From: Schmidtea polychroa
Lineage: Eukaryota
NCBI GenBank assembly: GCA_044892525.1
Contig: CM097885.1
Span: 7,008,001 to 7,072,000 of the forward strand
Direction: 5' to 3'
DNA length: 64,000 nt
A program made the position numbers and the translations under genes. Under the pieces are notes generated by a model. That model did not search any database, was not told the DNA's origin, and saw nothing but the letters and a program-made list of their open reading frames with translations. Below, in pieces: positions 1-64,000 of this stretch. Numbering within the stretch: the first letter of the stretch is position 1; each line of letters begins with the position of its first letter.

Positions 1-1067
1 TGGATTATATATTAAGTCTGATAAATTATAACTGGATGTCCTATTTCTATATTGTCTAACAACCTCATCATATTTTAAAATAGCTAAAATGCTATATAAA
101 AAACATGAATCATCGGTGTTTTTTATATTAATTAAACAATATTTATTTTTTAGACAAGTAAGTTGTTCAATGAAACTCCTACCACTTAATCTACTTAACC
201 TACTTATCTTTGTTATAGTGAAGTGGATTTCTGTAATTTTTTTATAATCCAACTACTTCCTAACTCTGTAATATTAGTTATTTTCTCATTTAGTTCCCTA
301 ATACCTTCATCAAAAAATGATGCAGTTAAAGGTTTTGCGTAATTGGAGATATTATTAACCTTTATTTCCCCGTCTTTTTCAAATTCGATAGTTATTCCGA
401 ATTGAATTTTGACGGAGCCTAATTCGTTAATAATATCTCTCAATTTTATAATTAATTGTTCTGGAAATATTATTTCCTTTATATTTAAGTCGCTAGTATT
501 TAAACTTAATATTTGATGGGTACCCCTTAGATCTTTTTGTATTATGGGAACATTACCCCCTATTTGTATTATATTTATTCCATCCCAAGAATCAAAGGAA
601 GTGAATAATCCATCATTGGATTCAACAACCAATCCGACCTGGGATTCAACAAAAGGCAATCCGTCCTGGGATTCAACAAAAGACAATCCGACCTGGGATT
701 CAACAAAAGGCAATCCGACCTGGGATTCAACAAAAGGCAATCCGACCTGGGATTCAACAAAAGACAATCCGTCCTGGGATTCAACAACCAATCCATCATT
801 GGATTCAACCTCTAATCCAGCCTGGGATTCAACAACTAATCCGACCTGGAATTCAAAAGAAGAAGTATCTAATTTAATTTTTTTATTTGTATTATTTTTT
901 TCTATAGTTGAGGGTCTTTTAAAAACACTATCTTTTTTAAAATTAAACCTATCTAAATGATTTTTATGTTTATTATAAAAAACGCTATATGATACAGGGT
1001 CACTAGTCTTACATACGGGACATATAAAATGTTTTATTATAATATTTTTTCGTCTAATAATTCTCCA
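1..1067 (-). pseudogene. Disrupted Polinton/Maverick-type ORF: C2H2-like finger, repeat insert, and a region resembling the N-terminal part of protein-primed PolB proteins; truncated by the window edge
   Basis: The frame of ORF 213..791 stays open upstream to ~1067 (FICPVCKTSDPVSYSVFYNKHKNH). After a frameshift near 215-235 it continues ...GSSWIIKK / ITKISRLSRLSGRSFIEQLTCLKNKYCLINIKNTDDSCFLYAILAIL. This resembles the GSGW...GSSYI.LP...INI.N.D..CF..AILA pattern I recall from metazoan Polinton-like PolB N-termini. Confidence 0.55.
607..855. repeat. Coding minisatellite of 24/27-bp units (aatccgacctgggattcaacaaaaggc)
   Basis: About 9-10 tandem units whose lengths are multiples of 3, encoding VESQ(V/D)GL(P/S)F or VESNDGL on the minus strand. 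Confidence 0.9.
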
Positions 1068-1326
1068 TTATAGAATGGCAATTATTATCATGTTCTTTCG
1101 ATGAACAATAATTTGGATAAAGTATACCTATAAAATAAAAATTTAATAAAAAAAAATATATATATATAATTTAAATGAAATATTTTAATAAATGTTTACG
1201 CAAAAATTTACAAATTTTAATTACTAAAAAATAAAAATTTACTAAATTAAAAATATTAACATTTAATTAAATAAAAAATTATATTAAATTTCCTTTAAAT
1301 TATATAAAAAAGTAATCAATACTTAC

Positions 1327-1444
1327 AGTTATGATGTCTTCAACTTCTGAATTCATAAAATCAATAAATCAATAATAATTAAAAATATATTTTCCAAAAA
1401 CACGCTAAAACGAATATTATTTAAACAAACAACTTTACATAACT
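1327..1444 (-). repeat. 3' LTR (118 bp, AGTTATG...CATAACT termini)
   Basis: Direct repeat of 5781-5898; preceded on the minus strand by the polypurine tract. Confidence 0.95.
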
Positions 1445-1456
1445 CTCCCCTTCTTT
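1445..1456 (-). other. Polypurine tract AAAGAAGGGGAG
   Basis: Purine run directly abutting the 3' LTR on the minus strand. Confidence 0.9.
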
Positions 1457-4400
1457 AAGGAACTGCCCATCTCTTAAGCCATTCAATTCGTCTGAGTTTC
1501 TTTGTCGTCCCATCACTCAATTCCACCTGGTGTTCTGACAAAAACTTTGATATGACAAACGGACCTTCATACTGTAGTCCATCTTTGTCACCGATTTTGT
1601 GGTTCTTTCCGAACTAATACTTTCTCCCCCACCGTGAAACATCGATTCGTTCTCTTCTCTGTTTTTATCTCTTTCATTCGTTTAGCTGCTTTCTCACTGT
1701 TCTCTCTTACCAATCTATGTATCTCAACTGTATCCAATGTCGTCTGAGGCAATGTTGAATGAAGGTTAATCTTCCTCCCAAAAACAATTTCAAATGGAGA
1801 AAATCCCGTCGCGCTCTGTTGTGTCACGTTGATACAAAATTCTACTCGAGGAAGTAACTCCGCCCAATTTCGCTCTCCTAGTCCACCTGCTAATGATGTC
1901 GCCAGCAAGTCTCTGACTGTCCGTATTGTTCTCTCAACTAAACCGTTAGATTGATGCTGATATGGTGAACTGAACTGTTGCGTAATACCCAGTCTTCCTA
2001 GATTTGTTTTCATAAAACCACTATCGAAGTTCTTCCCTCTGTCTGACAGACAATTTCGCGGTTTTCCGAAACGGTATATCCACTTCTCCAATATGGCTTT
2101 GAAAATCGATCTCTCGTCTTGTCTCTCCAGTGCGGTCAGACTGACCATTTTGCTAAAACGATCAATGATAACTAGCATATACTTGTACACTCCACCATTC
2201 TTCATGTGTGCTATATCAATGACCAACTGTTCTAAAAATTCTGAACTTATAATCGGCAACAATCGTTCCTTTGTCTTCTCCTGCACTATTTTCCTTCTGC
2301 AGCATATCTCACATACTCTCAAACAGTTTTGTATAGTTTCTTGCATGTTTGGCCAAAAAAATATGTTGCTCATATAGCTAATTAATTTCTTTACTCCAAT
2401 GTGACACATTTCAGTATGTATTCCTTTAACTAACGTATTTGAGTAGTCTATCGGCACCAGGATGACATCTTTACCATTCTTCTCTAATAATAAAAACCCA
2501 TCTTCTAATTTTATGTTGTTATGCAAATTGAAAGGAAATTTCTTTTTATTCAAGTCATCTTTTTTCTCTTCTCCCTGTAACACTCTTGTCATGTGAATGA
2601 AATCCACATCATCTTGTTGCTTTTCTAAGAGTTTTGTCATCGACTCAGTCTTCTGTAATGAGCTGATATGTCTTACTCTGGCTTTTTCTTCTTTTGCGTC
2701 TTCATGTCTAGTCTGGCATTGTGCACATAACATCCCTTTAATCCTTGATATTCCGTCCGCATTTCCATGTTCCTCTCCTTTCCTATATTGAAGATCGAAA
2801 TCATATCCTGAAAGGTTGGCTAGCCAGGTTTGAAATTGCGGGCTTATCGGTTTTTTTGTGTATCTCATGAAAACCAACGCCTTGTGATCCGTTCGTACTA
2901 CAAATGACTTTCCGTATAGATATTGTTTAAAATACATTACATATTCGTGTATAGCAAGTAACTCCTTCCTAGTCACACAATAACCTTTTTCATGGGCGGT
3001 CAAGTGTCTCGACCCATATGCAATTACCACTTCAGTACCATCTTCTTTAGCTTGACATAAAACTGCTCCGATGGCCCCAAAACTAGCGTCTGTATCCAGA
3101 ATAAAGTTTCTATCCATTCTTGGGAAATCTAGAATTGGAGCTTCACACAACTTTGTTTTAAGTAATTCAAAACTATTGTTGCAATCTTCTGACCAATTAA
3201 TCTTTTTCTCACAGCCGGACGTAGCTGCATGTAGAGGTTCCGCAATTTTCGCATAGTCTTTTATAAACTTCCTATAGTAATTGGTCATACCTAAAAAGGA
3301 TCTTAATTGTTTGGCGCATACTGGTATTTCTGCATCTTGGATCTCTTTAATCTTCTTGTCGTTCGTTTTTATCCCACTTGCACTTACAGTGTGCCCTAGG
3401 AATGTCAATTCCTCTTTATACAGATTACATTTTTCTGGGTTAATTCTCAACCCCGCTAGTTGAATTCTTCTGAATACTTCCTCTAATCGGTTATTGTGTT
3501 CCTCTATGTCTTTTCCATAGACAAGAATGTCGTCCAGGTAGACAACAACACCCTTAAATAATATTCCATCCAACATTGAGTGCATCATTCTTTGAAACGT
3601 TGCAGGGGCGGTTGCTAGTCCAAAAGGAAGTCGGTTAAAACAAAACTGTCCTTGCCTTGTACTGAAAGCCGTGACCTCTTGAATTTCCTTCGCCATTCCA
3701 ACTTGATAATATGCTTGACCTAGATCGATGGATGTGAAATATTTTGAATCTGCCAGACAATCCAGTAGAAATCGTGTATCTGGCATTGGAAAAGATATCT
3801 TTTCAGTGATTGCATTCAACCCTCTATAGTCGACACACATCCTTATTGATCCATCTTTCTTAGCCACAATCACTAGTGGCGCGTTCCATGCACTTTTGCA
3901 TTTTCTAATAACTCTCGCTTCTAATAAGTTTGTGACAAGTTCGTCAAGCTTTTGTTCTAAATGCATTGGTTGTCTTCTTGGCTGTAACATTACAGGCCCA
4001 CCTACTATATTCATTTCATGTTGAACAACTTTCGTAAACCCGAGATCAAAAGTTGAAGCCATAAAAATACCTTTGAACTTCCGTAGCAATATGTCTAACT
4101 GTTCATTCTTCCTGCCTCCAAGCATTAATAATGCTTTCTCTTCTCGTTGTGAGTCCACATATGTCCTCCCTACTTGTGACGCTTCAATATTGTCTACCTC
4201 TACCAGTTGAATACCAAATCTCTCCATTGTATCTACACCCCCAATGAAATCTGGACGTATATCTTTGACAACTATAACATTAATAATTCTTTTTTTCCCA
4301 TTCCAATCAGCTTCTATCGTCATTGCTCCTAACGGTCTTTCCATTCCCGTCGAAAATACTCCACAAAGAGAAATTGTGCTCTGCTTCAACCTCGGTTTCC

Positions 4401-4620
4401 CGATCTTTGTCCAACTTTTTTCACTCATAACTGATACTGACGCTCCAGAGTCCCAAAGCATGTCAATCGCCGTCATGTTTATTACAATCTTACTCCACTT
4501 TCTTTTGTCTTTCGTCTCATACATCTTCTGCATCATGTCTTCATTTCGCTTCTTTTTACTGATTATTGTGTCGACCCCACTGACGAAATGAAAGCAATGG
4601 GATCGTCCTTGTTTTTTGGT
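1455..4620 (-). CDS. pol: Gypsy pol (protease, RT, RNase H, integrase); integrase C-terminal GPF region displaced by a 1-nt frameshift at ~1590
   Basis: LWDSGAS protease, RT YLDD, RNase H ILDTDAS...TDH, integrase H/C zinc region and D,D,E core. The frame is open from 4620. The shifted frame after 1590 reads DKDGLQYEGPFVISKFLSEHQVEL...IEWLKRWAVP* and ends at 1455. Confidence 0.95.
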
Positions 4621-5810
4621 TTATCCATTGATTTTTTTATCGTTTCTTCGTAATTACTGTATAAATCTTCTGTTAAATCATCATTATTTCTTTCGTGATC
4701 TTCTTCGTAAATACATGCCACTCTCTTCTGATATCCATTTCTATTTTTAAGCAAAAAACAATCTCTGAATCCATGACCTTCTTTTCCACAGATTAGACAT
4801 TTGTCTTTCATAGGACATTCAAAACGCCGGTGTCCTTTTTCTCCACAACAAAAACACTGACCTGGTGTCAGTTTCACTGGATGAGGCGAATCTCTTCCTT
4901 TGCTGTCATTAAATAACCTTCTTGCAATATCTTTAAGCGATACTGTAGGTATTCTTCTCTCTGGTTCTCCTGTCTGATATCGTCCTCTATACCGCTCATT
5001 TTCATTCTTGTCTTCATTTACAATTGGTACAAACCGACCATTACCAGGTCTATTCCTCTCATGATTAATCTCTCGGTGTTCGTCACGTTGATGTGCAGTT
5101 GTCTTCACAATTGTTCTTTGGTCTAGTCTACCCTCGAATTTACCATTTTTCATCACTGATGCGTAAGAGTCTCTTCTTATGGCATCAATATTGAATTTAT
5201 TGTCATTCGTCATCTCGATCTTCTCCTGAATTTTTGCCATATCCCTGGCATCTTCAAAACTTGTCACTTTCCCTGATAAGAATATTTCTTTTACTCTATC
5301 GTCTTTTGCTCTATTTGAGATAATGTCTCGAACAATCTGTTCATCAGACATTCCAGAGCTAAATACACTTTTAACTAAACTTCTTACTCGTATTTCGAAG
5401 ACTTGGAATCTTTCATCTCTCTCTTGCTGAATTTGAGCTAGTTCCACAATCTTATTAGTAATGGTTTTCCTTACTGTAAAAGTTTCTATAAACCACTCTT
5501 TTGCCATTTCATCGGTCATCTTCGCTATTTTCGCCGCTTCCCATAACATCGATGCCGCATCTGTCAACAAAAGATCCAATGCGTCTACTAGACTTTGATC
5601 TTCTATTCTCAGCCATTCCATAATATCCTTTAGCCAAAGTTCGGCTTCAGATCCAACTTTTCCGTCAAACTTTCTTACATTAAAATTTAGCATCTCACGT
5701 GCTTGTTTTGACAAGGAATCTAACATATTCTTAGTTCCTTTCTTTTTTCCTATCGCATTGATTTCCTTGGCGTGGTCGCCAGTTATGATGTCTTCAACTT
5801 CTGAATTCAT
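4563..5810 (-). CDS. gag: Gypsy gag (415 aa) with two CCHC zinc knuckles
   Basis: CFCCGEKGHRRFEC and CLICGKEGHGFRDC knuckles; located upstream of pol. Confidence 0.93.
   Translation of the reverse strand: MNSEVEDIITGDHAKEINAIGKKKGTKNMLDSLSKQAREMLNFNVRKFDGKVGSEAELWLKDIMEWLRIEDQSLVDALDLLLTDAASMLWEAAKIAKMTDEMAKEWFIETFTVRKTITNKIVELAQIQQERDERFQVFEIRVRSLVKSVFSSGMSDEQIVRDIISNRAKDDRVKEIFLSGKVTSFEDARDMAKIQEKIEMTNDNKFNIDAIRRDSYASVMKNGKFEGRLDQRTIVKTTAHQRDEHREINHERNRPGNGRFVPIVNEDKNENERYRGRYQTGEPERRIPTVSLKDIARRLFNDSKGRDSPHPVKLTPGQCFCCGEKGHRRFECPMKDKCLICGKEGHGFRDCFLLKNRNGYQKRVACIYEEDHERNNDDLTEDLYSNYEETIKKSMDKPKNKDDPIAFISSVGSTQ
4572..4617 (-). promoter_or_regulatory. Predicted -1 programmed ribosomal frameshift signal (A AAA AAC + stem-loop)
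   Basis: Heptamer at 4617-4611 in the gag frame (ccA AAA AAC), 5-nt spacer, then an 11-bp stem CGAUCCCAUUG/CAGUGGGGUCG. Pol lies in the -1 frame and opens one codon before the heptamer. Confidence 0.85.
5764..5781 (-). other. Primer binding site TGGCGACCACGCCAAGGA (probably tRNA-Arg type)
   Basis: TGG start overlapping the last base of the 5' LTR; complementary to a ...GUGGUCGCCA tRNA 3' end. The tRNA identity is recalled, not checked. Confidence 0.8.
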
Positions 5811-5898
5811 AAAATCAATAAATCAATAATAATTAAAAATATATTTTCCAAAAACACGCTAAAACGAATATTATTTAAACAAACAACTTTACATAACT
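5781..5898 (-). repeat. 5' LTR (118 bp) containing the gag ATG at 5810
   Basis: Identical to 1327-1444. Confidence 0.95.
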
Positions 5899-6072
5899 CT
5901 TACATTGTAAATTTTCATTTCGATTTATTGACACATTGACATAATTTTTCTCTTTATTCGTATTACCTAAATTATTAATTAATTAAATCAATAAATTAAA
6001 AATTATGTTTACTTTTTCTTTTCAAATTTCCTTTAATCTTCGATTTTAAATTGTCTTCATTAATATTATTTC

Positions 6073-6078
<6 letters not shown>

Positions 6079-6141
<63 letters not shown>
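6079..6141. repeat. (TA)n microsatellite
   Basis: Direct reading. Confidence 0.95.
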
Positions 6142-6143
<2 letters not shown>

Positions 6144-6279
6144 TAATATCATAATATATATATCATAATATCATGTGTCTATTGCACTTTAGAAGATAAA
6201 CTTTGAAATGGTAAAGGTACTCGTTATAAAAGAGGAATTATAAGTCATTATTAACTCGGATTTCGAATAGTTTATATAA

Positions 6280-6445
6280 ATCACTGATTTCTTTTCAATT
6301 GCCATTGGAATTAGTAAAAAGCTTGACTATAAATCGATATATCGATGTTTTTTGATATATTCTACCGGTCCATAGTCAAGCTTTTTAATATATATATATA
6401 TATAGCGCGTCGGACTCACGTATTTTCGGCAGTCTTTTTCATATA
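6280..6445 (-). repeat. Penelope-type terminal repeat (pLTR) copy with hairpin and degenerate hammerhead motif
   Basis: Similar to 28345-28440 and the reverse complement of 63520-63640. Inverted repeat AAAAAGCTTGACTAT/ATAGTCAAGCTTTTT; motif tgaaaaagactgccGAAAatacgtgag on the minus strand. A partial second copy lies at ~7535-7585. Confidence 0.6.
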
Positions 6446-6449
6446 TAGT

Positions 6450-9250
6450 TTAAAAGAATTAAGGAAATGTCCTAAACAAATTGCTGTAAGTTATTTTGTC
6501 ATTTTATTGTTTATTATTATTATTAATTTCTGTCTCCTTATTTTTTATTATTTTTTATCGTTTAGCTCAAGCAAAAGAAAAATGATAAAATAAAAAAGCA
6601 AAACGAAATCAACCAAATTGAACTAGAAATTAAAGAAAAGGAAGAAGAAAACGAGACATTACAGACAATAATAGAGAGATTTAATGTAAATTTCTATGAA
6701 AATTAAATAAAAAAAATCAAATAAATGATTTTTTAACAACTAGATCGAGATCCAAAACATTCAAGAGGAATTAGAACGTAGATTAGAAAAGAAGTATACT
6801 GATGAAATCCGAAATCACAAAATAAAATTGACAAAACTAGAAAATGACCTAGATTAAGCAAATTCAGAAAATTCAGACATACAAATTGCTGTAAGTTATT
6901 TTGTCATTTTATTGTTTTTGCTTATATTTTATTTTTATTCAATTTTTTTTTAGCTAGTAAAGTCGAAAAAAATGAAGAATATTATCGATTGGGACTGACT
7001 ACAAAAATTTCTGAAATGGAGGAATTGAAATCAAAGATTCAAAATGAAAATGACCATTTAAAAAACCAGTTAACAACACAAACCAATCGCAGAACGAAGT
7101 GAGTGAAATTTAGTTAAATTTAGTTAAAATTTAGTTAATAGGTTAAAAAATTAGATAAATAAGAGGTAGATAAAAAATAAAAAGATAAGAGATAGGTAGA
7201 TAAATAAAAAGTTTAAATAAATATCAAAAATAAATAAAATAATGAGGCTCGGTAAGTAGTATTTGCTATTCTAACTTTTTTTTGATAATTCGAATGAAAA
7301 TGAATTGTAATTACGTAATGATCTTTATTTAAAGCGTTAGCATCTTTGAATATTAAGTATGTTTTATAATGCGGGTTTTTTTGTTTTCTCTGTTATAGCT
7401 TGCTTCTTGTTGTTGTTATTAACATTTTAATTTACTTTTATTTATGCAGCTTTTCTGATTCATTCTTTTGATTTCATTATGATTTTCAAATTCTTAATTT
7501 TTTCAATTTCTTAAAATATATATATATATATATATATATCGATATTTTTGGTATTCACGTATTTTCGGATGTCTTTTTCATATATAGTTTAAAAGAATTA
7601 AGGAAATGACCTAAACAAATTGCTGTAAGTTATTTTGTCATTTTATTGTTTATTATTATTATTAATTTTTTTAATTTGTTACCCCTGATCTGGATGGCCC
7701 ACTACCACCTACTGATATCAATGGTAATTTACTTTTCACCTATTATATTATTTTACTATTATATAAAGAGCAATTTCATTTAGCTCATGCCACTTAAAGG
7801 ATAAAAAAATATTCGAAAAAGAAGTCAATGAGTTACTACCAAAAATAAAAGATATGGAAGAGGAAGGGGAAACATTTCGCATGGTAAAAGTGACAGTAAA
7901 TGTAAATTTCTATCATTTCCTGATGGTATTTTAAATGATATTTTAACCACCAGGCGGAGATCAAAAACATTAGGAACAGAATGAAAAGAAAATTAGAATT
8001 GAAGTATGACAAAGAAATTGAAAAGCTAAAAATCCAAAGTTTACAACTAAAAACTGAGAAATCCGGACTCGAGAATGAGCTGGACATTTTGGAGCTTCAA
8101 AAATTAAACGCAGAAAATGCTGTAAGTTGTTATTATTTTGTCAGTTTCTATTATTTTCTGATGGTATTTCAATTGATTTTTTAACCACCAGGCGGAGATT
8201 AAAAACATTAGGAACAGTATGAAAAAAAAAATTAGAATTGAAGTATATAATTAGAAGAAATGAAGAAACAGCTGGAGCAAGATGTAAAAATAATGGAAGA
8301 AGAAAATTATATGAATGAGATTTTAATAGATAGATTTAAGGTAAATTTCTATACAAATTAAATTAAATAAATGATTTTTTAATCACTAGGATGAGATCGA
8401 AGACATTCAACAAAAATTGCAAAATCAAATAGAAACAAAGTATTTGAAGGAATTTGAAGAAAAACAAACCAGCAGTCTCTTTCAACGTTAACAATAAAAA
8501 CCGTTTTGAGTAGCCATTCTTCACCAGTAATTCAACTTATTTATCTACACTTTTTACTGAATTTTTAAAAGTGGAAGATAAGCACCATGATCTATAAACC
8601 AATCCTTTCACCGTGTTTCTTTTATATTTAAATTCACAAAAACTCTCTGGGGTAATATAGAGGCCAGCTTTAGCAGAGCGTCAAAATTCAAACATAGAAA
8701 TTGCTGTAAGTTATTTTGTCATTTTATTATTATTATTAATTTTTTTTAATTTGTTACCCATGATCTGGATGGCCCACTACCACCTACTGATATCAATGGT
8801 AATTTACTTTTCACCTATTATATTATATTACTATTATATAAAGAGCAATTTCATTTAGCTCATGCCACTTAAAGGATAAAAAAATATTCGAAAAAGAAGT
8901 CAATGAGTTACTACCAAAAATAAAAGATCTGGAAGAGGAAGGGGAAACATTTCGCATGGTAAAAGTGACAGTAAATGTAAATTTCTATCATTTCCTGATG
9001 GTATTTTAAATGATTTTTTAACCACCAGGCGGACATCAAAAACATTAGGAACAGTATGAAAAGAAAATTAGAATTGAAGTATGACAAAGAAATTGAAAAG
9101 CTAAAAATGCAATGTTTACAACTAAAAACTGAGAAATCCGGACTCGAGAATGAGCTGGACATTTTGGAGCTTCAAAAATTAAACGCAGAAAATGCTGTAA
9201 GTTGTTATTATTTTGTCATTTTATTGTTTATTATTATTATTAATTTTTTT
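6450..9250 (+). pseudogene. Degenerate, tandemly duplicated intron-containing coiled-coil gene
   Basis: K/E/L-rich exons (e.g. MKRKLELKYDKEIEKLKIQSLQLKTEKSGLENELDILELQKLNAENA) end in a recurrent donor gct|gtaagtt (~6485, 6890, 7625, 8121, 8705, 9196). 7620-8170 is duplicated at 8700-9250; stops and frameshifts are present. Confidence 0.6.
8470..8690 (-). mobile_element. Short Penelope-like RT C-terminal fragment
   Basis: The minus strand reads TVKGLVYRSW and, in another frame, LLVKNGYSKRFL, resembling the PLE L..NGYP..F motif. Confidence 0.4.
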
Positions 9251-10799
9251 AAATTTAAAATAAATCCAGTTAAATGCACACAGTAATCTGATTTTTCTAA
9301 AAAATCCTACTGTCAATTGAGTTAACTAGGAGACCCGTAGCAGATGGTTTACACTATGCGTACCGCGCATCAAGCCTAAAGATTAGATTTGCCTAAATTA
9401 TTACTAATGCAATTAATCAAATTGAGTAAATTCAGTTAGGCTCTACATTTTGGTGATTTCATTGATTTCTTATTTAGTGTTGCTTTTTGGCCTTCTGTTT
9501 ATAATGAGAATTGTTTCTTTGAATATGACTTTTTCTTCTGGATGTTACCATTGACTATTATTTTAATTGAAATATTTTTTCTTTCGTTTGTTGGTTGGAG
9601 ATGTCTGTTCATTGAGGATTTCCCACAAGGATCTAGATGTTCTTTAACTCTTTGGTGCAAGGTCCTGAGTGTACTTCCAATGTATATTTCCTTACATATA
9701 TTGCACGTGATTGTGTTGTTTGCCAGAGCTTTTCTCAATGTCCAAGATTTATGTGCTATCCGAATTGGAAGACCGGTGCGTTTAAGTTCTTTCAGGATCT
9801 TGAAGTCGAGTTTGTCACTGATGAATGGGATATTAAGATAGAAATATTTCTTCTTCTTTTGTGTTAATTCCCTAGATCTTTTTGGGGTAGAATTCATTCT
9901 TTCAATGTCTTCATCTTGGTATCCGTTTCTGTGTAAGATTTTATTGAAATTTGGTTGCTGTTTGAAGTTCTCGTTTTCTTCAGTGCATCATTGGCTATTC
10001 TTTGTTTCTCGTTTTTTATGACATGAACTTTTTGTAAGTATGGAAGCGCTGATCTTTGGTGCATAAATATTTCTTTGGGGGCTGGTTGTCTGTAGAACCC
10101 GTATGTTGGAGATTTTGTTTCTATTTTAATTCTTAAATCCAATAAATTGAGGGATCCATCTTCTTCCGGATATTCGATTTCATGCATGAAATATTTCCTC
10201 TGCTTCTTTTCTGCTTTTTGGTCGTGATGAAGATATCATCAACATATCTTGCATAGAAACCGATGGGTTGTATGGTCCTCAGTGTCTGTCGTTCGAGGTT
10301 ATCCATAAAGATCATTGCTAGCAATCCTGATATGAGAGAACCCATTAGCTTGTTATAGGACCTTTAGCTTGTTTATATATATTTTGCTCAGTATTTTTGT
10401 TATTCATTTCCTTTATTAACAAGTTGCTTTCTCTTATTTTTTTTTATTTTTTTTAAATTTCTTTTCTAAACATTGAATAGCATCTATTGGATCGATAGAT
10501 GTGTATAGTGATACGACATCAAGACTCAATTTGAATTCTATATGAGAAGTTATGTTATTTAATCTTGTCATGAGGCAGTCGCCGCTTTGAAAATGATGTG
10601 GTATCGTGTCCAATAATGGTTTCAAGATCTTTGCAAGGAGCCAACTTGTTTTAGATGTTTATCCATTTGTGTTGGACACTTTAAGTCTAATTTTGATAGC
10701 AGGACCCTCTTTGTGGATTTTAATTAGGTGGTTGAAGTTGGGAAGATCAGAATGCTTTGTGACGAAGCTGTTGGTTACTCTGTTGTTGAGCTTCATTTC

Positions 10800-12487
10800 T
10801 AGTGGCCTGCCGAACTTTGATTTGAACTTCGATTCGGACCAAAGTTCAAACACTTCGGAAACTTCGCACTTCGGCAATAGACCCTGTACGATCCAAATAG
10901 TGAAATTTTGCTTGAGCGATAATAAATTATTATTGTTCCGTGATTATTTATTATACTTATTATTATTTATACTTATTATAAAATTATATAGAAATAATTG
11001 TGTCATTTTTCTGTCATAAAATTGTGTCGCAGGCTTATCAGATTTAGGCTGCTACATACACACGATTCAGTTAGTGGTGGGTGCAGGATTAAAGAAGACG
11101 CAAAAGGCTGTCATTGATGCAGTTGCAACTTCCCGCAACATTGTAACCCACTTCCGGCATTCACCATTAGCCAATGATCGACTAGAAGAGATTCAAAAAT
11201 CTTTTCAGCCGGATGCTGCCGGAAACCCATATCCCGTCACACCGCCTGATACAAGATGTACAGACAAGGTGGAACTCCACGTTTTATATGTTGGAACGTT
11301 TGATCGAACAGAGAAAAGCAATAGCTCTTTACATCCAAAAGACAACGAAGTCACCAATCTGACAAACAATCAGTGGAACTTAATGGAAAGGGTCGTGTCG
11401 ACATTGCGGCCATTTGAAGAGGAAACGTGGAATGCTAGTTTGTCAACTGCAACAAGCGGAATGATTATTCCAAGTGTGCGTGTACTTCAGGCAGTTTTGA
11501 CGAGACCAGCAAAGGAGGGTGACGACCTCTGCATTCAAACAATGCGTGCTGAAATACTTGCGGATCTCAGCCGCAGGTATGCTAACGTTGAAAATGATAA
11601 GTTGTGCGTGTTATCTACTGCTTTGGATCCAGTGTACAAGCTTCGTCTCTTTAACGCGGAAACTGCTGCCACTGCAAAACAATGGCTTCTGGATGCAATG
11701 AATGCTGTAACGTCGACGGACAACTCGCGTGATGAAGTGCCAGCAGGCCCAACACCTTCCACATCATCTTCATCAGCCACATCTGCTTTGGATAGCTACT
11801 ACGACGACATGCTTGGAGCTACACAATCCAACTCTACAGATTCCGGTAATCTCCAACAACAGCTCGATGCATATTTAACGGAAGCGTGCAACCAACGACA
11901 CTCGCCTCCAAAAGATCCAATAGAATATTGGAAATCAAGGCAATACACCTATCCTCAACTTGCACTGGTCGCCAAACAATTCTGTGCTTCTCCTCCTTCC
12001 AGCGTGGATAGTGAAAGAACCTTCAGTTTGGCTGGTCTTATATGCGATGACCGTCGATCAAACTTAACACCAGCCAAAACTGAGATGCTTCTATTTTTAA
12101 TGAAAAATCTCGATGTGGTCCGTTTTGACTACTAATAAACTAATGAAGATGTATATATTTATATAAACACATGTATTTTTTTATTTTTTCGTTTCACGTT
12201 ACTTTGCTTGTTGCGAACAGATCTATGTTATATAATTTACATCCATGTTTCAAAAGACAACAAAATGAACACTTCTCAATATCTTGTATTATCACCCATT
12301 GTATAATTTTTTCAGTTTTATTGATATGATTCATTTTAATAAATCGCCGTAGGTCATTGCAGTAGGTACAGGTCCCTAAATTATTTTCACGCACCAGACA
12401 TTTGATTCAACTTCGGCTTCGGCCAAATAGTAATTTAAAAATTTGAACTTCGGACTTCGGCAAAAAAGTCACTTCGGCAGGCCCTTA
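10800..12487 (+). mobile_element. Internally deleted hAT (Ac/ZBED-like) DNA transposon
   Basis: 8-bp TSD TTCATTTC (10792-10799, 12488-12495), imperfect TIRs TAGTGGCCTGCCGAA / TTCGGCAGGCCCTTA, and subterminal (AC)TTCGG repeats. Confidence 0.93.
11047..12135 (+). pseudogene. hAT transposase C-terminal half
   Basis: CxxH motif (GCYIHTIQL), QDVQTRWNSTFYMLERL in a shifted frame (~11245-11335), LDP motif, and C-terminal dimerization domain (YWK...YPQLALVAK...PPSSVDSERTFS). Confidence 0.9.
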
Positions 12488-13276
12488 TTCATTTCCAAAG
12501 CAATGGCTTTCCATACTTTGTTGATCGTCATTTCGATGGTGTTTGGTGACATGCGGCTGACTCTCTTGTATGTTTCGATGTTGCCGAAGTGTTCCTAACC
12601 AGCTTCACAGTATCAATATTTCTCTATAATGCAAAATTCTCTCCTTGTCACTTGTTAAGTAAACGTATGGTTTCTTTTTAAGGGGTTTTAATAGTGCTCG
12701 TTCATCTTTCGTTATGTTTGAGAGTGTTGAAACCTTTGAAAGTGTTGAATCTAATTCTGCATCAGGATTTAGTTGATAGAGTTTATCTGTGTTTATGTAT
12801 ACTGGGAGTTTTTCTTTGTTAATTTCATGAGGTATTGTATTGTTCCATTTGATCTGATACGCAATGCGACAAAGAGCGGTTTTGAAATTGAGGATAGCTG
12901 CTTCATCTATTTCACTGTTTATACTGAACTTTAGTCCTAGTGAAAGTATTCCTTTCTCACATTCGGAAAGACAATTTGCGAGGTCGGTTACCAAATCTTT
13001 GTTTACTCTATTCACTGTAATGCTTGTGTTTCCATCCAGGGCTTCATGGTTCGTACTAAAGCCTGCTTTGAGCTCCTTTTTTCTCAAAAGGTATTTGATT
13101 CTTTTGTCAAATCGCAAAGAATAATGTGCTTCTGCTTTCATGAAAGCTTGTCTTTGTACCTCGTAGATCAATTCTTTTGGCTGGTTATTCAAATACGTTT
13201 TCAAAATGCTTTCTTGATTCTATTGTTCCCGATGAGTTAATAAATCAATTTTTTATTGAAATGTTTTTCTAATTTT

Positions 13277-14742
13277 TCATAATTTTTCAATTCTGCACCT
13301 GAGTAGCAATTTATCACTTTTGGCTGCTAATTCATTGATTGAGCTATCAAAACTATAAATGTAAATTGGAATATTTCTGTCATTTGACGGTTTCCTCCAT
13401 CCGGCATAATTAGGCATATGTATATATTTCATTGACTTGCTCATATAAATGCTGCCATTTGCTGGATCGATCACATCGATTGTCACCGATTGTTTGAACG
13501 GCCAATCCAATTGCTCATCATTTACCCCACGCATCAAACAGAAACCAGCTGAAATACACAAATTACCCCAAATCCACACCGTCAAGCACATTTTGTAACC
13601 GATTGGCCCGGAATAAAATGCCTCGCTGTAAATATATTCACCTCTCTTTTGTTGTGAAAATTTATCGATTTGCCATTCAAAAAATCCATAATTTATATAT
13701 TTTTTATTTGGTAATTTTCTTTTAATAGGTCGAATTTCATTGGCGCATTTCGCCATTTCAAGCTGCAACTGAATCTCAAATTCAAACATTTCAGTAAATC
13801 AATAAATCACCTTTTCATTCTTCTGTTGCAGCTGCTGGTCGCATTTCTCTTTCATTTCATCAATTTGCTGTTGATATCTTGATTCAATTACCTCAATTTG
13901 CTGTCTGATCTGCTTTGCATCATTAACAAATCAATAACAAATCAAATCAATAATCAAACTTTATTGATTGATCCAATATTTGTCTCCATCTCCATTCTCA
14001 ATGAGCGATTCTCATTCTTCACTGTCACCATTTCCTCATTCAATTCTCCTATTTCCCTTCTGTTGTCCGCCTCTTTCCTTTCAATATTGCACAATTTCAC
14101 CTACAATCACAAATATCAATTAAATTAATTACAAATAAAATTTACATTGATATTATCAAATTGTTGTTTGAATTGCGTCATTTCTCTTTTCAATTCGATA
14201 ATTTCGTTACGCAATTTCATATTCTCATCTCTCATTGATTGCATCTCATTGCATAAATTACTGATCTGATCAATCAATAATTTGCTGTGGCCTTCATTGT
14301 TCTCATTGAGATGGACTTTCATTTCGTCCTTCTCCACCCCAATCATTTCGCACCCAATTCTATTGAATGGACATCTAATTGGCTGCTTGTTGCATGTTCT
14401 CATATGGCTCTCCATCATGCACAACTCGGTTTTGAATTCACAATTTTGCATTGGACATTTTACAATGACTTCAGATATTCTTAAGTTAATCGCCTGATCT
14501 TGAAAAACATTTTCATTGAAATTAAATATTTGAACTTGACAATATTTTGCTACTCCTGGACAGAATTTATCTTTGTCATCCAAAAAATGCTCAATGCAAT
14601 CAGAGCAAAAGCGACAACCACAAGGAGCTTGGCAAGCTTTTATCATTAAACATTTGCAAATTCTGCATATCAATTCATTGCTAATTTCATTATCAAATTC
14701 AAATTTATTTCTCTTCATCATTTCCCATACGCTTGCAAACAT
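13277..14742 (-). CDS. TNF receptor-associated factor (RING, TRAF zinc finger, coiled coil, MATH); exons ~14742-14146, 14100-13960, ~13912-13811, ~13768-13277
   Basis: RING-like CRIC...QAPCGCRFCSDC, zinc finger CPMQNC...HMRTC...CPFNRIGC, MATH motifs GYKMCL...LMRGVNDEQLDWPF, and in-frame GT-AG introns of ~45 bp. Confidence 0.92.
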
Positions 14743-16224
14743 TTTATCTAAAATTATCAAAATATTACAACATTTTTAACCTTCAATAAATCTTACTTAT
14801 TATATTAATTATTTCCTCTGACGTTTACAATTTCAATATTTATAATTTGTATTTTAATGTAGATAAACAAACAATTTATAAATATTATATTTTAGCTTTG
14901 AGTGCAATTCGAAATTTTATTAATGTTAATTTTCAGAGTTTTTCTCATTTATTTTAAATATTACAAAATTATTTAAATTAAAATTTGATAACAAAAAGTA
15001 AAATTTTTATGGAAATTTAAATAACTTTTTAACGGAAAATCCAAATTAAAAATAGATCAAAATATAAAAATAAATATTTTTCATAAAATATTAAAATTAA
15101 AAAATATTAATTTAAAGAATTTTATTTGAAATTAGAATTTATTTAAACAGATTAGAAAAGAATTCAAAATCATCAGAGCAAAAATATAAATTTTAAAAAA
15201 TCAATATTGTTAATTCAAATACTTTTTAACAAAATAATAATATGGCAATCAAGGGGAGAAAATGGCTAAGATTAATTAAAAACAATTTATGCTAATAGTT
15301 TCAACTGAACAATTTCCAAAAATCATTAGCAAGGGATATTTTATATATGTATTTTTATTTTCGATTGTTCCTTTTGATTTGGTTACATTAGAGACACCTT
15401 ATTAATACCATCCACAAGATCAGGTCGAGAGGTCAGGCTTCCTTGACTACGTCCAGCAGACAGTAAGAGATGAAATGTGCCCAAATGTCATTTATAAGTT
15501 AAGATACCCCTCGAAGCAAACAATCCAACAAACCATAATTTATAAGCTCCGGAATCGGTCCACACGCGTTTGCCATGCGAATCAATTAATCAAATTTAAG
15601 CAGTTGAGAGAATATATTTATGAAAACTAATTTTCGACAAATATCTTTAATTGTTCAATAGTACTGAAGATCAGATTGCAGCAACTCCTAGGGAGAAAGT
15701 AAAGGTGATCTGTTATCATGTGAGCTTTGGTGGCAAAACTACTCTCTCTCTGTCAGCCATCTGAAATTATGGACGGCCGATAAAGAGGGTCCTAAGACTG
15801 TTCTGGGTAAAAGTTGGAAGAAAAAACCATTTGTTTATTCAAAACAATGAAACAGCGAGTAAAGAAAAATAGCAAAGAAATGCAAGAAATAAATAAAATG
15901 GAAGAGAATGAAAATATAGATAAAACGGAAAAAACAGAGAATATAATAATTATTAAATTAAAAACTTAAGAAATATGAAAATTAAAAGATATCGATTAAA
16001 ACAAAAAATTATTAAAAAGAATAAATGAGTAAATTTAGAAAATAAGAAGTGATTTACGTCAAAGGAATCAAACGAAACCAAGGTTACAAATTATATTTCC
16101 TTATAATAACTAATGTCTAAAGTAGTATGATTGGTCACCGCTAGACCAGGTCACCGCTGGACCACATATATAATAAAGTTTAATGGGTTGTGTGTGTGTT
16201 TTTATGTTTTTGACTAATATTTGC

Positions 16225-16269
<45 letters not shown>

Positions 16270-16275
<6 letters not shown>

Positions 16276-16386
16276 GTTTAATGGGTCGTGTAAAAAATAA
16301 TTTAGGTTTTTCACTAATATTTGCGTTAATAATAATAAAGTTTAATGGGTTGTGTATCTATGTGTAAAAAATATTTTAGGTTTTTC

Positions 16387-16432
<46 letters not shown>

Positions 16433-16797
16433 TGAAATTGTATTTGAAAATAATTTGCGACATGTTGATTGTGAGCAGTACCTTTGTGACCATTACCCTT
16501 AGGGTGACAGAATATCTTGTCGGATAGACTAGGAGTATATATAATAATAATCATAATAATAATATTAATAATAATAATAATATTGATTAAAACTTTGAAA
16601 ATAATTCTTTGAAAATAATACTTTGAACAATATTTGATGTAAAAGTTCCTGAAATAATCATGAAAATGTTGAAAATCGTGAAAATATTGAAAATGTAGAA
16701 AATTATGAAAATATTGATAAATATTTAAAATAGCAAATGATGAAAATGTTGAAAATCATGAAATTGATGTAGAAATTAAGTTTTATGAATAATTGCA

Positions 16798-16893
<96 letters not shown>

Positions 16894-17110
16894 TTTGAAA
16901 ATAACATCTTCCACACGGGCGTTAATATTTTAAAAGAAAATATTGAAAATTAAAAAATAATAATATGTAATCAACGATTTAAACAAAATTATATTATTAC
17001 GTATTCAGTAATTAAAACAAAAATTATTAGTTCTAAAAATATTAGGCATCGATTACGTAATAGTTCTAAAAATATTAGGCATCGTTCTTAAAATATTAGG
17101 CATCGTTCTA
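16270..17110 (+). repeat. ~840-bp direct repeat, second copy at ~21590-22430
   Basis: Near-identical sequence; differences mainly in (AAT)n tract lengths. Confidence 0.9.
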
Positions 17111-17119
17111 AAAATTAAA

Positions 17120-18800
17120 TTCATTGGTAGTTTTTAGAGTTAGCGGGATTTTACTAACATTATTACTAACCTTTTTGTGAATAATTGAAAGAATATTTTG
17201 AAATTTAACGTTTTAGTGTTAATTCTAAGACAAATTTAATTAATTTCTTGATAATTTGCTATATTTTATTGACTTGTTTTTAAATTTACTTTTAAATAAA
17301 AATTATTTTTAATGACAGTTAGGTTAATAATTAGAGTTTTTACAATAATCAAGTGATTATTATTTAATTTTTGTAAAAATTATTGTAAAATATACTGAAA
17401 TTTGTGATTTTAAAAGATATATCACGTTATAATTGCTATATAATTAGCTGAATCGATGAAGAATTATGATCAATCAATATATTTCATCTCTAGTTAGGTA
17501 TTTGATGGTAAATGTGGTGAAATATTTGTAGAAAATATTGATTTTAGTAAATTTTGATTTTTTAATGGGCTCTTACTACATGAATTTAGATACTAAATTA
17601 TTTCAATGGAAGGATGTCTGTAACAATTAAATAAAATTCATATTTTGAAGAATTTTCTATGGATTTTAAGAGAATTGATATATTAAAGGTATGATATTTT
17701 AAAGTCGGTTGGTTTAGATGGTAATATATGATTTTTAAGGGGGTGTTTAAAATGATAGAAATATTTGGTGAGGGATCGGTTAAGGTGGAAATGATTGAAA
17801 TCTCTATTTAAATCGACAATGTTCTTATTGGTAAAATTTTAAAGGGAAATAGTTAGTATTTAGCTATGAATTAATAATAGTTCCTGTGAAATTATATCGT
17901 TTTAGAGGTTTATTAGGTTGTGATGAATTTTATTGCACAGTAATTTAGATTTATGTTTTAGAACCAGTTTTTTATTAATTATCCACTGTTTTATTAAGTC
18001 GTTTAGGGTTAATGATCAATTTACTTGGTTTTCACAATGAAATATTTGAAATCTTTAGAATTAATTGGGATTGATATCAAAGGTTATTGCTTTAAATTAT
18101 TTACTTAAGAAGTTATTTTATTCATTGTGGGGACATCAGTGACAAAACTTGAGAAATATTGACTTAAAAGTTGGAAATCGACAACGGCTAAAGAAAATTG
18201 ATCTTTATTGAAGGAATTTTATGATTTTAATTAGATTTCTAGAAATTAAATCGGTTGAATATTAAAGGTGAAATCTATTGAAGGAATATTATTATCGGAT
18301 GGATAAATGATATTTTGCTAAATTACCTTTGCTAAATATTATTTTAAATAACTAAAAATGAGAAAATTAAGCACTATCCATAAATTGATGGCACAAAATA
18401 TCCATGTTTTGGTTACTCAAACATCTTAAATTTCTCGCAAAGATATATTACGTCTAATGATCATCTAATTAAATTAGAAAATAATTGTTACTTTATAATA
18501 TATATTTCTAACTAATAAGCCCCTTAATTGGATAAATGATAACCATATTTCTATTATGACTCCTTTAATTATTTTTGCCTCAAACAAATTTACTCTAAAT
18601 GATAAAGAATTTAAAATTATCAATGAATAATGACCATGTTTTTCTCATATTATTAACTATTGTAACGAACATTAGATGAATAAATTACCTTTTGCTTTAA
18701 ATGTCTAAAAAGTTAACCAATAAATTAGTCGCTCGACATAAGTGTAAAGTTACATTTAAAATATTCACAAATTTCTGATTATCTTACCTAAGAATTTCTA
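17120..18800 (+). pseudogene. Possible highly decayed SF1/PIF1-like helicase inside the Polinton-like element
   Basis: Motif remnants in the expected order across frameshifts: IDE..MI (~17452), FDGK (~17500), NWIN (~18525), KLPFALNV.K...SLD (~18682-18737). Confidence 0.3.
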
Positions 18801-21059
18801 ACTGATTAATATACCCTTGCGACTTGTTGAGTGTGACCAGTACCCTTGCTAGCAATATCCATAGGGGGACAGAATATTTTGTCGGATAAACTAGGAGTAT
18901 ATGGTCTTTATTGATATATCAAAATACTGTTATTTATAAATCAACTAAAAATACTCAAAAATACTATATTATTTTACTGAATGATACCGTAAATGTTTTT
19001 AATATACATATTTCTAAATAAATCAACAGTTCAAACCAACAACATGTATGCAAGACCACCCATTGTTAATTTATTCCCAGTGTCACGTCCCTCAAAAATA
19101 CCGTGAGTGTTTTAACAAAACTGAGCTCAAAGAAACTTTCCAGATAACAACTCACCTGAATGTTTTGAACAAAAATGAGCGAAATTGAGAACAAACGATT
19201 AGATGGCGATTAAATTCTGGCCACAACCCTAACAACATGAAAATTAAGATTTTAATTATTGAATTCGTTGTTTTCTGCCTGGAAATACTAACAGAATATT
19301 TTTTAATTCAAAGAATCTTCATTATAAATTTTTGAATTTAAAAAATTAAATGAAGGATATATAAGTGTACATAAAATTATATAAAATTATACTATATTTA
19401 TTAATAAATTTAGAATACATAAAATTATACTATATAATAATGTTAATGTTTAAATATGCTTAAATAACTAAAGTGTTTAAATATGTTTAAATAACTAAAT
19501 TTAAATTATTTAAATATACTTTTGATATAACTTTATTTCTTTCGTTTTAGTATTCATAAAGTAAGTAAATAAAGAATTTACTACAATATTTTAATTATTT
19601 TACTTAGTAATGAAGAAAATGAATTATATAATTATGAAGAAGATGAACCAGATAAAATGGTGAAACACTAAATGACTTATGTTCTGGATTTAGATATTTC
19701 TTATTAAAACATGAATTATAGAAGAAAATGAACCAGACAAAATGGTGAAACATTGCTATGTTCTGGATTTCTTAAATGAATTAGCTGATTGTGGGTGTCC
19801 TTCAACATGAATTATCAGACTTAAATTATGTAAACTTTCAACGAATGTCAAGAAAAATGGGAAAAACCGATGTTTTAGCAATTAGATATTGTAAAGTACT
19901 ACCTGAAGAATATTATTATTAATGTAAGACATGAATTAATTCTTTAAAATATATATATATATTATATTTAGGTATCTGTGTTTTATGGTGGGAAATGACA
20001 TTGAAAAAGTATACCACAAATAACAGTTGCCTAATTTATCAAGCCTGTGACGATAAAATGCTAGATAATGTAAGTTAATTGCTTTTAAATCAATATAAAT
20101 TTTAGCAATGATAGTTGACGCCGCATCAGAAACTAAGAAATACGTCCAATTTGCAAGATGTATTCCAAATGACCCGATGGAGATGATAATTTTGAGATAG
20201 ATTACCAGCAGAAGAGCGAGAAAAATTTGTAAATTAAATATAATAGGGTTGGGTGGGTCCTCTTTATCCCTTAATTAATATATATTTACAAGCTGATCGT
20301 CGTGGTGGGCGGTTGTAATCCAACTAGTGGGAGGCCTCTGTAAATATATATTTGTGTTAGTGAAAACATTAATTAATTTGGTTATAGTGCCAATGACGCA
20401 TGTATTTTGAAATTATACGTTTCGAATGTGCTGGTAGTTGACTACCCATGCTAGGCGTAATGTTCCGTACGGAAAACTATAATACCCAGGTTCTTCTGAC
20501 CCCACTTGGGGGAGGCACAGACGACCCTTAAGGACGCGAACAAATATCCACCGTGTCTTTCAGGCACAGATATTTGGTCACTGCTCATTAGGCCTGGCAA
20601 TACTAAATGCATAAACTTTGCCTTGTCATCTCTTGTCTTGATTTTTTTTCGTTTAAATATTAAAGTATGTGTGATAGGTTTTATTTACTAACCTTAATTA
20701 ATATACCCTTGCGATATGTTGAATGTGAGTAGTACCTTTGTGAGCAATACCCATAGGGGGACAGAATATTTTGTCGGATAGACTAGGAGTATATACACCC
20801 ATGTTAAACAAGGTATGTGTATATAGAATGTGTGTATAAAATTATCGCTCCTTATTGACAACTTCCTGTAAAGGCAAACACAGAATACTGCAAACATAAT
20901 AATACTCTACCCCATAACTTAGTATGTAAAAATTATTTAAGGTTTTTTCACTAATAATAATAATAATTATAATAATAATAATAATTGTTAATGGGTTGTG
21001 TATGTGTGTAAACCATATTTTAGGTTTTTCACTAATATTGATAATAATAATAAAAAAAA

Positions 21060-21144
<85 letters not shown>

Positions 21145-21418
21145 TGTTAATGGGTTGTGTGTGTGTAAATAATATTTTAGGTTTTTCACTAATATTTAGA
21201 ATAATAATTGTTAATGGGTTGTGCATGTGTGTGTGTAAAAAATATTTTAGGTTTTTTCAATAATAAGAATAACTCCCGCGCGTGTTACTTTGAAATAATA
21301 AGGTATGTGTATATAGAATGTGTGTGTGGGGACAGAATATCTTGTCGGATAAACTCGGATTATATAATAATAATCATAATAATAATAACATCTTTCGCGC
21401 AGGTGTTAATATCTTCAC

Positions 21419-21593
<175 letters not shown>

Positions 21594-21704
21594 GTCTAAT
21601 GGGTCGTGTAAAAAATAATTTAGGTTTTTCACTAATATTTGCGTTAATAATAATAAAGTTTAATGGGTTGTGTATCTATGTGTAAAAAATATTTTAGGTT
21701 TTTC

Positions 21705-21786
<82 letters not shown>

Positions 21787-22151
21787 TGAAATTGTATTTG
21801 AAAATAATTTGCGACATGTTGATTGTGAGCAGTACCTTTGTGACCATTACCCTTAGGGTGACAGAATATCTTGTCGGATAGACTAGGAGTATATATAATA
21901 ATAATCATAATAATAATATTAATAATAATAATAATATTGATTAAAACTTTGAAAATAATTCTTTGAAAATAATACTTTGAACAATATTTGATGTAAAAGT
22001 TCCTGAAATAATCATGAAAATGTTGAAAATCGTGAAAATATTGAAAATGTAGAAAATTATGAAAATATTGATAAATATTTAAAATAGCAAATGATGAAAA
22101 TGTTGAAAATCATGAAATTGATGTAGAAATTAAGTTTTATGAATAATTGCA

Positions 22152-22208
<57 letters not shown>

Positions 22209-22344
22209 TTTGAAAATAACATCTTCCACACGGGCGTTAATATTTTAAAAGAAAATATTGAAAATTAAAAAATAATAATATGTAATCAACGATTTAAACA
22301 AAATTATATTATTACGTATTCAATAATTAAAACAAAAATTATTA

Positions 22345-22990
22345 GTTCTAAAAATATTAGGCATCGATTACGTAATAGTTCTAAAAATATTAGGCATCGT
22401 TCTTAAAATATTAGGCATCGTTCTAAAAATATTAGGCATTGATTACGTAATCATTCTAAAAATAAGAGGCACCATTCTAAAAATATTTGGCATCGTTCTA
22501 AAAATATTAGACATCGATTACGTAATAGTTCTAAAAATATTTGGCATCGTTCTTAAAATATTAGGCATCGTTCTAAAAGTATGACGTAATCGTTCTAAAA
22601 ATATTAGGCACCATTCTAAAAATATTTGGCATCGTTCTAAAAATATGTGGCATCGATTACGTAATAGTTCTAAAAATATAAGGCATCGTTCTAAAAATAT
22701 TAGGCATCGTTGGGTGAGTCATTGGGTGAGTCATTCTCTTTGTTAATATTAATGATGATGATACCTTCAATAGCTCATTCGAAAGGTCTTGGACCGAGCT
22801 TTAAGATGAGGTATCGTTCAATAAATTCAGATGATAGAAACATTACTTTTGGGAAGAAAAAAAGTAGGTCACCGCTGGACCAATTAATTTAAAAAAAATT
22901 ACGTAATAGTTCTAAAAATATTAGACATCGTTCTAAAAATATTAGGCATTGATTACGTAATAGTTCTAAAAATATTAGGCATCGTTCTAA
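22345..22990 (+). repeat. Subterminal tandem array of ~21-bp units (ttctaaaaatattaggcatcg) interspersed with the palindrome attacgtaat
   Basis: Many degenerate copies at 22345-22710 and 22900-22990; a shorter array at 17030-17115. Confidence 0.9.
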
Positions 22991-24819
22991 AAAAAATTTT
23001 CCGGGGGGGAGGGGGAGTATATGTGGTCCAGCGGTGACCAATCATACTACTGTCTAAATATATTATTAGACTTTGTAATATAGAAGTGTTGCTGCTGATT
23101 CAATAAGCATTTACACTAGTGGAATCTAATAAGTAATCGGTTAGCGATATATGTTAGCTTCTGATCTGGTGGATAGATTCTCCCTAACACAGATTATATC
23201 TGACTCCAAATATATATAAAAATATGTGCGTGTAAATATATAAATAATATGATTTAACCAAGACGTAACTACTGAAAGATTTATTAATTATGCACAAACT
23301 ATACAAAATTGATTAACCCAAAAATTTCCCTAATACTATAAAGGAAAGAATATCGGTTGTACAAACCATCCTCAGATATAAGAAACAAATGCTTGATCTA
23401 ATTGCTCTCAGTACTCTATTTGAAGTTAGGGACAAGATGGAGGATTTCCCAAATTTTACTCGATCGTCTAAATCGACATTGATCTAGCGTTTCCTTATAT
23501 TTTTACCCTCTTAATAGTTTAAATCCAACGATTAGGTCAGGCAGAATTGCTGCTTTTCGCGGTTGGTTTGTGCAATTTAATATAAGAAATTTGTAATAAC
23601 CTTATGGTTAAGTTCTTTTGTTTTCTTTTCTTTTGACTAAGCTGAAATTGCTTGAACAAAATTGTTATGAATTTACAAATTTCTGTCTCTGTTTATATAT
23701 ATTTTTCTGAGACGATATACGTTTTTCTATATACATTTTTTTATATACATTTTGCTTATTTAATTCCCTCATAATAGCACTTAATTCTAGGAACAGCTTG
23801 TTCAGTGAAGCGCTTTAAAATCAATAATAATTAAGCGATAAACTTATTGTCTCTGGTAATGGCTTTTAAAATCGATACTGATTTAAGCCCAGTACAAAAT
23901 TATTTTTCTGCCTTAACAAAAATATTTACAGACCTAAGCACAAGGAACAGGAAACTCTAAAACAACAACTCAAAATCTCAAATCTAAAATGGAGAAAACC
24001 ACACGTGGCAAGATATATTTACGTACGGAAAAGAAATATTTATCCAGACACAAGATAGAAAGAAATATTCAAACGCATATTAATAAAACCAAACAAACTA
24101 AGCTCAACAGAACCGGAAAGTAATGAATTAAAATTCAATCAAAATCTTAACTCAAGGACAAACTCAATTTGAAGTGGGAAATCAAGAAAATCTCATAGAA
24201 AAGACAAAATCTCGCTGACAAAGGACAAAATTTGAGGGAACAATTGAAGAAAAATATGAAATTCATTCATGCGCATCCAACAGTAAGGTTACACTGTTAT
24301 TTGTGGATTTTATATTTATGTTTGGTAAATCGATATGCAAATTTTTTTAATTTTTACATTTTACTTCCTTGAGTTCATAAAATAAATAATTTACACTTAA
24401 GCAAGTCACAGGCATTCAGAGAAGTGAAACATTTAGGTTACGAAACGAACTCACATCATGACCAAGATTTCCGAATTTTCTCTTTTAATGGTGTATAAAT
24501 GTAACTAAAGTTTAGTTTTCAGTTTCAGAGCGAGTGGAGATAGAATAGTATGACAATATGAAACCCAGGAATTGTTCACTGAGACGCAGAAAAACTATAA
24601 AGAAATATATGTCAAGAAAGAGTTTAGACTAGGAGAGAGTGAGTTAGATATTGATTGTGAATATAGACTAATTATATTTTGAGGCGGCGGCGTTAACATC
24701 AATCAGGAATCAGTGGCACAACTTCTGTGGTAGCAGCTACAGCAGTGCTGTGAAGCTTGACCCGATGATTATAAGTAATTAGTTTGAATAAAATATCAAC
24801 TAACTAAAATACTCTCAAA

Positions 24820-24909
24820 ATTACCGGTAAATTACCGGTTTACCGGTTTTTTCCACATAAATTACCGAATTACCGGTAATTGAAAAAGTCGGTAAATTTG
24901 CAAGCCCTA
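24820..24909. mobile_element. Orphan hAT-like terminus (...TTTGCAAGCCCTA) with TTACCGG subterminal repeats
   Basis: TAGGG-type end plus repeated ttaccgg motifs; no partner end found. Confidence 0.55.
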
Positions 24910-25259
24910 ACCCGATCATAACAAAACCAAAATTATGAGCAATTTAGCACGGGCAGTCAGTCAGGAGGACGTGATGTGATGCGATAAATTTTTAGTTACG
25001 AAATCAACGCTATGGACATTGCAAACGAATAGATGTCGCCAAAAATTCGATTGTTCTTTAGCTGTACTTCATAATATATTATGAATATGTTCTTATTGTA
25101 CATCCTGTTTTGTGCGTAACATGACGCCAATTGTTTATTTGGTAAATGCCTGTTTGGTGCTGAATGAAACCATGCAGTTTCTCAATTACACGAACTATCA
25201 AAATTCTTTGATTTTAGGCAGCGAATTTACATGTTCTTCGGTTTTATGAATATTTAAGT

Positions 25260-25306
25260 AAATAATAATAAAACATCGAAAATAATAATACTCTTGCGAC
25301 TTGTTG

Positions 25307-25393
<87 letters not shown>

Positions 25394-25892
25394 TCATTGT
25401 GAACAGTACCCTTGTGACCATTACCCGTTGGGGGACAAAATATTTTGTCGGATAAACTCGGACTATATATAATAATAATAATTATTATAATTATATTCAT
25501 TAAAAATTTGAAAATAACAACTTCCGCGCGGGCGTTAATATCTTTCCCAATAATAATGATAATAATAATATGTATATATCAGTAAATAGGTCTTGCACTG
25601 GGCCTTTAAATAACCTATCGATTAATTATTTCGGATGATGGAAACACTAAGTTGTTGCATGACCAAAACCAGGTCACCGCTAGATCACTAATAATATTTT
25701 GAATAATAATAATAATTTCTTGATGAGTCATAGGATGAGTCATTGTCTTTGTTCTTAAAAAGTGATGAGTCATCAGATGAGTCATGGTCTTTGTTCTATA
25801 AAAATGATGAGTCATCGGATGAGTCATTGTTTTTGTTCTAAAAAATTTGTCGCTCAGGGGGTAGGGGGATATGTGATCTAGCGGTGACCTGA
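25260..25892. mobile_element. Fragment of the same Polinton-like family
   Basis: Shares the ggggaca(a/g)aatattttgtcggataaact motif, GGTCACCGCT motifs (25672, 25880), gatgagtcat repeats and a G-rich tract with 16121-23051. Confidence 0.7.
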
Positions 25893-27399
25893 TTTTGCGG
25901 TGCCCAATCCATCTACTCAGGAGACGCTCACGAAAAAGATAACAACCGTGCCTTTCACTGAAGAAGATAATATTTTCCCGTTGATTAATTGGTCTCAAGA
26001 AACAAACTAATCGATCAGAAAATCCTGCAAAAGCTTCGTAGACACTCTTTTGTTGCCTACAACTACAGAGGTCTCTATTACCGGTGTCAGTCAGGCGGTG
26101 ACAAAAACCTATCGTATCATCGGTTAAATTCACTCAATCAGTGCAGCCATCCAAGTCTAAGCGACGAAAACCGACTCGGGCAGAATGTAAAAAGAAACGC
26201 AAAGTCCTGCAAGCTGAACGGGAAGCGAAACTAATCGCTGAGAACGTACAAGACTCTCTTCAGGCACAGACGGTAAATCCAACTCCCACTAATAAGCAAT
26301 TCCGAGTTATACCACCATCGAGCACTCCTTGGGAGGAAGATGCCACTGATTTTTTGACATTGAGACGTTATTTGACGAAACGACGAATTTGTAAATCTTA
26401 GGATTGAATTCTGAGTGAGTGAGATGTTTGTCTGAATAATCGTTTTCTGTTGTAAATATCTGATTCTGTACACGGTGATTTAACAGTAATCTGTCATGTA
26501 TGTACAATATTATTAATGATTTTCTTTTGGTAACTTTGTTTTTAATTCGTCAAATAATGAAGTCTTTAAGGGCAAGAAAAGTAGAGGTTTTCAGACTAAG
26601 AGACAATTGTTCTTTATCAATCCTAAGGTAAGTGATATTGAGACATAAGAACTTTTATCGGCCTTCAGAAAGGGATAAGTCGGAATGTAGTGGAGTAGTC
26701 CTAAGGCAGGGGCTCGCCTGCTTTACTATGTTTCGCCGCCATGACACATTACTACCTCGACAAAAAAAGCACAATAAATTCTCAATACTGAATTGGATGT
26801 GAAAGCCTAACAGCAAAGCAGCCGACAATGTAAATTTTGTTTTTACAAGAATTTTGTGTAAAGAAAACAATTTGCTGGTCAGTCATGGCTTTCTAGGAGA
26901 TCCTGGCCATTATATAAGTCAAGCATATAATTGTATATTTATACATGTCAAATGATGCATAATTTTCCGAATTATAATTCTAGCTAAAACGTCTGATTGA
27001 AATTTCTATTATAAACTTAAAATTTTGAGATCATTCAAACAAATAATTATTTCTACAGTTGTAGAGTTTGACCATGAAATTTATTCGCAGTTGGCATACA
27101 CTTCTCATTACAGGTTTCAATCGTTATTTTGGTGCTTTTTCATGAACGTTTGAAGACCTTGTTTTGGAACGGGGTAGTCTTGTTTCTAAAAATATTTCAT
27201 AAAAATGAAAAATATAATTATTCCATAAAACTAAAATATAAATCGACTGAAGCATTTTCAGTAAAATATTTTAGTTTTTCTGGCGCCGAAATTTTGAAAT
27301 AGCAACATTTTGGCTGGCCCTCCCAAACTTACTTTTGCCAATCTAAAACCATTCCAACCAAATACTTTTAAATTTTGATTATTTATCTCTTGTTCTGAG

Positions 27400-28075
27400 A
27401 ATCATTGTTTCATTGTTGTTATGATTGGCATGCGTCAACCAGATAACTATGTTGGTAATGAGGCTCAATCTAGCACAAAGAGTATCCAGCTCTTTTTATC
27501 GAATTTAAAATCTAAAAGGGAGAAATGACTCAAATCAACATTCAATACGCCTGCTTAGTATTTTGTTATCCAAGCTGTTTTGTAGCTTTATGCTTTAGGA
27601 AGAACTACTGGTATTGTTTTATATTCCAGTGATGATGTAACACACACAGTTCCTATTTACGAAAGATATAGAATTGATTTAGCTGGAAGAGGCTTAACTG
27701 ATTATCTAATAAAAGTTATTACAGACAGAAGATGCAGTTTTAGAACTACTAATGAAAAGAGAAATTATTCAAGATATTAAAGAAAAACTGATTTTGTGCA
27801 AGAAACGCAAACTGCTGCTTTTCATCGTTACTTGAAAAGAATTATCAAGTTATTACCACTAAATTTGAAAAGATTAAGATGAAAAGATTAAGTTTTGTTC
27901 CAGTCGGTATTCTTGGAAATAGAAACTACTGGTATTCATGAGGTGACTTATAATGACAACAACATGAAATGCGATGTGGATATTCGTAAAGATTTATATA
28001 GCAAAACAGTTTTATCAGGTGGTTCCACAATGTATCCCAGTATTACTGATCGTATGCAAAAAGACATTTCATTAT
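27400..28075 (+). pseudogene. Actin pseudogene
   Basis: Remnants [32 protein letters not shown]...[22 protein letters not shown], and [43 protein letters not shown]; stops, deletions and no visible introns. Confidence 0.92.
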
Positions 28076-28401
28076 TTATCTCCTTCGTCTTTGATCTTTG
28101 TCAACTAATTTTTCTTCATCTTTTTGTACACTAACGATCAGTATTGGATAATGATTAAATTTAATTTTTATTAAAGATCATCCTAAAAAATTCTAGTTTC
28201 TTGGTATCAGCATAAATGACTATTAAACAACTAAAGAAGCCTTTTACTGCCAAATATGTATTAATTGAAAAAAACATTTTATTAATAATAAAAAACATTA
28301 ATTTAATTATAATAATAATAATAAAATTAATAATAATAATAATTGAATTGAAACGATAGTTTGAAGACTATAAATCAGTAATATATCGATGTTTGTTGAT
28401 A

Positions 28402-28436
28402 CTCACAAATTTTCGGCACTGCCTTTTTCAAGTGAA
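28402..28436 (-). ncRNA. Variant minimal type-I hammerhead ribozyme motif
   Basis: uucac-UUGAAAA-a-GGC agu GCC-GAAA-auu-u-gugag: stem I, U3/A8 variant core, 3-bp stem II, palindromic AAUU stem III. Confidence 0.6.
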
Positions 28437-28990
28437 TTTGATCATCATTACAACAAATATTCATTGTTGGGGGATAATAAATTTATTTCGTATTTTATAA
28501 TAAATTTATTGGTTTAATTATATACTATTTATATTTTATTTTAATTACCCAAAAAATATATTTCCTATTTTTTAAATTCTGTAATTTAATTATATTTTTA
28601 TTTTTTTAATAAAATAAGACGTTTTTTATATTTTAAATATTTTTTTAATTTTAAATTTTAAATCTAATTAAATATTAATTTAAGTATTAATTTAGTTGAA
28701 TGTTGATGGAAGGTTTAAGTCTTTTGATATAAAGTGTATTATCGGCTAATCTTTGCAATGAGTTTCTGAACGCATCCTGTAACATTTTGCATTTTGTTTC
28801 GTGTAAGAGTGGTGCTGATTTGTGCACTTTTTCCAGTGTTCATGATAGTTGCTGGTTTTGCTGTTGACGTGTTTGTTGAGTCTTGTTCTAAGTGTTTCGC
28901 CTATGTACGATGCGTTACATTTTGTGCAAGTAATTTGGTAAACGATGTTCTTTGAGAAGCAGAAACATTTGGTGGAGGATTGGCATATAC

Positions 28991-29324
28991 CAACGGTGGG
29001 CAAATGCGGCTCTTCGTTGAGTAAACTGCGGCTCATTGATAATTGAATTTTTGATAATTGAATTTGAAAATTGAATTCGATTTTTTTATTTTGAAATTTT
29101 TTCAACTGAATTTTTAAAAAAAAATTTTTTGTTGCAATTGTATTTTCATAAATGTTAAAAATTAACGAAACATTGTACAGCATTCAGTTTAGCTCTCGAC
29201 GAGTCTACTGACATTCAGGATGTTCCACAATTAGCCGTTTTTGTCCGCTTTGTATCTTCTGACGTTTAAGTCTTTTTTAATCAAATTAATGAAATAAAAA
29301 AAAATATGTAGTTCACTATGGTGG
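28991..29324 (+). mobile_element. Small internally deleted Buster/Charlie-type hAT inserted into the PLE
   Basis: Left end CAACGGTGGGCAAATGCGGCTC; internal peptide FSLALDESTDIQDVPQLAVFVRFV (29182-29265); flanking duplication (G/C)CATATAC. Removing it rejoins the PLE frame as HRDCICQSSTKC. Confidence 0.8.
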
Positions 29325-31134
29325 CCATATACAATCTCGATGAAATAGGTCTGATGATAGAGATTTTTGAGACTTACGAAGCTGTGATTTCAAAGGTGCA
29401 TCAGTTATAAAAATTGGGCGAATATGAACTGGCAACACCATATTGCGAATGTTAGATCTGATTGTGTTACATGTCCTATTGTTTAAAAAAGGGAAGTGTA
29501 GGTATATTACTCGCTTATTGACATGTTCATTTTTTGTATTATGCCTATTAGAGTTATATTTACTCAAGAAGTATTTTTCTACGAACTCCTTTGGGTATCC
29601 ATTTTGTAAAAACCGTGTTTTAAAGTTTTCTAGGGTTTCTTGTGTTTTCGTTTTGTCCGAACAGTTCCGTATTGCTCTTTTTCTTTCTTCTAATAATAGA
29701 GCGATTTTTCGTTGGAGTGGAACGTTACTTTCCCAAGGAAGAATGTGCCCACTGTGTAGACTTTTAGTGAATAAATCTGTCTTGAATGTGAGCGTGTTTG
29801 GACCTTCAGAAGGACTTATCATGGTATCTAAGAAAGCAATCTTGCCTTCTGGGTCAGGTAGCTTCAGAGTGAATTGTACATTAGTGTTAGTGAAGTTTGC
29901 ATGTGTCAAGATTATAATGAGAGGTACCGTGGAGACTATGAAAATATCATCAATGTATCTTGCCACGTTAGGATTTTATCTCCAAAAAATGATCTAATAT
30001 TTGTTTTTATATGATGCATGTAGAAATGGCTAAAATCGGCGAAAGTTTGTTACCCATAGCTAGACCATGAAAGTTGTTCAACGGTTTTCCTTTAATTATT
30101 ACAGTATCTGAGTTTATGGCTAGTTTGACAATTTCTATGAAATCTTGTTCAGATAAGTCTGCAAAAACAGTTTCTAGTTTGAAGGTTTCGAAGAAGGAAG
30201 CTGCAACTGTGAAGACGTTGTTCTCTCCAGTGAGACCGATGGATCCGTAAAGATTAGAGACATCAAGAGATCCCCAAAAGTATTGTTGCTCTAGTGATGT
30301 TGAAAGAGATAGTTTTGTAATTTCTGCAACAAATTGGATTGTGTTTTTAAGATGACAGGGGATAAAATTTAGTAGATTTTTAAACATCGATATATTACTG
30401 ATTTAGTCTTCAAACTCTCTTTTCAATTCAATGGATAAAATAATCAGTGGTGAAATTGGAAGAAATAAAAATTCTTCTAATAATAATAATAATAATTGTC
30501 AGTTAATTCTAAACTCATATTAATGATATTTTTTTAATAATATTTATTTCAATAAAAAAATTTTCCTAGATTTAATTCCAAAATTATCGAACAGCTGTGA
30601 TTCAAATTCAAGCATTAAAATTCAGCAAACTATTTTCAAAATTAATTTTTTATCAAATTGTTACATATTTTAATCTATAATAAATTGTTTTTTCATCTTT
30701 ATCAGTTACACTTAAAATACTAATTTTAATATTCGATTACTTATTAAAAATTTCTAATTAACCAAAACCTCATTTTGTGTTGCTTCCGTTTGTTTAGCAT
30801 ATATGCCACTTAATTTTCAGTTTGCGTTTAAATTGTTTTACATTGCGTTGAATTTTTGTATTTTTTCATTATTTTATAATTCTCAGTAATTTTAATGAAA
30901 TATCGAAAGTATGATATTGTGAAAGAATTAAATTAAAAATATGAGAATGGAATCTAAATATTATTTCACATGAAAAATAAATGAAAAATAGCGCTTCAAT
31001 TTGATGCGTTTCAGGTTGCATAGCAATTTGGCAAAACCAATTATGGACACAAAGTGAGAGTGTATTTCCGAAATTGGATCAACTAAAAAATTGCCCCCTT
31101 AAATTAAAATGTAACTAAACACATTAATCTAAAC

Positions 31135-31285
31135 TGTAAGGAGTTAGTAAACCTCTATATAAAATTCTTATGGTTAAATGGTAGAAGTGAGATCAATTAG
31201 TAGAAATAATTATTTCTGTTAAATTGATCTCACTCCTACCATTTAACCATAAGAATTTTATATAGAGGTTTACTAACTCCTTACA
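31135..31285. repeat. 151-bp near-perfect palindrome (TGTAAGGAG...CTCCTTACA)
   Basis: Arms are reverse complements with few mismatches, centred on agaaataattatttct. Confidence 0.95.
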
Positions 31286-31901
31286 TCCCCCTTTCTTTAA
31301 CCAAACAATTTTAAAACTTCATTAAAATCCTTTTTAAGAATATTTTCTATAAACATCCACTCTCCTAAATACAATGACAATTTTTTTTAAATCCCCTTCA
31401 TAGATTTAATTCTACTTTTTTGTTTTGCCCAGTAACTTTCAATGGCTTGTGTATACGTTCCAATTTCATAGTTAATAAACTGTGTTTTATGTTTTACTGT
31501 TGATATTTAGATATCCTTTCCATTCATCAAACCATACAATAGATCCAGGCAAACACATTCTGTTAATTATTGGAAACGTGGTCTTTTTAGATATATCTGG
31601 TACAATACACATATATCCTTTACTAGAAATATAACTTGTATCAACCATACCAAAAACCCATATTTCATCACTGTTGAACCTTCCTCGATGATTTTTAGAT
31701 TTGTGTCTAAACATGAATTCATCTATTTGTACAATAATACCTTCACCACAGTTTTTTTTTTCAAAATTAAACAAATAATGCAATTATTGATCTTAAAAGA
31801 TCAAAAAATTTAATTATTGTTTTAATTAATTTAATTAATTAATCCGTCATTTCTCGACATTTTTTATTAGAGTGATTAGAAAACCAGCCCCACAGTATTA
31901 A

Positions 31902-32131
31902 CCCTTTCTAAGGCAAAGGAAACTAAAAGTGATGTAAAACTTAAAGTTTATTAATAATAATTATATAGTTACACACATCTATGGTTTCAAATACTATAAA
32001 TTTGTTCTCTTGTGGCTCAATATATGTCAGTAGTTGTACCACAAGTAAAAATGATTACCGATAGCGTTACACTTAGATATTTTTATTAGTTTAAAATGGT
32101 GTACAGTATATTGCCACCACCTTAGAAAGGG
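31902..32131. mobile_element. piggyBac-type non-autonomous element (230 bp)
   Basis: TTAA on both sides; TIRs CCCTTTCTAAGG / CCTTAGAAAGGG. Confidence 0.88.
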
Positions 32132-32209
32132 TTAACAAACAAGTTTTAAGGTCTAAATCAAATTGTGTTACACAAGAACTTGATCTAACAGATTTTGTAG
32201 TTATAAATT

Positions 32210-33235
32210 TGTTGGGTTTTCAATTACTTTAAGTCGGTTCCCTCTGACACCTCGTGTCCTTTAAATCAAAACAATAACGACCCAACGTATATTGAAATAA
32301 TAAAATTTTCAATCTTTTCTCACCACTTTACAATTAATAATCAAAGTTACGTTTGACCGATTCTCCGCTCGGCATTGATGCTTTGCAAATAGATAATATT
32401 CACCTTTTATTCCGTTAGACTCTCTTGACCCACGTTTTCCTCTGTTTCTGTTTGATTTGATTCTTTTTCACCTTTTCGTATTCCTATTCTATTTCTTCTT
32501 TACCCTAATCTCCTTAATTCGTTTTACCTATTCTTAACTCGGTTTCTTCTAACCTTAGCTGAGGCAAAATGCCGATTTTCTCTGATTTCCCCTTTCCTTA
32601 TATACTCCTTGAAATCGGGATGACAAATGGTTATTGCCGAGCCAATCTTTCACTTGACATTTGCTTCCACATATTTGCTTCGGCTGTCACCCATAATGGT
32701 CCAACAAACAAAGATAATTAATGGCCCGTCCGGTCTTTCTGCATGCATTATCTTCTCCTTGCTCTCTTCCAATTAATCATTGTGTCAAGTTAATGGGCCC
32801 AAATCTTCCTTCTGTTTGCTTTTCTTCTTGTTTACCCAGCTCGGGTTTCCCATGAGCTCGGGTTTTCCATTAGCCAATTAATTAATTAATTAACGTTTTC
32901 TGTTTTCATGCATTTGAATGTTTTTTTACCCTTCCTAACCATTTTCTGATAAATCCCTAAACATCATCTTGTTGACCATTAGCTACTCTATATCTGTCCT
33001 GTTTTCCCCATTCGATTTCGATGATTTTACCATTTATTGATTTTTCTCGGATTTCCGGATTCTTGCCTTTCGTAATTGCTTTTGGCATTTCCTAATACTG
33101 CTTCCATCGTACTTTCCTTTACTATCGATTCTGTGCATGATCACGCTTTTATTTGTCTTTTTTCTTCACTTACTTTTTATTTAAATTATTAATCTAAATT
33201 TCATTTAAATTTATTTTAATTTACGGACCTCAACA
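32210..33235 (-). repeat. Probable solo LTR (TGTTG...CAACA), family also at 41108-42079 and 46819-47423
   Basis: Shared 3' motif acacgagg..cagag..accgactt...aaaacccaaca and TG...CA termini; TSD not preserved. Confidence 0.6.
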
Positions 33236-33339
33236 GTTTAAACAAAAAGATTTATTTGATAAATTTGTGAGGTATAAAATCAGTTAATTTTTAGTTGATC
33301 CCCGAATTTTAATATTTGACAAAATTAAATTTTTAATTT

Positions 33340-40968
<7,629 letters not shown>

Positions 40969-41107
40969 TTTTTGAACAGTTTAATGCATCAATCGTATAC
41001 GTTTTGTCAATTATAGAAATGTTATAGAACACTAAACGCATCATTGATCATTAACTACTGTCAATTTGTCAGAATCTGAGTTAACTAATTAGAAATCATT
41101 CTCAAAC

Positions 41108-42079
41108 TGTTGAGCTTATCAAAATAATAATAGTAAATTGATGTCAATTTAATTGATTGTGAAATAATAGGAGGGGGGGTTGGTGGAGCTATTTCTAAAT
41201 ACTATTTGTAAGAAAATTCATTGGAATGCCTCTACTGTCATTTACTCTTTTCATTCTAAGTGGAACGTGATGATATTGAAAAATTGTGCATAGGTCAACA
41301 TAGTTCAAAGCCATTTAAAAACCCCTCCTGAAAAACTTTGAGTGTAAACCTCTTACCTTAACGATTCGGATAAGATAATGGGGAAGGTCATAGAGATGAT
41401 GATTCATCGAAATATGTTCAGAAAGAGCCGAAATGCAAGAAAACATACAAAACAGAAAATTGCCAATTAATTAATTAATTAAGGAAAATTGAGCTAAGTA
41501 AACAGAAAGAAAAGTAAACAAAGTCGATGTTGGAAAACAATTATGATTGATGGGAAACGGAAAATTAGATTATCAAGTGGGAGACGCACGATGTGACAAA
41601 TAATTATTTCCTTCAACGTTGATAAAATGAAAAAAGCGGCGAGTTAAAGATTGTCAAATAGAAATGACTTAGTTAAAATCAATAATTAATCTATACAATT
41701 ATTTTAACTATATAAATAAACTAAAACTTAGAAACAATCGGCATTTTGTCTCAAGCATGGACGAAAATTTTGACAGTAGAATTAAAGGGAAGATTAAAAT
41801 AAGAATAAAGAATTTGTGGAACAGGAAAGAAAAGGATCAAGATAAGCAAAGGGAATAAAGAAAAGAGGTGATTATTATTGTAGAAAGTGCAAAACTAAAG
41901 TTGTCATAGCGATACCTATCGGATAGTCGTAATTGACTTTTAAAGATTTGTAATTTGTAGATTGCACTATCAAAATTTGAATACAATATACGTTTGGTAT
42001 TGTTCGACATATGGTTTTCAAAAGAACACATGGAGTCGAAGACACCGACTAAAATATTTACTTAATTGAAAACCCAACA
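41108..42079 (+). repeat. Probable solo LTR
   Basis: TGTTGAG...CCCAACA ends and a 3' motif shared with 32210-33235 and 46819-47423. Confidence 0.55.
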
Positions 42080-42769
42080 AATAAATAATATAATTTTAAA
42101 AATCAAATCAAAATTCAAGCTTCCTAATAAAAATAATACGCTAATAAACCTGTAACAATATACATATATACTAACAATTAAAAATACAAAATTATGTATA
42201 ATCTAGTAACAATGACCAAGCAATCTTCAAAGTCAGTATCAGTATTACCATTAGACGAGCCATTTCCAATTTGAATCTGATCCAAGCAAAGCATTTCTAC
42301 GTCGCATTAAGTTCTGATATTTTCTACACCAATGTGCAATTAATTCAAATTTTTGTGCTCATTTTTCATTTACGGATGTCAATAGAATCAAATAAATGTA
42401 ATATCCATACCAATAATTCTAACTAAAAGCTACTAATAAGTTTGTTAGTATGCATTGAGTAGTGTATACAATTTTATTCTTATAGCAGATTGAATTTGAA
42501 AATGGTGTAAACAGATCAACAAAGTATGTGCGATTATTATTGTTCCAATAATTTTTTGAATTATAAATTTTAAATAATTTATTTAAATTAAGTGATTGTA
42601 ATGAGTATAATAAAAATTCACTTAATGATTATTTGAGTTTGATTAATAATTGTATATCTCTACAACTATGATTATCCAATGAATGATGCCGGAAAATTTG
42701 TTAGTGTGAATAATGATAGAATATATACTATAAATGAAAATAATTCAATAATAAAATAGGATTCATTGG

Positions 42770-44150
42770 GGATAGACCTAGTATTGAAATTAGTATTTCT
42801 AATAATAATTACAAAATTTTACTCGATACTGGAGCAAAGATAAGGGCAATTCAACGAGATTTATTAGAAAAGTGTCAGTTATCAGAATTAAGAAATAGCA
42901 GTATAAAAGTGTGCGAATAATAGCCAAATAAGAATAATAGGCGCAGTTACACTTAATATCAAAATTACACAAATAATTCAGAGTAAGAATATTGAATTTC
43001 ATATATTTATATTTATAACTTTCTCCTAAACAAATTGATGAAATGAACTTTTTAGAATAATTTGGATTAAAAAGATAGTAAGAATTAAGAGAGTTCAAAG
43101 AATGAATATATAAATTTAATGGATAAAGGGATCAAATTTGAATGCAGTAATAAAAATATAACCAATTTAGTTAAAAAATTCGATAAAATATTCATGAGAC
43201 ATAAATAGAGAAAATAATAATACCGAAAACAGATATTATAAAATATGAAATTATTACCTCAGGCAATCTAATAATTATAAATCTAAGGCCACAACCAGCC
43301 CATTTGATAGAAAAAAAAGATGATCAAATTAAAGAGTAAGTAAAAAGAAAAATTCGACAAAATGTCAATTCTTAAAAAATGAATTTGGATTTATAGGACA
43401 TATAGTTAATAAAGATGGCATTAAAACTGATCCGGAAAAAGTACAATCAATAAAAATAGCTGATTTGTTAAAATGTATTAAAAAATTACAAAGTTCTTGG
43501 GGCTAGCAAAGTACTACCGAAGAATTATTCAAGACTACTCAAAACATGCCACTATATTAGAGAACTTGTGTGGAAGTAATTAAAATAAATTAATATGAAC
43601 TGAAGAATGTGAGAACAATTTTCAACAGTTAAAGAATAAATTATGTTCAGCACAAGTTTTAGTATATCCAAATTTCAAAAAGCTGTTTATATTAGACACA
43701 GACGTTAGTTTTGATCGAATTGGGGCGATTCTCTTACAAATTTACGATAATAGCAATGAGAAATTTATCTCTTATGTATCACATTTTATGAGTAAACATG
43801 AACTTGGATATTGCATTACACGTAAAGAGTTATTGGCAATTTATTATTTTACCAAACTTTAAACATTATATATATGGAAGAAAATTCAAATTGAGAACAG
43901 ACCATAACATTAATGTTAAAAAAACCTTTAACATCTCAATTTCAGATATGGATCAACTACCTTAGCGACTTAGACATTGATATGCAATATAGGATAATGC
44001 CGATGCTATGTCAATAAGTAAGTGTACATCATGCATTTATTGCTAAATGATTCACCCAAACCAAAAATTAGGAAAATTGAAAACAAAAATTATGGCTTTG
44101 ATGACAGTTGATAGTGAAAATATTTGGAAAAAGAATGTGGAAGAAATTAA
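42770..44150 (+). pseudogene. Decayed gypsy pol related to the element at 1327-5898
   Basis: Remnants [61 protein letters not shown]; many stops. Confidence 0.85.
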
Positions 44151-44802
44151 AGATATAATTAAAAAATAACTGTATAATTTTCAATTTTTTTTCGCACAAA
44201 GTCAGACTTGGATTTACAATCTAATGAGTTTCACGTGGACAGCTCTATTTGAAAATATCGAGGGCGAAGAATCCATCAAACTGTTCATCACAAGTGATAT
44301 ATAAGAGACTAAAATATTGTAAAATATTGTAAAATATAAATTTGTAATAATATGAAAATTAATAATAATGAATAAAAATCTGTTTTCAGTTCCTTTAAAT
44401 GTTCATTTATTCCCACTTCATGTTCAAAATAATTTTTGTTAAATAAGATAAATTAATCTAATTGAAACGAAAATAGGGAATTTTTACATGTTATCAATAA
44501 TACTATTTCATATTCTGTTAGCTAATTTTTACATATTCTTTAATATTTCATTATAAAAATTTGTAAAAATTATATTTATTAAAAATATAGGCATTTTATG
44601 TTCAAATTTTATTTACATTGTACAAAGATTGAATTTTTTCTCAAATACAAAAATCTACATTATTCTTAAAAATCTCGATGTTTGTTTACAGATATTAAAA
44701 TGCGTGATTGGTTTAAATTTAATAAACAATTTAAATTTATAAATTAAATTAAATTTTATGACTTTATTTGTAAATTAGTAAGCACCAAATCACTAATATT
44801 AA

Positions 44803-47800
44803 ATGGCAGACCTGGAGGCAGTGTTGGCAGATGTTAGTTATTTGATGGCTTTGGAAAAGAGCAAGTCAACTCCTGCTGCCAGAGCTAGTAAAAGAATATC
44901 ATTACCAGATGCTAGGTAAAGTTTTTTATTACTATTAAATTTTACTATTATTTTTCTAAACAGTGTTCGGAGCATAATGCAGAAATACATGGATAAAAAT
45001 AATGAAATGTGTTTCGATAAAATATTTAATCAAAAATTGGGTAATAAAATGATTTTAATAAATTGCTTTAAAGCAAATTTAGGTTTCCTCTTGTTCAAGG
45101 AATATTGTGAACAAACACCAGATGAACCGGTGCCTTATATGAAGTTCTATGAAGAGGTTTATTGAATTTTAATTTCAACTGACATAAAGCTGTAAATTGC
45201 AGATAACAAAATTCGAAAATTTAGAAACAGATGAAGAAAGATGCAAATTAGGAAGAGAAATATATGACACCTTTATTATGAAGGATCTTTTATCACAATC
45301 ACATGTAAAAATTTTTTACAATCTTTTATTAAATTTTGGAATATTTTTCTTTAAATATAATTTTCTTATTTAATAAATTTTTTATTGTTAGCGTAATATT
45401 TTTCGACGTAAATCAATAAATTAAAAAATGTTTTTTTATTATTATTTTAGTTTATTATTTATAATAATTATTATTACTAATATTATTATTAATTATTAAT
45501 ATTACTATTTATTATATATATTATTAATTATTTTATTATTATTAATATATTTATTGTTATTTTTTATTATTTTTTCAATAAATTTTTTATTTATTTAACT
45601 TTAGTATTTCATAAAATTATTATTAATATTATTACTATTTATTATATATATATATATATATGTATTATTAATTATTATTTTATTATTAATATTTCATTTA
45701 TTTAATTTTAGTATTTATTAAAAATATTATTATTTTATTACTATTATTATTTATTTAATTTTTACTATTTATTATAATAATTATTTTTATTTTTAAATTT
45801 TTTTAATATTTATTATTATAAATTATATTTATTTATTATTAAAATAATTATTATTGATTTTTTGTGACGTTCTTATTTTATTCATTATCATTAAACAATT
45901 TAAATAAAAAAATTTACGTAACTTTCGTCTATCTTAATAAAGTCAATCCTAAATTTATAGTCTTGTATTTCATATCTAAATGTTTAAAACCTAAATAAAT
46001 TTTTTATTGTTAGCGTATTATTTTTCGACGTAAATCAATAAATTAAAAAATGTTTTTTTATTATTATTTTAGTTTATTATTTATAATAATTATTATTACT
46101 AATATTATTATTAATTATTAATATTACTATTTATTATATATATTATTAATTATTTTATTATTATTAATATATTTATTGTTATTTTTTATTTTTTATTAAA
46201 TTTTTTATTATTTTTTCAATAAATTTTTTATTTATTTAACTTTAGTATTTCTTAAAATTATTATTAATATTATTACTATTTATTATTTATTATTTTATTT
46301 TTATTATTATTTTATTATTAATATATTATTTATTATATAATTTTTTTAATTAATTTTTCATTTATTTAATTTTAGTATTTATTAAAATTATTATTATTTT
46401 ATTATTATTATTTATTTAATTTTTACTATTTATTATAATTATTATTTTTATTTTAAAATTTTTTTTAATATTTATTATTATTAATTATATTTTATTTATT
46501 ATTAAAATAATTATTATTGATTTTTTGTGACGTTCTTATTTTATTCATTATCTTTAAACGATTTAAATAAAAAATTTTACGTAACTTTCGTCTATCTTAA
46601 TAAAGTCAATCCTAAATTTATAGTCTTGTATTTCATATCTAAATGTTTAAAACCTATCACTAGCATTCTCACTCTTTAAATGGTTTCTGGCACTCTTTGC
46701 TAATTATTTCAATCTTTATATGACATTTCGGCTCCTAATTGCATACTTCTTTTCGCTTGGGTTTGTTATTTCTTTATTTGTAAATCTAAAATCAATACTG
46801 AACGGGGGAAACGGGTATTGTTGAGCGCCAAATTGAAAGACAAATTCAGAAATTAAATAAAAAATTTAATAAGGTGTTCACGGGGAAAGTTATAACGAAA
46901 AAACAAATTAATTAAAGTTAATTAATCCGTAATGGGAAACACGAGGCTGAAGGGAACCCGAAGTGCACTGAGATTAGATAGGAAAGCGAACTCGCCCAAG
47001 TGCCAATCTGGGGTAAACAAATAAGAATAACAAGATTCCCGAGAGCTAATTATTTGCAACAATCCTAAATTCTGTAGATAATTGCCCTTTCAATAAAAAA
47101 GTATAAAAAGAGAGCTCAAAAACAGACAAGCTGCCAGTTGGTTGAAGAAACAAGAGAGAAATCGAATGAATAAGTCACTCAATGATCAGAAGATGAAATC
47201 TAATAATTGAAAGCAAATTTTAACTCTCGTATCAGGAAAGGTGATTGCCCTTATGTTGTATACCTTAGGGAGCAATATTATTTGGAGATAAAGGTGCAAA
47301 TCTAGTGACGAATTGTAATTTTGATTGAAGTTTAATAAAGTTATTCTGTATTGGGCTTCGATTTATTAGTTTAAATAAGAACACGAGGAATCAGAGAAAA
47401 CCGACTTGAAAAAAAACCCAACAATACTTATTGTTCGATATAGTTAATAAAATGACCTAAATTATTGATGAATCTAAGATTTTCCTAGTCATTCTTATAA
47501 TAGGGAACATATTTGCCTGCTCCTATCGGTTTGATATTGCTTACTAAATGCCAAAACTTCCATGTTATTTGATTATTTCCTGGAATCTTTCAAACTGAAC
47601 TGCTTATAAGATACCTACACAAAATGTATTCTTTATACTTACTTTTCTTCTGTGAGAAAAAAAGATATGTTTTATTGTCATTGAAATTTGAACCAAAGTT
47701 GATATCTCTAATGAAACTGTATTGTAATATAAAAGTTGTAATATAAACGTTGTCCATCTGTAAGTTCGTAGCCTTTTTCCAAAGATGATGTAGAAGCTGC

Positions 47801-50495
47801 TGATTGCATTTCATATTCAAAATCAAGAGCGATACAGAAAAGCTTTTCTTTAATATTTCAAACAATTTCTCTTTCGGCAGTGGTTTTAAAACTGTCTATC
47901 CTCTGTCTGTCATTTCTTTGAAACAATTAAAAATTATAAAAACTGAACCTTTGGAAACTTCTAGAAAAAACCATTAATCCGACGAAACAAACTATAAGAA
48001 ATACCTCCAATTGTAAATTTCAAGAACATAAATCGAAAATTCCAAAACAATTGGAAAATTAATTAAACCAAGAAACATTACCTCACATCTGTGTGAGCAA
48101 TCACAGACAAATAGAAATTACAATACACGCGTTCACAGACGCAATACATGATTAACTAGATATGAATTCGAAATAAGGAAATTACAGGGATGAAACCCTC
48201 TTGACAAAAATAGGCGAGTCGACCAATAGCAAGTATTACTGGCGTCAGGGACACGATACTTTTTTGGCGCTCCTGAAAAACATACAATAATATATTATAC
48301 TCCTAATAAGAATATAAGACAAATAATAATAGAATGCAATACCTACTATAAAATACTCTATAATATATAACTTATAGTCATTACCTAACTACGCTTCTAC
48401 AAAATACTATACTGTTTTTCGGGATAAATAGGCACACATAATCAAATTAGGCTTTAAATTTTACTGCATTTACACTGTATTCGTTCTTAACTATATGGAA
48501 TCCACGAATAATGATTTCGATATTATTTGAAGATTAATACTGAATTTTAAATATCCAACATATTTGAACTCCAAGGCGTCCGGACGTGTTTCTGTTGCAT
48601 TTTCTGTACTTTTCGTTTAAAAAAAATAAAATTATATCGCAATCTCAGAAAGATAAAGTGTTGAGAAAGAAAGAAGAAAGAACGTTTTGTATACTGAGAT
48701 ATTTGATTGAATTACTGCAGACATTATTTATAACATTTTTTGTCAAACAAAGCAAGAAAGCAAATAATTAATTATGTTACAATAATTATTAATTTAAAAT
48801 ATATTTCCCAGAAATCGATCAAAATAAACCTCGTTATCCACTTGCTACGCTTATGAGTGTAAAGATTCAAGAATTATATGGCTCACCAGGAAGTGATACA
48901 ATGTCAGCATAGACTTCTTGAAATTTCAAAGTTTTTTTCCCTGAAATTTTGAAATATCTGACATCTTGCATGTTGTAATAATAAGCTTGTACTTCGACGG
49001 AAGTATGAGCATTACATTTAAGGCAAATCTTCACACTTATCCTATTTACACAACTCTCTTAATTCACCATTTCGTTCAACAGTTTATTTAAGAAGATGGT
49101 GTACTTTTCTATATTCGGTATTATTCGGATTCATTCTTTAATTACATTGCATGAGTCCAAGTTCATATAACGAATATCGGTTAATAATATTATATTTTTT
49201 TCTTTTTCCATTATATTAAACGTAGAATAATTTCGAAATTCTACAAGATTTATATAATATAAACGAACACTCTGTCGTTTAATCCTTTTATCAACTAAAA
49301 ATACGAGAAATTCTTTTTTTTATAAGTAACAATAAATAACACAGGCTTTTGTGATTATTTTTGTTTCTTGAAAATTGACTCGAAATTTGAAATCAGTTTC
49401 TAAACTATTAAATCACATTGAAGTCATTTGGTTCAAATTGATCAAATTCTCAACAATTACAGGATACTGGTGAAATTTTATCTGCACTGATTTCTTTTGC
49501 TTGAAATTTAATAACATGGAAGCTTAAAATGAAGATTTTAATGAAAACAATGAAAAATATATGAGCGACAATAAAGCAATATTCACATCAATGGAGCAAG
49601 CGTTTTATATTACTATAGTTGTCATTTAAAAAATGATATCAACTATAAAAGTGACCTAGTCAACAACCGCGTGAATTCTTAGTTAGGGTTAGGGTTAGGG
49701 TTAGGGTTAGGGTAATATAGGTTAGGGTTAGGGTTAGGGTTAGGGTTAGGGTTAGGGTTAGGGTTAGGGTAAGGGTAATATAGGTTAGGGTTAGGGTTAG
49801 GGTTAGGGTAATATAGGAAATATTAGGAACGTAAATTCTTGTAATTTCTTATTCACATTAAAATAAATCTTTAAGTAATATTTATTAAGAAATTCATCAG
49901 TTAAATCAGAAAAATTGAGCAACTGTACCTTGCCACTATTGGTATATAGTTATTAGCTATCAAACTGAAATGCTATTAGAAATTTTTTTTGAAAGGTATC
50001 TAAAAGTTTTGATTGGACAAAAACATTATTATTTACAAATAATTATCAAGAATTAGCCACAATTTTTATATATTATTACTATCTACATGACAAACCTTCA
50101 TAATATTGTCAATATTGCTGTTCTGATAAAATGCACAAATTTTTATTATATAGATTCTTTTTAACACTTATTAAAATTATTTTAACCACAAATCCTAATA
50201 ATTACATTTGAAAATAATAAAAAATATATTCGTACTATATGTAATTTTGGGTTTTGATATTGTTTATTAATTGTGAGGGGTTCTAATTGAGTGTCTAATA
50301 TAATCTAATATTTTATATACTCAATAAACAAATGAATATGATAAATTAATAGCAATAATGAGAACTTGAAATATTTCAAACTTTCGGTTACTGAATCCAC
50401 ATTTATAAAGGGGAACTTTTTGGACCCACACGATTAGGAAAAACGAGGTGTAAATGCAAATAAAAATATCGTCTGAATTTCTTCTATTTTAAATT

Positions 50496-50588
<93 letters not shown>

Positions 50589-50597
50589 CCAACTTTT

Positions 50598-50686
<89 letters not shown>

Positions 50687-53600
50687 TAATGATATTAATA
50701 ATAATATTTTGGCATTGGTGTTTCAGAGAAATAATATTTCGAATTTAAAATTCTAAAGACTAAGAAATTTAAATATACACTGGTTTATAAAAAAACTTAA
50801 ATTTTACCTTAATAGTATAAATTTTAATTTTTGATAAATTTAAACAAAACCTATTTAAAAATAAAATGAATTTTTCAAAAAATTATTCAATGTTTTATTG
50901 TTGACAAAATGTAAAAGAAATTAAGCAAACATTGTTATCGTCATTACTGATGTGGTTAATGAATTGTCAACTTTTCACTAACTGTTATTTCATAAAAAAA
51001 TAAAGTATGGCTATATTAAAATGAGCCCCTAAACTCAATTATTGTAAATAAGTCCAAACGAGATTATTTACAAATTACTTGACCTGTGGTCTGGAATGCT
51101 AAGTCCCTCCTTATTAATCAAATATGCTCTTGGTTCTGTTGAAATATCACATTCCAACTTTCGAATAAATTGCCAATTACATTAATTAATTAATAATTAA
51201 ATTCATTCTATTTGATCAGAAATTTTTAAAATATGCTACAAACATTCAAATATGAATTGAATTATATGTCCATAAGGTGACTTAAATTTGCAACTATTAG
51301 AGGATTTCCTGTTGTTCATAGTTGATACATAGAACGCCTTAAAACCTGGGTAGCTATCAGAAATGATATATTTTTTTGTTTCTTTAAGTAGTAATTAGAT
51401 TTTATATTTCTAACATTCTTGATATTATCAATGCTTCAGGAGTTTGTTCTCTATTTGATAAGTAATTGCTTGACACTCATTCTTTTGGCATTCATTTAAT
51501 GAATGATAAACACTTATTTATACCCTTTGAAGGATCTTAGATAGCCTAGAATGTCTGTATTTTTAAGCTTTCTTTTAGAGACTAGCACTAATTTCAAAAT
51601 GTATTTGGTACTTGGTATTGTATCAAATACTTGTAATAAAGGACCCAGTTAGGGTTTCCATTCCGAGTACTCGGTTACTCGACTGCTCGACAAATTCGCC
51701 AATTTATCGAGTTTTCGAATACTCTATTAATGGAGTCGAGTACTCGAGTTTTAATAAAACAATTTTTTTTGTAAAATATTTATTAAATTTGATGCATATA
51801 AATGAGACCATACTAAAAAACTGCGATTAAAAAGGGTATAGAATTTTCATAATATATAAACACTGATTCGCCATCTGTTGAAAGATTGATTTAAAATAAT
51901 TCATAAAACTTGTTTAGTGTTTCTATAACAAATAAGATGGCTGTAAGAATGTTTAAAATATTTTCTGGTTTTCGGTCAATGTTACCTGGCCAGTCAATGT
52001 TAGGCAATCTGACGCTTATTTTATTCTTATTATGTCAGTGTCAATGTCTTAAATAAGTAAACAATATTTTTATTATATTATTATAAATTATGCCTGGTTG
52101 TTTTTCTGCTGTAATAATTGAACAATACTTCACCATTACACTCGCTCCATCATTTGTTGAGGCAACAATATCCGTTTCTAAATTCATTCCAAATTCTTTC
52201 AAAAGGTTCTCCACTAACTCTTTGGTTTTTTCAGGAGTACATTTTTCTTTAATTTCAACTAGTCCCTTACAGCTTAGAATTGTTCCGCAATGATTGCATT
52301 TAGCTTCATTTTCATTGACTTTTTGAAAATAATTCCAAGCTTCTGATTTAAATCTTCAAGGAAATAGAGGGAAAAGAAGTGACGATGTGGATTGCTTATA
52401 TAATGCATTGTTGACTGTAGCTCCAACATCAACATCTTGCGAAAGAGTATTCTCGGTATCAGGAAATAAAATGACAAAAATACGAAGTCGACTAGGTGTA
52501 AATACGTTAAATGATCTCGTATTTTTGAAATATTATTTCAATCAAAATGTACAGATATTTAAATAATTAATATTTTGACTAAAAGTATTTTTGTTTTGAC
52601 TAAAATGTTTTCCTAATGTTAAATGGATTAATTTAATTTTATATTATGTTATACTTGTTATAATGAACTGTTTTTGTTTTTAAATAAATAAGTATTTTTG
52701 ATAATCTTTTGTTAAGAAATTATTTTTTCTAAAAATTATTTCGAGTACTCGAGTAACCGGTTAATTAAAAAAAAGTACTCGACTACTCGAGTAATTAAAA
52801 CTCGAATAAAAACCCTAGCATTTTGTACCTCAGAATTAGAGAATATATTCCTTTCTCCATTAAAGCCATGCAATTAAAAGTCCTATCTTATCGGGTCTTT
52901 CTAATTATTATTTGATCCTGTTTTGATGTCGAATATTCGAAAGCTATGAAATTCGGGGTTTCCAATTCATTTATTAACTGGGAATTCGAACCATTAGAAT
53001 TTTAATATTAGCCGTTGGAAATTCGTTCTGACAGCAACCGAATAGAGATAAGAAATATTAATTTGAACGGCTGTAGACAATAAATTATCTTATCTTTTAT
53101 ACCGACAAGTGAACAAATGATATTTAATTAAATACATAAATACAAGTGCTTTCTTGTTTGTATCAGTGAAATTATTGTCGGTATTTTCATTTTATCTCAT
53201 TTGTTTTGATAGTGAGACTTTGTAATTATGTAAAATAATCTTGTTCGGGAATTTGGGGTTTTTTATGTTGGTGTTATACTAAGGGATCACATCTGAACTC
53301 ACAGGAATTGAATGGAATTATTGTTTAAATAAACTTAGATGAGTTTAATTCCTTTTTAAAATAAATATATCTAGAATAATATGAATAATATGAATTTTAT
53401 TCGATATTTTTGAACAAGGCCTTTGACTACTATATATACGATAAATCATCTTTTGGCAGCAGTTCTTAAACTATCATAGACCGAAAACTTCTTTAAAAAT
53501 GGAAATTTTTAGTGATACATTTGACTAGTAAATGAGCAGCAGACGATCGTATAAAAATATTGAGTTATTTTTTCCCATTTTATATTAAATACATTAATTT

Positions 53601-56600
53601 AAAAGCATTTAGTTAACAAAAACATAACAGTCATTCGATATGTTTATTTAAAATTTTGATTATTAAATTATTAAAATTGATTATTAAATTAATGACATAT
53701 TATTACGGTTAACTAAAAATAATATATGGGAACCACGCCGATGCTGCAATTTATTCGACCACCTGAAACATTTGAAGTTGTTGATGACGTCGAAAAATTT
53801 ATAGAGGAAACAGACAAATTTTTTGAACTTACCCAAAAATAGGAAGATCACAGATTGACCAAGGCTGTTTTATCAATGAAAGCTCTGATATACTGTTTCC
53901 AAGTTTGAAATTTTAGGAAAGTTATTTTAAAAATATTGACAATGTCAATATTTAAATTTTATACCAAAGTCTTGTTAAATACGTAATATCTTCAGTAATA
54001 AAAATGTGACGCCGTTTGGTCTATTTAACCCAAAAATCAATATACAAAATACATTATTGACGTGTATTTCGAGTGTTTAATTAATTTTATTGGGATTGCG
54101 CATATATGATTATGTAATTACTAATAAACCTATAAGCACAATCGTTTTTATTGAAATTATTTAGTGTTTGATGATAAAAGCCGAGCTGTCAAAATATATT
54201 GCAAAAATATTTAAAAAATGGTTTTCTATTTAAATTTGAAAATATTTAACATTTATATTTAATTATCTTTTGTGAAATAATTTGTAATCATGTGCAATAT
54301 TGTGCAGATTTTCAATAAGTCATCCGTGACTCATGTCCAAGACCGATTGAATTATGCACAGAAACATAAAACACTGCCCGTTGATACTTTCCAAGTACAG
54401 TTTCCATGTCATTGGATCTTTTACTTAATTGGTTACAATTTCAGCCTTACCGCGATGAGATTATGACCGTTTTCAAGAATGAATTGTTTGCTGGATTCCT
54501 TTTAAGGTTGCTTTTAAATTGTTTATTAATTTTCAAAATTTGATTGATTTTTTTTTAAAAATAAAATTTTTAAAACATCACAAAAAATACTTTGATATAT
54601 TTTTTAATTGCGGTTCCAAATTTTATTAATACCTCTCTGATTAGCAAAGAATATTAAATGCAGATTAATTAAATAAAAGCATCAATCAATGCGATTGGGA
54701 TGAATAATTAATTACTTCACTGTGCAATAATCAATTGAATCAATGCGAGCAATGAATAGAAACCTTTGATAATACTTAGCTGAGATATGAGAAATAAAGA
54801 AGAGAAGATTCCCAAAACGAGCATTCATAATGAGGCAATGCTCAGATAATACACGGACAGTGCTGATTTATGATTTTAAAGGTCCTTGATCAATTAAGAT
54901 TGTAGATTTCCTATAGGGCAGAAGGCATTTTTAATCTGTTAGCAAATAGGTCATACAATTATAAAATTTATTTATTTATTTTTTATAATATTTTAGATAC
55001 TGATATAATTATTAATCATGAGACAATTAGTTCTATTGTGACATTGGTAAATAGATAATGATAATGCTAATAATAGTAATAAATTATAATAATAATAAAA
55101 ATAAAATTAAAAAAATAAATAATAATGATAATAACAATTTCCATATTTAATTATCATTTCCATAGCTTTTAGTCAAAAATTCAAATCAATAAGGTAAATT
55201 TATTAAAAAAATAAGTTTTATTATTATTCGTAAGAATTTTAAGAATTAGTTAAATTGAATGAATTATGCATTATTTGATAGAGAAATCGATTTTCAGATA
55301 ATATTTGAAATAAAAATGTCATGATGTCGATTAACATTAAGTTATTGTAAAATATCAACTTATAGTAAATAATCTTTTATTATAATCTTTACTTTAATCT
55401 TTTATGTGACTTTCTTTATAAATCCCGATATGATAAGATACGGGCGTGGGTAGCTTGATTGATAAGAAACGTGATTGTGAATGTCATTCCTGCATTCCTT
55501 GAGTCACCGGCGTTGTTAAGTTTGATATATCATTTTCTTTCTGAGCAATATGAAAAGCAAACGAATGAATGATGACACGGTAGTCTCAATGTACAAAATT
55601 TGCAACAAAGGCTTTTCTCAGAAAAGAATTGGCGCTACTCTCCAAGGAGCCCTGCAACATCATACTGTGGACTTCACGCAACAGGAGCATGTGCAATGTG
55701 GACCCCTTCGTTTTACTTCTGTTGGTATGGATAGAGCAATCGACCTGTCCATAAAACGTGGTCGCTTTGCATAATTCACTTTTATTGCTGCCCGCTTTGG
55801 TATTTCTTGTGAAACTGTTCCTTGTCTCGCTAGGGAAGCAAATCTACATAGTAGCTGTCCTGTGCGTGATTTTCTCAGAAACCATTATCGAACCAGCTGC
55901 CGTTTGTGGTGTTTAAACCATCGAAATATTGAGTTGAAAAACTGAAATTCCTTAGACGAATCAACTTTTCAACTCAGCAACGGTTCTATTTATCATCTAT
56001 CTGATGTACATCGTGTACTTAAGGAACAGTATGTTGAATGCTGTAATTTGCATGAACCTAACAGTAGACGCCAGCATTTGATGGTATGGGACTGTGCATG
56101 CAGCGATAGGCAAGGAGTTAAATTTTTTCCACAAAACCTTCTCCTACTTCATAACATGCATGTCAGCAAATAAAAATCTGCTGCTTTCCATTAAGACAAC
56201 GTCAGGCTACATTTATCAGCTTGTACTTAGAAATACATACCAAAAATGCTATTAATGCTTCTACCTGCTCGCCTTAATTTTTGAATACTAATGAAAGGAA
56301 ACGTTCACATGATTAGAACCACATAAAAAAAAAAGAATTACAGATAGCAATTGAAATGACATGGAAAATCCCAATTACTCTTTCCTTCTGCAGCCGTTCA
56401 TATGTATCAATGGTTCTTGTCTGGTACAAGTTTTAAAAAACCATGATCGACGATAGTTTTGAGTTTACTTCATTAATAAATTTATGTCTAATCATTATTT
56501 ATCCATATTTTCATCATTTTAATGAGGATGATTAATTTTTTGCATGCACTTCTACATTCATATTATGAGGAATGCACTCTATGCACTCTATCTTCTTACT

Positions 56601-59600
56601 GGACATTCTATTTTCGTGTGGCCTATTTTGTGGCATAGCCAGCACTCTGATTCTTCTCGTCGCCTGACTTCTTCTCTTTCATCTCTCTGCTTGTACTGTC
56701 CTCTCCTCTGTGGATCCTGATAGACCACTCTTGCATAATTTTTCATAGCGTTGATCTGATCTCACTGCCTGTCAATTAATGTTTCCTTTATCTCATCTGT
56801 GCTTTTTATCTTCTGCAATATTACTTCTTTCTCAACTTCTTTATTCTTAGCACATACTATCAACATCTTTACTGTTATTTTCTCTTTGGTGAATTCTTTA
56901 TTCTCAAACAACCTGTCAACAAGGTCCTCCACTTTTTTAAAATATGTTTTAATCTCTTCGCCTCTTCTTTTATAATTCAATAAACTTTCCATATCCTTTA
57001 TTACGTCTCTTTCGTAATCAAATACCATTCGTAACCTGGCTTGAAATCCTTCTGCTTTTCTAACTGTCTTCGCATATTTCTCCAATAGATCCTTGTCGAT
57101 CATGCACGCAGTCGTTCTTTCCTGTTCTTTTTTATTGATGCCTTTAGCATCGAAATAAATCTCGGATCTTCTGATGAATTTTTCCAAGTCATCACCTTGA
57201 CAGAACACCTTTGGTAATAATCTTTCGGTAATCGCGTCGGTGTTTACCGCTGCAACCATATTAGGATTCTCATCCGTGAGAACATCCGTTTTCAAATCAC
57301 TAAATAATTCCATAAATTTATTAAAAAAAATTTATGAATACATATGAAAACATATGAATACATATGTCCAGCCTGTTGAAGTAAAAAGATGAAATTTATC
57401 CATATTCGAGTGGAAAGATTACTAAAATTTCGATAAAATAATTTGGTTATTTATTTAATGAAAATCATTTCGTGAGATATTGAGGACGCGCGATTAGAGG
57501 GGTCATTTATAATAACTATATAATATTTCTCTAAATTTGAGTTATTCTGACAGAAAACTATTTTGAAATGCATATTTTGTGTGATATTGTATCAAATATT
57601 ATATCAAAACAAAATATGTGATGACTTGATTCTTTATTGATAAACAATGTTTGTAAGGAGTTCTTACTAAGGACATGTGAATATGCATTTCATAAAAATG
57701 GGCATTACAATGCTGATTTTAGTTGTTATTATTATTACTAAGATCGTTTAAGAACATTTCAAATGAACAATTAACGTATTTGATAGAATAAAAGAAGCGG
57801 GGTTAAAATTAAGTAAAGATAAATGTCATTTTTTGAGACCAAAAACAAAATTCCTTGAATTGTAATAAATAACGATGATATTCCAATGAAAGATAATAAA
57901 ATAGAGGCAATAAAGGAATATGGAAATCTGAAACGTATAAAAAAGCTACTAAGTTTCTAGGTTTGGCAAACTACTGATGTTTCATTAAAAGTTATACTGA
58001 ACACAAAATAGTTTGAAATAGCTTGTAGAATTAACAGTAACAAATTGATACGGACTGAGTCTGCTTTTCAGAGTTTCAAATAAAAATTAATGAAGTCACG
58101 AATTTTAGCGTACTATGATTTCTCCAAAGAATTGTTATTTGATATGAACACCAGTATTATGCAAAATAGATAGAAAGGAAAATGAAAGAGTAATAGCATA
58201 TGGCTTGCACTCAATGAATTTACATGAATTGGGATACTGTATTACTAGGAAGGAGTTGCTTTTTTACATTGCATTTTAAATACTACGTATATTTGAAAAA
58301 ATCTCGTCTTCGAACAGAATTATAATGATGCTATAAACTAAGAACACCACAATTTCATACATGAATTAATCAATTAAGCAGTTTGGATATGGAACTGGAA
58401 TACAGAATACAGAAAGGTAATCTACATTCAAGCGCCGATCTAAAGTCTCGAAAAGATTGTGACAGATGTTTTTAATGTCAGACAATACAAGAAGATTTAA
58501 TGAAAGGCAGACGGAAACCACGAATACTGGTACAGATGAAAAGAAATAATGGTTCAGCAGAAATTGATGAAATAGACATCCTAATTGGAAATAAACAAGA
58601 TACGGAGTTCGAAATAGTGGATGAAGTAGTAGACAAATTCTAAGGATGACGATAGATATGGCAGGCCATGGATAGTCATTAATAAGAGACACAATTGAAG
58701 CTACATCATCAAAATGAATAATGGAAGGAATATTACAAGAAATATTGATGGATATGGGAATTTAAAACTACGGATAAAATGTTTTCAATGAGAGGGTGAG
58801 ATAAATCTAATAAATTTATCTTTAATACAAATATATACTAAACTTATAATATTATATATTAAATAGTATTTGTATGATTGAAGTATGTTGACATCATGCA
58901 GAATATGAAAATGTATTGAATTCTCAAATCGTGATTCTAAAAATCGTGATTATTTTGAAAATGAATAAAAATAAGAATTAGAACAATCTTAATATTAATA
59001 AAAATCAATCATTTTACCGATTTAACACAAATTTTCGGCACTACCTATTTCAATTTATAAACAGGAAAAATATTTTGATTAAACCTTTAAATGTTGTATT
59101 GCATCTTAGGATTGTAGGATTTAATTCTTTCTTATGATTTAACCTTTATCGACATTACAATTTGCAGATCAGTGGCATAAGTCCTCATTTATAATGCCAG
59201 CACTTTCTCTTAATTAGTAGGCTATTGGTTTTGGATAGTTAAATATTTAATGCGTAATACATTTGCATTTCATTAGATTTTAAACCGTATTATTCCTGCA
59301 CATGCCACTGCTTTGCCCAACTTTTGCATTTAAGAAAATGTTAATTGTTTGCACGTACAAACAAAATTTAACCTCTTTATTTAGATATTGAGAGAATAAT
59401 ATTCGATTGCAGATTCATTGTTTTTCCAGTTTTAACAGTTACCAATGTTCTCATATTTTCCTTAATAATAATTTGTTTTTTGGCTTTTGTAAATTATAAG
59501 TTGTTACTTTTGTAATCATGAAAAAGCGTGACAAATGTAATGAATATGTTGAATGTGATATTGGATTATGTGTAATTGACTAGTTTTTTGGGACTTTAGA

Positions 59601-62600
59601 TGGAGTTTTATGCTTCCATTAGTTTATTTAAACTGCTGAAAATTTTTTTGCGAAATCAAAAAGATTAATTTTAAGTCATGTGAAAAAAATAGTGGAAGTT
59701 GGTGTTATTTATTTTTCGTAATTTTCAAAAAATTAGTTTTTCTAGAACTGCCTGACTTAATTTGAATTTATGTATCTGGAAACTGAAATGTAATAAACGC
59801 AATTTTAATTTTATCAATGCAAAAGGCCGTTGAAAAATGAAAATTTTAGATAATATGATTAGGATATTATTTATTGCGTATAAATATTTCCCTAATTTTC
59901 TCTACTATGCAACAGCGATTATGAATTACAACTTGTTATAGAGTGTATCTTTCCTGGTGCTAAAGTCAATGTTGATGCCCATTACACGCATTCATCAGGC
60001 AGTCACATTTATAGAATTCCTTTTCTACTGACTTAATCTTTTATCTGACGTTCACTTTTCTTCCACATTGGAACTTATCGGCTAATAAATACATTTTACA
60101 ATTTGAATATATTTTTTTAGATAAATTTATAATTAAGCACTATTTGTATCAAATATCTGTGCTAAATGACACTTGCAGAAATCTATATTAAAATAAATTC
60201 TGAATAATATATTATTTACTTCTATATCTTTTATCCGAATGAATATATAATCCGACAGTTAATGTCTGCATGGCGTATAAATTCTACGGTATTCCTAATA
60301 TATATCATGTATGATATTTCTTTTGCTTTGGATTCTTTTGTAATTGATAGTATTGTGCAGGCATATAGATAACAATAATTATATGATTAAATAATATATA
60401 ATTTCAATTTTGTTTTGAAATAAAAGTAATAGGTTATTAGGAAAAATGTACTGTAAAGAATAAAAGATTACTTGTCTGTAAATAGAAAAGTTATTTCCTA
60501 ACCTGAAAAGTTAATACTGTATTTCCCTGAAAATAAGGCCCGTTCCTATAGTAATTTTGCTTGCAAAGATGCATTAAGACTTATTTTTAGGGATGTCTTA
60601 TTTTCATGGAAATACGGTATTAATCATGATTTATAACAATGGTGCACAAGATCTATTTATACTTGAAACTCATTGAATTTAGAAACTATATTTAGGCTGA
60701 TAATTTGGCAGAAAGCCCTGAGCTACAGAAAACATTTCTATATGTAAAAAGAATAATAAAATAATCTTAATGTTTTAAATTTAAATATATACCAAACAGC
60801 AATGATTCACACATTTACTATAATATGTAAGAGATAAGACTACCGCAAAATGACTTATTTATTGTCGAAGTCATCCAATCTCGTGGTCACCTTGTATTAC
60901 CTGCGAGTGCCAGCCTGGACCCAGGTGACAAGATATATAGAATTATATATCAATATATAAAACGGTCTTATTAAAAATTGTGTATATTTAGCCAAATTTC
61001 GTTCAAGTTTAAAGTTGGGCAATAAGAATAATAAATATAAGGATAAATTAAATAATACAGACATTTTTCGAAAGACCGGATGTTTCAGTGTTTTGGACAA
61101 TGGACCAAAATAAATTTCGAAAATGGATTATTTAACCATCCAATTATGAACCAAAAATAATAGAATGCAATTATTGTAGATTTTTCATCATCATTTTAAC
61201 GTAAATAAACAAATATAAAAACTATAAACAACTATCCTTGGAATGTTTGATGAAAAGTGTATCGTGAATGATTTCAAAACTGGGCCGAAACATGTTTAAA
61301 TTACTGTTCTGTATTCTTGGAAGGAATTATTAATAACGGGCTACTTAAACCTGGCAAACCGGTTGTTATCGAGCGTTCCTATAGCAGTTTGTTTGCCTAA
61401 AGATTGGGAATGTGACATGATGATAAATTTTCCCTGGAAATGATTCAAGCGGAAATAACATTGAGTTGTCCGGTTTTGTAACAACGACAATGTTCCTCAC
61501 ATATTTAATTTGATATTGCAATTTTTCTGAATTAAACAGTGCCCCCAGAAGCTCCTTTTCGCATTTTATTGGTGATATTTATTTCAAATAAAGGATTTCC
61601 ATAAACTACCAGGCATTTTTAATTAGATAATAGATTTTCAAAAGACTGAAGTTCCAAAGCGAAAATATGATAATTCCAAACCGAAATTTCGATAAAAGCC
61701 AATTCAATTCAATTTCGAAACAAAGCTTGAAAACACTTGACATTTCCAATGTGAAAATCTATCACCAAAAACCAAAATATATACAATATAAAAGTACAAA
61801 AAGTGCAAAAGAACATGCGTGCACATATATAAGAACAATTATACACCAGAAACCGCTGAGAAATCTTTAATCTTATAATATACAAACATACAAACTCACT
61901 TTGATTTCACGCTGATGTTCTCATTGATAGTGCAACGAGTTAGGCTTTACACTATAGAAATCGAAAAAAAGTGGTAGAAAAATTAAATTCTGCACACAAA
62001 TACAACACATACTCAAAAATACATGCAAACTTTCGATATATAGAAATGCTCTGCTGAGATACATTTCTATAATAACGTTTTTATAATAACAATTTTGGGA
62101 GAAAAATATCGTTGAAAATCTTATGAAATTTATTTTTGAAGAATTTATTTTAAGGTGTCATGAAAATAACAAAATATCACCATAGAATTTATTTTTATTA
62201 TAATTCAAAATTTATCTAACTTACTGTGAGGTGTTTTCAGCTGAGAATTAAATGTTTCAATTATTTATTAAGATCATTTTTAGTGTTAAATAATGAACTA
62301 TTAACACATTACAGTCTGCGGACAAATAATAGGTGATCGCGAAACATGTACAGAAATATTGCATATATGAAGTAGTAACAACTAACAAGTATATACATAA
62401 TATATATTATTTCTAAAGCACAAATTGAATTTTTTAAATTGAAATTTTTAAATTGAAAAATTAAATAAGTTTTTGAAAAGAAGTTTTATTAGTAAATAAT
62501 TTTTAAATAAATATAAATTTGGAGAAAATCGCTCTAGACCCATAGTTTACAATAACTATTTATATGCGCAATTTAAATATTTTAAAAAATGTTTCTATTT

Positions 62601-63982
62601 TGATTTTTAAATCCGAATGATCTTCTAAAATTATATTTTATCTATTTTTCTATATTATTTTTCTATATTATTTTTAATTTTTAATTTAATTTTTTATAAA
62701 AGCTATTCTCAAGATCAAAAACAACAAATCAGATTGATGATTTCATTGATCTGTTCCTTAGTATCGATTGTTGGCCATCTGTTTATGATGAGAATTGCCT
62801 CCTTAAATATGACATTTTTCTTTCCATCCTTGGTTGACATTGCAGAAAATGTCTGTATACCGAGGATTTCCCATCAGGATCTAGATGTTCATTAAGTCTT
62901 TGGTGCAAGTTCCTGAACGTACTTTCAATTTATATATCTTTCCATATATTGCACGTGATGCAGTCAATAACGTTTTTTTAGAAGCATATTTTCTTCGGTT
63001 TATGGTAGCCTTTCCACTGTGAAAATATTTTATTTTTTTGTGTTGTTTGCCAGAACTTCTCTCGATGTCCAAGACTTATGTACTATATGAATTGGAAGGC
63101 CAGCGCGTTTAAGTTCTTTCAGGATCTTGAAGTTGAGTATGTCGCTGATGAATGGAATATTCAGATAAAAAATATTTCTTTTTCTGAGTTCTAGCATCTC
63201 AGAATTGTTAGGAATCATCTTTATTGATAACCTCGAACGGCAAACACTGAAGATCATACAATCCATCGATTTCTACAATAGATATGTAGACGATATCTTT
63301 ATCACGACCAAGAGCAGAAAAAAAGTGGAAGACATTTTTATACGGGAGCCATTTCAAGAAAACCATAGGTTTTCCAATAAATATTATAAATCTACTAAAT
63401 ATCTATAATTCTATAGGAAGAATGTGGCTTTGCTATTGATTTTTTGCTATATATTGAATTATTAATTGAATTATAAATTGAATTTATTAAAAAGAAAGCT
63501 TGAAGACTCTAAATGTAAAAATTCACTTGAAAAAGGCAGTACCAAAAATTCGTGAGTATCAACAAACATCGATATATTACTGATAAACAGTCTTCAAGCT
63601 CTCTTTTTAATAAATTCAATGGTAAAAATAATCAGTGGAGAAATTGGAAAAAGTAAGTTCTTATAATATATAAATTTTAACACGCTAGCTCCCATGAGAC
63701 ATACATGTCGTGCGTTTGAGCCGCTTGGACCGCCATACTTGTAATAATACAGGAAATATTAGCCGAACAACCGACTTGGCCCAGGAGGACAATTTTTTCT
63801 TAACATATTGGCAGCTAACGTGCTAAATTCGACTTATTTGAAATGAGATATTATTGTAAATAATTCTATTTGATAGTCAATTATAAATTTTATCACTCTT
63901 TTGACTTGGTTTATTACATATTTATTTCAGTGTCAAATTTACACGATTCACTCAATGGAAGAATTTGGAATTGAATATCAAC
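44803..63982 (+). CDS. GRK2: G protein-coupled receptor kinase, GRK2/3 (beta-ARK) type, 5' part; exons 44803-44915, 44964-45040, 45083-45156, 45203-45304, 54308-54394, 54445-54506, 63931-63982; continues beyond the window
   Basis: [33 protein letters not shown]-terminus; RH-domain exons up to [19 protein letters not shown] junctions in phase. Confidence 0.95.
45374..46654. repeat. Tandem duplication of a ~620-660-bp extremely AT-rich unit in GRK intron 4
   Basis: Anchors ttattgttagcgta...cgacgtaaatcaat and gtgacgttc...gtttaaaacct each occur twice. Confidence 0.88.
46819..47423 (+). repeat. Probable solo LTR
   Basis: TGTTGAG...CCCAACA; family 3' motif. Confidence 0.6.
49683..49808 (+). repeat. 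Interstitial (TTAGGG)n tract
   Basis: Telomere-type hexamers with recurring gggtaatatagg interruptions. Confidence 0.95.
50497..50585. repeat. (TA)n microsatellite
   Basis: Direct reading. Confidence 0.95.
51650..52817. mobile_element. Rearranged hAT element
   Basis: TAGGGTTT...AAACCCTA ends and CGAGTACTCG subterminal repeats; + strand [19 protein letters not shown]...RSRL (52400-52540); - strand [14 protein letters not shown] (52130-52170); no TSD. Confidence 0.8.
53726..53890 (+). mobile_element. Short gypsy PBS/gag-start remnant
   Basis: tgggaaccacgcc (PBS-like) followed by [30 protein letters not shown]. Confidence 0.45.
55550..56545 (+). pseudogene. Decayed Tc1-like transposase
   Basis: HTH-like start (KGFSQKRIG), [14 protein letters not shown], and (Q)DNVRLH remnants in order. 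Confidence 0.65.
56590..57313 (-). pseudogene. Gypsy gag remnant with an in-frame stop and a CCHC knuckle
   Basis: 183-aa ORF ([21 protein letters not shown]) continues after TGA at 56762 towards [15 protein letters not shown] (~56600-56647). Confidence 0.8.
57640..58500 (+). pseudogene. Decayed gypsy RT/RNase H fragment
   Basis: [40 protein letters not shown] remnants. Confidence 0.8.
60517..60617. mobile_element. Tc1/pogo-type MITE (101 bp)
   Basis: TIRs CTGTATTTCCCTGAAAATAAG / CTTATTTTCATGGAAATACGG flanked by TA. Confidence 0.8.
62735..63345. mobile_element. Penelope-like fragment of the same family as 9450-13240, with an internal inversion
   Basis: 62735-63200 (-) matches 9455-9890 ([19 protein letters not shown]); 63205-63345 (+) encodes [11 protein letters not shown]...[11 protein letters not shown]. 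Confidence 0.85.
63477..63655 (+). repeat. Penelope terminal repeat with hammerhead-like motif (63522-63556) inside a ~32-bp inverted repeat
   Basis: ttcacTTGAAAAaggcagtaccAAAAattcgtgag (G12 position mutated); arms 63477-63508 and 63589-63620; similar to 28345-28440 and 30382-30470. Confidence 0.7.
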
Positions 63983-64000
63983 GTAAATTTTTATTATTTT

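Follow-up and report, generated by a model that had tools for sequence, protein, structure and literature searches.

Penelope, coiled-coil and hammerhead-like sequences at a Schmidtea polychroa locus are probably nested debris from separate insertions

In a 64-kb stretch of the Schmidtea polychroa genome (GCA_044892525.1, CM097885.1 7,008,001-7,072,000, forward strand; hereafter the window), positions 6280-13240 bring together a Penelope copy, coiled-coil exons on the opposite strand and hammerhead-like repeats, raising the question of whether they form a composite element. We found that the parts are real and that a link between the Penelope copy and the coiled-coil exons is not shown. The stretch is probably nested debris from separate insertions in a repeat-rich animal genome, a new composite element being the less likely reading. 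The features considered are as follows.

6273-6278: TATATA, a rival TSD for a mini-insertion at 6279-6388
6276-6283, plus: candidate left TSD ATAAATCA, with the same 8-mer at 13240-13247
6282-6390, minus: pLTR piece (intron-like part and ATG) whose fold-back inverted copy gives a hairpin (z=-4.3)
6414-6442, minus: broken minimal-hammerhead remnant, followed by (TA)n
6446-7098, plus: coiled-coil block 1, with an exon tail at 6446-6485 and exons at 6566-6685, 6744-6890 and 6954-7098
7533-7582, minus: second broken hammerhead/pLTR remnant, ending in (AT)12
7585-9256, plus: coiled-coil block 2, about three decayed exon-pair units of ~0.5 kb, with exons at 7784-7901, 7954-8121, 8251-8340, 8390-8477, 8859-8976 and 9029-9196
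8478-8675, minus: high-copy insert of ~200 bp splitting a coiled-coil exon (contig depth, translation)
9257-9457, unstranded: low-copy spacer repeat with other flanks elsewhere, in place of the Penelope copy's 3' end (contig pieces)
9450-10791, minus: main part of Penelope family A, with RT, thumb, GIY-YIG and several frameshifts and stops (Pfam, sequence comparison)
10800-12487, plus: internally deleted hAT with terminal inverted repeats and the 8-bp TSD TTCATTTC (10792-10799 and 12488-12495)
12496-13239, minus: N-terminal part of family A with an LGLKF motif and no upstream pLTR, abutting the 3' end of a TRAF gene
13240-13247, plus: candidate right TSD ATAAATCA, where TRAF transcripts are probably polyadenylated (AATAAA at 13257, minus)
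28346-30480, minus: Penelope family B, with the sole complete minimal hammerhead (28431) and an inverted pLTR piece at its 5' end; our reference for the pLTR
62734-63673, unstranded: second family-A fragment, head-to-head, without coiled-coil exons, beside a family-B-like pLTR with its own fold-back

The minus-strand Penelope that a sequence-only reading had proposed was recovered, with Pfam matches to RVT_1 (E=1.8e-6 at 10136-10363) and GIY-YIG (E=6.2e-4 at 9502-9987) that both fall below the Pfam cut-off. Taken from these two sub-cut-off matches, the order of RT followed by a C-terminal GIY-YIG is that of EN+ Penelope-like elements. The thumb and EN of family A match those of family B significantly in pairwise comparison, and DNA and tblastn searches between the two families gave no match. 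This copy is a dead, otherwise ordinary Penelope: frameshifts, stops and the hAT insertion break its reading frame, ~77 bp are deleted at 9711 relative to other copies, and its homology to the other family-A copy stops at 9450, where the spacer follows in place of a 3' pLTR and hammerhead of its own. Like canonical C-terminal EN+ elements (Penelope/Poseidon, Neptune and Nematis; PMC8557442), the copies here show RT then GIY-YIG, head-to-head truncation, a pLTR with a minimal hammerhead and AT-microsatellite targets; unlike them, the family-A copy is dead, has neither of its own pLTRs and has lost part of its RT-EN linker. A homologue search for clade placement by linker zinc finger or RT returned no matches.

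Two further pieces of this region were absent from the sequence-only reading. A 1.7-kb hAT splits the family-A RT; its TSD, terminal inverted repeats and dimerisation domain (Pfam Dimer_Tnp_hAT, E=4e-16) are all present, and empty-site joints were seen in runs X1, X5 and X7. The spacer of ~200 bp at 9257-9457 separates family A from the coiled-coil exons. On all three of the three spacer contig pieces listed (two in X1, one in X7) the exon side continues into other sequence, and on the 1,478-nt one of them the RT side does so as well.

Opposite-strand coiled-coil exons with GT-AG introns, and tandem partial duplications among them, had also been proposed, and both were confirmed. The exons are charged, their introns measure 49-80 nt (80, 58 and 63 nt in block 1) apart from two of 153-159 nt, and the phase is 0 where exon frames are open. 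Block 1 carries an in-frame stop in exon 6744-6890 and a frameshift in exon 6954-7098, and block 2 contains a 530-bp duplication (7617-8147 and 8698-9222, 97% identical) with a frameshift in both a-type exons. Membership in a single-copy host gene, which had been named as grounds for abandoning the composite idea, was not what we found: the exons belong to a multi-copy family, as judged from paralogy (beyond shuffles in five of six pairs, ≤1/1000), the occurrence of several variants among the contigs and elevated depth in X1 and X5.

A suggested resemblance of the exons to intermediate-filament coil 1A/1B found no support in Pfam or the PDB, where no match was better than E 0.96. Exon b and an exon-a alignment, searched among longer proteins (472 and 1,189 candidates), gave no match, and metagenome and viral contigs held no relatives. 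An insect low-complexity repeat protein, the sole match among 1.84 billion representatives, was rejected as a relative; Atlas matches, generic short coiled coils with low recognition, were likewise set aside, as was descent from the coiled coil of the neighbouring TRAF gene (14 pairs compared, the best reaching 5/500 shuffles). The high-copy insert at 8478-8675, also absent from the earlier reading, may be a piece of the thumb from a third Penelope family, judged by a motif; tested by shuffles against families A and B this was not significant (200/2000 at best), and further searches gave no significant match.

Hammerhead/pLTR repeats had been placed at 6280-6445 and about 7555-7580. Their pLTR character holds: the repeats at 6.3 and 7.55 kb are homologous to that at 28.4, 30.4 and 63.5 kb (local scores 58-75 versus shuffle maxima 36-66), with five of six pairs exceeding the shuffle maximum. 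Their hammerheads proved not to be intact. An Rfam HHR search of the whole window found no hammerhead, and a relaxed scan found one complete motif in the window, at 28431, with 6/6 positions paired in stem I, a stem II of 3 bp and the minimal PLE core. It shares with the minimal type-I hammerheads of metazoan PLEs (PMC4209133) the U3-A8 core variant, an extra base before stem II, G10.1-C11.1 and a palindromic 15-16 region, whereas the copies at 6.4 and 7.55 kb have A3 in place of U3, have lost most of stem I (1-2 of 6 Watson-Crick pairs remain) and have a shortened stem II. The hammerheads at 6414-6442 and 7533-7582 are thus broken remnants of a real pLTR ribozyme. Scanning metagenomes with the hammerhead pattern yielded one chance 24-nt match, beside an unrelated gene.

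The two remnants share a junction. Where the 7533-7582 remnant meets the exon tail, the sequence is a 97% copy, over 114 nt, of 6416-6529, and past this duplicated junction different paralogous exons follow at each copy. Block 1 is flanked by two direct pLTR remnants deriving from one junction, and block 2 has one remnant.

The same pLTR had been said to lie beside the same RT family at 62735-63655. Family-A RT/EN does recur there (62734-63339, 69-88% identity), but the pLTR at 63.5 kb is 89% identical to that of family B (28.3-30.5 kb) and only ~70% identical to that at 6.3 kb. No coiled-coil exons lie near this second copy; tblastn and the donor motif match only 6.4-9.2 kb of the window. Family B itself is bounded on either side by an 18-bp repeat within (TAA)n.

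From these pieces we infer an order of events in which family A would have arrived separately. One copy of a multi-copy, internally repeated coiled-coil gene, whose units each hold an exon pair a-b in ~0.5 kb, may have decayed here, and at a TA-rich site the end of one exon may have become fused to a 5'-truncated pLTR of a family-B-like Penelope. The donor/intron starts of the repeats are nearly identical, and recombination between them would then have duplicated this junction a single time, yielding the two supposed hammerhead repeats. Later insertions would have brought a 200-bp high-copy fragment into a coiled-coil exon and a truncated family-A Penelope to the side of the TRAF gene; that Penelope copy would also have gained a 200-bp repeat at its 3' end and the hAT in its RT. 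On the nested-debris reading, the stretch would be ordinary repeat debris and would warn against inferring a composite element from hammerhead-like remnants with neighbouring exons.

We compared the pieces by depth in public runs. No run is recorded as RNA; X7 and X10 were taken as RNA because they contain a spliced TRAF intron joint that X1 and X5 lack. Contig depth does not give copy number, and the listing covered 32 of 26,744 contig pieces and 15 of 304 joints. In X1, summed contig depth for the 3' half of family A was 59 and 94 times that of the coiled-coil bins, with single positions at 834,421 (9910, family A) versus 324 (7980) and 423 (8883). In X5, the same half stood at 155 times block 1, and block-2 exons stood at half of family-A depth (84,000 versus 157,500). 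The X1/X5 depth ratio was 3-5 for family A, but the two exon blocks gave 8.3 and 0.06. The X1 depths, the block-1 depth in X5 and these ratios speak for nested debris, as do the flanks of the spacer contigs, the lack of exons near the second family-A copy, the single origin of the two junctions, the position of the complete pLTR beside family B and the spread of pLTR pieces over five places in the 64 kb, one of them solo, at 59031. A coiled-coil splice joint was not among the 15 of 304 joints listed, which is evidence neither way.

A one-off Penelope-mediated capture is possible, if rather unlikely. An unspliced antisense transcript, running from truncated family A through the coiled-coil exons to the pLTR, could have been copied by reverse transcription and inserted at the 3' end of TRAF as a single unit of ~5.3 kb, the hAT following later; or the pLTR could have moved the exon blocks alone in trans, as with a rotifer NRPS gene. 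Because the 8-bp direct repeat ATAAATCA stands at both independently defined ends (chance 0.4-1.6% at ±2 to 5 bases and 5% at ±10, with six junction pairs tried), a single cargo-carrying insertion, one form of the earlier proposal, is possible; a fixed composite family is not supported. Against capture, the window holds this 8-mer 14 times and the left copy overlaps the rival TATATA repeat, the right end coincides with the poly(A) site expected for TRAF, the two broken hammerheads trace to one common junction, the upstream side has no full pLTR, and no empty-site joint for 6284-13239 is among the 15 of 304 listed. Capture is consistent with the retained introns and multi-copy family, with the two direct remnants that bracket block 1, each ending in (TA)n (family B lies in (TAA)n), and with intron-retaining exon contigs at depth 9-16 in X10 (judged RNA, hAT depth zero). 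Against nested debris count the 8-bp repeat, these X10 contigs, a pLTR of the same type downstream, in sense, at both of the two family-A loci in the window, and the block-2 exon depth in X5.

A precedent comes from the rotifer Adineta vaga, in which pLTRs frame the intron-containing host genes NRPS and LRR (PMC3846280). Here too an intron-retaining member of a multigene family lies beside pLTRs with a possible 8-bp TSD, but where A. vaga has an empty allele and three full pLTRs, two direct and one inverted, this locus has broken remnants of one junction and fragmentary exons. If ATAAATCA is a true TSD, the locus would be a second animal case, after rotifers, in which Penelope moved parts of genes together with their introns, and would directly test whether introns are retained because the template is antisense. 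It is improbable that a pLTR-captured, antisense, intron-retaining exon pair was mobilised by several families of GIY-YIG Penelopes, on one occasion with the family-A RT as a single insertion with an 8-bp TSD, and amplified several hundred-fold in one population, which would amount to intron-intact exon shuffling by a retroelement and a population polymorphism.

We give little credence to a mobile or satellite-like unit that amplifies by itself and consists of the exon pair, alone or together with the hammerhead remnant; it could form a tandem array, derive from a pLTR as a non-autonomous element or be spliced cargo carried by a large DNA element, for instance a neighbouring Polinton. The depth at 7980 (100,667 over nine contigs in X5 versus 324 in X1 and 0 in X7 and X10) would fit such a unit, as would three head-to-tail ~0.5-kb units in the window and the putative Polinton-like polymerase DNA left of (AT)n. 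However, the X5 bin with the second hammerhead junction stands at 396 and the pLTR bin is not above what family A predicts, so the remnant does not seem to accompany the amplified exons, placement of near-identical contigs being uncertain; in addition, no tandem exon-pair joint is among the joints listed, and the amplification appears in one run only. That a single exon pair is amplified in one sample offers a lead of its own on how satellites may arise from coding exons.

A Terminon-like composite, with the coiled-coil module as a fixed accessory of a GIY-YIG Penelope, is very improbable and largely refuted by X1 depth: RT, EN, coiled-coil and hammerhead remnant do lie in order on one strand axis, and Terminon/Athena elements, as reviewed in PMC6431247, have coiled-coil ORFs, HHRs and a Penelope-type RT, but from run to run exon depth does not track RT depth, no exons accompany the second family-A copy, a third-party spacer intervenes, the complete pLTR sits in another family, and the module is antisense, intron-split and broken rather than a regular part of the unit. 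Terminon/Athena elements have an RT deficient in EN, an HHR followed by telomeric repeats, and accessory ORFs within the unit; none of the three is seen here, where the RT is fused to GIY-YIG and a scan of the window for four telomeric motifs found no reverse-complement telomeric repeat right after any hammerhead.

The sole patch found by that scan in the window is (TTAGGG)n at 49683-49810.

The observation of a minus-strand Penelope copy beside plus-strand coiled-coil exons is partly confirmed, and the composite family built on it is not supported. Frames running from 13219 to 9450 (minus) encode, in this order, a Penelope-type N-terminus (with an LGLKF motif that we take to be Penelope-diagnostic), RT, thumb and GIY-YIG. 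The sequence-only reading had given RT followed by GIY-YIG, and that order was seen with both Pfam scores below cut-off (RVT_1, E 1.8e-6, 28.3 bits against 29.6; GIY-YIG, E 6.2e-4, 20.5 bits against 22.6). This copy (family A, 13239-9450) is dead, with at least four frame changes plus stops, and has neither of its own terminal repeats (pLTRs). It starts about 17 nt past the AATAAA of a TRAF-like gene and contains a hAT element flanked by two copies of TTCATTTC, whose empty site (10791 joined to 12488) occurs in contigs of three public sequencing runs (X1, X5 and X7). Other family-A copies carry about 77 extra bases at 9711, seen as loose contig ends and at 62959-63038 in a second copy (62734-63339), whose homology to the first stops at 9450.

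10800-12487: hAT element (Dimer_Tnp_hAT, E 4e-16, Pfam)
13277-14775, minus strand: TRAF-like gene with RING, TRAF zinc finger and MATH; it has numerous paralogous contigs, and splicing is seen in X7 and X10

Exon and intron structure bears out the opposite-strand exons with GT-AG introns: on the plus strand at 6446-9256, two exon kinds alternate, a (about 40 codons) and b (49-56 codons), with 43-59% charged or glutamine residues, separated by introns whose donors read GTAAGT or GTAAAT and whose acceptors are AG. The donor type is that of TRAF intron 14101-14145, spliced in X7 and X10, and exon paralogy exceeds shuffles in five of the six pairs tested. The module is broken, with a stop at 6855, three a-type exons frameshifted, and five replacement but zero synonymous changes between its 97% duplicates. 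It also holds a high-copy 200-bp insert (8478-8675) that presumably resembles a thumb from a third Penelope family and had no significant match in homology searches or shuffle comparisons. Protein searches, weak because the queries were single short exons, found no homologue of the exons.

We then compared contigs of X1, X5, X7 and X10 with 6200-14900 at 85% likeness; of the 26,744 pieces 32 were listed individually, and of the 304 joints 15. In contig depth, which is not copy number, the family-A 3' half was 59x and 94x deeper than the two exon blocks (6446-7098 and 7585-9256) in X1 and 155x deeper than block 1 in X5, with X1 depth at single positions of 834,421 at 9910 versus 324 at 7980. 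Family A had an X1/X5 depth ratio of 3-5, block 1 one of 8.3 and block 2 one of 0.06, indicating that the depths of these parts do not change in step. Toward the exons, each of the three listed contig pieces on the spacer (9257-9457) continues into different sequence, and a 1,478-nt X7 contig deviates on both sides; a separate repeat lies between endonuclease and exons. With depths uncoupled, this spacer between, and no coiled-coil exons near the second family-A copy, a fixed composite family is not supported.

Rfam found no hammerhead in the window, and a relaxed scan found one complete minimal hammerhead in 64 kb.

28431, minus strand: hammerhead terminating a distinct Penelope, family B (28346-30480)
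59031-59052, minus strand: solo degenerate hammerhead remnant, same pLTR type

The 28431 motif has a U3-A8 core, an extra base ahead of stem II (three pairs), a six-pair stem I and a palindromic AATT, traits it shares with metazoan Penelope hammerheads as described in PMC4209133. At its opposite end family B has an inverted pLTR piece, and each of its flanks bears an 18-bp repeat within (TAA)n; no DNA or tblastn match joins it to family A. The hammerhead repeats claimed at the module (6.3-6.4 and 7.55 kb) proved homologous to the 28431 repeat but not intact: position 3 is A, stem I has one or two Watson-Crick pairs, and stem II is shortened. Both share one junction with an exon tail (97% over 114 nt), beyond which lie differing paralogous exons (38% amino-acid identity), and were counted as one event. 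The 63.5-kb pLTR, said to be the same as that at 6.3 kb, is about 70% identical to the latter versus 89% to family B's, has lost G12 and has its own fold-back. The 89%-alike pLTRs in 28346-30480 and 63519-63673 adjoin two Penelope families with weakly matching proteins; the families may share pLTRs or have exchanged them, or one insertion may be nested in another. Directly after the cleavage position, a 39-nt stretch (GT...CTGAT...AG; 28406-28368 minus, 63552-63590 plus) fits a predicted 5'-UTR intron within the pLTR, and an ATG follows it (30.4, 63.6, 6.3 kb).

We consider it probable that the locus is nested debris of separate events. A repeated coiled-coil gene copy would have decayed here, one pLTR would have joined an exon end at a TA-rich site, the pLTR/exon junction would have been duplicated via identical donor/intron starts, and family A, spacer, insert and hAT would have arrived independently. 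Counted against this are a pLTR of the 6.3/63.5-kb type downstream, in sense, at both family-A loci; X5 block-2 exons reaching 84,000, half of family-A depth; zero hAT depth in four X10 bins, yet intron-retaining exon contigs at depth 9-16; and an ATAAATCA repeat at 6276-6283 (end of pLTR homology) and 13240-13247 (end of TRAF-paralogue contigs). Six junction pairs were tried for direct repeats, and at AT-rich position pairs the chance of this one is 0.4% (±2), 1.6% (±5) or 5% (±10). The window contains the 8-mer 14 times, the right-hand site of the repeat coincides with the expected TRAF poly(A) site, and TATATA is a rival duplication, for a 110-bp mini-insertion. Such a repeat is a candidate target-site duplication for a single event in which a Penelope integrated an antisense template that had not been spliced, a capture that we regard as possible but less likely. 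An X10 paralogue RNA contig, from a run whose contigs carry no strand information, hints at sense-strand, partial splicing: its match ends two bases before acceptor 6744, with 65 other letters there, and the next intron is kept. In X5 the depth of the bin holding the second hammerhead junction remains at 396, though near-identical contigs may have gone to 6.4 kb instead.

Autonomous amplification of the exon pair seems improbable. Summed contig depth over the pair (7655-8236 and 8819-9109) is 61,000-105,000 in X5 versus 2,000-8,000 in X1, a sample-specific amplification of coding-type exons. A Terminon-like family is the least likely reading. Terminons lack EN, have telomeric repeats following the hammerhead and carry coiled-coil ORFs as accessories (PMC6431247), and none of the Terminon hallmarks tested was found here. 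Head-to-head truncated copies and microsatellite targets are standard for Penelopes (PMC8557442), and a preprint derives animal retrozymes from pLTRs (10.64898/2026.07.22.740005). Among the open-access papers listed in literature searches, none showed a fixed antisense coiled-coil module in a GIY-YIG Penelope, though supplements may contain cases.

The window is about 28% G+C and dense in repeats, and the host, an animal, has short, AT-rich introns.

1326-5900: Gypsy element, gag and pol frames open, identical 121-bp LTRs, CTTAC repeat at either end

This element is inserted upstream of a polymerase frame (213-1067) that we take to be Polinton-like and that has no match in Pfam. Sequence at 20292-20390 weakly matches the metazoan SRP RNA Alu domain (29.6 bits, E 0.0008, under cut-off) and is possibly a 7SL-derived repeat. 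Decayed, apparently intronless sequence, presumably actin-like by its motif, lies at about 27500-28100, some 250 bp from the family-B pLTR. Also present are dispersed repeats laced with (AAT)n (16170-23000), a near-perfect 150-bp palindrome (31135-31285), a 620-bp AT-rich tandem duplication (45372-46656) and an interstitial (TTAGGG)n patch (49683-49810).
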